From positions 1-53,316 of the forward strand of contig JBBSYC010000010.1 in NCBI GenBank assembly GCA_038045445.1: a stretch of 53,316 bases of DNA, written 5' to 3'. The notes under the pieces are model-generated. The model had not been told where the DNA came from and made no database searches. It saw only the letters and a list, made by a program, of their open reading frames with translations. Position numbers and translations under genes: made by a program. Shown here piece by piece: positions 1 through 53,316 of this stretch (its first letter is position 1; the number at the start of each line of letters is the position of its first letter). Origin of the DNA: Nanobdellota archaeon (GTDB lineage: Archaea > Nanobdellota > Nanobdellia > Pacearchaeales > GW2011-AR1).

Positions 1-94
1 ATACAATTAGAGATATTTATAGTTTATAAAACCTCTCTAAATAGGGTCACTCTCGTTAATAAATGTTTAGATTGTATTAACTATGTAAAAGTAA

Positions 95-499
95 CTAGGG
101 TTGTTTAAGAGGGGTCTTCTTCGCAAGTCTATAATCCAAAGTGTACCTATCAGGTCCGAAAAGAAAAACTGAAATAGTTGCCAAGGCAAGGCCAAAGTCA
201 CGAACCCCGAGAGGATTAAATCCTATCGAGAAAGCTATTCCAATCAAATGAATTCCCAAAATCAAAGAAGCAAATCTTGTATATAATCCAATTATCAAAA
301 ACATTCCTAAAACAAGTTCAACAAAACCATTCAACAAAACTATATTATTCGCAGATATTCCAGAGACCTTAAACCTTTCAGGCACAAAGCTACTCCATGA
401 ACCAGGGTCACTAAGTTGCATAAAAGCAAAATAAAGAAACACAAGCGCAAGAGAAACACGAAGTGTAACAAAACCTAATTCTTTAGAATTCATCATCAT
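95..499 (-). CDS. DoxX-family membrane protein
   Basis: Four hydrophobic segments; LRVSLALVFLYF...ELVLG...GLYTR...RDFGL pattern typical of DoxX/MauE-like proteins. Confidence 0.8.
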   Translation of the reverse strand: MMMNSKELGFVTLRVSLALVFLYFAFMQLSDPGSWSSFVPERFKVSGISANNIVLLNGFVELVLGMFLIIGLYTRFASLILGIHLIGIAFSIGFNPLGVRDFGLALATISVFLFGPDRYTLDYRLAKKTPLKQP

Positions 500-520
500 G
501 CATTTAACAAATGTAAAAGA

Positions 521-528
521 TATATAAA
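521..528. promoter_or_regulatory. Shared bidirectional TATA box (TATATAAA)
   Basis: Lies exactly 21 nt from each divergent ATG (499 on -, 550 on +). Confidence 0.6.
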
Positions 529-549
529 TTTAATCTGCAAGAAGAATAT

Positions 550-1098
550 ATGGACTCAAAGATAAACTTAATATGTTGCAACACACTAGAAGAATGGCAT
601 AACTGGCTCAAAGAAAATCACCTTAAGGAAAAGAGCATAGGAATAATAATAAACAAAAAACATACTGGAAAAGGAACAATATCTCATTTAGATTCAATGA
701 AAGAAGCAATATGTTTCGGATGGATAGACACCACAATAAAAAGGCTTGACGAAAACAAGTATATAAGACACTTTAGAAGAAGAACCGACAAAAGCACATG
801 GAGTGAAAACACATTGGGATACGCAAAAGAGCTTCTTGAACAGAATAGATTATATCCAGAAGGGTTAAAGAGATATAAAGAAGGTCTTGCGAAACCAGTT
901 TTAGACCATGGAATACCTAAGAACCCAAATACTCCAAAAGATGTAAAAAATGAAATAGAAAATAATAACTTAAAAAAAGAATTCGAGAAAATATCAAAAT
1001 CTCGTAAGAAAATGCATCTAAGATATATTCTAAAAGCTAAAACCAAAGAAACAAGAAAAAAGAGGATAGCACAATTAATTAACAGCCTAAAAAATTAA
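550..1098 (+). CDS. YdeI/OmpD-associated family protein
   Basis: W..WL..NH, EAICFGWID, S.WS..N and C-terminal AK..ETR.KRI motifs. Confidence 0.85.
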   Translation: MDSKINLICCNTLEEWHNWLKENHLKEKSIGIIINKKHTGKGTISHLDSMKEAICFGWIDTTIKRLDENKYIRHFRRRTDKSTWSENTLGYAKELLEQNRLYPEGLKRYKEGLAKPVLDHGIPKNPNTPKDVKNEIENNNLKKEFEKISKSRKKMHLRYILKAKTKETRKKRIAQLINSLKN

Positions 1099-1460
1099 TA
1101 AATCTTCTTCCACAAGCCGTAAGAAACAAACATCACCACAAGAAATACTAATGGCATAAAAGTCGCAGATATGCCCATACCCGATAAAGCAAAAGACATT
1201 GAAGCACCAACTATATCAAAAGTGAAACCTGCATAAGCCCATTCTTTGATTGTTTTCCATTTAGTCTGGATTATTGCAACAGAACCAAGAATTTTAGCGA
1301 AACCTAAAATAATATTCAGATAAAGGGGATACCCCAAACTCTCCATGACTGCATTACCTACTTCAGAGCCAACAATCCCGGAAACTCCGCTAAAAAGCAT
1401 GAATAATGCAAAAATAATCGTAACAATCCAGTAAGTTATTTTAAGTCCTTTTTTAGCCAT
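1095..1460 (-). CDS. DoxX-like membrane protein
   Basis: YWIVT, LGYP.Y, AKILG, KEWAYAGF motifs; ATG 1460 preferred over the TTG at 1478. Confidence 0.85.
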   Translation of the reverse strand: MAKKGLKITYWIVTIIFALFMLFSGVSGIVGSEVGNAVMESLGYPLYLNIILGFAKILGSVAIIQTKWKTIKEWAYAGFTFDIVGASMSFALSGMGISATFMPLVFLVVMFVSYGLWKKIY

Positions 1461-1496
1461 GAGTAAAATAAAAAACAAGTCTTTTTATATGTTTTG

Positions 1497-1832
1497 TTAA
1501 AACATTTTATAAATAAATTCAGGTAAACCATATCTCTCCCTATTAACCCTACCCAACGCTTCACGAATATCTAAGTTTCCATCATTTCCAATCACTTCAT
1601 CTCCTTCATCCACCTTGAAATTTCTATTGTAATCTGTAATAGTAATTTTTCCCCCCTCAGATCTCCCTAAGGATACTTCCTGTTTTGGATCTGCATAAAT
1701 TCTTTTAATCTCCCAATCAGTAAAACCACCCAAATCTAGTCTTCCCTTAATTCTTTCTGGTGGAAAAATAGTCAGAGCAGTAAATAAAGTAGCTATTAGC
1801 CCTAATCCTAGGGGTATTTTTCTCGAACTCAT
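1497..1832 (-). CDS. Hypothetical protein with N-terminal hydrophobic anchor
   Basis: Uninterrupted ORF filling the gap; no family recognised. Confidence 0.55.
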   Translation of the reverse strand: MSSRKIPLGLGLIATLFTALTIFPPERIKGRLDLGGFTDWEIKRIYADPKQEVSLGRSEGGKITITDYNRNFKVDEGDEVIGNDGNLDIREALGRVNRERYGLPEFIYKMF

Positions 1833-1946
1833 AAATCCCCCAAAAAGCAATTCTTTTTATAATTTACTAAATAAGAAATTAATGTAAACAACTTAGGCAA
1901 ATTATTCACTGCTTATTATATCTGAGTCACCGTAATAGAAAACTAA

Positions 1947-2099
1947 TCAGTCAGGCAAATCTTCAAACTTTACTTTCCATTGATTTTCCCACATCTTTTT
2001 CTTCTTAGCACTACATTTAGGGCAGTATTTTCTTGGAAATCTAGCATTTAAGGGAGCCTCAAATTCCTTCTTGCAATTAAAGCATTTCTGTTTAGCCAT
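1947..2099 (-). CDS. 50-aa zinc-ribbon protein (absent from the ORF track)
   Basis: Hand translation MAKQKCFNCKKEFEAPLNARFPRKYCPKCSAKKKKMWENQWKVKFEDLPD*; two CxxC pairs; TATA-like TTTATAT about 22-28 nt upstream. Confidence 0.75.
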   Translation of the reverse strand: MAKQKCFNCKKEFEAPLNARFPRKYCPKCSAKKKKMWENQWKVKFEDLPD

Positions 2100-2130
2100 A
2101 AATAACAAAGGAATCAGTGATATATAAATG

Positions 2131-2525
2131 AGTTACCCTTTGAAATTATCTATGTAAAACCCATTTTCATTCATAAGCATCTTGTAAATTCATAATGTTT
2201 TACACCTTTCATTTTATTTCCATTAGACAATCCAGGCCATTTCACAATTCTTTTGATAGTTGATTCAGACCTAAAAATCTCTTTCCCCCATTGTTTAATT
2301 GGTTTCACAGGTCTTCCTACTTTCCCCCCAAGAAATGGAATCTCACCAGTTGTTAAATATTCTTTCCATATCTGGTCAACTCTTCTCACAGAAACCTTTG
2401 CTTCTCTTCTTGACTGATAACTAGATTTACCCTCGGCTTTCAGCCGAAGAGCCTCGAGGAGACTCTTTTTAGTGAATTTCCTCTCCTCGTTTATTTTGTT
2501 GTTAAGAACTAATTTTCGGATAACA
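2131..2525 (-). mobile_element. Degenerate, internally deleted IS481-like insertion sequence remnant
   Basis: The 2171..2389 frame extends upstream as KFTKKSLLEALRLKAEGKSSYQSRREAKVSVRRVDQIWKEY...GRP, resembling the N-terminal HTH of archaeal IS481-like transposases. No ATG (GAGGAG-AGG-AAA) and no DDE domain. Candidate end TGTTATCCGAAAATTAGTTC at 2525-2506; only a weak partner near 2131-2150. Confidence 0.55.
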
Positions 2526-2591
2526 CATCTCCAAATAAAAACATATATTTATATACCCTAAAAAAAACACATACTTATAGGAGAAACATAA

Positions 2592-2783
2592 ATGAAAGGT
2601 AAAATAAAGTTCTTTAATGAAATGAAAGGTTTCGGATTCGTCACAGGAGAAGACGGAAAAGACTATTTCATCCATAGCACCGGCATTGAAAGCAACGCAT
2701 CTCTAAACAAAGACGATGAAGTTACATTCGAAGTAGAAACCGGTGATAAAGGCCTAAAAGCTGTAAAAGTCAAGAAAGCTTAA
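2592..2783 (+). CDS. cspA: Cold-shock domain protein
   Basis: KGKIKFFN..KGFGFV (RNP1) and DYFIH (RNP2); AGGAG ribosome-binding site upstream. Confidence 0.95.
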   Translation: MKGKIKFFNEMKGFGFVTGEDGKDYFIHSTGIESNASLNKDDEVTFEVETGDKGLKAVKVKKA

Positions 2784-2886
2784 TTAGTAAGATTTTTCTT
2801 TTTGTTATCTGAGATATAATATACTTGTATAGTGTAACGCTCGGACCACACCAGAGGCACTTATCCCACGCTGGGAGGAAAAATTG

Positions 2887-3558
2887 CTAATTTTTGGACT
2901 TATTTTTCTTTTTAGCTTTCTCTTTAACTTGTTTAGTGAATAACTTCCAGATTTTATCAGTTATAGATTTTGGAACAAAGATCATTTTTTGATTAATTAG
3001 TTTCTCAAGTTTTTCTCCTAGCCCCAAAATAACAGTCTCATTTCCTAATCGGACCTGTTCTTTTGATTCTTCTACAATGTTATTCCAGTTAATTCTGCTT
3101 TTGTTAACGATCGAAATAATGTCCTCCAAATCCTTGTCTCGTGAGGTAACACTTTTCATGATAAGAATATCGCTTGGATCTGCAATTTTTATGATAAGAT
3201 TGCCAAATTCATGTGTTTGTTTAGTTCGTTCCTTCATTCCATCAGAGAAAGTTGAGGTAATTATCTTATCCATAAACATATCAAAACGGCAATTGTTAAA
3301 CTCAAGCATAAGCGGAGTATTGCTTTTCAAACCATAAACTAGGGTTACGTCAGATTCTTTAGCCCCAAGTTTTCTCAACACATTCATAAATTCTTCTCTA
3401 TCACTCTTTTTATTGAATACCAAATCAATATCTAATGTAGCATTTTTAATTCCCATAAACATCATAGCAGTTCCGCCTATAGCATAAACAGACATTTTCT
3501 TAGGAAGTGTCCTACCTATCGCAATTAGCATATCTTCTTGCTGTTGTACATCAATCAT
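2887..3558 (-). CDS. Nucleotidyltransferase-fold protein (DUF6036/AbiEii-like putative toxin)
   Basis: IGGTAM...T.DIDLV and D.LIMK...R.KD..DI motifs; 4-nt overlap with the upstream gene. Confidence 0.75.
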   Translation of the reverse strand: MIDVQQQEDMLIAIGRTLPKKMSVYAIGGTAMMFMGIKNATLDIDLVFNKKSDREEFMNVLRKLGAKESDVTLVYGLKSNTPLMLEFNNCRFDMFMDKIITSTFSDGMKERTKQTHEFGNLIIKIADPSDILIMKSVTSRDKDLEDIISIVNKSRINWNNIVEESKEQVRLGNETVILGLGEKLEKLINQKMIFVPKSITDKIWKLFTKQVKEKAKKKNKSKN

Positions 3559-4208
3559 CTTGTATACTCCTCAAGGTCTGCACGATTTAATGGAATATAA
3601 ACTTTCCATTTCTTTTCAACATCTTTAAAATCATCAGAAGAAATACCCTGAACAATGTAGCGAAATTGATTGGTCTTTCTCTTTTTTGCTAAATTGAGAA
3701 ATCTTTTAGGCATTCGTTTTATCTTTTTTACAATTTTTCTTGCAGTCTCATAGAGAGCAACTACCTCACTAACTAAATCATCTTTTTTAGCTAGATTATA
3801 CAATAAATTCCAATCAGATATCTTTCTAAATAATATCAACGAAGCGATAAGATATCTAACATCTTTTTGCTTTATGGCATAAATAAGAGCTTCCTCATAA
3901 GAGGGTGTTCTGTCATGAACATAATAATCATTAGGAGGGGCAACTATGGCATAACTAACAGTAGGTGAAGCTTTACTTATCCATTGAGTATAACTTATGC
4001 CTTTTTGCTTATTCTTGAGAGAGATATTGTACAATCTTTTTTTACCTGCTTCATAACTAGTTTTAACATATCCTAATTTTCTTAATCTATGAATAACATA
4101 AATTGCTTTAGATCTCTCTATCTTTAATCTATTTTCAAAAGTCTCTAAAGTATAGATTCCTTGCAATGATTCTGCCAATTTTTCATACTTATTACTTCCC
4201 TTTATCAT
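3555..4208 (-). CDS. Basic wHTH-like protein, putative AbiEi-like partner
   Basis: N-terminal helix-turn-helix/wing-like segment (AIYVIHRLRKLGYV); translationally coupled to the nucleotidyltransferase. Confidence 0.55.
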   Translation of the reverse strand: MIKGSNKYEKLAESLQGIYTLETFENRLKIERSKAIYVIHRLRKLGYVKTSYEAGKKRLYNISLKNKQKGISYTQWISKASPTVSYAIVAPPNDYYVHDRTPSYEEALIYAIKQKDVRYLIASLILFRKISDWNLLYNLAKKDDLVSEVVALYETARKIVKKIKRMPKRFLNLAKKRKTNQFRYIVQGISSDDFKDVEKKWKVYIPLNRADLEEYTR

Positions 4209-4287
4209 TATTAAATGTATAAGGTTTAATATATAAACCTTACTATTTTAAGTTTAATTATTAAATGTATAACTAATAATATATAAA
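4207..4287. repeat. 50-bp-period direct repeat with an internal palindrome in the promoter
   Basis: ATTATTAAATGTATAA-N4-TAATATATAAA starts at 4207 and 4257; AAGGTTTA-N5-TAAACCTT at 4221-4241. Confidence 0.7.
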
Positions 4288-4389
4288 TAACGTCATATAT
4301 TACTCTTTTCATTGTATAAAATAATGAATATTTAATTTTTTTAGACTTTCCTATACCCACTTTATATTCAAAAGGTTAATACCATAAAA

Positions 4390-4414
4390 CCTAACTTCCG
4401 ACGAGGGAGCTAGG
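4390..4414 (-). terminator. Hairpin followed by a T-run downstream of tRNA-Ser
   Basis: CCTAGCTCCC-tcgtc-GGAAGTTAGG then TTTT on the minus strand. Confidence 0.4.
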
Positions 4415-4432
4415 TGTTACAGGTGTGTGAGA

Positions 4433-4514
4433 CGCCCGAACCAGGAATCGAACCTGGAAATCCGTAAGGAAATCGGTTTTCGAAACCGACGCAGTACCAT
4501 TGTGCCATCCGGGC
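4433..4514 (-). tRNA. tRNA-Ser(CGA)
   Basis: Acceptor GCCCGGA/TTCGGGC, discriminator G, anticodon arm TCGGT-TTCGAAA-ACCGA, long variable arm, GGTTCGATTCC T-arm; CCA not encoded. Confidence 0.95.
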
Positions 4515-4563
4515 CTTTATGCTTATGCAACAAAGACAATCATCAATTTTTAAGTCTTGACAA

Positions 4564-4815
4564 TTACTTTCCCCATCTCCACCTAGGCTTCTCACCTGTT
4601 TTATAACAAATAAAAATCAAAACCAACGATAATATAACAAAAGGAACAAAAATACCTATAAGTGTGTCACTTACAGAATTAGACCTAATATCTGTAGCCA
4701 CAAAAACAAGTAAAACTAAAAGAACATAAACTGCTAGAATTAAACAGCCTTGCCATGTGCAAGGATACCATCCATAACCATATCTCTTAGCCTTAAACCA
4801 AAGTCGTCTGGCCAT
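4564..4815 (-). CDS. Small two-TM membrane protein
   Basis: WFKAKRYGYGWYP..WQG N-terminus, two hydrophobic helices, GEKPRWRWG C-terminus. Confidence 0.75.
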   Translation of the reverse strand: MARRLWFKAKRYGYGWYPCTWQGCLILAVYVLLVLLVFVATDIRSNSVSDTLIGIFVPFVILSLVLIFICYKTGEKPRWRWGK

Positions 4816-4863
4816 TCTTAAACCAGCAGTTAGACTTTTAAATACTTGATTGTTAAGAAGAAC

Positions 4864-5316
4864 ATGAAAATAAAAAGAGGGATACTTATAGGATTAGTCT
4901 TATACTTTGCAAGTCTAATAATAAATGTAATCTTAACAATTACCTCTAAAATAAACCTTGGTCAAAGTCAAAGCATCTCAACAACTTACTGGGTAATAAT
5001 AATAGTCACAACGGTAATCTTGACAGGACTGGCAAGCATATGGTATTTCAACAAAGCAAATAGAAATGCAAAAGAAGGATTGAAGCTTGGAATAACTTTT
5101 GTCATTGTGGGGTTCATAATAGACCTTTTGTTCTTCCTAACTCAATCAGGAGGAATCCAAGTAATGAAAGAATACTATACAAATCTCTCAATTTATCTTG
5201 TTTTGATTCTGGTTGTCGCAACTTGTATATTCATTGGGTCAAGAAACAACACCCATGGAAGACATTCAGTTAAAAATCCAAAGATGAAAAGCAAATCAAG
5301 AAAAAATAAAAAGTAA
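4864..5316 (+). CDS. Four-TM hypothetical membrane protein
   Basis: Hydrophobic helices and a basic tail; ATG 4864 is symmetric with ATG 4815 around TTTTAAAT (4836-4843). Confidence 0.7.
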   Translation: MKIKRGILIGLVLYFASLIINVILTITSKINLGQSQSISTTYWVIIIVTTVILTGLASIWYFNKANRNAKEGLKLGITFVIVGFIIDLLFFLTQSGGIQVMKEYYTNLSIYLVLILVVATCIFIGSRNNTHGRHSVKNPKMKSKSRKNKK

Positions 5317-5319
5317 AAC

Positions 5320-5562
5320 CTAAGCTACTCTGGCCCTATAAGAATCATCATTTGAGGAAGCATAAATTTCTCCCCTAGAAATGTAGGGTATAATGCTCTC
5401 TCTCTTTCTCGCCAATTCATCATATATGTCAAATGTTTGCATTCCCATCCTAACTGCAGAATCCTGTGGAAAATATTTAGATGGTCTATAAGGAAGTGTA
5501 TACTTTCTATCATTTCCTCCTTCGGAGACATCTGCAACTGGAATGAGATTTAGAGATTCCAT
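5320..5562 (-). CDS. Hypothetical protein
   Basis: ATG with a TATA-like element upstream; no family recognised. Confidence 0.45.
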   Translation of the reverse strand: MESLNLIPVADVSEGGNDRKYTLPYRPSKYFPQDSAVRMGMQTFDIYDELARKRESIIPYISRGEIYASSNDDSYRARVA

Positions 5563-5662
5563 GAAAAACTGATAAATAAGGATTTAATAATTTTACTATT
5601 ATAGATTCTGTGGATTGTGTCGGGCGATAACATTTAAAAGACACAATTCTAAAGATAAATAA

Positions 5663-5818
5663 CCTCCGATAGCTCAACGGTAGAGCGCGCGGCTGTAGGA
5701 TAGCGCAGACATTTCCCTTCCTTGGGAAAAAGTATGAAGCGCAATAAGAATGGTTTCGTTAGAAATCATTGGTTCATGTAGAACCCGCGTTACCCAAGTT
5801 CGACTCTTGGTCGGGGGA
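5663..5818 (+). tRNA. tRNA-Tyr(GTA) with an 85-nt intron (5699-5783)
   Basis: Acceptor CCTCCGA/TCGGGGG (C1-G72), anticodon GTA at 5695-5697, stem CGCGG/CCGCG, T-arm CCAAG-TTCGACT-CTTGG. BHB motif: CTGT/GTAG helix between bulges AG^G and AA^C, at the canonical 37/38 position. Confidence 0.92.
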
Positions 5819-6008
5819 TAGAACCTTTGTATTCGATTGAGAATAAATTTGGAAATTAGAATAGGCCACGAAATTTTAACTTTGCTTGAATTAGGAGAAT
5901 CAACAAAATGAGAAATTCTAATCTCAATTCAGGAAGAATCTATAAAGTTTTAATATCGTTTGAAAAAAAGATTAGTTAGTTTTATTGTATAAAAAAAGGC
6001 AAAATTAT

Positions 6009-6488
6009 TTAATTGCCACCAGGTGGTGCAGACGGAGTACACTTGCCAGTATATAATGATGCGCCTCCAAATGCAGTACATGTCCACGTATTGGAATTAA
6101 TTTGATTACATGCATCTACATGAACATCACATTCATAATAATCAATTGTTGCATCAACATCAGGGCTACATTGCAAACCTTCAGAAGTTAGTTGAAAGCA
6201 TTGTTGAGTGAGATCGGTTGTTAGTTGGGTTACACATTGCTCAAATGCGGCTAGTGCTGATGCCTGATTAGATACACAATTATCAATTGCATTTTGTTTT
6301 GCTTGTTCTCTTGTGCTACCTGATCCGGTCCCTGTAATACCTCCCGTGTTGCATGTATAATAACCCGGGCATGTAATCGTAGTACCTTCAGCTATAACTG
6401 GTTGCCCTTGAAACTGTAAAACTGCTATTATAAATAGAATAGTTAAAAAAATGAATGTAGTGGATTTGTAGAAAGTTGATTTTTTCAT
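6009..6488 (-). CDS. Secreted or anchored Cys-rich protein
   Basis: N-terminal hydrophobic helix from MKKSTF, then 10 Cys in a Thr/Gln/Gly-rich domain. Confidence 0.7.
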   Translation of the reverse strand: MKKSTFYKSTTFIFLTILFIIAVLQFQGQPVIAEGTTITCPGYYTCNTGGITGTGSGSTREQAKQNAIDNCVSNQASALAAFEQCVTQLTTDLTQQCFQLTSEGLQCSPDVDATIDYYECDVHVDACNQINSNTWTCTAFGGASLYTGKCTPSAPPGGN

Positions 6489-6627
6489 AAAAAAGAAATA
6501 CTGTAATCTATTTATATAGATAAGTGTTCTCAGAAATAGATGTTGAAAGATAATAAGAAGAAAGCAACTTTGACATAATATAATGCTCAAGACAATAATT
6601 TAAATCCTCAAATAACTAAAATAAAAC

Positions 6628-7386
6628 ATGCTAATCGATGTCCACTGCCACCTTGACAAGTTAATTGATGAAGGTATTTCAGCAGAAAAAGCAATAAAAA
6701 ACGCCAAGGCAAAAGGCGTAGAAAAAATAGTTGTAAACGGAACAACCCATGAACAAAACATCATAATATTGGAATTAGCAAAAAAACATAAAGAAGTTTT
6801 GCCAGCCTTAGGAATCTATCCCTTAGATGCACTTAAACTATCAGAAAAAGAAATAGATAAAGAAATAGATTTTATAATAGAAAATAAAAAAGGTATCGTG
6901 GCAATAGGTGAAGTAGGTTTAGACTTAAAAGAAGAAGAGTTACATAAAACATTAGACAAACAAAAAGCAAACCTCACAAAATTTGTAAATCTGGCAATTA
7001 AATTAAACAAACCAGTAATAGTTCATTCAAGAAAAGCAGAGCTACATACGATAGAACTATTAGAATCATTAAATGCAAAAAAAGTAATCATGCACTGTTT
7101 TTCTGGGAAAATGTCTTTAGTAGACAGAATTGTAAAAAACAATTGGTTTTTATCTATACCCTCAAATATACATTACTCAGAGCAATTTCAAGATGTAGTC
7201 AAAAGAGTTCCAATTCAAAATCTTCTATGTGAAACAGACACCCCTTATCTTCATCCATTAAAAGAGTGGCCAAATGAACCTGCAAATGTCATTTACAGTT
7301 ATAAAAAAATAGCCGAAATAAAAAAGATTCAAGTAAAAGAAGTAGAAAAACAAATAGAAGACAATTTCGATAAACTATTCAAATAG
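6628..7386 (+). CDS. tatD: TatD-family deoxyribonuclease
   Basis: DVHCH, AIGEVGLD, VHSRKA, MHCFSG, ETDTPY, NEP motifs. Confidence 0.95.
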   Translation: MLIDVHCHLDKLIDEGISAEKAIKNAKAKGVEKIVVNGTTHEQNIIILELAKKHKEVLPALGIYPLDALKLSEKEIDKEIDFIIENKKGIVAIGEVGLDLKEEELHKTLDKQKANLTKFVNLAIKLNKPVIVHSRKAELHTIELLESLNAKKVIMHCFSGKMSLVDRIVKNNWFLSIPSNIHYSEQFQDVVKRVPIQNLLCETDTPYLHPLKEWPNEPANVIYSYKKIAEIKKIQVKEVEKQIEDNFDKLFK

Positions 7387-7416
7387 TTTTATTAACTAAA
7401 ATAGGTAATAGTAATC

Positions 7417-7680
7417 ATGGATGGGGTGATGGTTATAGGATGGATAGGAGCATTCATGCTTATATTAGCATATTTTCTTTTAATCCATAAGAATCTTACA
7501 AGTAGGTCAAGGAGATATCAAGCCCTTAATGTCGTAGGTTCTCTTCTCTTAGCGATAAACACTCTCACAACAAAAGCATATCCCTCTTTCATTACAAACA
7601 TAATATGGTTTCTAATAGGACTGTATGGTATTTTCCATATAGTAAAACATCACAAACTGCATAAGTCAAAAAAGAGATGA
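7417..7680 (+). CDS. Small three-TM membrane protein (CBU_0592-like)
   Basis: IGWIGA..LILAY, YQALN..GS..L, N.IW..IG pattern. Confidence 0.7.
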   Translation: MDGVMVIGWIGAFMLILAYFLLIHKNLTSRSRRYQALNVVGSLLLAINTLTTKAYPSFITNIIWFLIGLYGIFHIVKHHKLHKSKKR

Positions 7681-8282
7681 ATAAAAATAGAATACTTAAC
7701 ACAATAGGTTTGGTATTTCTCATTTGGGGAACTGCAGCTATAATTGATAATATCCTTCATATAGACGAAGGTATTGCCCCAATTTTGTGGATAAGTTATA
7801 TCTCATTGATTATTTTAGCAATAGGTCTTTTTAAGAAAAATAGTGGGTTGATAGCAAGCCAAATAGCAATAATAGGAATCCCCTATTTGATATGGAACTC
7901 TGATTTTTTTTATCATTTATTCACATCAAAAAGCTTGTTTGGAATAACAGACTACTTCTTTGAGTTAAACAATCTTGTCGCAATAGAAAAAATAATAAGT
8001 TTCCAGCATATATTTAACATTCCATTGAGTCTATGGGCATTGCATTTGATAGGCTTGAAAAAAAACAATTTCTGGATAGTAAGCATAGTTCAAATTGCGT
8101 TTGTATTCATAATAACAAGGACAGTCACAAACTACGAAGAAAATGTAAATTGCGTATATAGAAACTGCGCAGGATTCACCTTTGGAATCCCTTATATAAT
8201 CGAATGGTTTACGGCTTACATTCTTATGATCTCAATAACCAGTTGGTTTCTGGTTAAAATATTTAAAAAAAGAGAAAAATAA
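7677..8282 (+). CDS. Hypothetical integral membrane protein
   Basis: About six TM segments with a NVNCVY..C loop; ATGA overlap with the previous gene. Confidence 0.75.
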   Translation: MNKNRILNTIGLVFLIWGTAAIIDNILHIDEGIAPILWISYISLIILAIGLFKKNSGLIASQIAIIGIPYLIWNSDFFYHLFTSKSLFGITDYFFELNNLVAIEKIISFQHIFNIPLSLWALHLIGLKKNNFWIVSIVQIAFVFIITRTVTNYEENVNCVYRNCAGFTFGIPYIIEWFTAYILMISITSWFLVKIFKKREK

Positions 8283-8296
8283 AAAATCTATTAAAT

Positions 8297-9079
8297 TTAA
8301 CCTAGTTCGGCATCAATTATTTGTCTAAATACTGAATAAGGTTGCGCACCGCTAATTAATTGGTAGTCATTGTCTTCACTTCCAACAAAGAATCCTGGAG
8401 TACCCTGGATTCCTATGCTTGCCCCATATGCAAAATCTGCATCAATATCAGATTCAAATTTTGTAGAATCTAAGCAACTATCAATATTATAGCCGAGCTC
8501 TTTAGCCCATCCTTTTACAACACTGTCCCCTGGGTAAGGAACTGTAGATTTAACCGTTCCGCCTTCCTGTGCATTCTGTTCATCAACAATCTTATCTCTC
8601 ATCTTAAAGAAAGCTTCATCTCCTCCTATATCTCTTGCACAGCGACTAGCCTTTGCGTAAGGAACAGCTCCTTCATGGAATGAAAGAGGAAAGTCCTTAT
8701 AGACTAGTTTGACTAATCCAGTATCAATATAATCTTTCTTTAATTGAGGATATGTTTCAGTTTTCCATTTTCTACAGAAAGGGCATTGAGCATCCGAAAA
8801 TTCGACAATTGTGACTGGTGCATCTTCACTTCCAAGTGCGGGTGAATTTCCAATATCCACTTCAACACGACCTCCAGTTGGAGGAAGTTGCTGTCCTGGT
8901 TGTTGAACAACATTCCCAGTTGGACTCTTTCCAGGCAAAACAAAGAACACAACTCCAAGAATGACTATACCCAACAAAATAAATGTTGAGTATTTCCAAA
9001 GAGTATCCTTTTTTATAGTAATAGTATCATTTTTTTGTGTTTCCATATCAAAACCCCCTTTCAGTTTCTTATTTTCCAT
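8297..9079 (-). CDS. Membrane-anchored DsbA/BdbD-like thiol-disulfide oxidoreductase
   Basis: G..DAPVTIVEFSD.QCPFC, DFPL..H, GI.GTP, GAQPY motifs. Confidence 0.92.
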   Translation of the reverse strand: MENKKLKGGFDMETQKNDTITIKKDTLWKYSTFILLGIVILGVVFFVLPGKSPTGNVVQQPGQQLPPTGGRVEVDIGNSPALGSEDAPVTIVEFSDAQCPFCRKWKTETYPQLKKDYIDTGLVKLVYKDFPLSFHEGAVPYAKASRCARDIGGDEAFFKMRDKIVDEQNAQEGGTVKSTVPYPGDSVVKGWAKELGYNIDSCLDSTKFESDIDADFAYGASIGIQGTPGFFVGSEDNDYQLISGAQPYSVFRQIIDAELG

Positions 9080-9121
9080 GAAAAAAATAACTTATGAGGT
9101 TTAATAAAGGTTTTCATGACT

Positions 9122-9433
9122 TCAAAAAAGAAGATCTTCGGAAGGACATATTCCAATGAGTGAAGCTCCATCAAAAAAGCCAACAAAAGTCCTGCCCTCA
9201 AGACTTACAGGATCAGATACTCTCGAACCATTCAAAAAATCTGTAATATAACCTTCCCTTTGAATAAAAAATTGGTAATGGTCTAATTCACTCTCACCCC
9301 TTAGATCAAGATATAATTCTTTGTCACCACTTACATCTTGCATTTTACAATGGACAACCATTAAATTTCTTCTGGGATCTTTTGGATCAACTCCGTTTAA
9401 GGGCAATGTCTTTTCAATACCATAAAGAGTCAT
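9122..9433 (-). CDS. Hypothetical protein
   Basis: ORF fills the gap in a co-directional run. Confidence 0.5.
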   Translation of the reverse strand: MTLYGIEKTLPLNGVDPKDPRRNLMVVHCKMQDVSGDKELYLDLRGESELDHYQFFIQREGYITDFLNGSRVSDPVSLEGRTFVGFFDGASLIGICPSEDLLF

Positions 9434-9458
9434 TAATACAAAAATAATTAAATTTTAT

Positions 9459-9983
9459 TTAAGCATTTATATTGCAGAGATTACTATTTATTTTTCGGGC
9501 AATGCTCCAGTTTGCGTAAGCAAGAAGCAAAAAAGATATCACCGAAATCTCTATACCCTCAAAAGGAAGAGCAATCAAAAAACCCCCCAATCCAAACAAA
9601 GAAGCGAGACCTAATCCACAAGCAGCGCATCCAGGTGCTAAAATTCCCGCAAATACTCCCAGAACACCAAAGAAAGAAAACTTCTCAAATTTCTTAATCT
9701 GCCCAGTTTTGTATATTGCCAGAGCTATGTAAGTTCCAAAAAGCAAAGCCAAGACGATAATTGTATAATAAGATAAAGGAGTCATTGTACTTGAAAAACC
9801 AATAAAATAATTGAAAGCAAGTCTTATTGAAAAAAGAAACCCATATTCTCCAAATAAGTTTCTCAAATTAGAAAAATCAGATATAACTACATTTAATAAA
9901 TAAAAAATAAAGGCTCCAAAGAAAGTTAAAAACCAATAAAATGGTTTGGAAAAAACTTCAAGAAATCCTTTGGCAAATTTCAT
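9459..9983 (-). CDS. Membrane protein with a CAAC motif
   Basis: KPFY N-terminus and GCAACG...LPFEGIEI; similar to 38664..39113. Confidence 0.75.
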   Translation of the reverse strand: MKFAKGFLEVFSKPFYWFLTFFGAFIFYLLNVVISDFSNLRNLFGEYGFLFSIRLAFNYFIGFSSTMTPLSYYTIIVLALLFGTYIALAIYKTGQIKKFEKFSFFGVLGVFAGILAPGCAACGLGLASLFGLGGFLIALPFEGIEISVISFLLLAYANWSIARKINSNLCNINA

Positions 9984-10204
9984 CTTAATCTTATCCTCTT
10001 TATTCCAGTAAGTATCAAAAGAAATGAAATCAAAAAGTATAAAACAAGAACAAAAAAGTTATGAAAAATCAAAACCCCTAATAAACTGTCTTCAACAGCA
10101 TAATTAGAACCATAATCCGAATCAAATCTAATAAAATAACTAGTTACTAGCAAAATTAAAATAAAAATCCCTAAAAAAAACCTTTTTCCATTAGCTATAT
10201 TCAT
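9980..10204 (-). CDS. Small two-TM membrane protein
   Basis: Two hydrophobic helices; ATGA overlap with the downstream gene. Confidence 0.6.
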   Translation of the reverse strand: MNIANGKRFFLGIFILILLVTSYFIRFDSDYGSNYAVEDSLLGVLIFHNFFVLVLYFLISFLLILTGIKRIRLR

Positions 10205-10247
10205 AAATAAAAAAATAAGCAATAGTTTTTATTACTTTGCTACAACC

Positions 10248-10739
10248 TTACCAACCATAACTATAATATCTAGCGCCGGAATAACCATAACCATACCCAC
10301 CATAATTGTAACGTCTTCTTTCTTCCAAAGCAATTCTCTTAAGTTCAAGTTGATATTCATACTTTGAGTTTTGTTGATAAGTTCTAAATGCCTCTTTCAA
10401 AACAGCGTCTTGGTCTATATTGTCATAAGAATTATCTTTATAGTAAGGCATATCTCCATAATATCCATAGGAATTCTTGCATCTCCTTCCATTATAAGAC
10501 CAGTCATAATAACCTTGACTTTTACAATAAGTATAACCCCTTCCCCTATATTTTGTATCTGTATCTGTGAAATCTATTCTGAAACCATCATTTCCCCCAT
10601 TTATATTCTCCCTATAAGAAAAGCTATCTCTATCAGTGTAAGTGTAAGAGTTATAAGAATAAGCATCAACGGTATAAGCAGAAAGAATAAAAAAAGATAA
10701 AGCAAACAAAACAAATGTCCCTTTAAAGTAGTTTCTCAT
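10248..10739 (-). CDS. Secreted Tyr/Gly-rich protein
   Basis: Signal-like N-terminus (VDA^YS); low-complexity YG/YY tracts. Confidence 0.7.
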   Translation of the reverse strand: MRNYFKGTFVLFALSFFILSAYTVDAYSYNSYTYTDRDSFSYRENINGGNDGFRIDFTDTDTKYRGRGYTYCKSQGYYDWSYNGRRCKNSYGYYGDMPYYKDNSYDNIDQDAVLKEAFRTYQQNSKYEYQLELKRIALEERRRYNYGGYGYGYSGARYYSYGW

Positions 10740-10869
10740 AAAAACAATAGTTCGTTTAATTATTTAAACCTTTTGGCCTGGAAAATCTCGAAAACCCTGA
10801 TAATTTCTTGGAAAAATATACTCTTGACTATCAAAACCCCCTGAATTCATAAGAGACTCAATAAAAAGC

Positions 10870-11004
10870 TCATACGCACTCAAACCCCATGCCATATCTT
10901 CCCTCTCTTTGAGCCGGAGTCATAAGAAGAAGGTCCTCAAAGTAACTAATACTTCTAACCGTATAGTTCTTATCCTTTCTAACAATTTCAGATCTACTTT
11001 CCAT
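10870..11004 (-). CDS. Putative 44-aa protein
   Basis: ATG 11004 is 21 nt from TATATAAA (11026-11033), mirroring the msrB ATG on the other side. Confidence 0.4.
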   Translation of the reverse strand: MESRSEIVRKDKNYTVRSISYFEDLLLMTPAQREGRYGMGFECV

Positions 11005-11054
11005 AGAGATACTCAAAAAGAACCATATATAAATCCTTTTCACTAACAACAAAC

Positions 11055-11429
11055 ATGGAAAACAAAGACTGGAAGTCAAAGCTGACAAAAGAGCAATATC
11101 ACATTCTAAGAGAAAAAGGAACAGAAAGACCATTTACAGGAAAATTTTATAACTCTAAGGAAAAGGGGAAGTATGTCTGTGCAGGTTGTGGGGCAGAGCT
11201 ATTTGATTCAAACGTAAAATTCGATTCTGGAACTGGATGGCCGTCCTTCTACGATGCAAAAAGGGGAGCTGTAAAATTCGTAGAAGACAATAATTTAGGA
11301 ATGCAAAGAACAGAAGTAGTTTGTGCGAAATGCGGAAGCCATTTAGGCCATGTCTTCAACGATGGTCCAAAAGAAAAAACAGGAAAAAGGTTCTGTATAA
11401 ATTCATGTTCTTTAGACTTTAAAAAGTGA
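11055..11429 (+). CDS. msrB: Peptide-methionine (R)-S-oxide reductase
   Basis: GTERPF, Cxx[27 protein letters not shown] motifs. Confidence 0.97.
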
Positions 11430-11466
11430 CCGAGACATTTAAATAGTCATAAAATTAATATATAGT

Positions 11467-12099
11467 ATGTCCGATATAATAAAAGCTCTAAACTGGAGAT
11501 ATGCCACAAAATCCTTTGATTCTTCAAAAACTCTTAGTGAAAATGATTTGAATGAACTACTTGAAGCAGTTAGATTAACTCCTTCTTCTTTTGGTCTTCA
11601 ACCTTGGAAGTTTATAATAGTAGAAGACAAGGAACTTCGTAAAAAAATTGCAGGTAGTGCGTGGAATCAACCCCAAGTTACTGAAGCATCTAATCTTCTA
11701 GTCTTGTGTGCAAAGACAGATGTTTCTGAAGATTATATAAAAGAGTTCATAAAAGATACAGCTAAAATAAGAAATATCTCCATAGAATCTCTTAAGGGAT
11801 ACGAAGATATGATGATAAACTTCAGAAAGGGACTAAGTCAAACTCAAACAGCTGATTGGTGTAAAAGACAGGTTTACATTTCATTGGGAATTCTTTTACA
11901 AAGTGCTTCCTTGAAAAGAATAGATGCATCTCCTATGGAAGGTTTTGACCCAAAGGGAGTTGACGAGATACTTAATCTGAAAGAACAAGGTCTTACATCA
12001 ACAGTTCTTTGTGCATTAGGCTACAGGTCAGAAAATGACAAAACATCTAATTATGCAAAAGTAAGATATTCAAGCTCTAAGATAATAGAAAAAAGATGA
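11467..12099 (+). CDS. NAD(P)H nitroreductase (NfsB-like)
   Basis: WRYATK.FD, PSSFGLQPW, PMEGFD, LGYR, KVR motifs. Confidence 0.92.
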   Translation: MSDIIKALNWRYATKSFDSSKTLSENDLNELLEAVRLTPSSFGLQPWKFIIVEDKELRKKIAGSAWNQPQVTEASNLLVLCAKTDVSEDYIKEFIKDTAKIRNISIESLKGYEDMMINFRKGLSQTQTADWCKRQVYISLGILLQSASLKRIDASPMEGFDPKGVDEILNLKEQGLTSTVLCALGYRSENDKTSNYAKVRYSSSKIIEKR

Positions 12100-12128
12100 T
12101 TTATATAGTATAAAAAATTAAAGCATAG

Positions 12129-13061
12129 ATGCTAGGAAAAGCGGGATTTTTTAAAGCAATAACTATAATTTTTCTCTTCATAGCCATAGGCTTCTGTGCA
12201 TACTATATCTATCAAAACTTTCCGAGAGAAGCAATCCAGTTAAAAACAATTCAAATAAAAGAACCTTCAATAAATAACAGCATCCCAAGTAAACAATTTT
12301 ATGACAACATGAGATATCAAGACAGAATAATAAATTATAACATAGCTGAATCTTGCGCTGAAAACAAAAAAAGTTTAATGGAAGAAGCATTTAGAATAAT
12401 AGAATCAAAAACAATACTTTCTTTTAAAACTGTATCAAAACCAAATTCCGTGCTAAATATCCTTTGCGCAGATATAGCTCCTGAAGCTGGTGAAGAGAAT
12501 CATTTCGTTGCAGGGGAAGGAGGTCCTTCAAAAGTCTTGAATGTTACGCTATACTCTGTAATTCTTGAAGGCAAAATTGCATTGTATAGGGAAGGTTCCT
12601 GCAACAATGCAAATGTACCCCTACACGAACTTCTTCATGCGCTGGGTTTTGACCACAATAACAATAAAAAAAGCATACTCTACCCCATATTAGAATGTGA
12701 TCAAGAAATAGATGAAGAAATAATTAACAGCATAAATAAACTTTACAAAATAGATTCACTTCCAGAACTAAAATTTGACGCCGTAAGTGCAACAAAAAGT
12801 GGAAGATACCTAAACTTTCATATGGAAGTATCAAACCAAGGATTAATTCAAGCAGATAATGTAATAGTTAATCTTTATGCAGAAGAAAATTTTGTAGAAT
12901 CATTCGACTTAAAAACAATAGGTATTGGTGCAAAGAAAATAATAGATGTAGAAAATCTAAAAGTTCCACTGGGTGCAAAATCAATAAAACTTGTCATAGA
13001 TAATGATGATGAAATAAGAGAGATATATGAAGATAATAATGAAATTGTGTTAAATACTTAA
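12129..13061 (+). CDS. Membrane-anchored metzincin-type zinc protease with a C-terminal CARDB/Ig-like domain
   Basis: HELLHALGFDH; C-terminal V.N.G...ID....I.E..E.NN pattern. Confidence 0.85.
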   Translation: MLGKAGFFKAITIIFLFIAIGFCAYYIYQNFPREAIQLKTIQIKEPSINNSIPSKQFYDNMRYQDRIINYNIAESCAENKKSLMEEAFRIIESKTILSFKTVSKPNSVLNILCADIAPEAGEENHFVAGEGGPSKVLNVTLYSVILEGKIALYREGSCNNANVPLHELLHALGFDHNNNKKSILYPILECDQEIDEEIINSINKLYKIDSLPELKFDAVSATKSGRYLNFHMEVSNQGLIQADNVIVNLYAEENFVESFDLKTIGIGAKKIIDVENLKVPLGAKSIKLVIDNDDEIREIYEDNNEIVLNT

Positions 13062-13068
13062 AAAATAG

Positions 13069-13357
13069 ATGCGGGAGCTAGGATTACTTCAACAGCAATG
13101 TTGAAGTTCCAGATGACTTCAGTCAGCTAGGACGTTCGAATCCTTCAATTCAAGAAATGCGGGAGCTAGGATTAATTCAATTTCATTGAAATTGGATTTG
13201 CCAGAGCTTTTCAAAGCTATGAGCACTTCGAATCCTATTAGGTTTGATACGTTAGCTAGGATTCGAACACTTCAATTTGTTCAGTTAAAATTGAAGTCAC
13301 CGATAACATCAGTTAGCGTGTGCTTTCAACTCGTCAGAGTTGTAAAGGTGAGAATCT
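13069..13357. repeat. Tandem array of three structured units, each carrying a copy of the tRNA-Leu 3' end
   Basis: TGCGGGAGCTAGGATT at 13070 and 13158, a variant at 13248, and the tRNA itself at 13361. Each unit has two or three hairpins and ends in an inverted T-arm copy (TTCGAATCCT or GAGAATCT). Confidence 0.9.
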
Positions 13358-13360
13358 AAA

Positions 13361-13444
13361 TGCGGGAGCTAGGATTCGAACCTAGGTAAGCACTAAGCTA
13401 TCACGGCCTTAACGTGACCCATTTGACCACTCTGGCACCCCCGC
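13361..13444 (-). tRNA. tRNA-Leu(AAG)
   Basis: Acceptor GCGGGGG/CTCCCGC, discriminator A, perfect stem TCACG/CGTGA around loop TT-AAG-GC, long variable arm, T-arm CTAGG-TTCGAAT-CCTAG. Confidence 0.93.
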
Positions 13445-13520
13445 ACGAAAGTCTCAAATAAAATCACTTTAAAAGTGTTTGGACAAACGCTTTTATAACC
13501 TAATAAACACAAAACATTCT

Positions 13521-16500
13521 ATGTCAAAGGGTGATCAATCAAGGCTTCAAAGTTTACAAACGAATAGCGTAAAATTCTGGAAACCAAAAGAAACAGTAAT
13601 CCTTCCAGATGACTTCGAAGAATTGATGAATGGAAACACCACGCTAAAAACCTCAAGCAGTTTAAGTTTCTTAAAACAAGAAGAAATTCCTAAAACAGAA
13701 AATATCTTTAAAAGTGCAAACTGGGACCTTAATGATAAAAAAGGGAAAATATCTCCATTAACCTTCTCAAACAAAAAAACTCAAGAAGATGTAGTAAATG
13801 AAATATTAAACTTAATAAAAGAAGGAAATAAGATAATATTTCTTCACGGTGCTTGCGGAACAGGAAAATGCCTGGATAAAGAAACATTAATATTTTGTAA
13901 ACCTTATGGGAAGAAATGCTTTAGTTATTATAAAATATCCGATATTATAGATAAAGAAGGAGATATATTATCTTTAGATGAAAAAGGAAATATTGTTAGT
14001 TCTGAATTTAAAAATGTAAGAGAAACTGGAGTCAAAAAGTTATTCAAAATTAAAACAAGAAGTGGTCGAGAGATAATCGCTTCTGAAAACCATCCATTTT
14101 TAACAATAAACTCCAATGGAGTTTCATGGGAACAGTTAAACAAATTAAATAATAAATCTTATATCTGCCTACCTAATAATATTCATATTGAAAGTTCAGA
14201 AGATTTAAGCGATACTAAATTAAAAATTTTGGGCCATTTAATATCTGAGGGTAAGTTAGGAGACAAAGCAGGATCTCCAAAATATTATCAAGATAAAACA
14301 ATAACTCCATTAATTAGGCAAGATTATATTAATGCCTTAAAACAAGAGTTTCCTGATGGTCAAATAAAAGAGGATCATAAAACTGAAGTTAAAATTAATT
14401 TTAACAATAAAGATACAAGATTTGGAACCACAAATAAGCTAAGATTATTTATAAGAAAATTTGGTCTTGATGGCAAGAAATCAGCAGATAAATTTGTACC
14501 TGAAGAAATATTTAATTTATCTGAAAAAAAGATAGCTATATTTATTCAAGCCCTCTTTTCTGGCGACGGGTCTATTTATTTAAGAAAAAATAAACAAATA
14601 GGGATAGAATACAATTCAATCTCTAAAAGACTCATACAAGATGTATCAATATTACTTATTAGATTTGGTATACAATATACAATAACAGGTCACAAATTTA
14701 AAGAGAATCAAAACTATTCTTGGAGAATTACTATCTCAAATCATGAAAATATAAGAAAATATATAGAAAAAATAGGATTCTTAGGCGAAAAACAAGCATT
14801 AGCTTTATCCATATTATCCAAATGCAAAATTCACAAATTCACAAACATTGACAAAGTACCTAGAATAATTAGAGAATATCTAAAAAACAAAGGATATGAT
14901 TATAATGAGTTAGATCGAATGTTGAATTACGAAGAAATAGAAAAACTGAGGAGATATATTGGTTTTAAAAAAATAAAAAAGAATAAGTTAACTATTACTC
15001 CTCAAGTATTTAGGCAAGGCAAAATAGACTTTTTAAGAAGCCATATAAGAAAAGTTAATGAATATATAAAAGATGATACCTTATCATTGATATGCAACGA
15101 ACAAATATTGTGGGATAAAATAAAATCAATCGAATTATTAAAGGAAGATGTTACTTATGATTTAGAAGTTCCAAAAAGACACAATTTTATTGCAAACGGA
15201 ATAATAGTTCATAATTCAGCAATCGCATTAAACGTCGCCCGTAAATTAGGTAAATCTTCAGTGGTTGTTCCCGTAAAAGCTCTCCAAAAGCAATATGAAG
15301 AGGATTATACTGAAAATAAATTTCTTTATAAACCAAACGGTCAGAAAATGAAAATAGCAGTCTTGACTGGAAGAGAAAACCATGACTCAATAATAAATGA
15401 AGGAATATCCTGCGCAGATCCAGAACTACCAGAAAATATAAAGATAAGTGAAAAAAACTATGCAAAGATTGCAGATTATTTTAGGAATAATCCTTTCGTT
15501 TCGGGTCAAGACATTCCAGACTACAAAAACATAAGAAGGCTATCAATAGCCCCTTCAAACCCTTACTGGAGCCCCATAGTTCCATCAAGCTATGACTTAA
15601 ATCAACTAAAAGATGCAAAAAAGATAAAGTATGAAGGTTGTGATGGCAGAGAATATACGTTTTATCATAGAAAATCAGGATGTTCTTATTATGACCAATA
15701 TATAGCCTATAAAGATGCGGATGTTATAATCTTCAACGGGGCTAAATACAAGGCAGAGTTAGCTCTTGGAAGAAAACCTTCAACAGAAATAGAGATAATA
15801 GATGAAGCAGATGAATTTCTAGACAGCCTATTTCAGCAAGAAGAAATCAATCTTACGAGACTTGGAAACAGCTTATCAACAACAGCACCTGAAACTCCAA
15901 TCGCAAGAGAAACAATAAAAGAAATACTTGAAATAATCGGTTTGGAAGAACAAAACAAAAGAGCTCTAGGGATAGATGAGAATCAGATACATAATCTTGA
16001 CGAATCAAGAATAAAAAAAATATTTAAGTTGTTAATCAAAGACAAAGAGTTAGAATCAGAAATACTTGTAGATGAGAATAATTACGCAAATAAGGCCTTG
16101 GAGTTAGCCAGAAATCTTGAGGAGATGACTGAAGAAGTATATTTAACATACAGAAAAGAAGATGAAAATTTACATATTAAATTAGTAAGCACAAATCTCT
16201 CTCAAAAAATAAGTGAATTATTAGAAAAAAGTAAAGTTCTATTATTAATGTCTGGAACTCTTCATTCTCAATCAGTCATAAAAAATATATTTGGTTTAAA
16301 AGAATTCAAAATAGTTGAAGCTGAAACTCTTAATCAGGGGGGAATAGATATAGTAATGACTGGAAAAGAAAAAGATTGCAGATATTCAAATTTTTCAGAT
16401 GGACAACATTCAAGAAAGGAATATCTAGAAGCACTAAATCTGGCAGTCGAAAAAGCAAAAAAGCCTGTATTGATACATGTTAACGCATTTCAGGACCTTC

Positions 16501-16913
16501 CAAACGAAGATGAGAAATCAATGTACAAAATAGGCAACCTCATAACACAAGAATCATTAATAGAAATGCAAAGAGAAGATAAAACTGGAAAACTGGTAGC
16601 AATATTCAAACAAGGATTAAATGACAAGCTTTTCACTACAAAATGTTCTAGGGGCATAGACTTCCCTGGAAAAATGTGTAACTCAATAATTTTTACAAAA
16701 TATCCAAATCCAAATATTTCGGACACATTTTGGAAAATACTCCAAAAAACACATCCAGATCATTTCTGGGAATTTTACAGAGACAAAGCATATCGTGAGT
16801 TTTTACAAAGAATATATCGAGCAGTTCGTTCAAAAGATGACCACGCATATATTTTATCACCTGATTTAAGAGTAATACAATCAGTAAGAAAACTGCAAAA
16901 CGGACAGGTTTAA
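13521..16913 (+). CDS. SF2 helicase (DinG/Rad3-XPD-like) precursor containing an intein
   Basis: Spliced Walker A GACGTGK|S, DEAD, MSGTL, RGIDFPG, Q.I.R.VRS.DD; ATG 13521 preferred to TTG 13479. Confidence 0.85.
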   Translation: MSKGDQSRLQSLQTNSVKFWKPKETVILPDDFEELMNGNTTLKTSSSLSFLKQEEIPKTENIFKSANWDLNDKKGKISPLTFSNKKTQEDVVNEILNLIKEGNKIIFLHGACGTGKCLDKETLIFCKPYGKKCFSYYKISDIIDKEGDILSLDEKGNIVSSEFKNVRETGVKKLFKIKTRSGREIIASENHPFLTINSNGVSWEQLNKLNNKSYICLPNNIHIESSEDLSDTKLKILGHLISEGKLGDKAGSPKYYQDKTITPLIRQDYINALKQEFPDGQIKEDHKTEVKINFNNKDTRFGTTNKLRLFIRKFGLDGKKSADKFVPEEIFNLSEKKIAIFIQALFSGDGSIYLRKNKQIGIEYNSISKRLIQDVSILLIRFGIQYTITGHKFKENQNYSWRITISNHENIRKYIEKIGFLGEKQALALSILSKCKIHKFTNIDKVPRIIREYLKNKGYDYNELDRMLNYEEIEKLRRYIGFKKIKKNKLTITPQVFRQGKIDFLRSHIRKVNEYIKDDTLSLICNEQILWDKIKSIELLKEDVTYDLEVPKRHNFIANGIIVHNSAIALNVARKLGKSSVVVPVKALQKQYEEDYTENKFLYKPNGQKMKIAVLTGRENHDSIINEGISCADPELPENIKISEKNYAKIADYFRNNPFVSGQDIPDYKNIRRLSIAPSNPYWSPIVPSSYDLNQLKDAKKIKYEGCDGREYTFYHRKSGCSYYDQYIAYKDADVIIFNGAKYKAELALGRKPSTEIEIIDEADEFLDSLFQQEEINLTRLGNSLSTTAPETPIARETIKEILEIIGLEEQNKRALGIDENQIHNLDESRIKKIFKLLIKDKELESEILVDENNYANKALELARNLEEMTEEVYLTYRKEDENLHIKLVSTNLSQKISELLEKSKVLLLMSGTLHSQSVIKNIFGLKEFKIVEAETLNQGGIDIVMTGKEKDCRYSNFSDGQHSRKEYLEALNLAVEKAKKPVLIHVNAFQDLPNEDEKSMYKIGNLITQESLIEMQREDKTGKLVAIFKQGLNDKLFTTKCSRGIDFPGKMCNSIIFTKYPNPNISDTFWKILQKTHPDHFWEFYRDKAYREFLQRIYRAVRSKDDHAYILSPDLRVIQSVRKLQNGQV
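13869..15215 (+). mobile_element. Intein with LAGLIDADG homing endonuclease (449 aa)
   Basis: Begins CLDKET; block B ASENHPFL; LGHLISEG and ALFSGDG motifs; ends YDLEVP..HNFIANGIIVHN with Ser at +1. Confidence 0.95.
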
Positions 16914-16937
16914 TAAAGAAATAAACTCCCAACAAAC

Positions 16938-17342
16938 ATGGTATTTAGAAGAAGAAGAGGTGTTGCAATTGTAGAAACAAATGAGGGAATTTTAGTTGTA
17001 GCAACTAAAAGAAAATGGTTCATTTTACCAGGCGGAGGAGCAGAAAAGTGGGAAAGTAGAAAAAAAGCTACAATAAGAGAATTATATGAAGAAACAGGTT
17101 TGAAAACCAAAAACCTGACTTATTTATTCAGTCACAAAGGAAAAGTACATAATTTTAAAGGAAGAAATGTCATAAATTATTCAAAAGTATTTCTTGTTAA
17201 ATCTGAAGGTAACCCAAAACCTAACAATGAAATAGAACATATAGATTTCTGGAGAGAAGGAAAGAAAATAAATATATCAGAAAGCACAAAAGATATAATT
17301 AATCAGTATCTTTCATCAAAATTACAACACGAACAAGTTTAA
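16938..17342 (+). CDS. NUDIX hydrolase
   Basis: Nudix box GGGAEKWESRKKATIRELYEETGL. Confidence 0.92.
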   Translation: MVFRRRRGVAIVETNEGILVVATKRKWFILPGGGAEKWESRKKATIRELYEETGLKTKNLTYLFSHKGKVHNFKGRNVINYSKVFLVKSEGNPKPNNEIEHIDFWREGKKINISESTKDIINQYLSSKLQHEQV

Positions 17343-17364
17343 TAAAACAAAAAACTTCTAAGAG

Positions 17365-18540
17365 TTATGAATATATTTGAAATAATTGATCAAAAAAATC
17401 ATACCCGTTTGCAATAATTTTATTCTTTACTTTAATTGATTCAAACAACTCTTTATGCTTCTTTTCCATTTCTCTTTTATACTTTGCTTCAATAATAGTA
17501 TCTTTTATGATAAAATCAATTTCTATTCCATCTCTTTTAATATATCTCGGATTCTTATCTTTAATTTTTAAAAACACAAGATTTTCATAAATAGAACCTA
17601 TATCTCTAAAGCCCACAGTCACATTTTTTATACCGACATCTGAACAGTATATTTTTTTATTATCTTTGACCCTTTCGTTTAAACTTTTTGAGTCTTTCTC
17701 AATAATATAAAACAGATAAGAGTCTATAAAATAAAAGATGTAATCTCTAACACTATCCTTATTGATACCCAATACATTAGCAATTTTATTATATGAAACT
17801 TGTTTTCCAACCCTTTCACATAATAATTTAAATAAATCCTTTATTACAGAATGATTCTTTAAGTTATAGAATGCTATAATATCTTTGTATATTATACTGT
17901 CAACTAAATTTGTGATATAATTTGGGTCTTTTGTCAAAACATATTCAGGCATTCCACCATATTCTAAATACTCCTCAAAATATTTCTCAAGAAGATACCT
18001 TTCAGATTTTTTAACAGAATAATTCTTGAATAAAAGAAACTCTTCAAAATCAAGAGGTTCGATTTCTATTGTTCTGGTTCTGCCTGTCAAAAAAGCTTTT
18101 TTATCTCTCAATAAAGAGGCAGATGATGAACTTGCAAAAATCTTTACATTTTCAATATCATATAGATTTTTTAATTCCTGATTAAAATCTTCTTTATATA
18201 CTACTTCATCAAAAAATAAATATATTCTTTCGTCTATTCCAATACTGTGTATTTTTCTAAATTCTTTTACTACATCATGAATGCTATTATCCTTGAGCAA
18301 GTAAGCATCAAGAGATATATACATTATTCTTTTAGGATTGATGCCTTTCTCATTTATTAATTTAAAAATAAATTGTTTTAAAAGAGTGCTTTTCCCAACT
18401 CTTCTAAGGCCAGTAACAAATATAACCTCTTTATTCATTAGATTTTTATCAAAAACTTTCAAGTACTTATTTCGCTTTATTCCTTCTTCCTTAAGAAACC
18501 CTTCCCACCAAGGGTTCATTTCAAACATTAATTCTTTCAT
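17365..18540 (-). CDS. AAA+ ATPase (AAA_14 plus DUF4143 type)
   Basis: NPWW, GLRRVGKST, FFDEV, LTGR, YGGMP, K.Y..D.G, EIDF...EAK motifs. Confidence 0.9.
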   Translation of the reverse strand: MKELMFEMNPWWEGFLKEEGIKRNKYLKVFDKNLMNKEVIFVTGLRRVGKSTLLKQFIFKLINEKGINPKRIMYISLDAYLLKDNSIHDVVKEFRKIHSIGIDERIYLFFDEVVYKEDFNQELKNLYDIENVKIFASSSSASLLRDKKAFLTGRTRTIEIEPLDFEEFLLFKNYSVKKSERYLLEKYFEEYLEYGGMPEYVLTKDPNYITNLVDSIIYKDIIAFYNLKNHSVIKDLFKLLCERVGKQVSYNKIANVLGINKDSVRDYIFYFIDSYLFYIIEKDSKSLNERVKDNKKIYCSDVGIKNVTVGFRDIGSIYENLVFLKIKDKNPRYIKRDGIEIDFIIKDTIIEAKYKREMEKKHKELFESIKVKNKIIANGYDFFDQLFQIYS

Positions 18541-18572
18541 ATAATTACATATTAATCGTATTTATAAATGTT

Positions 18573-18628
18573 GCTACTGCCAATCTCCAACTTTCCTAAA
18601 GCTTAGCTACTGACAATAGCCAACTTTT
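18573..18628. repeat. Imperfect 23-bp direct repeat, 33-bp period, upstream of the AAA gene
   Basis: GCTACTGCCAATCTCCAACTTTC (18573) versus GCTACTGACAATAGCCAACTTTT (18606). Confidence 0.65.
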
Positions 18629-18736
18629 CAAGAATAAAAACCAATAAACAAAAAAATCAAATCTATAAATCAAATAAAACAACTAAGTGATTGATACATT
18701 TTATATGAATAAACAATAATCTTTAACTGTAAAGCC

Positions 18737-19138
18737 TCAATAACCTATTACTTCAATTCCTTCAATTCTTGAGAAATGCTCCTTATTCCTGCTTATTATA
18801 CGAGAAAATCCATTTCTTTTCATTATAGCACTTATAAAAATATCAGCTTGCTCAATTATTTTTGCGCTTTTAGATAGAGAAGAATGAATAACAGATGCCT
18901 CTTCCCCACGCCAATTATCAAAAGGCAAAATGTCAAGAGTATTAAAAAAATCTTTTGATTTAGTTAATTCAGTCTCATCAATAACCTTTTTTAAGTAAAC
19001 TCCCAAAAGCACTTCAAATACATTTATTTCTGTTGTAAAGAAAGAATCTTTTTCTTTATATTTATTAATTACCTCAACAGCTTCTTTTCTACCATTCAAG
19101 AAATCTATAATAACCGTTGAATCAAGGCAAATTCCCAT
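18737..19138 (-). CDS. vapC: PIN-domain toxin
   Basis: LDSTVIIDFL, E...G, D..I.A, SRN..HF.RI.G motifs. Confidence 0.9.
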   Translation of the reverse strand: MGICLDSTVIIDFLNGRKEAVEVINKYKEKDSFFTTEINVFEVLLGVYLKKVIDETELTKSKDFFNTLDILPFDNWRGEEASVIHSSLSKSAKIIEQADIFISAIMKRNGFSRIISRNKEHFSRIEGIEVIGY

Positions 19139-19379
19139 GAAGCCTCTTAATTCTATTTGACCATTCAATTGTAGATTTTTTTCTCATTTCACTTATATCT
19201 TTCTTCATTTCACCAATTCTCTCGTCACTTATATTTTTCCAAGCTCCCGCAAATTCCATAATATCTCTCTTCTCTTTAACAGTTCTCCTAAGCAGGTCTG
19301 AGAAACTTTCGTTAACTTTTTTTCTAGCAAGAAGCATTCTATATACATCTTCCATTATTGAGATATTCTTTACAACCAT
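19122..19379 (-). CDS. vapB: Archaeal VapB-type antitoxin
   Basis: KNISI.EDVY..L...K..NESFSDLL.R, FAGAW; overlaps the PIN gene. Confidence 0.85.
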   Translation of the reverse strand: MVVKNISIMEDVYRMLLARKKVNESFSDLLRRTVKEKRDIMEFAGAWKNISDERIGEMKKDISEMRKKSTIEWSNRIKRLHGNLP

Positions 19380-19399
19380 GTGTACACATAAACATATGT
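19378..19399. promoter_or_regulatory. Putative VapBC autorepression operator
   Basis: Perfect palindrome ATGTGTACACAT (19378-19389) over the antitoxin start, plus ACATATGT (19392-19399). Confidence 0.55.
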
Positions 19400-19447
19400 A
19401 AATGTTTCCATCTCCATTAAGACTTTTGTTCATTCCTAATGAATAAT

Positions 19448-20806
19448 TCAAATCTTCCTAACAACCTGTCCTTCTGAAGTATCCTCGACACTAAAACCAA
19501 GCTCAACAAGTTCATCTCTTAACTTATCAGATAAATTCCAATCTCTATTTTTACGAGCAACCTCTCTCTTCTTAACAAGCTCATTAACTCCCTTAGGAAT
19601 TTTGACTTTCTTTTCATTCATTTCCTTAATTCCCAAACCTAAAACATTATCAAACTTAACAAGAGTCTTCAATCTAACCTTACTATTAACATCTGTATCA
19701 TCAAGTAAACTCCAAAAAACCTCAAGGGCTTGAGGCATATTCACGTCATCATTAATAGCATCAAAAAACAGTTTCTCATAATCTGAAACTCCAGCATTTC
19801 CATTACTATTTTCATTTCTCAAATTAATAACCTTACGTTCAATTCTAGCCAATGCGTTTTTACTTGCTTCAAGAGAATCAAAAGAAAATTCTAAAGGCTT
19901 TCTATAGTGTGTCTGCAAACACAAGTAACGATAACATAACGGTTCAAATCCCTTATCTCTCAAATCAGTTATTGTATAAATATTCCCAAGAGACTTAGAC
20001 ATCTTTCCTTCTTTCAAGTTCAACATTCCACCATGAATCCAGTAATTAACAAATTTCTTTCCATTACATCCCTCACTTTGAGCTATTTCATTAGCATGAT
20101 GGGGGAATATCAAATCCATACCACCTGTATGAATATCAAAACTATCTCCCAAGGCTTTTGTACTCATAGCAGAACATTCGATGTGCCACCCTGGCCTACC
20201 CTTACCAATAGGGGTGTTCCAATAAACTTCACCATCATCATTAGAATAAAATTTCCACAATGCAAAATCTTGCGGATTTGTTTTATCATATTCGTCACTT
20301 CTTACTCTTTCCTTGACATTAGTTACTCTATTAAGACCAGCAATTAACCCATAATCCTTAAATTTTGAGATTGAAAAATAAATCCCGTCATTAGCCTCAT
20401 AAGCATACCCTTTCTTAATTAAATTCTGAATCATTTTAACCATAGAATCTATGTTTTCAGTAGCCCTCAAGAATTTGGTCGGTCTAACTATATTCAGACT
20501 GTCTAAATCTTTCAAGAATATATTTTCATATTTTGAAGTAAGCTTCTTCAAACCAATACCTTCTTTCCTCGTGGCGTTTATTATCTTATCATCCACATCA
20601 GTAAAATTAACAATATGCTTAACCTTATATTTATTATACAAAAGAATTCTCTTAAGAAAATCAGCAAGTAAAGCAGTTCTAAAGTTTCCTATGTGTTGTG
20701 GTGCATAAACAGTAGGACCACAAGAATACATCCCAACATTGTTCTTTTTTATGGGAACAAATTTATCTTTATTTCTAGTTAACGTGTTATAAAGCCTTAA
20801 CCCCAT
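19448..20806 (-). CDS. cysS: Cysteine--tRNA ligase
   Basis: MYSCGPTVY, HIGN, DFALWK, GRPGWHIECSAM, FPHH.NE, KMSKS. Confidence 0.98.
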   Translation of the reverse strand: MGLRLYNTLTRNKDKFVPIKKNNVGMYSCGPTVYAPQHIGNFRTALLADFLKRILLYNKYKVKHIVNFTDVDDKIINATRKEGIGLKKLTSKYENIFLKDLDSLNIVRPTKFLRATENIDSMVKMIQNLIKKGYAYEANDGIYFSISKFKDYGLIAGLNRVTNVKERVRSDEYDKTNPQDFALWKFYSNDDGEVYWNTPIGKGRPGWHIECSAMSTKALGDSFDIHTGGMDLIFPHHANEIAQSEGCNGKKFVNYWIHGGMLNLKEGKMSKSLGNIYTITDLRDKGFEPLCYRYLCLQTHYRKPLEFSFDSLEASKNALARIERKVINLRNENSNGNAGVSDYEKLFFDAINDDVNMPQALEVFWSLLDDTDVNSKVRLKTLVKFDNVLGLGIKEMNEKKVKIPKGVNELVKKREVARKNRDWNLSDKLRDELVELGFSVEDTSEGQVVRKI

Positions 20807-20876
20807 AAAATACATAGAATAAAGGACATTTTAAGGATTTCTAACAACTTTTTAAACTATCTCTCTCTATATTGAT

Positions 20877-22640
20877 ATGTCAAAAGAAGTAAATCCACTA
20901 ACAAATGTCTTCGGAGCAGAATGGCAGCACCTCGGGAAAAGGAAAAGAACATTCACAATATATACAATTTTGTTTTTTATAGCGGGGATAATAAGTCTAA
21001 CACACCCCCTTATACTTGGACTCATATTTAACAAAGTTCAGGACCAAATAACCTCACAAGCAGAATTAAGAAATCTGATTTATACAATTTCTTTATTACT
21101 TGTAGTTAATATTGCATTCTGGCTATTTCATGGAACTGCAAGAATCTTAGAGCAAAAGACTGGATTTTTTGCTAACAGAAACTATGTAAACTCTAAAATT
21201 GAGAAAATATTAGATCTTCCAATAAAATGGCACAAAGACCATCATTCTGGGAGCACAATAGATAAAATAAACAAGGGAAGTTATGCAATCAATGCATTTT
21301 CAAGAGATACCACCTTTGATATATACTATGCAATAACAAGCCTATTTGGTTCTGTAATAATTTTATTATTCTTCGATTTAACTGCAGCGCTGTTGGCATT
21401 AGCATTCTCATTTTTAACTTTATATTTCATCTATAAAATGGATTTAAGACTAAACAAACAATATAAAGAGATAAATAAATACAGCAACAAAACTTCTGCA
21501 AAGATATTTGACTATCTAAGCAATGTAATCACGGTAATAACTCTTCGCCTTAAACCAACAGTCAAGAAAGAAATAGACAACAGAATCATGGCAAGTTATA
21601 ATGTGGAGAAAAAAAGTATATTTCTCAATGAGATAAAATGGGCTATCTCTAGTATAGCAATATCTGTGATGACTGTGATAGTTTTAGGGTTAAAGGCCTA
21701 CACAGACTATAATGCGGAAGGTCTAATAAGAATAGGTACTTTATACATTTTATATGGTTATTTAGAACAAGTAGGTCAGACATTTTATAGGTTCGCATCT
21801 TTGTATGGTAATGTGGTAAGATACAGTTCTCAAATAGAAAATGCAAAACCAATCGACCAAGCATTTGAAAATATTCAAGCAGAAACTTCTGAAAGAGTAC
21901 CTCATAATTGGAATGAACTTAATATAAAGGAAGTTCTATTCAACCACAACTCAAAATCTCAAAAACCCCACCTAGAAAATATAAATGTTAATATAAAAAG
22001 AGGGCAAAAAATAGCATTTGTAGGCAAGTCAGGTTCTGGAAAGAGCACAATGTTAGCTCTTCTCAGAGGACTTATAAAACCTGAATATGGTAAAGTATTT
22101 GTAAATAAAGAATTAATAGAAAACGGCTTCGAGAGAATAAAGCATCTAATAACTTTAATCCCTCAAGACCCTGAAATATTCAACAATACATTAGAGTATA
22201 ACATAACTATGGGTTTGCCAACAGATAAAGTAGACCTAAACAAAGCAATAACAATATCTCAATTCAAGACAGTAATAAGTCGTCTGCCAAAGGGTCTACA
22301 AACAAATGTCTTAGAGAAAGGAGTCTCATTAAGTGGAGGAGAAAAACAGCGTCTGGCCTTAGCAAGAGGTCTACTAGCGGCAAAAAACAGCGAAATAGTC
22401 TTGATGGACGAACCGACAAGCAGTGTAGATACAATAAACGAAATAAAAATTTATGAAAACATATTAAAAGAATTCAAAAACAAAACAATAATCTCATCAT
22501 TACATAAATTACACTTGTTAAAGATGTTTGACTACATTTATATCTTTGAAAAAGGAAAAATAATTGCTCATGGAACACTTTCTGAACTAAAGAACAAGCC
22601 ATTCTTTGCCCAAATCTTGGAAAAATATAATTCCAAATAG
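20877..22640 (+). CDS. ABC exporter, fused permease/ATPase
   Basis: N-terminal TM domain; GKSGSGKST, LSGGEKQR, MDEPTS. Confidence 0.93.
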   Translation: MSKEVNPLTNVFGAEWQHLGKRKRTFTIYTILFFIAGIISLTHPLILGLIFNKVQDQITSQAELRNLIYTISLLLVVNIAFWLFHGTARILEQKTGFFANRNYVNSKIEKILDLPIKWHKDHHSGSTIDKINKGSYAINAFSRDTTFDIYYAITSLFGSVIILLFFDLTAALLALAFSFLTLYFIYKMDLRLNKQYKEINKYSNKTSAKIFDYLSNVITVITLRLKPTVKKEIDNRIMASYNVEKKSIFLNEIKWAISSIAISVMTVIVLGLKAYTDYNAEGLIRIGTLYILYGYLEQVGQTFYRFASLYGNVVRYSSQIENAKPIDQAFENIQAETSERVPHNWNELNIKEVLFNHNSKSQKPHLENINVNIKRGQKIAFVGKSGSGKSTMLALLRGLIKPEYGKVFVNKELIENGFERIKHLITLIPQDPEIFNNTLEYNITMGLPTDKVDLNKAITISQFKTVISRLPKGLQTNVLEKGVSLSGGEKQRLALARGLLAAKNSEIVLMDEPTSSVDTINEIKIYENILKEFKNKTIISSLHKLHLLKMFDYIYIFEKGKIIAHGTLSELKNKPFFAQILEKYNSK

Positions 22641-22643
22641 CTA

Positions 22644-23579
22644 TCAGTAAAGGCTTCTCAATAAATTATTAACATCTCCAATATTCTTAGTCTTCATCAA
22701 TTCAGCACGAGCATTAGAAGCCCCGCCAAAGCCCTTCAAGAAATTGCTTCCAATATATTTCACACGAGACATTTCAAGAACATCATGCTTTTCAGCTAAC
22801 TTAACATAATCCGAAAAACCACTAAGCTTTTCTTCTTTAGTAATCTCTTTTTCTTTTCCAGTCTTTAAATATCTTAATATTTCACGAAAAACGAAAGGGT
22901 TTCCAATAGAAGCGCTAGCAACCATTGCCCCATCACAAATATCAAGCATCTTTTCAGCAGTAGAACCATTAATAACTCCCCCATTTCCAACAACAGGAAT
23001 ACCAATTTCTTTTTTCACTTTAGAAATCCAACTCCAGTCAGGAGAATCAGAATATTTTTGTTGAGCGGTTCTTGCGTGAATAGTCAATAAGTCAGCACAA
23101 GCTTTTTCAATAATTTTAGAAACCTGCATTACATTATTATTTTTATATCCCAATCTAATTTTAGCAGTTACAATCTTCCCAGAATCCTTCAATATTCTAA
23201 TCATATTTCCTATCTTTTCGGGGTCGTTAAGTAAATAACTTCCAGCTTCATTTCCAACAATCCTTGAAGAAGGACACCCACAATTAATATCTATTAAATC
23301 ATAGTTCTCTAGCTGTTTAAGTTTAGAAAGTTTAGTAAATTCTGTCAAGCTATCCCCAGTAACTTGCAGTCCAAGAGGTCTATCAAGTTTGCCCCCAATA
23401 GTCATCAATTTTTTAGTTCTTTCATTCTCATGAAGTATCGCATCAACATAAATCATCTCGGTATAAGCCATAGAAGCCCCTTGTTCACGGCACAACAAAC
23501 GATAAGCACAATCAGTAACATCCACCATAGGCGCAAGAAAAAGCCCATTTTTCAATTTTATATTTCCAATTTTTAACAT
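22644..23579 (-). CDS. dus: tRNA-dihydrouridine synthase
   Basis: LAPM, DINCGCP, KIRLG, IHART, PVVGNG motifs. Confidence 0.93.
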   Translation of the reverse strand: MLKIGNIKLKNGLFLAPMVDVTDCAYRLLCREQGASMAYTEMIYVDAILHENERTKKLMTIGGKLDRPLGLQVTGDSLTEFTKLSKLKQLENYDLIDINCGCPSSRIVGNEAGSYLLNDPEKIGNMIRILKDSGKIVTAKIRLGYKNNNVMQVSKIIEKACADLLTIHARTAQQKYSDSPDWSWISKVKKEIGIPVVGNGGVINGSTAEKMLDICDGAMVASASIGNPFVFREILRYLKTGKEKEITKEEKLSGFSDYVKLAEKHDVLEMSRVKYIGSNFLKGFGGASNARAELMKTKNIGDVNNLLRSLY

Positions 23580-23619
23580 AAAACCTAAAGATAATTCTTG
23601 TTTTTAATATCTCCTAAAA

Positions 23620-24297
23620 CTAATCATATTTCAATACCAAAATATAATCAAGATATATACTTGATGGATTCCATTCAGGATTAACTATCTTGACAAACTT
23701 TAAATTTGTCCCCTTGCAATTAATTATCTTCTTATCTTTTCCAATTATACTGTCAACATTACCACAGAAGACCCATTCATCTGGAAGATTGTCATAATTG
23801 TTATCCTCTCCAACTAATACTTGAAGAGCAAGATAATCTCTTTCGTAATTAATAGGAGTTACTGTAATTTGTATTGTTCCAGTATAGCTTGAAAGAGTGC
23901 CGTTGTGTTGTTTAAAAGCAAATTGCATATCTGCCCTAGGAGGCATCTCACATTCATCAATCAGACCATTAGAGTTCCACCAATTATCAACATAACTTGA
24001 AGCAAGATAAGGAGCGTCTGCGCAATATTTTTTATCTGTTCCATGCTTAAGTAATAATCTGTTTACGGGAACATCCTCACACAACCCTTGATTATTACAG
24101 ACATTAAATGTATAACTGCTTGGTTCTATAATTTTATCAATAGATATATATTTACATTCACCTCCATCATCACACACCTCATATTCATATTTAGGGTTAC
24201 CAAAATAATATTTAGTATTAAAATTATAAATTAATAAGAAAGCTACAACAACTAAAATTGCAAAAGTCAAAAAATACCTAAGCTTTAATTTAATCAT
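23620..24297 (-). CDS. Membrane-anchored hypothetical extracellular protein
   Basis: N-terminal TM; two short VC....G.C repeats. Confidence 0.65.
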   Translation of the reverse strand: MIKLKLRYFLTFAILVVVAFLLIYNFNTKYYFGNPKYEYEVCDDGGECKYISIDKIIEPSSYTFNVCNNQGLCEDVPVNRLLLKHGTDKKYCADAPYLASSYVDNWWNSNGLIDECEMPPRADMQFAFKQHNGTLSSYTGTIQITVTPINYERDYLALQVLVGEDNNYDNLPDEWVFCGNVDSIIGKDKKIINCKGTNLKFVKIVNPEWNPSSIYLDYILVLKYD

Positions 24298-24355
24298 ATT
24301 TTATTAAAACTATAAAAACACAAATCCTTAAATATATATCCAAATCAATAAGAAC

Positions 24356-24691
24356 ATGGAAAAAGATATAGATAAAATACCGAAAAACCCCGATACAGAC
24401 ATAGTGATAAGAGTAGATGACTTCGGAGGAAAAGCAGGGCTTACAATTAGAGAATTCGTTCGTTCAGAAAGATACAATGGATTCACAAAAGCCGGAACAA
24501 GAATCCCGGCAGAACATTTCAAGAAATTTAAGGCAGCAATAAACTCAATAAATGAAGCAGATTTCGTTGTTTCAGAAAAAGCTCAAGAAGAAGCAAAGAA
24601 ATATCAGGAATCAAAATCCCAAAAATCAGAAGAAAAATCAAAACCAACAAAGAAAGCTAAGGAAGAAAACTACGAAGAAATGGAAATGTAA
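24356..24691 (+). CDS. PC4/p15-like single-stranded DNA-binding protein
   Basis: F.GK....IREF........TK.G..I pattern with a charged tail. Confidence 0.7.
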   Translation: MEKDIDKIPKNPDTDIVIRVDDFGGKAGLTIREFVRSERYNGFTKAGTRIPAEHFKKFKAAINSINEADFVVSEKAQEEAKKYQESKSQKSEEKSKPTKKAKEENYEEMEM

Positions 24692-24964
24692 TTAGCATCT
24701 ATTCTTATCTTCCCTTAAATCAACCCAATCTTCACCAAATATAACAAAGCCACTAATTGCTCTTAAACGGACTATTTCTCCATCATTGCAAGTAAACTCA
24801 AAATCTCTACAAACATTCCCATCACAAACCGCAGAAGTATACTTTCTTTCATAATCGCGAGAAATAGTAAAAGAAAAAACTAGCAAAATCAAACTCAAAA
24901 AGATAACAATCAGCAAACCACAAATCAAAACAACAGATGCCCTCATAAAGTCTAATAATCTCAA
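24692..24964 (-). CDS. Small anchored Cys-containing protein
   Basis: N-terminal TM, then TSAVC.GN.C.D....C. Confidence 0.6.
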   Translation of the reverse strand: MRLLDFMRASVVLICGLLIVIFLSLILLVFSFTISRDYERKYTSAVCDGNVCRDFEFTCNDGEIVRLRAISGFVIFGEDWVDLREDKNRC

Positions 24965-25044
24965 TAATATAAAAGCAAGATTATGCTAAAATATACAATC
25001 CCCCAATGTTGGGCATTAGAATCATATCAGGAAACCATATATCT

Positions 25045-25584
25045 TCAAAGTAAACTTTCTATTCCTGCAACATATTCGGGGGAATTAATATTGTGAGATG
25101 CTCCCTCTATTATATGAAATTTCGCCCCTAATTTTCGAGCAAACTATTGTGCGAATCTAGAGTACATTTTTTCTTCAGAACCAGCTACAAAAGTTAGGGA
25201 TTGTATGATTTTAGGGTCAAGATCCATTTTGTCAACCTCTTCCCAATCTAACAAAACACCTGCGCTTCGGGTTAACAAATCAAACACCTTTCTTTTACCC
25301 TTCTCTGTTAAGTCAGGAGTTGAGCAACAAACTTTTCTTGCTAAAGAATCCGCAACAAGACCGACATTTCCACCATAACTAAACCCTAAAATAATATCTC
25401 CTTCCAAAGAATCATCTAATTGTCCCCTTCCCTCTTCAATATAAGCTCTAAGAGAATTTCTCATCCAATCTATTCTTACATGTTTTATTTCAAAATCCCT
25501 TCTATTAAGCATTTCCAATAACAAATCATATTCTTCAGACCTTTGTCCGCATCCAGGAATGAGATATATTCTAGATTTTTTCAT
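25045..25584 (-). pseudogene. Alpha/beta-hydrolase interrupted by one in-frame TAG at 25144-25146
   Basis: LIPG, nucleophile elbow GFSYGG, VAGSEE; after the TAG the same frame reads FARKLGAKFHIIEGASHNINSPEYVAGIESLL* to TGA 25045-25047. Confidence 0.7.
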
Positions 25585-25644
25585 ATTCTCTTTGTTTTTA
25601 ACCCCTTTAAAAACCTTTTTAACCTACTCCAAACAACATTCAAT

Positions 25645-28600
25645 ATGACAACCGAACAAAAAATACGCCAACCAATCATAACAGTAGCAGGTCATGTGGA
25701 CCACGGAAAATGTGTAGCTGGAGATACACTCCTAACGCTTAGTACTGGAGAAATAAAAAAGGCAAAAGATATATTTAACGAGCATTTTGAAGAAAACAAA
25801 GCAAAAAAAATAGATGACGGCGTATTCCAAGACGTTTCAAAAAGCGGAATATTTGTATCTTCATTCAATGGAACTAATATAATAAAGAAAAATATAAGCC
25901 ACATATGGAGAAGAGAATCTCAAAAGTTAGTTGAAATCAAGATTGCCTCTGGAGACACTATTAAGACTACCCCAGAACACCTGTTTCTGGTATTTAATAA
26001 TAAGATATCTGAAAAAAGAGCAGACCAATTATCTGAAAATGATTTTGTAGTTTTTCCAGGGTGTTTAGTAACAGAAGATATGCAGATTAAAGATATAATA
26101 ATCAATAGGCTAAAAAAGTTAGATAATTTTGTCTGTTTTATAAATGAAAAATTTGATTCAGTCTTTGGCAAAATATTAAATGAAAATCGTAAATCTCTCG
26201 AAAAGAAACTATCTATAACTAATTTATCAAACAATATTAGAGAAAGAAAATTTAGGATAAAAGATTTATTTCTAATAGGCTATTATCTTGGAATAGAAGA
26301 CGAAAAGATATATTCAGTTATAGATTCCATAAAAAATTCATCAGATAAATGGAGAGTAGGACACACAAGTAATAAAGTTTTACTCTCAATTGAAAACCCT
26401 GAAGAATTAGGTTATGTATTAGGTTGTGTTGCTGGACACGGACATATAACAAAAACAACAGTTGTATTAAATAATAATGATGAGGATGTTCAAATAGAAT
26501 ATAGAAAATGTCTTAAAAAAATATTTGGTTTAGAGACAAAAATAGAAATGGGGCATACGTGCCAGATTATAAAAGATTCTGGAGGCAGAACATTTGCCAG
26601 AATACTAAGTGAAGTGTTTGATATCCCAGTTGGAAATAAGTCAGGTATAATAAAAGTGCCTGAAATAGCAAAAAAAAATAAAGATGTTTTTAAAGGGTTT
26701 TTTGCCGGGTTATTTGATACAGACGGATACGTCTCAAAAATAAATAACTGCATAGAGATTACTAGTAAAAGCAGTGAAATCATAAAGGAAAGTTCTATAC
26801 TTCTCTTAAATTTTGGTATTCTATCAAGTATATATGTAAAGAACGGTTTTCATAATCTAAGAATATCTAATAAAAAATATTTAAAAGGTTTTTTAGAGAA
26901 TATAACTCCCAGATTGAAAAGAAAAACAGAAAGGATAATAAAAGCTTATGAAAAATCACAGGCAAGTAGAATTTTTGATATAATCCCTATAGATAAAAAA
27001 CAATTTAAAAAACTTAAATTTTCAGGTAAGAAAAATATATTAGTGCCATATTTCAACAAATACCTCAAATCACAAAATATAACTAGAGATTTTGTATTAA
27101 AAGTGTTAGATAAAATAAAAGAAAATAATGAGTTTTCCAACTTTCTAAAAGAGTTGCTATGTAAAGATATTAGAATCGTAAGAGTATTATCTAAAAAAGA
27201 AGTAAAAAATACTGAAAAATATGTTTATGATTTCACAGTTCCAGAAACACATAATTTCATAGCGGAGAGGTTTATTATTCATAATACATCTTTACTGGAC
27301 TGCTTTAGAGACAGTCAAGTGCAAGAGAAAGAAGCCGGGGGGATAACTCAAAAGATTTCATTTACAAAATACCCAATTGACCAAATAAAAAAAACATGTC
27401 CTTTAATAGACAAGGCAAACATAGAGCTCAAGATACCAGGATTTCTCTTCATAGACACTCCAGGACATGCAGCATTCACTAATCTAAGACAAAGGGGTGG
27501 CTCTCTAGCAGATATAGCCATTTTAGTTGTAGACATAAAAGAAGGAATAAAACCTCAAACAGCAGAAGTAATCCAAATCTTAAAGGCAAACAAAACTCCA
27601 TTTGTGGTGGCTTTAAACAAAATTGATAAATTAGGGGGCTGGAAAAAAACAGAATCGATAAAAAATTCTCTTCAAACTCTACCCACACATGCAAAAGAAG
27701 AGTTTGAAATAGCTTTAGGAACTTTTCAAGGTTCATTACAAGCACATGGTTTTGATAGTGACTTATTTTATGAAATATCTGATTTTACAAAGAAAGTTGC
27801 AATAGTTCCATGTTCAGCAAGAACAAGAGAAGGAATCCCAGAGATACTTCTAGTTCTTTGTGGATTATCCCAAAAATTTCTGGCAGACAAATTAATAATA
27901 TCTACCGAAGCAAAGGGAATTCTATTAGAAATAAAGAAACAGAACTCCATGGAAACAGCAGAAGCCATACTTTACGACGGCTCATTAAAAGAAGGAGACA
28001 AAATAGGAGTAGCAACTCTAGATGGAAACTTAATAATAACTAAAATAAGATGTATTGAAGAAGTCTTGCCCCTTAGTTCAAAATTTAAGTCTGTAAGAGA
28101 AGTATTTGCAACTACAGGAATAAGACTTCAATTAATAGACAAAGAAGAAATTCTTTCAGGAATGCCATTTCAAAAAATACAGAATAATGAAAAAGAAATT
28201 AGAGAAAAATTTGCAAAAGAATTCAAAAACACATTAAATATAGATAAGGAAGGAATAATAGCGAAGGCAGATTCTTTAGGAAGTTTGGAAGCTCTTTTAA
28301 CTCTGTTAAGACAATCAAATATACCTGTAGTTAAAGCTTCAATAGGTCACATAAATAAATCTGACTTAGTAGGCGCAAAGGCAAATCTAGAACTAAATCC
28401 ATTAAATGCAATAATTCTAGGATTCAATGTAGAAAAAGAGCCAGACCTTCAAAGTGATAACATAAAGATAATAACTAATCAAGTAGTCTATAAGCTGATA
28501 GAAGATTTAGAAATCTGGAGAAAAAACAAGCAGGAAGAGATAGAGAAAGAAAGGATGATGGAGCTCTCGCAAATATGTAAACTTGAGATACTGCATAAAT

Positions 28601-28956
28601 ACCAGTTTAGAAACTCAAACCCTGCAATATTCGGAGTCAAAGTTTTAGCTGGAAAATTAAAAAAGAACATAAATATGATTGATGAAACTGGAGAGGATAT
28701 TGCAAGAGTAAAAGCAATACAAGAAGATAAAAATTCAGTTGAACAGGCAGAGGAAGGGAAAGAAGTAGCCATCTCCCTTCCAGGAACAAATTTTGAGCGT
28801 CAATTAGCAGACAAACAATATCTTTATAGTCAAATAAGCGAGAATCAATTCAAAATATTCAAGAAAAATAAAGACCTTTTATCAGAATCAGAAATAAAGG
28901 CAATAATGGAAGTGGCAGAAATCAAGAGAAAACGCAAGTCTGATTGGGGTAAGTAG
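25645..28956 (+). CDS. infB: Translation initiation factor aIF5B (IF-2) precursor containing an intein
   Basis: RQPIITVAGHVDHGK|TSLLD, EAGGITQ, DTPGHAAF, NKID; ATG 25645. Confidence 0.97.
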   Translation: MTTEQKIRQPIITVAGHVDHGKCVAGDTLLTLSTGEIKKAKDIFNEHFEENKAKKIDDGVFQDVSKSGIFVSSFNGTNIIKKNISHIWRRESQKLVEIKIASGDTIKTTPEHLFLVFNNKISEKRADQLSENDFVVFPGCLVTEDMQIKDIIINRLKKLDNFVCFINEKFDSVFGKILNENRKSLEKKLSITNLSNNIRERKFRIKDLFLIGYYLGIEDEKIYSVIDSIKNSSDKWRVGHTSNKVLLSIENPEELGYVLGCVAGHGHITKTTVVLNNNDEDVQIEYRKCLKKIFGLETKIEMGHTCQIIKDSGGRTFARILSEVFDIPVGNKSGIIKVPEIAKKNKDVFKGFFAGLFDTDGYVSKINNCIEITSKSSEIIKESSILLLNFGILSSIYVKNGFHNLRISNKKYLKGFLENITPRLKRKTERIIKAYEKSQASRIFDIIPIDKKQFKKLKFSGKKNILVPYFNKYLKSQNITRDFVLKVLDKIKENNEFSNFLKELLCKDIRIVRVLSKKEVKNTEKYVYDFTVPETHNFIAERFIIHNTSLLDCFRDSQVQEKEAGGITQKISFTKYPIDQIKKTCPLIDKANIELKIPGFLFIDTPGHAAFTNLRQRGGSLADIAILVVDIKEGIKPQTAEVIQILKANKTPFVVALNKIDKLGGWKKTESIKNSLQTLPTHAKEEFEIALGTFQGSLQAHGFDSDLFYEISDFTKKVAIVPCSARTREGIPEILLVLCGLSQKFLADKLIISTEAKGILLEIKKQNSMETAEAILYDGSLKEGDKIGVATLDGNLIITKIRCIEEVLPLSSKFKSVREVFATTGIRLQLIDKEEILSGMPFQKIQNNEKEIREKFAKEFKNTLNIDKEGIIAKADSLGSLEALLTLLRQSNIPVVKASIGHINKSDLVGAKANLELNPLNAIILGFNVEKEPDLQSDNIKIITNQVVYKLIEDLEIWRKNKQEEIEKERMMELSQICKLEILHKYQFRNSNPAIFGVKVLAGKLKKNINMIDETGEDIARVKAIQEDKNSVEQAEEGKEVAISLPGTNFERQLADKQYLYSQISENQFKIFKKNKDLLSESEIKAIMEVAEIKRKRKSDWGK
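25711..27285 (+). mobile_element. Intein with LAGLIDADG-type endonuclease domain (525 aa)
   Basis: Begins CVAGDT; TTPEH block B; LGCVAGHG and AGLFDTDG; ends YDFTVPETHNFIAERFIIHN with Thr at +1. Confidence 0.95.
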
Positions 28957-29004
28957 GCCATTCAATTCAGAAAGAATTATAAATCTACATTTTAGATTAT
29001 TATT

Positions 29005-29520
29005 ATGGGTTATTTTTGTAATTCCTGCAATAAAACAATAACAAAAGCAGTATATACTTATTCTTATAAAAATTTCGATAAAGCCTTATGTAGAGAACAT
29101 CAGCCAAATAATATAAGGGAACCTAAAAATGTCTATGGTAAAGAACCAAAAAAAGAAGCAAAGTTTTTAGGAAGTTTATTAAAAGATAATGGATGGAATG
29201 TTGAATTTGAAAAATGGGATGGGTACAAACATGTTGATATTGTTATTGAAAATGCTAAAGTTCATATAGAAATAGATGGCTCTCATCATAACTTAAAACT
29301 AGGACAGGCAATCATAGATTTACAAAGAACATATCATTCGTTTAAAAAAGGATATGTAACTTTAAGAATACCTAATTGTCTAGTAAAGAATAAAGATTTA
29401 ATTTTTAAGACCGCCCATTACATAAATACTTTTCTAAAGCAAGGCTTTGAAATGAACAATAAAGTAGATGATAGGAATTTATTTGAAAGAATAATAGGTA
29501 AGAAAATAGAATTTGTTTAA
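29005..29520 (+). CDS. DUF559/Vsr-like endonuclease-fold protein with N-terminal zinc finger
   Basis: CxxC...CxxH at the N-terminus; VDIV....IEIDGSHH...D..R...GY..LRIPN. Confidence 0.7.
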   Translation: MGYFCNSCNKTITKAVYTYSYKNFDKALCREHQPNNIREPKNVYGKEPKKEAKFLGSLLKDNGWNVEFEKWDGYKHVDIVIENAKVHIEIDGSHHNLKLGQAIIDLQRTYHSFKKGYVTLRIPNCLVKNKDLIFKTAHYINTFLKQGFEMNNKVDDRNLFERIIGKKIEFV

Positions 29521-29556
29521 AGATAAGTAATATAAATCTCAAAAAGTTACAGTTAT

Positions 29557-29943
29557 ATGCAATCCGCGTTAATCTTAACATTATCAATTCTAGGTTTAGC
29601 AATAACAATATACATCACAATAGCACACATCTTAAAAAAGAAAATAATTTGCCCAATAGATGGAAAAAGTTGCAACAAAGTCCTTGACAGCAAATACTCA
29701 AGAACTCTGGGCATAAAAAATGAAATAATCGGCTTCAGTTATTATCTCTTAATTATTGCAGGATTATTTATATTCCAATCAGAAAGCATAAACCTAATCT
29801 TAAAGATGATTTCCCCAATAGCGATGATATATTCAATAATCTTGTTTGGAATACAAATCAGAATAATAAAAAGCTACTGCTTTTGGTGCATCTCAACAGC
29901 AATAATAAATATCTTGCTCTTTATTTCAATAATTAATTCTTAA
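29557..29943 (+). CDS. Vitamin K epoxide reductase (VKOR) family protein
   Basis: C.....C..VL.S.YS loop and C-terminal CFWC in a four-TM protein. Confidence 0.9.
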   Translation: MQSALILTLSILGLAITIYITIAHILKKKIICPIDGKSCNKVLDSKYSRTLGIKNEIIGFSYYLLIIAGLFIFQSESINLILKMISPIAMIYSIILFGIQIRIIKSYCFWCISTAIINILLFISIINS

Positions 29944-31893
29944 TCAAATCTTCTTTCTTCTCAATAAATTAGCATTAGTAACAACAGTAATTGAAGATAG
30001 AGCCATTGCTATTTCAGCAATAACTGGATGTAAGACTCCTGCAACAGCCAATGGAATGGCAATAATGTTATATGCAAATGCCCAGAATAGGTTCTGTTTT
30101 ATCTTCTTAAAAGTAGCCTTTGATAAATTAATTGCTTCAACAACCCCAAGTAAGGAGCCACGAGCAAGAACAATATCTCCAGCTTCAATTGCAATGTCTG
30201 TTCCTGTGCCCATTGCAATACCCACATTGCTTTGTTTCAAAGCAGGAGCGTCATTTATTCCATCTCCTATGAAAGCAACCATTCCTTGATTTTGTAATTC
30301 TAAAACTTTTTTTGCCTTATCTTCTGGCAAAACACCTGCAATTACTTCTGAAATACCAACTTGTTTTGCAATAGCCATAGCAGTCCTTTCATTATCTCCT
30401 GTAATCATTACAGTTCTATATCTTTGAGTATTCAATTTGTTTATAGCTTCGATAGAGTCTTCCTTTATGGCATCAGCAACTGCAATAACTCCAATAACTT
30501 TTTTGTTTTCAGCAACAATCATTACAGTTTTTCCGCTAGATTCAAACCCTGAAATTTCATCTTCAAAAGAAGAATATTTTATTTTTTTATCATTCATTAA
30601 AGCCCTATTTCCAATTAATATTTCCTTTCCAGATATTTTTCCAATAACTCCCTTACCTCTGACAATACTAAAACCTGTAACTTTTTTGTATTTCTTTAAA
30701 GCAGCCTTTGTAACAATGGCGTGAGCAATAGGATGTTCACTCAATTTCTCCAAGCTAGCAGATATTTCAAGTAAATAGTTTTCCTTCACCTTAGAATAAA
30801 TATCGGTAACTTCAGGTTTTCCCTTTGTTATTGTACCTGTTTTGTCAAACACAACAATCTTGATTTCTTTCATTGTCTGAATTGCTTCTCCCTTTCGTAT
30901 CAATATTCCCTTTTTAGCCCCCATTCCAGACCCAACCATTAAAGCAGTTGGAGTAGCAAGTCCCAATGCGCAAGGACAAGCGATAACAAGTACAGCAACT
31001 CCAACTCCTATAGATCTACTCAAGTCTCCTGAAAAGAACCACCAATTAAGAAAAGTTAAAACTGCAAGAACAAGAATAATGGGAACAAATACAGAAGTAA
31101 TCTTATCAGCAAGTCTTTGTATTGGTATTTTCTCGCTCTGTGTTTGTTCAACTAATTCAATTATATGTGATAAAAACGTATCCTTTCCAATTTTTGTAGT
31201 TTTAACATAAAGTATACCATCCTGATTTATAGTAGCTCCAATAACTGTTTTTCCCTTTGATTTTTCGACAGGTAAGCTCTCACCAGTAACCATTGACTCA
31301 TCAACACTACTCTCACCTTTAACGACAATTCCATCGGTGGGTATTTTTTCTCCAGGTTTTACAATCATTACATCTCCAAGTTTAACTTCTTCAATTGGAA
31401 TTTCAATTTCATTGCCGTCTCTGATAACCGTAGCGTTCTTTGCACCAAGTTCAAGAAGTTTTCTTATTTCAGCAGAAGCACGACCTCTGGCCTTCGCCTC
31501 AACATATTTTCCAGTCGTAAAGAAAGCCATTATCATTGCAGCAACACCAGAATAATCCGCAACAACTTCCGTAAAAGAAAATATCCCTGTCAAGTAAGCA
31601 ACAAGAGTTCCCAGGGCTATAAGAGAATCCATGTTAAAGTAAAAAGTAAATAACCCCCTCATACCTGATTTCATTGTCTCAAAACCAAATATAAAAAGAA
31701 CAGGAAAACCCAAAACAAGAATAGTAATTATAGAATAAGGCATTTCAATAAGTTCAAACCCAAAGAGCCTTTCAGAAAGCATTATTATTGCAATAGGAAT
31801 AGTAAGCACCCATGACCAAAAAAGTTTTCTTTTCCAACTCTTTATTTCATCATCTTCAATAGGTTCTTCGTGATGATGTTCGTGTTCATTCAT
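29944..31893 (-). CDS. copA: Cu(I)-type P1B ATPase without a fused HMA domain
   Basis: [26 protein letters not shown] and M..SS; His-rich N-terminus (HEHHHEE). Confidence 0.95.
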
Positions 31894-32102
31894 TCTATCT
31901 TGGATACCTTATATCCTGCTCTCGCAACAGCTTTCTTTATTTCATCATCATTCACATTATCTTCAGCTTCAACTGTTCCTTTCTTCATCATTAGACTTAC
32001 AGAAGCTTCCTTAATACCAGATACTTTCTTCAAGCTCCTTTCGATGTTACTTGCGCACGAAGAACAATGCATACCCTCAATAGATATCTTAAGTTTTTTC
32101 AT
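31890..32102 (-). CDS. copZ: HMA copper chaperone
   Basis: GMHCSSC motif, AGY C-terminus; ATGA overlap with copA. Confidence 0.9.
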
Positions 32103-32466
32103 TTTGCCCACCATTTATAGATTGTAAAATATGGATGCAATATTGAGACATATGCTTTTCAATTAATTTCATAAGTGGTTTTATTGTTTCTAAATTCAAC
32201 GAATAATAACGATACTTTTTATCTATTTCAGAATTAACAAAACCACATTGTTTTAATCTAGCCAAATCATGAGAAACAGCAGTTTGATTCATATTCATTT
32301 CTTCCATAATCTCTGAGACATTTTTTTTTCCATTCATGAGTAGATTAATAATTTTTAATCTTGATTCGGAAACCAAAGTACCAAAGAAGATTTTATATGC
32401 TCCGTACATCTCTTCAGAGTTAAAACCTTTATCATGACATTTATGTAATATGTTTTTGTTGATCAT
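32089..32466 (-). CDS. ArsR/SmtB-family regulator (copy 1)
   Basis: SRLKII.LL, AVSHDL..LK..GFV, YRYY.L; C-terminal HM..YC.H. Confidence 0.92.
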   Translation of the reverse strand: MINKNILHKCHDKGFNSEEMYGAYKIFFGTLVSESRLKIINLLMNGKKNVSEIMEEMNMNQTAVSHDLARLKQCGFVNSEIDKKYRYYSLNLETIKPLMKLIEKHMSQYCIHILQSINGGQNEKT

Positions 32467-32485
32467 ATGACTTAATATTACATAT
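32465..32485. promoter_or_regulatory. Putative ArsR operator ATATG-N11-CATAT
   Basis: Inverted repeat overlapping the start codon; same motif and offset at the paralog (39145-39165). Confidence 0.7.
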
Positions 32486-32531
32486 CACTATTTAAATGTT
32501 TTGTCTGGTGTAAAGATAACCACAAAGATTT

Positions 32532-35129
32532 TTACCTATTTGATTTTTTATGCGCAATCCAAAATAAAATAATGACTATAATTAAAACAATAAAAACAAT
32601 TGAAACATATAACCACGCAGTAGATTTAATCCACCCTATTTCATCAATTTTAGACTGTTGTGAAACATTCTCTTCATCAGATACTATTAAAGCTTTCTCA
32701 TTTATAGAACTAATGGTGATGTTTGCTTTATTCTCTCTTATACCATTCAATTTAACTAATAAATCATATATTTCATTATTATTGACGTCCACCTTCCACT
32801 CCTCTCCGATTAAAATAGTCTTTTGTTGAGGTATAGATGAAACATTTATAGTAGCCTTTGTTTCTGTCAATTCAACAATTCCCAAATAATGGGCTTCTCC
32901 GGCAATTTTTAATTTTGTCCTATGTTTTACCGAAAATTCCATTACCAAAGGTGCTTGTTCGCTAAAATCTTTAGTGTCGTAAGCGAAGGTGTTTTTCCAA
33001 AATGAAGATGATGTCCCTCCTTCAGAAGAACTTGAAGAGGAAGAACTACTACTAGTGGTCGAAGCTGCAGTTACAAGATTGCCTGCTATTTTTGGACCAG
33101 TCCCTGAAAAATGAGGTAGTCTTACCCATATTTTATTATTGGCAGTATCAATATGACATGGACTTGTTGAATTTATTAAATCATATGAAGTAATGTTATT
33201 TGTTACACAAGTTGACTGATTTAGCAAATTCGCCCATTCACCTTGTCTTGCCAAATAGTGAGAATTATTGCCAGCCAACGCTCCTGCATCAGTTCCATTT
33301 GCAGTAGAATTCCAAATAATACCCCAATTATCGTCATAGAATAAGGGAATTGACATATTAACTGCTCCCGTTTCATTAAGGCCTGTTTGCGAACTACTTC
33401 CCACGGTATAAGGCATTGAAATCAAAACATAATCATATATTGTAGGTCCACCTGAACCAAATCTCAAGGCAGATTCAAATGTTTCAGAAGTACTAGGATT
33501 TGTACTTGAATCAAATAATGCATCTGGAGGCCCAGAAGCAATCATATCCACATTTACATAATGAACACTAATATTACCAACACCCATCCTAAAGCTAAGT
33601 TTTCCCCCGCCCATAATAGCAGACATAGGATTAAATGAACTCATATCCTGAGAACCTCCTAACAAACAAGAACCAGCTGGGTTAGGGATATCACACGTAG
33701 AGTTCGATACATATAGCGCCATCGTTATACTTGATGCGGCTAAAGCAGAATCAATAGCATTAGGGTTGAAAGAGTTAAGAGTTATATTAACAGAGCTTTG
33801 TAGTTGACTAGGAGTATAAGATACTCTTTTCGGCGCAAAATTCCCTCCTCCAACAAAGACATTCATCTCTTTAACTCCCGTTGAATTTAATAAAGGTAAT
33901 GAAAAAGTACTAGTACTGCCCTGATTAATATCATCCATCCAAGTGAATTCAATTGCTCCTTGACTTGAATAATCAACATTCACTTCAACATGTGCATTTA
34001 CAGTATCTAATGTTGAATTAGTTGAATTAATTATGCTGAAAGATTGCTTTGCCGTAGATATATTGATTTGCCCGCCAGATACTGTTTCCATGCTTATATT
34101 TGAAGCAACCCCAAATAATCCAGATACTGAACTAAAATTAAACTGTATTAACCCTCCAGTACCCAAACTACTAATATTTCTAAATCCCCCGTAGTAGTTG
34201 CTTCCATTCCTCGCTGTTGCAAATAATAAAATGCTAGATGTCTCTGCAGGTGTCGAAGGCAGAGAAATATTATAGAATCCATTAGTTAGATTGTGGAAGT
34301 CGGTTCCTCCAATAAAACCACTTAGATTGTAAGGCATATTCCCAAAATTAGAGTGAACCATATTTCCTGGCTCTAAAAGATATGGGACAACTGTAAATTC
34401 ATTCCAACCAGAAATACCTGAGTAGTTAATAAATCCGCTAACTCTGACTAAATTCATCGTCGTATTGAATTGATAATGTAACATCTTTGTTGTAAAATTA
34501 TAATTAGAAAGATTACTTAAGTTATATGATTGTGAAGCTGAAAAATTATTCCAATTAAAACTTACAGGCATACTTTGATCTGGAAAGATCATTACAGAAT
34601 AATTCCTATCTCTTGGAAGAATAGTCACAGAATCATTAACATTCGAATCAAAGTTTTGTGCAATCGAGTAACCCAATTTCTGATCCTTTATTTGATACTT
34701 AAAGGGAATCCTCGCCCCTGATGAATTAATTGCAGTTATATTTATTCTCCCACCTTCTTTCAAGAAAAAAGTGGTTCCAGCAACTTGAGATAATATTTCT
34801 TGAGGAAATGCAGGCAAACTCTGTCCAACCCAAGCTACTGCTCCAGTTGTTAAATTTGTCCATGTGATTTTAGGTTCATACATCCACTGAGCGTCCTCAT
34901 TCACTGTCAGATTGAACCACCCGGAGGCATTTGTAGTCGTATAATTATATCCTACTATGGAAAATCCATTAGTACTTCTTACGGTAATGTTTACAACACT
35001 ATTATTTAATGAATTTCCATTAATATCTTTAACAGTGCCATTAAATTGAAAACCGGAAACAAAACCAGAAAGCACAAAGATAACTCCGAAAAACAAAGTT
35101 ACAAAAAATATCCAACTATTCTTCACCAT
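32532..35129 (-). CDS. Large cell-surface glycoprotein
   Basis: Signal peptide, very many N-x-S/T sequons, poly-Ser linker, C-terminal TM with a basic tail. Confidence 0.8.
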   Translation of the reverse strand: MVKNSWIFFVTLFFGVIFVLSGFVSGFQFNGTVKDINGNSLNNSVVNITVRSTNGFSIVGYNYTTTNASGWFNLTVNEDAQWMYEPKITWTNLTTGAVAWVGQSLPAFPQEILSQVAGTTFFLKEGGRINITAINSSGARIPFKYQIKDQKLGYSIAQNFDSNVNDSVTILPRDRNYSVMIFPDQSMPVSFNWNNFSASQSYNLSNLSNYNFTTKMLHYQFNTTMNLVRVSGFINYSGISGWNEFTVVPYLLEPGNMVHSNFGNMPYNLSGFIGGTDFHNLTNGFYNISLPSTPAETSSILLFATARNGSNYYGGFRNISSLGTGGLIQFNFSSVSGLFGVASNISMETVSGGQINISTAKQSFSIINSTNSTLDTVNAHVEVNVDYSSQGAIEFTWMDDINQGSTSTFSLPLLNSTGVKEMNVFVGGGNFAPKRVSYTPSQLQSSVNITLNSFNPNAIDSALAASSITMALYVSNSTCDIPNPAGSCLLGGSQDMSSFNPMSAIMGGGKLSFRMGVGNISVHYVNVDMIASGPPDALFDSSTNPSTSETFESALRFGSGGPTIYDYVLISMPYTVGSSSQTGLNETGAVNMSIPLFYDDNWGIIWNSTANGTDAGALAGNNSHYLARQGEWANLLNQSTCVTNNITSYDLINSTSPCHIDTANNKIWVRLPHFSGTGPKIAGNLVTAASTTSSSSSSSSSSEGGTSSSFWKNTFAYDTKDFSEQAPLVMEFSVKHRTKLKIAGEAHYLGIVELTETKATINVSSIPQQKTILIGEEWKVDVNNNEIYDLLVKLNGIRENKANITISSINEKALIVSDEENVSQQSKIDEIGWIKSTAWLYVSIVFIVLIIVIILFWIAHKKSNR

Positions 35130-35243
35130 GCTCTTTACTGCTGATATAATAAACTTCTTTATAAAACTTACTAATTTTTTCGAATCCTAAATTTTATTTA
35201 GTTCGAGGTTTCATGCATACAAAAAGATTATTTTTTATTTTTT

Positions 35244-35510
35244 TCATCTTCTTCTCCTATTATTTATATGCGAACTATTTGATTGTAATTGTCTAATTAA
35301 CCACACAACAAATAATATAATAGCAACCCCAAAAACAAGCATAAATAAAAATCCGAAAGAACTCATAAAACCATAACCAGACATCATTCCATAGCCCCAT
35401 GACGAGCCAGAGCACCAACCAAAGCCACCCATTCCAAATCCGCCAAATAAAATAATAGCAAAAGCTACAACTAAAACAATTATCAAGGTGTTATTATTTG
35501 GGTTCTTCAT
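35244..35510 (-). CDS. Small two-TM protein with a Gly/Met-rich loop
   Basis: GGFGMGG...YGMMSGYGFM between helices; ATGA overlap; similar to 40571..40852. Confidence 0.7.
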   Translation of the reverse strand: MKNPNNNTLIIVLVVAFAIILFGGFGMGGFGWCSGSSWGYGMMSGYGFMSSFGFLFMLVFGVAIILFVVWLIRQLQSNSSHINNRRRR

Positions 35511-35875
35511 TTTACTATTATAACTCCTGTTCCCATTCCCATTGAGCATGAGAAGCCATAAGTACCTGCTTTAGATGGCGTAAACTCCACATAATCTTTA
35601 GAAGTCTTTAGATATTTGTTTATCTTAAAATCTCTTATAGTGAGGCTTCTAAAACACCCAGTAACGCTGGAATCAAGTTTTATTCTAACAGTTTCACCAA
35701 CATCTGCGTTTATTGCATTAGGATAATAATTAAAATCTTTAATTCCAAGAATAACCTCTCTATATTCTCCTGTGGGATTTGAGTTATTTTGGTATGACTC
35801 ACCCTTTAACATCATCACACCAAACACTACAATAACAAACACAATTCCGATCAAGTAAAGTGAAGAACTTTTCAT
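35507..35875 (-). CDS. Membrane-anchored cupredoxin-domain protein (CupA-like)
   Basis: Y.P..I....G..V, GC, and FTP...GTY.FSCSMGM. Confidence 0.85.
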   Translation of the reverse strand: MKSSSLYLIGIVFVIVVFGVMMLKGESYQNNSNPTGEYREVILGIKDFNYYPNAINADVGETVRIKLDSSVTGCFRSLTIRDFKINKYLKTSKDYVEFTPSKAGTYGFSCSMGMGTGVIIVK

Positions 35876-36540
35876 GCTAGCAAAGCACTCCTTGGCCCGA
35901 AAACAGATAACCATATTGTTAAAGTAGTTAGTATAAAACTTACAACTATTGTAAACAGTTCTTCAATTTCTGTTTTCCTTTCAAAAGATTTTGTCTCTTT
36001 ATAGATTAAGAAATTAAGACCAGTCATTATTATAGCTCCTATGATAAATATAACTACCCCACTAGCTCTTAAGTTGTCGTTAAACATCATTAAAGCAGTC
36101 ATTGCACCCATGAGCCCTCCCATGAATCCAGCCATCATTCCTTCCATTACTCCCATTATCCCGCAACATTTCCCACTTAATATTCCAAAAGTCATTCCAA
36201 CAAGCATTCCCCATATACTTCCCCAAAACATTCCGTTTGTGGCTCCAACAAAGAAACCAGGTAAAAATCCAGCCATCATCCCAACAGTCATACCTATCAT
36301 CATTCCAGACATACATGGAAGAGACTCGTAACCCCTTACTTTCTTAAGAGTAGGCATAATAAGTGCATAGCTTAATATTGCAAAAAAGATATAAAAACCA
36401 AACTTTGGAAGTAAACCATCTATATATCTTAATTTAAAGAAATAAACTATTCCAAATACTACAAAAGAAGTAATGAGTGAAATCAATACTGTCTTTGTTA
36501 TCCTTCCCAAATCCTTTTCTCTAAATTCCTTGAAACTCAT
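35872..36540 (-). CDS. Met/Gly-rich multi-TM protein
   Basis: CMSGMMIGMTVGMMAG and GKCCGIMGVMEGMMAGFMGGLMGAM within TM segments. Confidence 0.8.
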   Translation of the reverse strand: MSFKEFREKDLGRITKTVLISLITSFVVFGIVYFFKLRYIDGLLPKFGFYIFFAILSYALIMPTLKKVRGYESLPCMSGMMIGMTVGMMAGFLPGFFVGATNGMFWGSIWGMLVGMTFGILSGKCCGIMGVMEGMMAGFMGGLMGAMTALMMFNDNLRASGVVIFIIGAIIMTGLNFLIYKETKSFERKTEIEELFTIVVSFILTTLTIWLSVFGPRSALLA

Positions 36541-36575
36541 ACAATACCCAAATCGCCATACTATAAAAGCTCTTT

Positions 36576-36593
36576 TGTGAAACTAGTTTCACA
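36576..36593. promoter_or_regulatory. Perfect 18-bp palindrome TGTGAAACTAGTTTCACA, putative activator site
   Basis: At -53..-36 of ATG 36540, directly upstream of AAAGAGC-TTTTATAG (BRE/TATA). Confidence 0.75.
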
Positions 36594-36654
36594 GAATATT
36601 AGAGATGTTCAAAGGATTAACAAGCTTTATTAACCTATAATTTGAACCAATAAA

Positions 36655-37146
36655 ATGGAAAACAAGCACGTAGGTTACATCCTGTTAGGAGTTTCTATTT
36701 TAATAGCAATAATTGTATTTATGTTTCAGAGTGCCTTGACGAGCTTTGTAAGTGCAAGTTGCACTCTCGCTCACGGAGGAAACTCATGTCCAATGTATGA
36801 CACAATAACACAACAGACCTACCTTGCATTAGGAATAGTAGGAATACTAGTCATAGTATCCATTATAATGATTTTTTCTAAACCTCATGAGAGAGTAATC
36901 ATAAAAACAAAAACAGTAGAAAAGAAACCCCAAAAGAGAATAGTAGACACAAGCGATTTAAGACAAGAAGAAAAACAAGTTCTAAAAATAATTCAAGAAA
37001 ACAAGACAATATTTCAGGCAGATATCATTGACAAGACTGGTTTTGGAAAGGCAAAAGTAACGAGAATAATAGACAGATTAGAAGGCAAGGGTATTGTGGA
37101 AAGAAAGAGAAGAGGAATGACTAATATTGTAGTGATAAAGGAATAA
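36655..37146 (+). CDS. Two-TM membrane-anchored wHTH (MarR-like) regulator (copy 1)
   Basis: TM, loop SCTLAHGGNSCPMY, TM, then IFQADI...GFGKAKVTRIIDRLEGKGIVERKRRGMTN. Confidence 0.85.
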   Translation: MENKHVGYILLGVSILIAIIVFMFQSALTSFVSASCTLAHGGNSCPMYDTITQQTYLALGIVGILVIVSIIMIFSKPHERVIIKTKTVEKKPQKRIVDTSDLRQEEKQVLKIIQENKTIFQADIIDKTGFGKAKVTRIIDRLEGKGIVERKRRGMTNIVVIKE

Positions 37147-37209
37147 TGTTTTCTTGCATTGCCACAGGTATTAGAAAACTTTAAGATGTAGAAGTTGAAT
37201 CATATTAAT

Positions 37210-38643
37210 ATGAACAATCCAAATATTTTAGCCGAAAGATATTCCTCGGAAGAAATTAGAGATATCTTTTCCAACATTTCTAGAATAAAATTAGAACGCA
37301 CCTTTTGGGTAGAGATTATGAAAATTCAACAAAAAATGGGGGTTTTAATTCAGGATTATGTGATAGAAAAATATGAAAAAGCAATTGAGAATATTGATTT
37401 TAATAGAATAACAGATATTGAAATGATTAGAAGACATGACATAAAGGCTAGAATTGAAGCTTTTAATGAAGCAGCGAAAATTGAATCTAAAGAACAGCAT
37501 ATACATAAGGGGATGACAAGTAGAGACCTATCAGATAATATTGACCAAATCCAGATAAAAAAAGCATCAGAAATAATATTCAATAAACTTGTCCACATAC
37601 TAAAAAGTTTTCTTGACAAGGCGGAAAAATATAAAGAGGTTATAATAGTTGGGCGAACACATATGCAACCAGCACAACCAACTACATTAGGCAGAAGGAT
37701 GGCCATGTTTGCCGAGGAATTATTACATCATTTAAAGGGATTTGAAAATTTTATTGAAATCTATCCATTTAGAGGAATTAAAGGACCGGTATCAACTCAA
37801 TTGGACATGATAAATATTTTAGGAAATGAGAATAATGTTGTTGAATTTGAAAGAATTATCGCCAAAAAATTTGGTTTTAACAACATATTAATATCTCCAG
37901 GTCAAATTTATCCAAGATCTTTGGATGCAGAACTTATTCAGAGAATTAGTTTAATGTGCTCATCACTTCAGAATTTCTCTAATACAATAAGACTGATGGC
38001 AAGAGAAGAGCTAATTACTGAAGGATTTCAGGAGGGACAAGTTGGATCAAGTTCAATGCCTCATAAAATGAATACTAGAAGCTCTGAAAGAATTTGGTCT
38101 CTTTCTGAATTAATTAAATCTTATGTGGATGCTTCATCTAGAATATCTGGTTCACAATGGGAAGAAGGAGATGTTTCAGAATCCGCCATTAGGAGAATTA
38201 TCATTCCAGACTGTTTTTATGCAATGGATGGAATATGCCTAACCACGTTAACAATTTTAAATGAAATGAAGATATTCCCCCAAGTAATAGACAATGAGCT
38301 AACTAAATATATTCCATTTCTAGCAACTTCCGAAATATTAACTTTGGCGGTACAGTGCGGGGCTGGGCGAGAAGAATCTCACGAAGTTATAAAAAAACAT
38401 GCAATTAATACAATAAATATGATTAGAGAAGGAAAAATAGCCCAATTCTCTAACGAACTAAGCAAGGACTTATTTTTCATAAATCTGGGAATTGATGAAA
38501 TTAAAATTAATGAAATACTAAAAAGAAGGGAATTATTTCTTGGAAGATCTAAAAATCAAATAGCTGAAGTCTCAAAAAAAGCTAGTTACTTTTTTAATAA
38601 ATATCCTTCATTGCTCAATTTAAACATAAAGTCCATACTTTAA
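37210..38643 (+). CDS. purB: Adenylosuccinate lyase
   Basis: RHDIKA, HIHKGMTSRD, GRTH.Q.AQPTTLG, GSSSMPHKMN signature. Confidence 0.95.
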   Translation: MNNPNILAERYSSEEIRDIFSNISRIKLERTFWVEIMKIQQKMGVLIQDYVIEKYEKAIENIDFNRITDIEMIRRHDIKARIEAFNEAAKIESKEQHIHKGMTSRDLSDNIDQIQIKKASEIIFNKLVHILKSFLDKAEKYKEVIIVGRTHMQPAQPTTLGRRMAMFAEELLHHLKGFENFIEIYPFRGIKGPVSTQLDMINILGNENNVVEFERIIAKKFGFNNILISPGQIYPRSLDAELIQRISLMCSSLQNFSNTIRLMAREELITEGFQEGQVGSSSMPHKMNTRSSERIWSLSELIKSYVDASSRISGSQWEEGDVSESAIRRIIIPDCFYAMDGICLTTLTILNEMKIFPQVIDNELTKYIPFLATSEILTLAVQCGAGREESHEVIKKHAINTINMIREGKIAQFSNELSKDLFFINLGIDEIKINEILKRRELFLGRSKNQIAEVSKKASYFFNKYPSLLNLNIKSIL

Positions 38644-38663
38644 ATCGCTATGATTCAACAAAA

Positions 38664-39113
38664 ATGAAAATACTCTTCAAAAAACCCTATATCTACATAG
38701 CATTCTTAATCTTCTTAGTCTATCTTGGAATTAATATCTTATTAAGCGGTTTCTACAACACAATTCCATTAATTCTTGTTTATGCAAAAACAGTCAATTG
38801 GCTCAAATTGGGAATTTCTATTCTTCTGACAATAATAATAGGAATATTAATCTCGTTTAATTCAATTCTTATTTATATCAAATATCAAGAAAGGAGAAAG
38901 TGTAAAAAGGAGATTGCATTAAGTAGCGCGGGAGCAATAGGGGGATTAGTAGCAGGAGTTTGTCCTCTTTGTATTACAGGCCTCATACCATTAATTTTGG
39001 GGCTAATAGGAATATCATTCTCTTTTGCCAGCCTACCCTTTGGAGGAATTGAAATTCAAGTTTTAGTGATAATAATACTTGTAGCAAGTTTGGTAAATCT
39101 CGTTAAAAGATAG
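38664..39113 (+). CDS. Membrane protein with a CPLC motif
   Basis: KPY N-terminus and GVCPLC...LPFGGIEI; similar to 9459..9983. Confidence 0.75.
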   Translation: MKILFKKPYIYIAFLIFLVYLGINILLSGFYNTIPLILVYAKTVNWLKLGISILLTIIIGILISFNSILIYIKYQERRKCKKEIALSSAGAIGGLVAGVCPLCITGLIPLILGLIGISFSFASLPFGGIEIQVLVIIILVASLVNLVKR

Positions 39114-39144
39114 TTAAAATTTAGACCGTAAGCTTTAAATAATC

Positions 39145-39165
39145 ATGTGTATCAAGAAATCATAT
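39145..39165. promoter_or_regulatory. Putative ArsR operator ATGTG-N11-CATAT
   Basis: Same spacing and offset as 32465-32485; TTTAAATA at -30..-23 in both promoters. Confidence 0.7.
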
Positions 39166-39526
39166 GATAAATAAACACACATTACATAAAGAACACCACG
39201 AGAAATATTCAGAAAAAGAGATTTATGGAGCATATAAGCTGTTTTTTGGAACTCTTTTTTCAGATTCTCGTTTAAAGATAATAAATATGTTAAGAAGGGG
39301 TAGAAAGAACGTGTCAGAAATTGTTTCAGAACTAAAATCAAGAGATAGAACAGCCATCTCTCATGATTTGGCTAGATTAAAACTTCATGGATTTGTAAAG
39401 TCAGAAGTAAAGGGGAAATACAGGTATTATGAATTAAACAGTGAAACAATAAAGCCATTAATGGAATTGATTGGCAAACACATGTCTAAGTATTGTATTC
39501 ATATATTGAGGTCTATGAAAAAATAG
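39164..39526 (+). CDS. ArsR/SmtB-family regulator (copy 2)
   Basis: Close paralog of 32089..32466 (MINK..LHK.H, YGAYK.FFGTL, HMS.YCIHIL). Confidence 0.92.
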   Translation: MINKHTLHKEHHEKYSEKEIYGAYKLFFGTLFSDSRLKIINMLRRGRKNVSEIVSELKSRDRTAISHDLARLKLHGFVKSEVKGKYRYYELNSETIKPLMELIGKHMSKYCIHILRSMKK

Positions 39527-39527
39527 T

Positions 39528-40019
39528 ATGGAAAACAAAAACGTCGGATGGATAATGATTGGAATTTCAATATTAATTGTATTATTAGTCTTTTTATTCA
39601 ATAACACTCTAATGGAATCAGTAAGAAACAGCTGTTTCATCCAGCACGGAGACGTTGAATCATGCGAGATGTACAACTCTGTGAATTATCAAACCTACCT
39701 TGCTTTAGGAATTGTTGGAATACTAGTTATCTTTAGTTTATTTCTTATATTTTCAAAGCCAGATGAAAAAATAATAGTTAAAAAAATAAAAGAAAAAAAG
39801 CCTCAAAAAGAAATTAATCTCTCATCATTCAGGCAAGAAGAAAAGCAAGCGTATAATCTTGTCAGGGAAAATGGGGCAATATTTCAAGCAGAACTTATAG
39901 AAAAAACAGGTTTTAGTAAGGCACGAATGACTCGTATTATTGACAAATTGGAAGGCTCTGGATTAGTAGAAAGAAAAAGGAGAGGAATGACTAATGTTGT
40001 AGTCATGAAAGGCCAATAA
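39528..40019 (+). CDS. Two-TM membrane-anchored wHTH regulator (copy 2)
   Basis: Paralog of 36655..37146; loop SCFIQHGDVESCEMY. Confidence 0.85.
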   Translation: MENKNVGWIMIGISILIVLLVFLFNNTLMESVRNSCFIQHGDVESCEMYNSVNYQTYLALGIVGILVIFSLFLIFSKPDEKIIVKKIKEKKPQKEINLSSFRQEEKQAYNLVRENGAIFQAELIEKTGFSKARMTRIIDKLEGSGLVERKRRGMTNVVVMKGQ

Positions 40020-40020
40020 A

Positions 40021-40407
40021 ATGGAAATAGAAGATTTTGCATATATTGTAAAAACAAATAAAGCTTTTGAAGAGTCAGTCGTTTCAGTTTTAAAATCAGT
40101 TGAGAAAAAAGGATGGACAATATTTCAAGTTTATGATTTAAAGGAAAGGCTTGAAGTTAAAGGATTTATTCAAGATAGATTAAAAATAATAGAAATATGT
40201 TCGGGCAAGCATGCAAACACATTATTGAATATTAACAAGATATTTTCAGTATGTATGCCTTGCAGAATCAACATTTTTGAAGATAACCAAATAATTAAAA
40301 TAGCATCAGTAAAACCAAGCATCCTCTCCGATTTTTCCAATGAAGCCAAAAAAGCACTGGAAGAAGTTGAAAATGAGATTAAAGAGATAATTGAGGAAGC
40401 TAAATGA
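40021..40407 (+). CDS. DUF302-domain protein
   Basis: IIEIC...A, MPCRI motifs. Confidence 0.85.
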   Translation: MEIEDFAYIVKTNKAFEESVVSVLKSVEKKGWTIFQVYDLKERLEVKGFIQDRLKIIEICSGKHANTLLNINKIFSVCMPCRINIFEDNQIIKIASVKPSILSDFSNEAKKALEEVENEIKEIIEEAK

Positions 40408-40574
40408 AAAACATAAAAGAAAAAAGAGATGGTGAACAGCAATGTGATAAATGTGGCTTGAGTTATAACAATAAAATTAAGGCTAATAAGTGTCAAGAGT
40501 GGTGCAAGAAGCATAAATCATGTAATCTTGAAATAACAAAGCATGCTATAAATAAAAAGGAGGTATTAAGATGA
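40404..40574 (+). CDS. 56-aa Cys/His-rich zinc-finger-like protein (absent from the ORF track)
   Basis: Hand translation MKNIKEKRDGEQQCDKCGLSYNNKIKANKCQEWCKKHKSCNLEITKHAINKKEVLR*; ATGA overlaps with both neighbours. Confidence 0.8.
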   Translation: MKNIKEKRDGEQQCDKCGLSYNNKIKANKCQEWCKKHKSCNLEITKHAINKKEVLR

Positions 40575-40852
40575 AAACAAATAAAATAGCTATATCAATA
40601 AGCTCTACATTTTTCTTTGCTTTAATCCTAGTCTCGGCACAGCAATATGGAATGATGGGCTCTGACGGCCAATTTACAGCTTTAAATAATGGAGGAGCTG
40701 GAGGGATGATGGGTATGATGAATATGATGACTGGATATGGGAATTACGGCTCTGGAATGATGTTTCTCGGCTGGATAACCTATCTGCTTACAATTACATT
40801 GATGATTGCAGCAACATACTGGCTTATTCAAACAGCAAAAAGAAAGAGATAA
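40571..40852 (+). CDS. Small protein with signal/TM and a Gly/Met-rich loop
   Basis: YGMMG...GGMMGMMNMMTGYG..GSGMM; GGAGGT ribosome-binding site. Confidence 0.75.
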   Translation: MKTNKIAISISSTFFFALILVSAQQYGMMGSDGQFTALNNGGAGGMMGMMNMMTGYGNYGSGMMFLGWITYLLTITLMIAATYWLIQTAKRKR

Positions 40853-40911
40853 TCAAAAGAATTATTTTTTTTATTTTTTTTAACTAACAAAACATGAAAG
40901 GGGGTGTAAAA

Positions 40912-41178
40912 ATGACGGATAAATTAAGTCCAAAAAGAACAGCAAACGCATTGGCAGTAACAGCAGGCATAGTCTCGCTTGTATGTTATATCTTAATTCT
41001 CATAACCCCAAGTGGAACAGTAAGCCTTTTCGGAGCAATATTCCATGGAATTGACCTAAGCCAGATTGCAGTTGAACCAGCATCAGTTGGAAGCGGAATC
41101 TTGGGAGTCATTGAAGTAATAATTCTCGGATGGATAATTGGATGGCTATTTGCTAAAATATATAACAAATTCAAGTAA
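40912..41178 (+). CDS. Two-TM membrane protein (DUF5676-like)
   Basis: SLVC, IFHGID, GWLFA.IYN; GGGGGT ribosome-binding site before ATG 40912. Confidence 0.75.
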   Translation: MTDKLSPKRTANALAVTAGIVSLVCYILILITPSGTVSLFGAIFHGIDLSQIAVEPASVGSGILGVIEVIILGWIIGWLFAKIYNKFK

Positions 41179-41219
41179 ATCCCAACAACATATTTGATTT
41201 ATTTTCTTTTAAATTCTAA

Positions 41220-41237
41220 TGCGGAACCAGTTCCGCA
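41220..41237. promoter_or_regulatory. 18-bp palindrome TGCGGAACCAGTTCCGCA, putative activator site
   Basis: At -53..-36 of ATG 41273, followed by AAAGCGC-ATATATAA; same geometry as 36576-36593. Confidence 0.75.
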
Positions 41238-41272
41238 AAAGCGCATATATAATTTATTTTCCTAAAAAAATC

Positions 41273-41962
41273 ATGGAAAACGAAAACCAAACCATGAAAG
41301 GAGGTAAAAAAACCAACAAAGAGACTATTGTCCAATATTTTATAATAGCTGTTCTTGGAGTCCTTCTCCTATATAATGGGATAAGAATTTATGGAGGCGA
41401 TTCAGGCATAACTGGAAACGCATTAGCAACGGGAATAGGAACTGTTTCTGCTTTAGATGTATTGCCTAAGGGAGTTCCTGCTATTTACGGAAGCGAGATA
41501 GGAATATCTTACGAGGATGTTTCTGCAAGCAATCCGTCATTGGCAGATGCAACAATGGCAAAACTTTCAGCATACGAAGATATGCAGTTGAACAGCGAAC
41601 AGATGGAAAGATACATCAAAATAGGAAGTTCAATTGCATGTGAATACTGTTGCGGTGCTAAAACTCTAGTTTTCAGTAACGGAGAAAGGGCATGTGGATG
41701 CGCTCATAGCTATGCAATGAGGGGTTTAGCAAAATATCTATTGACAGAGCATCCAGATATGACTGATTTGGAAATATTGAATGAATTGGGAAAATGGAAG
41801 GTTCTGTTCTTCCCAGGAGTTCATGAGAAAAAAGCCCAAGTATTGGATGAAAAAGGAATAGACTATGCTGATTACGTTAATCTTGCTTCAAACATATACA
41901 GAGGCGCAGAAAATCAGGCATCAGCATCAGGAGGAAATAGTCAAATGGTTGGCGGTTGCTAA
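41273..41962 (+). CDS. Membrane-anchored Cys-rich protein ending in MVGGC
   Basis: TM, then CEYCCG...ACGCAHS.AM; start set at 41273 by promoter geometry. Confidence 0.8.
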   Translation: MENENQTMKGGKKTNKETIVQYFIIAVLGVLLLYNGIRIYGGDSGITGNALATGIGTVSALDVLPKGVPAIYGSEIGISYEDVSASNPSLADATMAKLSAYEDMQLNSEQMERYIKIGSSIACEYCCGAKTLVFSNGERACGCAHSYAMRGLAKYLLTEHPDMTDLEILNELGKWKVLFFPGVHEKKAQVLDEKGIDYADYVNLASNIYRGAENQASASGGNSQMVGGC

Positions 41963-42007
41963 TAAGGATTTTTTTGATTTTTCCCTTTAGCATCTAACTA
42001 AATTAAA

Positions 42008-42319
42008 ATGGATTGTTGTACAAACAAAAGAAACGAACACGACTCAGTGAAGTCGGATAAAGAAAATAAAGTAAAAGGGGGTAAGCGCATGGAAACAAAA
42101 AACATAATGCTGTGGGCAGTTATAGGAGTATTGCTTATTGTTGCAGTATTCATGACTGTTAAAGTGTCATCATTAAATGATTCAACAAGCGGAAATCTTG
42201 ACACAAGAGGCTGGACAGCTAATGAGATAATGAACTATGAAATGCACGGAACAGTCCCTGCAAGATTAGCTCAAGGAAGCAACACCCCCGCATCTGGCGG
42301 AATGGTCGGAGGCTGTTAA
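42008..42319 (+). CDS. Single-TM protein starting MDCC and ending MVGGC
   Basis: MNYEMHG motif; second in-frame ATG at 42089 with a GGGGGT ribosome-binding site. Confidence 0.75.
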   Translation: MDCCTNKRNEHDSVKSDKENKVKGGKRMETKNIMLWAVIGVLLIVAVFMTVKVSSLNDSTSGNLDTRGWTANEIMNYEMHGTVPARLAQGSNTPASGGMVGGC

Positions 42320-42367
42320 ATAGATATTTTTGATTTTTTATTTTTTAAATTTAGAGTAGGAGAAAAA

Positions 42368-42931
42368 ATGAAAAGAAACACACAAAAAGAAAACAAGAAG
42401 GAAAAAAGAAAATTAATATTTAGAATAGCTACGCTACTCTTATTCCCATTAATAGCCATAATATCTTTTATGCCAAATGTAATGGCTCACTGCCCCTTAT
42501 GTACCGCAGCCACAATAGTAGGCGTCGGAGTAACAAGATCATTGGGTTGGGATGATTCAATTGTAGGAGTCTTTGTTGGAGCAATGATTGTATCATCTGC
42601 ATTATGGCTCAATAATATCCTAAAGAAAAAAAATATTGGGGGTAATTCTCTATTAAGAGTAGGAAGCATTACGGTAGCAACATTTGTGCTTACAATATCG
42701 AGCTTCTATTTTGCAGGATTGTTTGGTCCTGCAAATACTTATAGAATATTTGGAATGGAAAAGATAATATTTGGAACACTTTCAGGTGGAATAATTAGCC
42801 TAGTTTCTTTTTATTATAGCAATCATCTAAAAAATAAAAATGGAGGAAAAGTGCTCTTTAATTATCAAACAATGCTCATTACTTTGGCTACTTTGATTAT
42901 TAACGCAGGGTTATTTGCACTAATATTTTAA
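42368..42931 (+). CDS. Membrane protein with an HCPLC motif
   Basis: Signal-like helix ending VMA^HCPLC; several TM segments. Confidence 0.8.
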   Translation: MKRNTQKENKKEKRKLIFRIATLLLFPLIAIISFMPNVMAHCPLCTAATIVGVGVTRSLGWDDSIVGVFVGAMIVSSALWLNNILKKKNIGGNSLLRVGSITVATFVLTISSFYFAGLFGPANTYRIFGMEKIIFGTLSGGIISLVSFYYSNHLKNKNGGKVLFNYQTMLITLATLIINAGLFALIF

Positions 42932-43365
42932 TGGAATTGTTTTATATTTTACTCGGGATAATAGGGCTATTTTTTATTCTTTTGACAATAAAGAATATTA
43001 TAAAACATAAATCAAAATGGAGTTTTTGTGTTATCTGCGTCTCAATAAGTCTGACATGGATAATCTTATTAGTATTGTATTTCTCAAAGTCATTTAACAA
43101 TATTCTTATAATCTCATTATTAATGGGCATGTCCATAACAGGGATTTATTATTTAGCAGAGAAGAAAATTAAGAATGATAAAATAAAAGTATTTCGTCTA
43201 CCATTTATCTTGACTTTAATAACAATTATTTATTATATTTTAACTTTTGAGAACATCATAAATAGCATATTTATATTATCTGGCTTATGGGTGCTTTTCT
43301 TCCTAATTTACTCGTGGAACAACTCAAATTTTGTAAAAAAACTATTGGAGTGTTGCAAAGAATGA
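42931..43365 (+). CDS. Membrane protein with CVIC and C-terminal ECCKE
   Basis: About five TM segments; coupled to both neighbours. Confidence 0.8.
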   Translation: MELFYILLGIIGLFFILLTIKNIIKHKSKWSFCVICVSISLTWIILLVLYFSKSFNNILIISLLMGMSITGIYYLAEKKIKNDKIKVFRLPFILTLITIIYYILTFENIINSIFILSGLWVLFFLIYSWNNSNFVKKLLECCKE

Positions 43366-43829
43366 AACACCATCATTACAACTACATCTGGATAAGTATA
43401 TTAGTAATTTCTATAATTGGAGCATTATTTCTTGTCAAGACAGCCTATGCAAACCCCCTAAACCTGCCAGATTATGCGTTTACAAATACTAAGATAAAAG
43501 AAGCATACTCTTTCGCAAAGTTAGAATCTGATAAATTAACCAATCTACCTTGTAACTGCGGTTGCATGAGCGACGCGAAAAATCACGGAGGTAGAATGCA
43601 TTCAAGAGGATTAATAGATTGCTTTATGTCTGGAGACATAAATAATAAAGGAACTTGGGATAGTCATGCAAGCGAATGTGGATTATGCTACGAAGATGCC
43701 CTATATGCAAAAGAATTATATCAACAGGGAAAAACAAAAGATGAAATAAAATCTCTTCTTGAAATAAAATACGCATCACAAACAATAAGCTCAAAAACAG
43801 TTTATGGAGAAATGAACTATGGAGATTAA
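43362..43829 (+). CDS. PCYCGC-motif family protein
   Basis: AY.FA...LPCNCGC...H....DCF...WDSHASECGLC; start MKHHHY overlaps the upstream stop. Confidence 0.8.
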   Translation: MKHHHYNYIWISILVISIIGALFLVKTAYANPLNLPDYAFTNTKIKEAYSFAKLESDKLTNLPCNCGCMSDAKNHGGRMHSRGLIDCFMSGDINNKGTWDSHASECGLCYEDALYAKELYQQGKTKDEIKSLLEIKYASQTISSKTVYGEMNYGD

Positions 43830-44256
43830 TGGTAAATCTTTGGCATATGGTTTATTATCAGGGTTAGGAATACTAATTCTTTATCTTTCTGTTCTCACCT
43901 TGTTTCAAAGCTATGGATTTGCACTCTACGAACTAAAAAGGCTTTGGATGTGGATAATTCCTCTATCAATAGGTTTTGGGACCCAGATAGGATTATATAT
44001 TTCAATAAAACACGATGCGGTCATAAAAGCAGGAGTCTCGACTTCAGGAACAATTTCAGGAGGTTCAATGATAGCCTGCTGCACACATTATCTGTTAAGT
44101 GTTCTGCCTTTGATAGGAATAACTGGTCTAAGCACACTAACTATGTTTTTAATGAGTTATCAAAAAGCGTTTTTTTCAATAGGGATAGCTTCAAGCGCAT
44201 TGGGAATTATATTCATGATTCGTCACAAAATAAAAATGAAAGGGGGTTCATGCTAA
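43819..44256 (+). CDS. Four-TM protein with an MIACCTH motif
   Basis: GFGTQIGLY and SMIACCTH. Confidence 0.75.
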   Translation: MEINGKSLAYGLLSGLGILILYLSVLTLFQSYGFALYELKRLWMWIIPLSIGFGTQIGLYISIKHDAVIKAGVSTSGTISGGSMIACCTHYLLSVLPLIGITGLSTLTMFLMSYQKAFFSIGIASSALGIIFMIRHKIKMKGGSC

Positions 44257-44496
44257 ATGGAAATTAAAGGAAAAGTAGTTCTTTATGGAGCATTAATCTT
44301 AGTAGTCTTTTTGCTTTTATTGTTCAGCCTTGGAGTCTTTGATTTAAGTAAAAATAAAACAATTCAATCAGTTTCTAAAGAAACAGGAGGCATTCCAGAA
44401 AAATGTCAGATTCCAGAAGGACAAGAAATAGATTCATGGAAAGAGCATTTAGGGCACCATGCAGAAACAAAAGATTGCCTAAAGTACTTCAATTAA
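44257..44496 (+). CDS. Small anchored His/Cys protein
   Basis: TM, then IPEKC..P.G....WKEHLGHH....DCL. Confidence 0.7.
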   Translation: MEIKGKVVLYGALILVVFLLLLFSLGVFDLSKNKTIQSVSKETGGIPEKCQIPEGQEIDSWKEHLGHHAETKDCLKYFN

Positions 44497-44497
44497 A

Positions 44498-44722
44498 ATG
44501 AAAGAAACTAAGCTAACTGTCAGAAACATCTATTGCAATGATTGCTCGGAGCATGTAAAAGAAGAGCTTAAGAAATTAGGTGCCAAGTCAATCAATATTA
44601 ATATGGACAGTTCAGACATACAAAAAGTTTCGCTAAGATGTACTAAATGTTTAAAGAAAAAAGAAATAATAGATTTGCTTCAAAAAAGAGGGATAGAATT
44701 AATTTCCATTAGATATTCCTAA
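44498..44722 (+). CDS. HMA-domain protein
   Basis: IYCNDC..HV motif in a 74-aa protein. Confidence 0.75.
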   Translation: MKETKLTVRNIYCNDCSEHVKEELKKLGAKSININMDSSDIQKVSLRCTKCLKKKEIIDLLQKRGIELISIRYS

Positions 44723-44723
44723 A

Positions 44724-44939
44724 ATGAAGGGTCACATGTTTAAGATGGCTCTCGCATGTGTAATTCCCTTACTGTTAATATTGCTACTTCCATTAATTGG
44801 GCTTCCTAAGAGTCTATCAAGCACAATAGCAATAGTCTTAATGATGCTACTTCACTTCTTTATGATGAAAGACCATATAAATAAAAAGGGTCCTCATAAA
44901 AACAAAACTCTTCAAAAATCTCCAGTAGCAAGCTTTTAA
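44724..44939 (+). CDS. Small two-TM His/Met protein (DUF2933-like)
   Basis: HM..M.LAC..P and MMLLHFFMM..H. Confidence 0.65.
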   Translation: MKGHMFKMALACVIPLLLILLLPLIGLPKSLSSTIAIVLMMLLHFFMMKDHINKKGPHKNKTLQKSPVASF

Positions 44940-44963
44940 AACCCTGCAAATTACAAAAGAGTC

Positions 44964-45407
44964 ATGGTATTCAAACTAAACATATCTGATAAAGGAAAGG
45001 CATGGAAAGTAGAATCATCTAACGAGTCCATAATCGGAAAGAAAATAGGAGAAGAAATAGATGGCTCAGACCTTTCTGAAAATCTTCAAGGTTACACCCT
45101 AAAAATAACTGGGGGAACAGACAGCTCCGGATTTCCCCATAAATCAGATGTACAAGGTTCAGAATTAAAAAGAGTAATACTTTCAAAAGGTTGGGGAATG
45201 CACAAGAAACCAAGAAGAGCTGGAAAAAAGAAGCTACAAACATTTGATGGCTTAAGATTAAGAAAAACAGTTAGAGGCTCTCAAATATCTGAAAAAAGCA
45301 CTCAAATAAATCTTATTGTAACAAAACATGGAGCTAAACAATTACAAGAATTATTCCCAGAACAAAACAAGCCAAAAGAAAAAAAGACTGAAGAGCAAAC
45401 AAAATAA
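44964..45407 (+). CDS. rps6e: 30S ribosomal protein eS6
   Basis: IGKKIGEEIDG, ITGGTD.SGFP, RKTVRG..I....QIN. Confidence 0.95.
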   Translation: MVFKLNISDKGKAWKVESSNESIIGKKIGEEIDGSDLSENLQGYTLKITGGTDSSGFPHKSDVQGSELKRVILSKGWGMHKKPRRAGKKKLQTFDGLRLRKTVRGSQISEKSTQINLIVTKHGAKQLQELFPEQNKPKEKKTEEQTK

Positions 45408-45425
45408 GGAGATTCTATAAATAAA

Positions 45426-46019
45426 ATGGATAATAATAGAGATGTAGAAAAGTTGGTTCAAGAACTATCCATGAGAGCTGGTTTAACAGAAGAAGATAGA
45501 GAATATGTTAATGGAATAAATCGAGAATTAGAGGGAATATTTAACCGATTTGGAAGTAATCCAGGAGTTAGGTTCTATACCCCTGTCAATCATACGCCTA
45601 TAGACCTTAAAAGATTAGACTATCATCAACTTTTAGTTGTAGATGGTATAATCAATTCAAGAATAGAACCCTCGTGGTTAGATAGAAGAGTGACAAGTTT
45701 ATATGAAAAAGTTAGAGGATTCCCTTCTCCTTTTGGAATCGCCACGGAATTTGCTGATGATCCTGAAGTTAGAGAAATTCTTGACCGTCAAGAAATGCCT
45801 TATGCACTTTTAGCAAGAATAGAAACTTACGACAGAGATAACAAAGCAGATGGCTTGAATTGTAAAATCGATAATAAACCATTATTAGTTGTTCCAGACC
45901 TTAGTCCTGAAAATTTAAAAACCCTAAGAAAAGCTGAAAAAAGATTGTTCTTTAGTCAAATAGAAAGAAGACTTTTTGGAATTTTACCAATTAGAAAACC
46001 CCTTAAAAAAGCTTCCTAA
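45426..46019 (+). CDS. Hypothetical protein
   Basis: Long uninterrupted ORF between rps6e and eif2g. Confidence 0.6.
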   Translation: MDNNRDVEKLVQELSMRAGLTEEDREYVNGINRELEGIFNRFGSNPGVRFYTPVNHTPIDLKRLDYHQLLVVDGIINSRIEPSWLDRRVTSLYEKVRGFPSPFGIATEFADDPEVREILDRQEMPYALLARIETYDRDNKADGLNCKIDNKPLLVVPDLSPENLKTLRKAEKRLFFSQIERRLFGILPIRKPLKKAS

Positions 46020-46053
46020 CAGCATTTAAAAACCTAAGAATTTCTACCATTTC

Positions 46054-47226
46054 ATGCAAGATTTAGAAACTATAAATGTCATAATAGCAGGCCATATAGA
46101 CCATGGTAAAACAACATTATTATACAAATTAAGTGGAAAATGGACAGATACACATTCAGAAGAATTAAAGAGGGGAATAACAATAAAGCTAGGTTATGCA
46201 GACATAACAATCTCAAAAGATAAAGATTACAATATAAAAAATGAAGGCAAACCCGTAAGGTATATAACTTTCATAGATTCTCCGGGTCACGAAATGCTCA
46301 TGGCAACAATGCTTTCAGGAGCAGCGATAGTTGATGTTGCAATTTTAGTGGTCGCTGCAAATGAGGGAATAAAACCTCAAACAAGAGAGCATCTAATGGC
46401 TCTTCAAGCAAAAAATATAAAAAATGTAATCATAGTCCAAAACAAAATTGATTTAGTCAGTAAGGAAAAAGCAATAGAAAACTATAATATCATAAAAAAA
46501 GAATTCAAAGGAACAATAGCAGAAAACTCTCCAATAATCCCCGTCTCATCACAACAAGAGATAAATTTAGAAAGAATATATGAAGCACTCTGTAAAGTTG
46601 AGACCCCAAAAAGAGATGTGGACTCAACACCTCTGTTTTTAGTAGCAAGAAGTTTTGACATAAACAAGCCAGGAACCAAACCTAAAAATCTTCACGGTGC
46701 AATCATAGGAGGTACATTAAGGTCAGGAAAACTAAAGATTGGAGATTTAATAGAGATAAAACCTGGAATAATGACTAAGGAAGCAAATCAGATAAAATAC
46801 AAAACCTTAAAGACAAAAATAGCTTCTCTGTTCAAGGGTTCAAATAAAGTAGATGAAATAACTCCTGGAGGAAACGCGTCAATAGAAACTGAACTTGATA
46901 TGTCTATAGGAAAAGCAGATAATATTTCAGGTTGCGTGGCTTCAATTCAAGGAACATTGCCAGAGATAACAAATAAAATAACAATAAAACACCATTTATT
47001 CAAGGAGTATGTAGGGGGACTTCAAATAACTCCTATAAAGCCAGGAGAAACATTGATGTTATCAATAAACACATCAGTAACTGTTGGAACAATATCTAAA
47101 CTATCAAAAGAAGAAGCTGAAATCTCATTAAAAATCCCAATAGTCCCATTTAAAGAAGATAAAGTAGGCATTGCAAGAAATGTAAATAACCACTGGCGCC
47201 TCATAGGTTATGGGGAAATTAAGTAA
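46054..47226 (+). CDS. eif2g: Translation initiation factor aIF2 gamma subunit
   Basis: GHIDHGKTT, HSEELKRGITIKLGY, DSPGHE, QNKID, RSFDINKPG, WRLIGYG. Confidence 0.97.
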   Translation: MQDLETINVIIAGHIDHGKTTLLYKLSGKWTDTHSEELKRGITIKLGYADITISKDKDYNIKNEGKPVRYITFIDSPGHEMLMATMLSGAAIVDVAILVVAANEGIKPQTREHLMALQAKNIKNVIIVQNKIDLVSKEKAIENYNIIKKEFKGTIAENSPIIPVSSQQEINLERIYEALCKVETPKRDVDSTPLFLVARSFDINKPGTKPKNLHGAIIGGTLRSGKLKIGDLIEIKPGIMTKEANQIKYKTLKTKIASLFKGSNKVDEITPGGNASIETELDMSIGKADNISGCVASIQGTLPEITNKITIKHHLFKEYVGGLQITPIKPGETLMLSINTSVTVGTISKLSKEEAEISLKIPIVPFKEDKVGIARNVNNHWRLIGYGEIK

Positions 47227-47323
47227 TCTTTTCTAAATCTCCCAATCACCCCCCCTCTTATAAGTAAATCCTAAATGATAATTTAAGCCCAAACAATATA
47301 AATCCACATATTTCTAAGTTAAC

Positions 47324-50128
47324 ATGAGTTATATAGAAAAAGTAACAGGTCCATGTGTAATTCTCGCAGGAGCAGGCACTGGCAAAACAAGAAGCATAAT
47401 AGAAAAATTAAAGCACTTAATAAACAATAAAACATATCCAATAGAAAGAGTAGTATGCCTAACGTTTTCAAACGAAGCAGTCAACACATTAATACAAAGA
47501 ATCCTACCTTTTTTGAAAGAAAAAGAACCTATAATAAAGACGTTTCATTCTTTTTGTGCAGAACTATTAAGAAATCATGGAATGAAGATAGGCATAAATC
47601 CAAAGTTCAAAATAATTCTTCCAGATGATGGAAAAATATTATTGCACAAATATTTCAAAATAAATCCTTATCTATGCAACAAGTACATAGAAGAGATAGG
47701 AACAAAAAAGGACTTAGGAACAAGTCTAGAAAATTATAGCTCAAATAAAAAGACATCTGAAGAACTTGAATTTATAGCAAAAAGATTAGAAGACTTAAAT
47801 TTTAAAATTAACACGGCACATTTAGTAAAAATACCAAGAACCGAATTAGATAAACTAAAAGAAGAAAAAGGTAAACTCGAGTTAGAACTAAACAAAGGGA
47901 AATTCTATCAGGCATGGAACTCTTATGAAAAAATAAAGTCTACTAAAAATGGACTAGATTACAATGACCTTCATCATAAAGCTCTAGAACTGTTAAACAA
48001 GCATCCAGAAATAGCAAATGACTTTGATTATATAATCGTAGATGAATTTCAAGATACAAACAAGATGCAATGTCTTCTTCTTGATAAAATAGCAAAAAAA
48101 AGAAATATTACCGTAGTTGGTGACTTGAACCAATCAATTTATGGGTTTAGAGGAGCATATGACCAAAATTTCAGTTACTTTAAGGAGATAATGAATGTTA
48201 AAGAAACAGATATATATGCATTGGATAAATCATACAGGTCAACAAATAAAATATTAAGTATCTCCCATGACTTAATAAAAAACAACTATTCTGTGAAAGA
48301 AGATTGTTTTGAAGTAAGGAATGCATATAACGAAACAGGAGAAAACATAAAGGTTTATGAATTAAAAAACAGCAAAGAAGAAATAAGAAAAATAACTGAG
48401 TTGATAAAAGAAGAATTGACAAGAGGCACGTCATTAAAAGAAATATGCGTTATTTTTAGAACCCATCAACAGTCTAATCCTCTCAAAAAACATCTTGAAT
48501 ATGAAAACATTCCATACACAAGCGTGAACAAAGAGTCGCTTCTAAAAATTCCATTAATAAAATATGTAAGAGCCTACTTAACTATAGTAGACAAAATACT
48601 AAATAAATCTAAAGGGGGAGATAGTTCTTGGTGGGAATTAGTTCAAAATTCTGCAATGAAAAAAGAAGATAAGATAACCCTGACTCAAAAAATACGCTCT
48701 CTAAAGGATGAAGAATGCCTTAGTGTAAAACTAGTCAATGAAGAAATAAACGAATTATCAAAAGAGGGAGAGACAATATTTGAATCAATTAAAGAAAATA
48801 TATTAAGTCTGTCTAAAGAAGCCAAACCAAATATAAAAGAATTAACTAAAAAGATATACGAATGCTTAGCTTCCGATACAGAAAATGAAAAGAACAACAG
48901 AGAAATAGTGGCACTAGAAAGATTTTACGAGTTTGTATCTGACTTTAGTGAAACTGATTCGGAGAATTTAACAGATTTAATTTATCATTTATATACAATA
49001 GATACATTACAAATAACTCTTGAAGCCCCATCATTGAATAAAGAAGGAATCAGGATAATGACAAATCACGCAACAAAGGGTCTTGAATATGAATCTGTAA
49101 TAATCTCAAGCATGGTGCAGAAAAAGTTCCCAATGGAGAAGCATAATGAAGAAGAGAGTATGGAAAAACAGATAATGGAAGAAAGGCGTCTTTGTTATGT
49201 AGGTTTCACTAGAACAAAAAAGAGGCTTTATTTAACCTATGCAAAAGAATATTCAAGTAGGTTATTTGAACCAAGCCAGTTTCTTAAAGAGATAAATTAT
49301 CAAAACAACCAATGCATAGATTTTACTAAAGATGAAATGGAAAATTATAAGGCCCCACCAGAAGAAATAACTGAAATAACTAAAGAAAATAATTTACATT
49401 TATCTTTTTCACCATCTGCACTTCAGACGTTCGACGAATGTCAAAAACGTTATGAGATGAAATATGTCTATAACATGCCAGACCCTTCCCCACAATCATG
49501 GGAAGCAATAACCTTAGGTACCTTCATACACAGAGTTTTAGATAAGGCTGTAAGTAAAATGTGCAAAACTCAAAAAGAAATAGAAGACTGTGCAAGAATT
49601 GTTCAAATGGAAGAATACAAAGACATAAACTTAGATGAAGCAATGCCTATGATAAAAATATTCTTTGAGAGAAACAAAAAAAGATATAATGAGAACTCTC
49701 TAACTGAAGAATATCTCGAAGTAAAGCTGGATAAGTTTACATTTAGAGGTTATGCAGACAGAATAGATATATCTGATAACGGAGATATAACTATAATAGA
49801 TTACAAAACTGGAAAATCTGATATAAAGCCGAGGTACAGAAACTGGCAATTGGGGATATATGCTCTAGCATCAAAACACTTTGGCAACCCAAAAAGCCTT
49901 GTTTTAGATATGTTGCAAAAAGAATATCCATTGGAGTTTGAGTTAAATAGTGAAGGAATAGCAATAGAAGTTCACAGCCCAAGAACCAGGTTCAGTTTGA
50001 AAGAAGTTGAAAGTGAAATAATTGAAACGGCAAGAAAAATATCTTTGGCAAGAAAAACAGGGTTTAAAAAATGTAATCCTGAAAAAAACTGCCAGTTTTG
50101 TAATGAGTTAGAAAACCAGCAGTTTTAA
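47324..50128 (+). CDS. UvrD/PcrA-like SF1 helicase fused to a PD-(D/E)xK nuclease (AdnAB/AddAB-like)
   Basis: AGAGTGKT, VDEFQD, GD.NQSIYGFRGA, H..KGLE, EERRL.YV..TR; C-terminal G..DRID...IDYKTG, Q..IY and a Cys cluster. Confidence 0.92.
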   Translation: MSYIEKVTGPCVILAGAGTGKTRSIIEKLKHLINNKTYPIERVVCLTFSNEAVNTLIQRILPFLKEKEPIIKTFHSFCAELLRNHGMKIGINPKFKIILPDDGKILLHKYFKINPYLCNKYIEEIGTKKDLGTSLENYSSNKKTSEELEFIAKRLEDLNFKINTAHLVKIPRTELDKLKEEKGKLELELNKGKFYQAWNSYEKIKSTKNGLDYNDLHHKALELLNKHPEIANDFDYIIVDEFQDTNKMQCLLLDKIAKKRNITVVGDLNQSIYGFRGAYDQNFSYFKEIMNVKETDIYALDKSYRSTNKILSISHDLIKNNYSVKEDCFEVRNAYNETGENIKVYELKNSKEEIRKITELIKEELTRGTSLKEICVIFRTHQQSNPLKKHLEYENIPYTSVNKESLLKIPLIKYVRAYLTIVDKILNKSKGGDSSWWELVQNSAMKKEDKITLTQKIRSLKDEECLSVKLVNEEINELSKEGETIFESIKENILSLSKEAKPNIKELTKKIYECLASDTENEKNNREIVALERFYEFVSDFSETDSENLTDLIYHLYTIDTLQITLEAPSLNKEGIRIMTNHATKGLEYESVIISSMVQKKFPMEKHNEEESMEKQIMEERRLCYVGFTRTKKRLYLTYAKEYSSRLFEPSQFLKEINYQNNQCIDFTKDEMENYKAPPEEITEITKENNLHLSFSPSALQTFDECQKRYEMKYVYNMPDPSPQSWEAITLGTFIHRVLDKAVSKMCKTQKEIEDCARIVQMEEYKDINLDEAMPMIKIFFERNKKRYNENSLTEEYLEVKLDKFTFRGYADRIDISDNGDITIIDYKTGKSDIKPRYRNWQLGIYALASKHFGNPKSLVLDMLQKEYPLEFELNSEGIAIEVHSPRTRFSLKEVESEIIETARKISLARKTGFKKCNPEKNCQFCNELENQQF

Positions 50129-50151
50129 ATGAGCAAAAAATTGAGCAAAAA

Positions 50152-50523
50152 ATGGTAACCACTAAAAGTCCAAGGTCTTGTGATGAAATTAGTGAAGAAA
50201 TCGCAAGAAAATATGATATTAAACCAGATAGAACTCTTAGATATGTATACACTACCCCTAATACCTTGGCATCTGTCAGAAGGTCCAATAGGATAATCTT
50301 GCCTTATGAAAAAGTAGTCCTTTCAAGATTTGAATATGATTCTGGAGGTAAGGCTTATGAAAGGGCATGTAAAAAAGCATTAGAGTTAGCTGAAAGTTTA
50401 ATGAAAGAACATAGAATAGTATACCCAGGAATATGTGCTTTAAGAAAAGTAAACCATCCTCCTAGAGGAGGAGTTTATTGTTTAGAAGGAATAATGATTG
50501 TGAGCACAACGCCGTTCAATTAA
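50152..50523 (+). CDS. Hypothetical protein
   Basis: Intact ORF; no family recognised. Confidence 0.5.
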   Translation: MVTTKSPRSCDEISEEIARKYDIKPDRTLRYVYTTPNTLASVRRSNRIILPYEKVVLSRFEYDSGGKAYERACKKALELAESLMKEHRIVYPGICALRKVNHPPRGGVYCLEGIMIVSTTPFN

Positions 50524-50526
50524 TAC

Positions 50527-50943
50527 TCACTTCAAATCTTCAGGAACTCTGTAATCTACCCATCTAACATTACCTTTCTCAATAGAATCCTTTACACTTT
50601 TCTCGGTTCCAGATAATTTAGATTTGCCACTCTTTACTTCTACAAAGCTAACACCAGTAACATTTTTCTCATCAAGACCATGAAAAACAATAAAATCAAC
50701 AGGCTTGCCTATAAATTTGCATTCACTTGGATTAAAAGGAAAATTGGGTAAATAAGGAGCAAGTTGTTCCGAAAAGTTTCCGGCAAGAACAGCACGAGAA
50801 CGAGCAATCGCATCAGCCCTATGAATATCAATCTGTCCTTCCCAATGTCTGTCACGTCTAAATTTAGAGATATAATGTCCAATTAAGTATCCAATAACTA
50901 GGGCAATAAGAAAGAGAACAAGGGAAGTAGTTTCAATTAACAT
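50527..50943 (-). CDS. Membrane-anchored endonuclease related to archaeal Holliday junction resolvase
   Basis: SRAVL.G...EQLAP, FIG.PVDFIVF.G, FVEVKSG. Confidence 0.88.
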   Translation of the reverse strand: MLIETTSLVLFLIALVIGYLIGHYISKFRRDRHWEGQIDIHRADAIARSRAVLAGNFSEQLAPYLPNFPFNPSECKFIGKPVDFIVFHGLDEKNVTGVSFVEVKSGKSKLSGTEKSVKDSIEKGNVRWVDYRVPEDLK

Positions 50944-50980
50944 AAATTCTCAAAACAAATGTCATTAATAAATAATCCCA

Positions 50981-52228
50981 TTAAATCCCATAACATTGCG
51001 TATAACTAAGTTCATAGGGTCCATGACCAAGATAGGAATATGTGTAAATATGGTTTCCATTAGATGAGCTATCAAAGAGAAAGTTTGATGGACCACTAAA
51101 TGGAGTTTTTAAGTAAATTCCTGTTCCAAGAGAACCAATATAAATGCTGTATCTTCCGTTAGAAACCTTCTGATATGCAACTAAATAATTTCCTTCTGGA
51201 GAGGCGGAGTTTTGTGAATTTACTCTTACCATTGTATCATAAGGACCATTAGATATTTGTAATAACCCTGTAGATATTGGCGAAGGATAAAAATAACCAT
51301 AAACAAGATTATTTTTTAATAAGATTATTAAAGATTCATAGAAATCTGATATTATTGAATTATCTAAAAGTGTAACGTTGCCTGAAATAAAGTTTCCTAC
51401 ATATGAAGAGTAATCTACCGGACCGTTAGATCTTGATCGAGAATCTAAATATTCCCTTTGATTAAAGAATATTTTATAATTTTCAATAGGATCAAAAATA
51501 AAATAAGAGTCTCCTATTGACTTTAATGAGTTATATTGACTCATCTGAAAAAAAGCAACATCTTGCGGATTACATGAACCTAAATTGTTTTGAGGAATAC
51601 TTAAATCGCAGAAACCAATTTCTGGAGGAGTTCCTATATAAGCAGATTGGTCAGGATTTATTGCAAATGAAACTTTACTTCTTTTTAAAGATAAAGAATT
51701 AATATGTTTTAATGGAAGAGTTGAATAAATTACTCTTTGATTCAACGCTTCTGTTTGACTTAAAATTCCATCCATCCCCATGTCAACAACTTTTACATCA
51801 TATGCAAAATTGCTTGAACGCTCAACCCACACTATATATCTATCGCTTATTTTTGGCATTAAATTACCATAATCTTCTTCATTTCCAAAATAAACAATAT
51901 TTGGGGAATTTATTCTTATAACTCCTCGGTCATCTCTTGTATTTGGAGTATTATCCAAACCAACATTCCAGACATATAGGACTCCCTGTTCCAAAGCAGA
52001 GGTTATATTATTAACTCTTGTAAATATTATATTTTTATCATAAATTCCAAAGGGGTATCTTTCATTTGAAATTATTGTCGGATTTAAACATCCAGGATAA
52101 GGCAATGCTCCAGAAACAGGCAGATTATTCCTTACTTTAAGACTGGACACAAAAGAAGCAATTATTAAAAGAATTGAAACAAAAAACAAAATTAAAACAA
52201 TGCACAAATTAAAAGATGATTTTCCCAT
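50981..52228 (-). CDS. Anchored extracellular protein, possibly beta-propeller-like
   Basis: N-terminal TM; PKISDRYIVW segment resembles archaeal surface propeller blades. Confidence 0.6.
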   Translation of the reverse strand: MGKSSFNLCIVLILFFVSILLIIASFVSSLKVRNNLPVSGALPYPGCLNPTIISNERYPFGIYDKNIIFTRVNNITSALEQGVLYVWNVGLDNTPNTRDDRGVIRINSPNIVYFGNEEDYGNLMPKISDRYIVWVERSSNFAYDVKVVDMGMDGILSQTEALNQRVIYSTLPLKHINSLSLKRSKVSFAINPDQSAYIGTPPEIGFCDLSIPQNNLGSCNPQDVAFFQMSQYNSLKSIGDSYFIFDPIENYKIFFNQREYLDSRSRSNGPVDYSSYVGNFISGNVTLLDNSIISDFYESLIILLKNNLVYGYFYPSPISTGLLQISNGPYDTMVRVNSQNSASPEGNYLVAYQKVSNGRYSIYIGSLGTGIYLKTPFSGPSNFLFDSSSNGNHIYTYSYLGHGPYELSYTQCYGI

Positions 52229-52269
52229 AGTAATAAATAAATTTTAGTTGAGCTATTTAAATCATTGCA

Positions 52270-52911
52270 TTAAACTGCGGCAAAAGCAGTTGCAGTTACT
52301 GTGTCTCCCAACGCTCCCGTGAATGAGTCTGATGGAACCACAACTTGAAAGTCTATTAAAAGTCTATCTTTGCTATCTTCATAACCAAATTTTGCACAAA
52401 GATTAAGTGCAGGAGTTACATTTACATTTTGATAACTGTCACTAAATTCCACCCCTCCACCAGAAGCATTGAGACATGTGCTTGCTCCAGAACCAGTGTC
52501 CAAATTAATAAGCCATTTATAACCTGGACTTGTTCCCCCAATCATCTGCGCAGCTGTTTTAGTTCCGCTTAAATTTAGAGAGACATTAACGTTTCCTATA
52601 TTTCTTATAAGAAGCCCATTACTGACAACTGTCCAATTACCATTAGTAACTGAACCAGCTCCTTCAGTCGTTTCCAAGGTAGCACTTGAAGCTCCAGCAG
52701 TTACTCTTCCAGAACCCCAATTGATACTCGAAGTAGTAAAATTAATAGCAACCACAGTCTCAACAGTCAGATTAGCCTCCCCGGTGCTTGTTGCATATCC
52801 AGATATAACGCTAAATAAATTTCTTGTAGACATATACACAAGACCGATAGAAAAAATAGAAGTTATTACTGCTATTACAGCTAGTACTCCCACTATCTTA
52901 GTACTAACCAC
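52270..52911 (-). CDS. Secreted or anchored Thr/Gly/Ser-rich surface protein
   Basis: GAGGT site plus GTG start; hydrophobic helix, then ISGYAT..G.ANLTV...INFT...INWGSG.V. Confidence 0.7.
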   Translation of the reverse strand: MVSTKIVGVLAVIAVITSIFSIGLVYMSTRNLFSVISGYATSTGEANLTVETVVAINFTTSSINWGSGRVTAGASSATLETTEGAGSVTNGNWTVVSNGLLIRNIGNVNVSLNLSGTKTAAQMIGGTSPGYKWLINLDTGSGASTCLNASGGGVEFSDSYQNVNVTPALNLCAKFGYEDSKDRLLIDFQVVVPSDSFTGALGDTVTATAFAAV

Positions 52912-53122
52912 CAGAACCTCTTTCAATATTATTAGAACCTTCAACAATTAGACCTATATTTCCAGAATTTGAAGAATAAAATTGTTTTATGCTCTTACTA
53001 TTATCTGAACTCATCTTATATATAATAAAGTTAAAGACAATAGAAACCACAGATAAAACTATAGTCAAAATCAACAATCCTATTACCAATTTTTGTATCT
53101 TAGTCACCTGCACTAACCTCAA
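52904..53122 (-). CDS. Small single-TM protein
   Basis: Hydrophobic helix; overlaps the start of the downstream gene; exact start uncertain. Confidence 0.55.
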   Translation of the reverse strand: MRLVQVTKIQKLVIGLLILTIVLSVVSIVFNFIIYKMSSDNSKSIKQFYSSNSGNIGLIVEGSNNIERGSGG

Positions 53123-53316
53123 AGGCGAAAAAGAGCCAGACTATTTAAATTATTGCCCTTTACTTTACAATGAGAACAATAGCTTAATCTTAATTATTAC
53201 AAACCAAGTTCAGATTTAATTTTTCCTAGATATTTTTCTAAATCCTTGTAATCCTTTTTTCTGAGAGTGACCTCTCTTAAGGAGGCTAATAACGTTTAGT
53301 AATAATAGCCTCCCAA

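What the first reader, a model, noticed from the sequence alone, without database searches (positions are those of the whole stretch)
13069..13357. Tandem array of co-varying structured units, each tagged with a copy of the tRNA-Leu 3' end
Seen: three units (13069-13144, 13157-13236, 13247-13357) follow tRNA-Leu, each starting on + with the reverse complement of its 3' end. Their interiors differ in sequence but fold alike. The closing stem is AGGATT/AATCCT. P1 is ACTTCAACA-GCAA-TGTTGAAGT, AATTCAATTTC/GAAATTGGATT and ACTTCAATTT/AAATTGAAGT. P2 has the same geometry in all three with compensatory changes: a 3-bp stem (TCC/GGA, TGC/GCA, CAC/GTG), one bulged 3' base, a 2-bp stem (AG/CT, CA/TG, CG/CG), an A.G or G.A mismatch, and a stem capped by NTCA (TTCA, TTCA, ATCA). 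Unit 3 adds a third NTCA-capped hairpin and a tandem GA/GA. The GNRA loop, G.T wobble and G.A pairs favour folding of the + strand, antisense to the tRNA. Established: tRNA 3'-end duplications mark integrase att sites, and E. coli tyrT has downstream tRNA-end repeats. Inference: structure is under selection, so this is either a family of ~80-110 bp non-autonomous elements repeatedly integrated at the T-loop (folded-strand recognition, attC/REP-like) or an array of small RNAs with a tRNA-complementary arm. I do not recognise it as a named family.
Basis: partly seen in the sequence, partly recalled or inferred. Interest (0 to 1): 0.88.

Follow-up and report, generated by a model that had tools for sequence, protein, structure and literature searches.

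The report
Mobile two-hairpin modules behind tRNA genes
Behind this archaeon's leucine tRNA gene sit three copies of a small folded DNA module, each wrapped in copies of the tRNA's own tail; the module belongs to an undescribed family found behind many tRNA genes in one genus of ultra-small (DPANN) archaea and most likely spreads as a miniature mobile element.

Summary
tRNA-Leu(AAG), on the - strand at 13360-13445, is followed by three units. Each carries a copy of the tRNA's T-loop-to-3'-end, a hairpin P1 and a bulged hairpin P2. Independent assemblies from three studies cover the array without differences.

The units are not a local oddity. A covariance model of the ~50-nt P1+P2 core finds 118 copies in 19 of 41 related genomes: 16 of 16 genomes of the genus, 2 other genera of the family, and 0 of 16 genomes from other families. 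91 of 118 copies lie within 250 nt downstream of a tRNA gene, covering 14 amino-acid identities. They occur in either orientation, and the flanks match the neighbouring tRNA.

The fold is strongly supported: 95.3% of cells paired against 75.0% in shuffles, and 18 of 19 pairs with double changes. It is strand-specific: 109 G.T cells against 18 A.C.

The same core is also inserted, without duplication, into the RNase P RNA gene of three species (three others have the empty site) and into loops of two other hairpin repeats. There is no Rfam, phage, plasmid or literature match.

Best reading (0.5): a new family of miniature, structure-defined mobile modules that integrate at tRNA T-loops. The enzyme and the intermediate are unknown. 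An array of antisense small RNAs is disfavoured.

The parts
13360..13445 (-). tRNA-Leu(AAG) gene, intact. Its T-loop-to-3'-end is the sequence copied in the units.
   Evidence: ARAGORN; Rfam RF00005 50.3 bits.
13069..13085 (-). Unit 1: copy of tRNA positions 58-74 (17 of 17), in tRNA orientation.
   Evidence: D1/D2; sequence. Standard tRNA numbering is my own assignment.
13086..13132 (+). Unit 1 core: P1 (13086-13107, GCAA loop) plus P2 (13108-13132).
   Evidence: Model R1 hit, 55.2 bits, E 5.1e-11; fold; I10.
13133..13156 (+). Unit 1 tail: CG, a sense copy of T-loop/T-stem positions 54-63 (13135-13144) that closes the stem with 13080-13085, then a 12-nt spacer.
   Evidence: D8 and I4/I5; fold.
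13157..13173 (-). Unit 2: copy of tRNA positions 58-74 (17 of 17).
   Evidence: D1/D2.
13174..13225 (+). Unit 2 core: P1 (13174-13198, with a G.T wobble) plus P2 (13199-13225).
   Evidence: R1 hit, 52.6 bits, E 2.2e-10; fold; I8.
13226..13246 (+). Unit 2 tail: C, a sense copy of positions 54-64 (13227-13237), then a 9-nt spacer.
   Evidence: D8, I6/I7; fold.
13247..13268 (-). Unit 3: copy of tRNA positions 54-74 (18 of 21) plus one C.
   Evidence: D1 (86% to the gene copy over 22 nt).
13269..13322 (+). Unit 3 core: P1 (13269-13297) plus P2 (13298-13322).
   Evidence: R1 hit, 60.6 bits, E 2.4e-12; I9.
13323..13359 (+). Unit 3 extension ('type A'): third hairpin 13327-13342, a conserved single-stranded stretch, and GAATC (13352-13356) that can pair with 13261-13265.
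   Evidence: Fold. The whole unit 3 is 99.0% identical over 102 nt to a unit behind tRNA-Leu(TAA) on contig C3. Homologues lie behind tRNA-Gln and tRNA-Ser(GCT) in two other genomes.

Best explanation
The array is three integrated copies of a miniature, non-coding, structure-defined mobile module. The conserved core is about 50 nt: hairpin P1, then hairpin P2 with a bulged base. It has no terminal inverted repeats and no protein gene.

Shown:
- The core is a multi-copy family confined to one Nanoarchaeota/'Pacearchaeota'-labelled genus and two sister genera.
- Its fold is maintained by compensatory change on one strand only.
- Most copies sit just downstream of tRNA genes of many identities, in either orientation.
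- There the core is embedded between an inverted and a direct copy of the adjacent tRNA's T-loop/T-stem, and the direct copy runs on exactly to the tRNA 3' end.
- Copy number differs between species at the same tRNA.
- The bare core can occupy a site that is empty in sister species.

Inferred:
- Each unit arose by a site-specific event in the T-loop. The junctions fall at 57/58 (units 1 and 2), 53/54 (unit 3) or 60/61 (sense class).
- The event leaves the tRNA gene intact and displaces or duplicates its 3' end. Repeated events, or unequal crossing-over, build the tandem array.
- In the folded core-sense strand, the two tRNA-derived flanks re-form the duplex of the T-loop/T-stem with P1 and P2 as branches at the junction. 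I therefore think the module is recognised as a folded single strand. This resembles the forked-hairpin attP(+) of CTXphi or an integron attC, acted on by a recombinase supplied in trans.
- The enzyme, the nature of the intermediate (ssDNA or RNA) and the way the cognate flanks are generated are not known.
For: Family and range. BLAST of the array hits 16 of 41 genomes including the window's own (14 of 16 other genomes of the genus). Model R1 (built) gives 118 hits at E<=0.01 in 19 of 41 genomes: genus 16 of 16, two of eight other genera of the family, other families 0 of 16. An exact degenerate P2 pattern, scanned over one genome of each of 185,579 species, returns 10 loci, all MAGs of this genus. 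A metagenome scan returns 39 loci with 51 matches.

Structure (alignment A2, 117 rows, 107 distinct). 95.3% of cells are paired against 75.0 +/- 0.6% in shuffles (0 of 500 reach it). 18 of 19 pairs carry changes on both sides. The covariation score is 0.561 against 0.201, and slid registers score at most 0.074.

Strand. There are 109 G.T cells against 18 A.C cells. The P1 loop is GNRA in 39 of 106 distinct copies. The sense MFE is lower than the antisense in 77 of 108.

tRNA link. 91 of 118 hits lie within 250 nt downstream of an ARAGORN tRNA, 52 antisense and 39 sense, over 14 amino-acid identities.

Cognate flanks.
- Antisense class: the 5' flank equals the reverse complement of the neighbour's last 16 nt (<=2 mismatches) in 42 of 52. 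The 3' flank equals 10 nt of its T-loop/T-stem (<=1 mismatch) in 43 of 52.
- Sense class: the 3' flank equals 12 nt of the tRNA end (<=2 mismatches) in 34 of 39. The 5' flank equals 8 nt of the T-loop (<=1 mismatch) in 32 of 39.

Mobility.
- Unit 3 is 99.0% identical over 102 nt to a unit behind tRNA-Leu(TAA) on another contig, and each is flanked by its own tRNA's T-stem sequence.
- The identical 28-nt P2 occurs behind Ile, Trp, Leu(TAG), Gln and Leu(GAG) genes, and with His- and Arg-like tRNA-end flanks where no tRNA gene was called, in both orientations, always with cognate flanks.
- One unit behind tRNA-Gln carries a Leu-type inverted flank (L012).
- At the orthologous tRNA-Leu(AAG) locus the unit number differs between species. 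The window has three units. One relative has two identical units, and one has one unit plus an unrelated insert. One relative has only remnant tRNA-derived flanks with a fragment of the core, and another only a remnant flank.
- In the RNase P RNA gene, three species have the empty site, three have the exact core and nothing else, and four have another two-hairpin insert at the same position.

A single crossover between a circle {copy of 74-58, core, C, 54-64, spacer} and the gene at 57/58 reproduces the observed order and the 88-90-nt period (reasoning).

Tyrosine recombinases act on folded single strands in CTXphi and integrons, and CTXphi prophages occur in tandem (passages read in PMC4246890). 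Partial tRNA copies as direct repeats are the known mark of integration (passages read in PMC9897764).
Against: - No enzyme is linked. The units hold no gene. tblastn with the six tyrosine-recombinase ORFs of this genome finds none in the flanks of the arrays (flanks only 0.6-1.5 kb).
- Y1 transposases are found in 6 of 17 genomes of the genus and in four genomes without the module, and their ends carry unrelated hairpins.
- Reverse transcriptase is in 9 of 17 genomes of the genus and in 8 of 24 relatives outside it. No Cas1, TnpB-type or IS110-type hit in this genome (genome 91.75% complete).
- No excised form, junction or RNA was seen, and only contigs could be laid.
- A plain attP x attB model predicts that the tRNA inherits the element's copy of its 3' end. 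Nearly identical cores with different, fully cognate flanks therefore need either target-templated copying or homogenisation of cores by gene conversion. Neither is shown.
- The RNase P RNA and hairpin-loop insertions are core-only with no duplication, so two modes of insertion would have to coexist.
- A2 was fitted to the model, which inflates paired cells somewhat.
- Related copies are not independent events.
Confidence: 0.5

Rival explanations
1. The units are scars of ordinary integrase-borne elements (virus or plasmid attL/attR remnants) at tRNA genes. They were later amplified by unequal crossing-over, and their interiors were homogenised by gene conversion. On this view P1/P2 would be former attP arm sequences rather than a mobile unit of their own.
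For: Direct repeats that start in the T-loop and stop at the tRNA 3' end are the classical signature of integration (PMC9897764, passages). This genome has five or six tyrosine-recombinase ORFs. It also has a ~930-nt insert behind tRNA-Val(TAC), carrying a nucleotidyltransferase/HepT pair and followed by a further copy of the tRNA's 3' part: 22 nt exact by BLAST, about 35 nt by eye. Some arrays are exact tandem duplicates, for example two identical 87-nt units in L005.
Against: The interior has the same precise boundaries in 118 copies. No larger element holding P1/P2 was found: 0 hits in viral contigs, no match in phages or plasmids, and no integrase in the flanks. The bare core occurs in the RNase P RNA gene and in hairpin loops with no att-like repeat. 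Strand-specific covariation is not expected of double-stranded arm sites. Both orientations occur.
Confidence: 0.2
2. The units are genes or processing signals for small structured RNAs with a cellular role. Examples would be an RNA that pairs with the tRNA 3' end, a 3'-trailer processing or termination module, or a protein-binding module. They would have spread by duplication.
For: GNRA loops in 39 of 106 copies and G.U-type wobbles on one strand fit an RNA. The antisense class has 16-20 nt complementary to the tRNA end. An RNase P RNA carrying the insert is retained in three species.
Against: The fold-bearing strand is antisense to the tRNA in 52 copies and sense in 39, and antisense to RNase P RNA. 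No single transcription logic therefore fits. The sense class lacks the long complementary arm. Copy number at orthologous loci changes between species. No Rfam family matches. No RNA run was available, so expression is untested.
Confidence: 0.12
3. The core is an intron-like or RNA-level element. It would insert next to T-loop motifs of structured RNAs (the tRNA T-loop; the T-loop-like junction after P12 in RNase P RNA) and be fixed in DNA through reverse transcription or recombination.
For: The junctions fall at T-loop positions, where non-canonical archaeal tRNA introns are known (recalled; listing only for PMC4033280). The RNase P RNA insertion lies directly after the conserved GAUGAAACG junction. 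That this junction is a T-loop motif is recalled, not tested. Insertion there is exact and without duplication. GNRA loops are frequent. Two reverse transcriptases are present in this genome.
Against: I could not draw a bulge-helix-bulge motif at the RNase P or tRNA-copy junctions (inspection, and folds). The units lie in partial tRNA copies, not in working tRNA genes. In RNase P RNA the core is antisense. Reverse transcriptase is missing from 8 of 17 genomes of the genus that hold the module.
Confidence: 0.08

Closest known systems
Integrative elements at tRNA genes (att direct repeats; archaeal and bacterial tyrosine integrases)
   Same: An intact tRNA gene is followed by direct copies of its 3' part. 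The copies begin in the T-loop and end at the tRNA 3' end. Tandem occupancy occurs, and tyrosine recombinases are present in the genome.
   Different: The insert is 50-95 nt with no gene. An extra inverted copy of the T-loop/T-stem is present. The same core occurs in both orientations and behind at least 14 tRNA identities with cognate flanks. Bare cores occur elsewhere.
Folded single-strand recombination sites: CTXphi attP(+) and integron attC
   Same: Imperfect hairpins conserved in structure rather than sequence. They are strand-specific and have bulged or mismatched bases. The two inverted arms rebuild a duplex copy of the chromosomal target. Tandem arrays occur, and the enzyme is supplied in trans (PMC4246890 passages).
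   Different: The target is a tRNA T-loop, not dif or attI. The host is an archaeon. There is no phage or cassette cargo. I see no RYYYAAC/GTTRRRY-type boxes at the base of the stems (consensus recalled). No recombinase is tied to the module.
MITE/PATE/REP-type small repeats (for example IS200/IS605-derived palindrome-associated elements)
   Same: Small, non-coding, multi-copy and hairpin-rich, with no terminal inverted repeats. Bare insertions make no target duplication. Y1 transposases exist in some genomes of the genus.
   Different: The hairpins are unlike the ends of the resident IS200-like elements. There is no conserved target tetranucleotide. The Y1 distribution does not follow the module. 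tRNA-derived flanks are not a feature of those elements.
Repeats of the tRNA 3' end downstream of E. coli tyrT
   Same: Tandem units downstream of a tRNA gene, each ending with a copy of its 3' end.
   Different: That is a single locus explained by unequal crossing-over. It is not a dispersed, covarying family that changes tRNA partners. Not checked with tools here.

Membership tests
Any Rfam family | Match to a curated covariance model | tested here: not met
   The gathering scan of the window finds only two tRNAs. The E<=10 scan of 12950-13500 gives only the tRNA plus three chance-level hits at E 3.3-7.
Integrase-borne integrative element at a tRNA gene | Direct repeats of the tRNA 3' part flanking the insert, with the tRNA gene left intact | tested here: met
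Integrase-borne integrative element at a tRNA gene | Integrase gene inside or beside the insert | tested here: not met
   The units are 76-113 nt with no gene. tblastn of six recombinase ORFs against array flanks gives no hit. Flanks were only 0.6-1.5 kb.
Integron attC / CTXphi attP(+) (folded single-strand sites) | Structure conserved on one strand with unpaired or bulged bases | tested here: met
Integron attC / CTXphi attP(+) (folded single-strand sites) | Cognate recombinase (IntI or Xer) shown to act on the site; attI or dif as partner | not testable with these tools
   Tyrosine recombinases are present, but none is linked. The partner here is a tRNA T-loop, not attI or dif.
IS200/IS605-derived miniature elements (PATE) / REP | End hairpins shared with an autonomous element encoding a Y1 transposase | tested here: not met
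   The IS200-like copies of the genus have different end hairpins. The nhmmer profile of the units finds nothing significant in 14 Y1 loci.
IS200/IS605-derived miniature elements (PATE) / REP | Fixed target tetra- or pentanucleotide 5' of the left end | tested here: not met
   The 5' flanks end in ..ATT..AAT..AATC..AAAG..GAGC..CGCC and others.
Archaeal bulge-helix-bulge introns | BHB (or relaxed HBh') motif spanning both junctions in the host RNA | tested here: not met
   Inspection of the RNase P RNA and tRNA-copy junctions and folds finds none. No dedicated BHB scanner was run.
Casposon / CRISPR-type integration (Cas1) | Cas1-family integrase in the genome | tested here: not met
   PF01867: 0 hits in the genome, which is 91.75% complete.
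Split or permuted tRNA genes | A matching 5' part elsewhere and no intact gene | tested here: not met
   The adjacent tRNA is intact. The units lack acceptor 5', D and anticodon arms.

The most novel reading that the evidence does not exclude
DPANN archaea harbour roughly 90-nt single-stranded mini-elements whose folded strand imitates the duplex of a tRNA gene's T-loop/T-stem. A host tyrosine recombinase integrates them at that T-loop by a single strand exchange. This would be an archaeal, tRNA-directed counterpart of CTXphi/Xer or integron attC recombination, and by far the smallest such element. The same module can also be dropped, bare, next to T-loop-like junctions of other structured-RNA genes such as RNase P RNA.
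Probability: 0.2. Interest if true: 0.85.

Novelty: new variant of a known kind. Interest (0 to 1): 0.68.

Why it matters
Very little is known about mobile DNA in DPANN archaea with genomes of about 1 Mb. This family is abundant (up to 17 copies in a roughly 0.5-Mb assembly), genus-wide, structure-defined and tied to tRNA genes. It therefore offers a tractable case for three questions.
- How are tRNA T-loops used as recombination targets?
- Does folded-strand recombination exist in archaea?
- How do insertions enter essential structured-RNA genes? RNase P RNA carries the module at the place where bacterial RNase P RNAs have P13/P14.

There are practical consequences too.
- The units break assemblies: contig ends C12/C7 and C11/C23 fall in such repeats.
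- Partial tRNA copies of this kind are a documented source of mis-called tRNA genes (PMC9897764).
- They give a ready marker for strain-level variation.

Tried and rejected
- Hammerhead or other small ribozyme. A CTGAnGA-like string in unit 3 made me check. It is simply the loop of the third hairpin, and Rfam finds nothing.
- Split or alternative 3' halves of tRNAs. Rejected: the neighbouring tRNAs are intact and the units lack 5' parts.
- K-turn/L7Ae site in P2. By inspection only, there is a single bulged base and one mismatch, not a 3-nt bulge with tandem G.A. No tool was run.
- BHB intron. No motif found by inspection.
- attC-type core boxes. Not seen at the stem base (consensus recalled).
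- Enzyme hunt:
  - Cas1: 0 hits.
  - Cas12f1/TnpB zinc ribbon: 0.
  - IS110 DEDD and Transposase_20: 0.
  - Y1_Tnp: one 81-aa fragment in this genome beside tRNA-Ala. Family hits in 10 of 41 genomes, poorly matched to the module. No tRNA or module association in 14 loci, and unrelated end hairpins.
  - RVT_1: 17 of 41 genomes, no correlation.
  - Integrases: present but not next to arrays.
- Larger carrier. Viral contigs 0 (one P2 subfamily pattern only). Phages and plasmids: no match. In the metagenome loci only two recombinase genes were hit, several kb from the module in L198 and L223. Not followed up.
- Expression. No RNA holder listed.
- Copy-number variants in reads. Two low-depth joints in one run (skips of 195 and 264 nt, one contig each, sides 26-27 nt) are too weak to use.
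- Orthologous empty/filled comparison at tRNA-Gln, tRNA-Ser and tRNA-Leu(CAA) loci failed because the flanks are not alignable.
- A plain attP x attB model and a plain target-site-duplication model each explain only part of the flanks (see report).
- Literature searches returned nothing describing such units. This covers only the held open-access library and those terms, and supplements could not be read.
- Script one search hit the 60-s limit. Its printed part was used only as a lead and was redone.
Full report
**1. What is at 13069-13357**

The window is contig C10 of a 980,512-base, 29-contig genome with about 33% G+C. ARAGORN and Rfam place tRNA-Leu(AAG) on the - strand at 13360-13445.

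The repeat finder lists four + strand copies of the reverse complement of its 3' end, at 13069, 13157, 13247 and 13360, spaced 88, 90 and 113 nt. It also lists three P1 inverted repeats. Units 1 and 2 copy positions 58-74 of the tRNA exactly (17 of 17). Unit 3 copies 54-74 with three clustered changes (18 of 21). The position numbering is my own assignment.

Unit 3 has P1, P2, a third hairpin and a 5-bp closing stem.

Contigs from runs of three studies cover 12800-13311 with no differences, and one contig of a fourth run (same study as one of those three) covers 13146-13435. The array is therefore not an assembly artefact. Rfam gives nothing but the tRNA.

**2. Anatomy of a unit**

Read on the strand that carries the fold ('unit-sense', + in this window), units 1 and 2 have four parts:
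- the reverse complement of tRNA 74-58;
- P1 then P2;
- C or CG;
- a sense copy of tRNA 54-63/64, followed by a 9-12-nt spacer.

The closing stem AGGATT/AATCCT is therefore made of the two strands of tRNA positions 58-63.

Unit 3 ('type A') has the reverse complement of 74-54, then C, P1, P2, a third hairpin, a conserved single-stranded stretch, and GAATC (positions 57-61).

**3. The same thing elsewhere in this genome**

Of 41 tRNA genes called with introns allowed, 6 have a further copy of their last 13 nt (<=2 mismatches) within 400 nt downstream. These are Leu(TAG), Ile(GAT), Lys(TTT), Leu(TAA), Leu(AAG) and Met(CAT). A seventh, Ile(TAT), runs over the junction of contigs C12 and C7.

The first unit behind tRNA-Leu(TAA) on C3 is 99.0% identical over 102 nt to window unit 3. 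It is flanked by the T-stem and acceptor sequence of its own tRNA.

**4. A family in the genus**

BLAST of the array finds relatives at 69-91% identity in 14 of 16 other genomes of the genus, in one other genus, and in none of 16 genomes of other families of the order. There the units follow tRNA-Gln, tRNA-Ser(GCT), tRNA-Met and tRNA-Leu, each with that tRNA's own 3' end.

I aligned 20 P1+P2 cores (A1) and built covariance model R1 (50 positions, 19 pairs). I searched 41 genomes with it and got 118 hits at E<=0.01 in 19 genomes. These comprise 16 of 16 other genomes of the genus (1-17 copies each), the window's genome (9 copies), and two of eight other genera of the family. Other families gave 0 of 16.

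A degenerate 28-nt P2 pattern scanned over one genome per species of GTDB returns 10 loci. All are MAGs of this genus, titled Nanoarchaeota, Candidatus Pacearchaeota or Candidatus Woesearchaeota. The same pattern gives 0 loci in viral contigs and 39 in metagenome contigs. Phage and plasmid collections give no match to the array.

**5. Structure and strand**

The figures come from the 117 hits re-aligned to the model (A2, 107 distinct rows).
- 95.3% of 1995 cells form standard pairs, against 75.0 +/- 0.6% in shuffles (0 of 500 reach it).
- 18 of 19 pairs show changes on both sides.
- The covariation score is 0.561 against 0.201.
- Sliding the partners by 1-3 columns gives at most 0.074.

Caveats: the alignment is fitted to the model, and the copies are related.

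The strand asymmetry is clear. There are 109 G.T cells against 18 A.C cells. The P1 loop is GNRA in 39 of 106 distinct copies, and the sense strand folds better than the antisense in 77 of 108. So the fold belongs to one strand of a single-stranded nucleic acid. Whether that is RNA or ssDNA cannot be told from these data.

**6. Context**

91 of 118 hits lie within 250 nt downstream of an ARAGORN-called tRNA gene, 2 lie upstream, and 25 have no called tRNA near. The counts by identity are Leu 20, Ser 14, Arg 14, Gln 12, Ile 11, Met 4, Phe 4, Cys 4, Ala 2, His 2, and Thr, Gly, Trp and Pro 1 each.

Of the 25 without a called tRNA, about ten show tRNA-end flanks at contig ends, and two look like false positives (my reading).

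52 of the 91 are antisense to the tRNA and 39 are sense.
- Antisense class: the 5' flank is the reverse complement of the neighbour's last 16 nt in 42 of 52, and the 3' flank is 10 nt of its T-loop/T-stem in 43 of 52. Type A units account for several of the misses.
- Sense class: the 3' flank is 12 nt of the tRNA's end in 34 of 39, and the 5' flank ends in 8 nt of its T-loop in 32 of 39.

In the sense class the order is: an inverted copy of about 57-67, a sense copy of 54-60, the core, then 61-74. In both classes the two tRNA-derived flanks can pair and rebuild the T-loop/T-stem duplex, with P1 and P2 branching off at the junction.

**7. The core on its own**

Three hits lie inside the RNase P RNA gene, antisense to it. 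I aligned the RNase P RNAs of ten genomes of the genus.
- Three have the empty site (GAUGAAACG directly followed by GGCGAC).
- Three have exactly the core and nothing more, with no duplication.
- Four, including this genome, have a different two-hairpin insert at the same position.

The Rfam bacterial type A model aligns the two inserted hairpins where P13 and P14 lie.

The core also sits in the loop of another repeat hairpin ('S', two hits) and in the loop of a third hairpin type (four hits, with a variant second hairpin). So the roughly 50-nt core has exact, reproducible ends, no terminal inverted repeats and, in these sites, no target duplication.

**8. Signs of movement**
- Near-identical type A units lie behind two different tRNA-Leu genes.
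- An identical 28-nt P2 lies behind Ile, Trp, Leu(TAG), Gln and Leu(GAG) genes, and beside His- and Arg-like tRNA-end flanks where no tRNA gene was called, in both orientations, always with cognate flanks.
- A unit behind tRNA-Gln carries a Leu-type inverted flank (L012).
- Different numbers and kinds of units occupy the orthologous tRNA-Leu(AAG) locus.
- The RNase P RNA site is polymorphic.

Gene conversion among existing units could mimic some of this.

**9. Mechanism: what fits and what does not**

Consider a circle made of {copy of 74-58, core, C, 54-64, spacer}, about 88 nt. If it recombines once with the gene strand at 57/58, it gives exactly the observed order and period. The analogous crossovers are at 53/54 for type A and 60/61 for the sense class.

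The folded unit-sense strand would present a forked hairpin whose stem is a copy of the target duplex. CTXphi does this for XerCD, and attC does it for IntI (passages in PMC4246890).

Two facts do not fit a plain att model. First, the tRNA would inherit the element's 3' end, yet nearly identical cores have fully cognate flanks on different tRNAs. Second, the bare-core insertions carry no flank at all. A plain staggered-cut duplication explains the direct repeat but not the inverted piece. I therefore commit only to 'site-specific insertion in the T-loop of a module recognised as a folded single strand, with flanks templated by the target'. I mark the enzymology as unknown.

**10. Enzymes**

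This genome has six Phage_integrase matches, five above the cut-off. None lies beside an array. It has no Cas1, TnpB-type or IS110-type hit.

One truncated Y1 transposase lies next to the hairpin repeats behind tRNA-Ala. Y1 and reverse-transcriptase genes are scattered without relation to the module. The IS200-like elements of the genus have other end hairpins.

**11. Comparison with what is known**

The units share the direct-repeat signature of integrative elements at tRNA genes (PMC9897764, passages). They share the structure-over-sequence logic of folded-strand sites, and the size and non-coding nature of MITE/REP-type repeats.

They differ from each in defining features (see the membership table). 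I found no description of them in five literature searches, which cover only the held library and those terms. For PMC5495485, PMC4033280 and the other listed papers I saw only the search listing.

**12. Verdict**

Its second interpretation (antisense small RNAs) is disfavoured. This is a new, well-supported family of structured mini-elements in DPANN archaea with an unresolved and possibly unusual integration mechanism.

Noticed in passing
L182 (G006:C5:11020-11354), L144:425-767, L188; own genome G000:C14:3397-3754: RNase P RNA of this genus is polymorphic directly after the conserved GAUGAAACG junction. Three genomes have no insert, three have the P1+P2 core (antisense), and four, including this genome, have another two-hairpin insert. 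The position corresponds to bacterial P13/P14 in the Rfam type A alignment.
   Followed up: partly
G000 C11:1-233, C7:44500-44668, C23:2390-2446, C1:137149-137194: A second family of hairpin repeats (core CTCCGCAGTGAG...) lies in tandem downstream of tRNA-Lys(CTT), tRNA-Ala(TGC) and tRNA-Lys(TTT). Behind tRNA-Lys(TTT) a 12-nt copy of the tRNA end follows the hairpin. Copies in two other genomes carry the P1+P2 core in their loop.
   Followed up: partly
G000 C13:19273-20324 (L042): tRNA-Val(TAC) is followed by a ~930-nt insert encoding a nucleotidyltransferase (PF01909) and a HepT-like RNase (PF01934). After the insert comes a further copy of the tRNA's 3' part: 22 nt exact by BLAST, about 35 nt by eye. 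It looks like an integrated toxin-antitoxin cassette or element remnant.
   Followed up: partly
G000 C7:44366-44527: An 81-aa open frame matches only the C-terminal part of a Y1 (IS200/IS605) transposase. It is truncated at the hairpin repeats behind tRNA-Ala. Full copies with typical end hairpins exist in five other genomes of the genus.
   Followed up: yes
window 13479-16913 (+): A 1144-aa ORF next to the tRNA is a helicase (Helicase_C_2) interrupted by an intein with a LAGLIDADG domain (Pfam). The P-loop appears to be the insertion point (by eye).
   Followed up: partly
Several other tRNAs of the genome have 13-102-nt introns. 32 tRNAs are found without intron mode and 41 with it.
   Followed up: no
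G000 C12 (start) and C7 (start); C11 (start) and C23 (end): Contig ends overlap within these tRNA-linked repeats, so the repeats break the assembly. C12 continues into C7 behind tRNA-Ile(TAT).
   Followed up: partly
L077 (G011:C4:18928-21113): A chimeric tRNA-like gene has the promoter region and first ~22 nt of tRNA-Glu joined to the 3' two-thirds of tRNA-Gln plus a unit. It lies between two small ORFs (206 and 101 aa), so the stretch between tRNA-Gln and tRNA-Glu looks like a cassette array.
   Followed up: no
G000 C13:39388-40020 and C11:50422-50841: Two reverse-transcriptase ORFs (RVT_1). Their type (for example diversity-generating retroelement) was not determined.
   Followed up: no
window 12129-13061 (+): The ORF ending just before the array has matrixin-type metallopeptidase and CARDB domains. 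The array fills the whole gap between this gene and the tRNA.
   Followed up: no

Follow-up and report, generated by a model that had tools for sequence, protein, structure and literature searches.

In the regulators ToxR, TcpP and CadC, an N-terminal OmpR-type winged helix-turn-helix (wHTH) is joined through one transmembrane (TM) helix to a folded periplasmic domain, and cysteines outside the cytoplasm are important in ToxR and CadC. In E. coli, envelope metal and cytoplasmic metal are sensed separately, by CusS/CusR and CueR respectively.

ArnR of Sulfolobus acidocaldarius, which acts on archaellum and pili genes upon starvation, contains an N-terminal HTH, HAMP-like and sensor domains and two C-terminal TM helices. 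It is required to induce the archaellum genes, and deletion of its two promoter boxes abolishes flaB promoter activity, according to the available text of the source (PMC6396743). CopR of Pyrococcus furiosus (PF0739) is a metal-responsive regulator encoded divergently from its target, with sites directly upstream of the promoter elements. It is a soluble, octameric, Lrp-like protein with an HTH and a C-terminal cytoplasmic TRASH domain, and wraps ~150 bp at a weak semi-palindromic motif. One bound regulator serves two divergent promoters ~96-122 bp apart (PMC7830388, in the part available). For TrmBL1, the accessible part of PMC4706686 describes activation from sites upstream of BRE/TATA and repression from downstream sites.

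The locus described here lies in a window of 53,316 nt, the whole stretch of DNA that was analysed. The host is a tiny groundwater archaeon with a genome of 980,512 nt. Two palindromes in the window are read as operators of an envelope metal/thiol-stress regulon, to which a membrane-anchored wHTH protein (TM-wHTH) would bind as a dimer and which it would activate in response to a ligand. The probability of this whole circuit is put at roughly 0.68.

The TM-wHTH resembles ToxR, TcpP and CadC in being a one-component protein with a winged helix predicted to be membrane-tethered and a predicted sensing part outside the cytoplasm. Given its two hydrophobic helices and K/R-rich linker, the winged helix may bind DNA while tethered or after proteolytic release. 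Unlike in these proteins, the 2-TM hairpin is N-terminal and the MarR-type wHTH C-terminal, and the putative sensor is only the ~30-residue tip of the hairpin. The term ‘ToxR-style’, used in the earlier note, is useful as a working analogy and fails for domain order, number of TM helices and type of wHTH. A ToxR-like architecture was rejected, as the wHTH is C-terminal and there is no match to Trans_reg_C. A single TM helix with a folded periplasmic sensor was rejected on the AF2 model, which contains two helices and no outer domain.

Like ArnR and ArnR1, the TM-wHTH is an archaeal, membrane-bound putative transcription factor; ArnR, as described in PMC6396743, differs in lacking an outer loop with Cys/His/Met and a metal regulon. 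An ArnR-type identity was rejected on the differing AF2 architecture and the absence of a HAMP match. The starts in symmetric TM-wHTH loci are ~91 bp apart, similar to the ~96-122 bp between CopR promoters. Unlike CopR as described in PMC7830388, the TM-wHTH is membrane-anchored and its palindrome is sharp and 14 bp long. Identity with CopR/CopT was rejected, there being no TRASH match at E<=0.01. The wHTH fold and palindromic operator are shared with the MarR family (e.g. E. coli MarR), unlike the flanking dimerisation helices, which the TM-wHTH lacks; only ~60 residues align. Canonical MarR (soluble, ~140-150 aa, N- and C-terminal dimerisation helices) was rejected because the AF2 model places the wHTH only at residues 104-161, after two TM helices and a disordered linker. 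If the protein dimerises, the TM hairpin or the DNA must bring this about.

Palindromes and promoter geometry

The shared palindrome was located at both positions given in the earlier note:

36576 to 36593, no strand: operator 1, TGTGAAACTAGTTTCACA, a perfect 18/18 palindrome with the 14-bp core TGAAACTAGTTTCA at 36578-36591
41220 to 41237, no strand: operator 2, the variant site TGCGGAACCAGTTCCGCA, matching the clade-wide relaxed form G-N-AAC-Y-A-GTT-N-C

In operator 2, a CA centre that breaks the palindrome separates two perfect 8-nt arms. The changes between the sites had been described as symmetric, which is correct for positions 3/16 and 5/14 and incorrect for 9/10. The window contains 7 strand-wise matches at <=3 mismatches against 0.43 expected, a number reached by 0/100 shuffles. 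Across the 980,512-nt genome, operators 1 and 2 are the only matches at <=1 mismatch; a third match (888-905), with 2 mismatches, lies inside a coding frame. A chance origin of the two matching palindromes is excluded.

Each palindrome precedes an operon:

35872 to 36540, minus strand: first gene of operon 1, a 222-aa Met/Cys-rich polytopic membrane protein
35507 to 35914, minus strand: cupredoxin of operon 1 (Cupredoxin_1, PF13473, E 2.1e-10) with an N-terminal hydrophobic anchor
35244 to 35549, minus strand: last conserved gene of operon 1, a small 101-aa Gly/Met-rich membrane protein
41273 to 41962, plus strand: first gene of operon 2, a 229-aa membrane-anchored Cys-rich protein (CEYCCG...CGC) ending in MVGGC
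42008 to 44939, plus strand: remainder of operon 2, with an MVGGC-tailed 103-aa protein and CPLC and CC-motif membrane proteins
within 42008 to 44939, plus strand: also a PCYCGC/CYCXC protein (probable start 43362), an HMA-like protein and small membrane proteins

The 222-aa protein matched no family in Pfam or NCBIfam, and the 229-aa protein belongs to no known family. The Met-rich protein/cupredoxin synteny of operon 1 is kept in relatives. The genes of operon 2 from 42008 to 44939 overlap or are separated by short gaps, and promoter scores are low in the two internal upstream regions that were scored (42008, 42368).

For either site, the distance from its end to an ATG is exactly 36 nt (36540 on the minus strand, 41273 on the plus strand). 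The AAAG(A/C)GC sequence and the TATA-like octamer at -28..-21 were also found after each palindrome, as had been reported:

36561 to 36575, minus strand: operon 1 promoter, BRE-like AAAGAGC at 36575-36569 and TATA-like TTTTATAG at 36568-36561
41238 to 41252, plus strand: operon 2 promoter, BRE-like AAAGCGC and TATA-like ATATATAA, with the ATG at 41273

Counted from the ATG, the layout of both targets is site at -53..-36, BRE at -35..-29 and TATA at -28..-21. The genome-wide signals relative to ATGs are a TATA at -29..-22 and a BRE at -37..-30, and the same scan upstream of ATGs found no SD signal. As the genome is leaderless with the TATA at this distance, the site abuts the BRE, which puts it at about -53..-36 relative to where transcription starts. 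Operon 1 probably has its leaderless start at the ATG at 36540.

The sites are upstream of BRE/TATA without overlap, which is the arrangement of archaeal upstream activating sites. By analogy with TrmBL1, the operator position favours activation over repression. The opposite mode is rather unlikely: a membrane-tethered TM-wHTH dimer at the BRE would hinder TFB, and metal or Cys oxidation at the tip would release it. Derepression of this kind is the mode of ArsR, CsoR and CopY. A site directly abutting the BRE could bring steric conflict with TFB. The operator-linked target promoters rank at the 62nd-74th percentile among the promoters of this genome; with BRE/TATA scores from near-average to good they are not obviously weak, which would suit a repressor equally. 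In P. furiosus, one bound CopR blocks one of two divergent promoters according to their spacing, as the available part of PMC7830388 describes. Against a repressor, the core overlaps neither BRE nor TATA, all sites precede the start, and a register kept so strictly at 36 nt points to protein-protein contact and not to simple occlusion. Where position was tested in archaea, upstream sites activated (PMC4706686, within its accessible text).

The membrane-anchored winged-helix protein

The existence of two paralogous two-TM wHTH proteins between the sites, with a common loop SC-x3-HG-x3/4-C-x-MY, was verified:

36655 to 37146, plus strand: TM-wHTH paralogue A, oriented divergently from operon 1; its ATG lies 62 nt past the palindrome
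39164 to 39526, plus strand: ArsR/SmtB-type regulator, first gene of the operon encoding paralogue B
39528 to 40019, plus strand: TM-wHTH paralogue B, with the architecture and loop motif of paralogue A
40021 to 41178, plus strand: genes downstream of paralogue B, encoding DUF302, a 56-aa Cys-rich protein, a 93-aa Met-rich membrane protein and a DUF5676 2-TM protein

A VKOR gene lies nearby. The paralogues are of a 163-aa type and 61% identical over residues 1-162, or 57% identical in a second alignment. Both exceed the Pfam cut-offs for DUF7343 (27.6 bits) and MarR (24.6), with 42.3 and 31.3 bits for A and 41.9 and 32.2 for B. MarR_2 also lies above cut-off, and the wHTH matches MarR, HTH_24 and TrmB. 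In Foldseek, the wHTH aligns with MarR proteins (e.g. 5h3r and 3vb2) over 60-70 columns at an rmsd of 1-2 A.

The AF2 model of paralogue A (pLDDT 82) contains helices 3-40 and 46-74 with a 5-residue turn between them, a disordered stretch at 81-93 and a C-terminal wHTH at 104-161, with no further outer domain. Residues 3-74 thus form a 2-TM helical hairpin, whose predicted outer tip bears C36, H40, C45 and M47. The loop is free of Lys and Arg; the linker between hairpin and wHTH (~30 residues, basic, disordered) is rich in both. The Cys/His/Met residues put forward as a common feature of the loop are conserved across the family alignment. C36 and C45 are invariant and H40 occurs in at least 90% (28 sequences, down to 41% identity), and among 33 aligned family sequences M47 is replaced in 3 and H40 in 2. 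A literature search found no paper on this family. The TM-wHTH would be an undescribed membrane-anchored DNA-binding protein and is the most likely reader of the palindromes.

It is unlikely that the tip serves redox chemistry with no metal binding, the outer Cys pair acting as a thiol/disulfide switch that reports envelope thiol-oxidative stress, or as a purely structural disulfide. Only the two Cys are invariant in the loop, with His and Met sometimes replaced. DsbD_2-type thiol-disulfide membrane proteins are among the relatives' targets, and the nearby VKOR gene would fit as well. The retention of H40 in at least 90%, and of Met in most sequences, suits a soft-metal site instead, and the regulon is rich in cupredoxin, HMA, Met- and CxxC-motif proteins. 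The P-type ATPase of this genome is not behind a palindrome, so that ‘copper’ derives solely from the cupredoxin, the HMA and the Met/Cys content.

Conservation in related DPANN genomes

Comparison of relatives gave the 14-bp TGAAACTAGTTTCA as the conserved core of the operator. The outer two bases of the 18-mer are much less conserved on the target-distal side, which limits the conserved operator to the inner 14 bp; the target-proximal ‘CA’ reads better as the start of the BRE. The claim of a shared 18-bp palindrome is thus borne out as to a real and conserved element, and is narrowed to 14 bp across relatives.

The exact 12-mer GAAACTAGTTTC is present in 30/61 related genomes (32 sites), in assemblies 61-98% complete and with near-variants of the site in existence; its reversed control pattern occurs in 3/61. 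An ORF of >=45 aa begins 36-37 nt away from 32 of the 43 unique sites. Distances from site to ATG peak at 36 (30), 37 (7) and 38 (7), with every other distance <=4. A relaxed motif was counted if <=130 nt upstream of an orthologue, in unique upstream regions only. The earlier note had proposed a search upstream of orthologous operons, and there the motif was found: it precedes all 18 unique orthologues of the Met-rich membrane protein of the cupredoxin operon and 16 of the 17 unique Cys-rich-protein orthologues, in both cases mostly with the ATG at exactly +36. The sole exception (1/17) is a gene second in its operon, with the site before the first gene. Among relatives, HMA+DsbD_2 fusions, an HMA protein and small membrane proteins with CxxC are further targets. 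The comparison supports the palindromes as a clade-wide conserved cis-element at a fixed place upstream of the BRE/TATA of orthologous operons.

A near-full-length TM-wHTH was detected in 28/30 genomes bearing the exact 12-mer, a count that overstates independence as the relatives are kin. None was detected in the other two (G047 and G059), and one is present in 9 of the 31 genomes that lack the exact 12-mer. At many loci of relatives the TM-wHTH gene is divergent and symmetric, with 36-38 nt between its ATG and the opposite edge of the palindrome. The motif occurs in only 19/53 unique wHTH upstream regions, so autoregulation is not general.

This co-occurrence, suggested in the earlier note as a check, goes with the TM-wHTH gene and not with ArsR, and makes it very unlikely that an ArsR/SmtB protein of the island or another soluble factor binds the palindrome, the TM-wHTH being merely a co-regulated neighbour. 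ArsR genes do lie inside the island (39164; 32089-32466), and TGAA...TTCA within the core resembles ArsR/SmtB operators. The protein at 39164-39526 scores 29.5 bits with Pfam HTH_5 (cut-off 22) and 53.0 with NCBIfam NF033788 HTH_metalloreg (cut-off 55). No ArsR homologue (E<=1e-5) was found in 16/30 motif-bearing genomes, however, four of them 90-92% complete, nor in most of the +/-1.5-kb loci where the site adjoins the wHTH gene. Both ArsR genes also have an inverted repeat unlike the palindrome over their own start, at 39145-39182 for the gene at 39164. The two outcomes that the earlier note named as refuting its reading, a motif not conserved upstream of orthologues and binding by ArsR or another regulator, were not borne out by these comparisons.

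An RNA hairpin or terminator, like chance resemblance, has a negligible probability: the site lies just past the wHTH stop codon in some relatives, against which stand the fixed +36 register to the downstream ATG, the AAAG with no T-run after the site and the leaderless starts that put it upstream of both divergent transcripts, while window, genome and 61-genome statistics all oppose chance.

Proposed circuit and its meaning

In the preferred reading, the palindromes would be operators of a small regulon kept across Pacearchaeota/Woesearchaeota-type DPANN archaea, with the 163-aa TM-wHTH, in two paralogues here, as the most likely regulator. The N-terminal helical hairpin would anchor it in the membrane with the Cys-x3-His-Gly-x3/4-Cys-x-Met tip outside the cell, and the ~30-residue flexible basic linker would give the MarR-type winged helix at the C-terminus access to DNA. 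The 14-bp core (TGAAAC-TA-GTTTCA) would be occupied by a dimer. With 10 bp between their centres, the two 8-nt arms lie on one face of the helix. The dimer would sit immediately before the BRE in leaderless promoters, around positions -53..-36 counted from the start. Upon binding of a soft metal by the tip (Cu(I) most likely), or oxidation of its cysteines, the dimer may recruit or stabilise TFB/TBP. This would switch on the Met-rich membrane protein/cupredoxin operon and the Cys-rich operon (CxxCC, PCYCGC, HMA) and, in many relatives, the divergent TM-wHTH gene itself.

A more specific device is tentatively proposed, consisting of a two-helix hairpin, a Cu(I)-binding Cys2-His-Met tip, a flexible linker and a bare winged helix, in which a symmetric dimer between back-to-back leaderless promoters might contact TFB on both sides. 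As the TM-wHTH is duplicated, with one copy presumably under ArsR control, the paralogues could tune the two operator variants.

In this genome, a separate ArsR-type gene precedes each of three units, namely the CPC-type P-type ATPase, the HMA protein of this ATPase and the operon of paralogue B, and the palindrome regulon consists almost entirely of membrane or outward-facing proteins. ArsR-headed genes and palindrome regulon may form a two-tier layout like CueR and CusRS in E. coli, with the outward-facing regulon corresponding to CusS/CusR and the ATPase and HMA protein behind an ArsR gene to CueR. Unlike in CusRS, there is no histidine kinase or response regulator, and one polypeptide would cover both tasks.

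DPANN archaea are uncultivated and have ~1-Mb genomes with few regulators, and their gene regulation is almost unexplored. Here a circuit is legible from sequence, comprising a sensor-regulator, a sharp 14-bp operator, a fixed promoter geometry and mostly unnamed Cys/Met-rich envelope proteins. It offers a handle on these unnamed families and, at very small scale, a model of how signals pass across the membrane to the basal transcription machinery of archaea. The operator/regulator pair is testable in vitro without growing the organism. If the reading is true, the TM-wHTH would be a transmembrane transcription activator architecturally unrelated to ToxR or ArnR.

The two palindromic sites and their conservation

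Two predicted operators, each ahead of one operon of the Nanobdellota genome (G000), were confirmed at the positions first claimed for them: site 1, TGTGAAACTAGTTTCACA, is a perfect palindrome over 18 bp, and site 2, TGCGGAACCAGTTCCGCA, contains a non-palindromic CA centre between two perfect 8-nt arms. Both end 36 nt ahead of an ATG, as the earlier note had stated. The sites, their operons and the two paralogues (A and B) of a two-TM winged-helix protein, TM-wHTH, are as follows.

Sites, target operons and TM-wHTH genes
36576-36593, site 1
41220-41237, site 2
36540 to 35244, - strand, operon 1: Met/Cys-rich polytopic membrane protein (no family); Cupredoxin_1 protein; small Gly/Met-rich membrane protein
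41273 to 44939, + strand, operon 2: membrane-anchored Cys-rich protein; 103-aa protein; CPLC- and CC-motif membrane proteins; PCYCGC/CYCXC protein; HMA-like protein
36655-37146, + strand, TM-wHTH A
39528-40019, + strand, TM-wHTH B

Within the window, the consensus at up to three mismatches has seven strand-wise matches against 0.43 expected, a number reached by none of 100 shuffles. Across the whole assembly (980,512 nt, 29 contigs, 33% G+C) only sites 1 and 2 match with one mismatch or fewer, and the relaxed pattern G-N-AAC-Y-R-GTT-N-C occurs only twice in the genome. A third match at 888-905 is taken as chance, due to its two mismatches and its position inside a 182-aa coding frame.

The promoter signals of G000 were derived from 821 aligned upstream regions of crudely called genes. 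Genome-wide, a TATA signal, TTTATAAA, lies at -29 to -22 from the ATG and a BRE-like signal, CCGAAAGC, at -37 to -30, and no Shine-Dalgarno signal was seen among these regions. With the promoter elements at a fixed distance from the ATG and no Shine-Dalgarno signal, the transcriptome appears predominantly leaderless, so that the ATG would mark the transcription start to within one or two bases. The palindromes span -53 to -36 and adjoin, without overlapping, the BRE (-35 to -29) and TATA box (-28 to -21). The AAAG(A/C)GC and A/T octamer reported after each site are indeed present; AAAG(A/C)GC is in part just the usual BRE-TATA junction of this genome (AAGC followed by TTTA).

Conservation was followed in 61 related DPANN genomes; the names on related contigs are those of Candidatus Pacearchaeota, Woesearchaeota or Nanoarchaeota MAGs. 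The exact 12-mer GAAACTAGTTTC is present in 30 of the genomes, at 32 sites with no more than two in any one, and a reversed control pattern in three of the 61, once each. When 43 unique exact-core sites with flanks of at least 45 nt were pooled from all fetched loci, 32 had, on one or both sides of the 18-mer, an ORF of at least 45 aa with its ATG 36-37 nt away. Distances of 36, 37 and 38 nt account for 30, 7 and 7 cases, with no more than four at any other distance. Within 130 nt upstream, every one of the 18 unique orthologues of the gene for the 222-aa Met-rich membrane protein has the relaxed pattern, as do 16 of the 17 for the 229-aa Cys-rich protein; at the remaining locus (L083) another gene opens the operon, with the site ahead of it, and the Cys-rich gene comes second.

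Several variants at positions 5/14 and 9 occupy this same place (GTAAC, GGAAC, centre CA), and site 2 is one of them. When sites are oriented to their target, hardly any variation is seen at positions 3-16, the CA at 17-18 is well conserved and 1-2 vary, so the predicted operator proper is the 14-mer TGAAACTAGTTTCA, with the proximal CA assigned to the BRE. Sites 1 and 2 are almost certainly regulatory operators; a terminator or RNA hairpin reading of the palindrome was rejected.

Soft-metal ligands abound in nearly all products behind the site, which either sit in the membrane or face outward. Further genes that follow this site in relatives encode HMA+DsbD_2 fusions, a second cupredoxin, an HMA protein and small membrane proteins with CxxC. 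Protein Atlas returned nothing beyond 'hypothetical protein' clusters for both lead target proteins. By promoter score, the upstream regions of the internal genes at 42008 and 42368 fall at the 7th and 39th percentiles, as expected if operon 2 is one transcript. The products of 41273-41962 and 42008-42319 share an identical C-terminal pentapeptide, MVGGC. The sequence runs listed for 35200-42400 are all DNA from groundwater metagenomes, and no RNA run is among them.

TM-wHTH as the candidate reader

The 163-aa proteins encoded at 36655 and 39528 have DUF7343 and MarR matches above cut-off. Public records, at least 954 clusters, give their homologues no name beyond 'MarR family transcriptional regulator' or 'uncharacterized membrane protein'. 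Of the 61 related genomes, 37 have a near-full-length homologue, the copy in G009 being truncated. It was found in 28 of the 30 genomes with the exact 12-mer (not in G047 and G059) and in nine of the 31 without it (not in 22), counts that overstate independence, given the kinship of the genomes and their completeness of 61-98%. The G059 site (L031) is probably a chance occurrence, as its neighbour is an AAA_14/DUF4143 gene and TM-wHTH was not found in that genome.

At many loci the TM-wHTH gene is divergent from the target with the palindrome central, 36 nt from the target ATG and 36-38 nt from its own. A regulator divergent from its target with a central palindrome is classically the mark of an autoregulated factor that acts locally. 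The layout has exceptions, the motif being present in only 19 of 53 unique TM-wHTH upstream regions. TM-wHTH is put forward as the reader of the palindrome with a probability of about 0.8.

Binding of the motif by ArsR proteins, which the earlier note had named as counting against its proposal, appears from sequence to fare badly. Of the 30 motif-bearing genomes, 16 gave no ArsR homologue (E ≤ 1e-5), and ArsR is missing from most ±1.5-kb loci containing both site and TM-wHTH. Both ArsR genes of the window start inside TCATATGA, with an inverted repeat not of the palindrome type just 3' of the TATA box. The repeats, ATGTGT...ACACAT and ATGTAATAT...ATATTACAT around TCATATGA, directly follow the TTTAAATA box (39133-39182; 32455-32500), and resemble an auto-operator shared by the two ArsR genes, in a repressor-type position.

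A division in which paralogue A reads site 1 and B reads site 2 was not supported. As an exact 12-mer, the site 2 variant is limited to G000, the single other match (G008) lying inside a coding frame, and no Cys-rich operon is assembled in either of the two genomes with an orthologue of paralogue B (G016, G003). The recognition-helix residues of B (KARM) are found singly in proteins paired with canonical sites too. GTAAC or GCAAC half-sites occur only beside a GKV[KG]xTRLLDKLEAKQ helix (L015, L019, L028, L081, L085, L087, L092), a type which pairs with canonical sites as well. This hints at covariation of recognition helix and half-site, confounded by phylogeny.

An AlphaFold2 model from a 28-sequence alignment (mean pLDDT 82.4) consists of two helices, 3-40 and 46-74, that form a hairpin, a linker of low confidence (residues 81-93 below pLDDT 50) and a three-helix winged helix with a β-wing at 104-161. 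Foldseek against the PDB gave no match at E ≤ 0.001. The best E was 3.5e-3, with generic winged-helix matches only (MarR, ROK N-domain, MecI); as these cover just 60-70 columns each, the modelled protein is without the MarR dimerisation helices. A two-copy complex prediction from the family alignment scored 0.01 against a mark of 0.42, which is evidence neither way.

Signal and direction of control

The segment between the hydrophobic stretches contains no Lys or Arg while the linker is full of both. Since the DNA-binding domain is necessarily inside, the tip of the hairpin must be outside. In 28 sequences with identity down to 41%, C36 and C45 of the tip are invariant and H40 is kept in at least 90%. 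M47 is mostly kept, being replaced in three of the 33 sequences of a larger family alignment. The tip is reasonably likely to act as a sensor of soft metal or thiol oxidation; Cu(I) specifically is a tentative assignment.

The position of the site upstream of both BRE and TATA box favours, by analogy, activation of the targets by TM-wHTH, which is somewhat the likelier direction. For TrmBL1 of P. furiosus, sites upstream of BRE/TATA are described as activating and downstream ones as repressing (PMC4706686). Repression by hindering TFB is rather unlikely, yet a serious rival because the lead promoters of operons 1 and 2 are not weak (62nd-74th percentile of G000 promoters). Under activation, the fixed site-ATG register suggests that the regulator may contact TFB. 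In symmetric loci a single dimer could serve two promoters with starts ~91 bp apart, a spacing comparable with the 96-122 bp discussed for divergent promoters of CopR (PMC7830388). The promoter of TM-wHTH A itself is strong (96th percentile) and lies 26 nt further from the palindrome than in symmetric loci.

Related regulators and the metal island

Membrane-bound one-component regulators are known from bacteria as ToxR, TcpP and CadC. In Sulfolobus, ArnR and ArnR1 are described as such (PMC6396743). None of these five is known to share the architecture of TM-wHTH. Neither the name 'DUF7343' nor any description of the family was found in the searched literature outside subscription journals.

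The adenylosuccinate-lyase gene (37195-38643, +; Lyase_1, ADSL_C) separates TM-wHTH A from the remaining island and is unrelated to metal handling; in relatives, a ribosomal protein S6e gene is often 3' of TM-wHTH instead. At 25543-28956 (+), an intein with a LAGLIDADG homing endonuclease splits the GTP-binding domain of an aIF5B/IF-2 GTPase (Pfam Intein_splicing, LAGLIDADG_3). A VKOR-family membrane protein (29557-29943, +; PF07884, E 1.9e-22) adjoins the metal cluster and might supply extracytoplasmic disulfides to the many envelope proteins rich in Cys.

The ATPase/HMA/ArsR cluster
29944-31893, - strand, P-type ATPase, 649 aa, CPC motif, His-rich N-terminus
about 31890-32102, - strand, HMA protein, 70 aa
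32089-32466, - strand, second ArsR-type regulator

No copy of the palindrome was found in this three-gene cluster (29944-32466, -), the ATPase of which presumably carries a Cu(I)-type transmembrane signature. TM-wHTH B is the second gene in the operon of the other ArsR. The gene layout of the island suggests two tiers of control, in which ArsR-type proteins would govern the cytoplasm-facing pump and TM-wHTH the proteins of the envelope.
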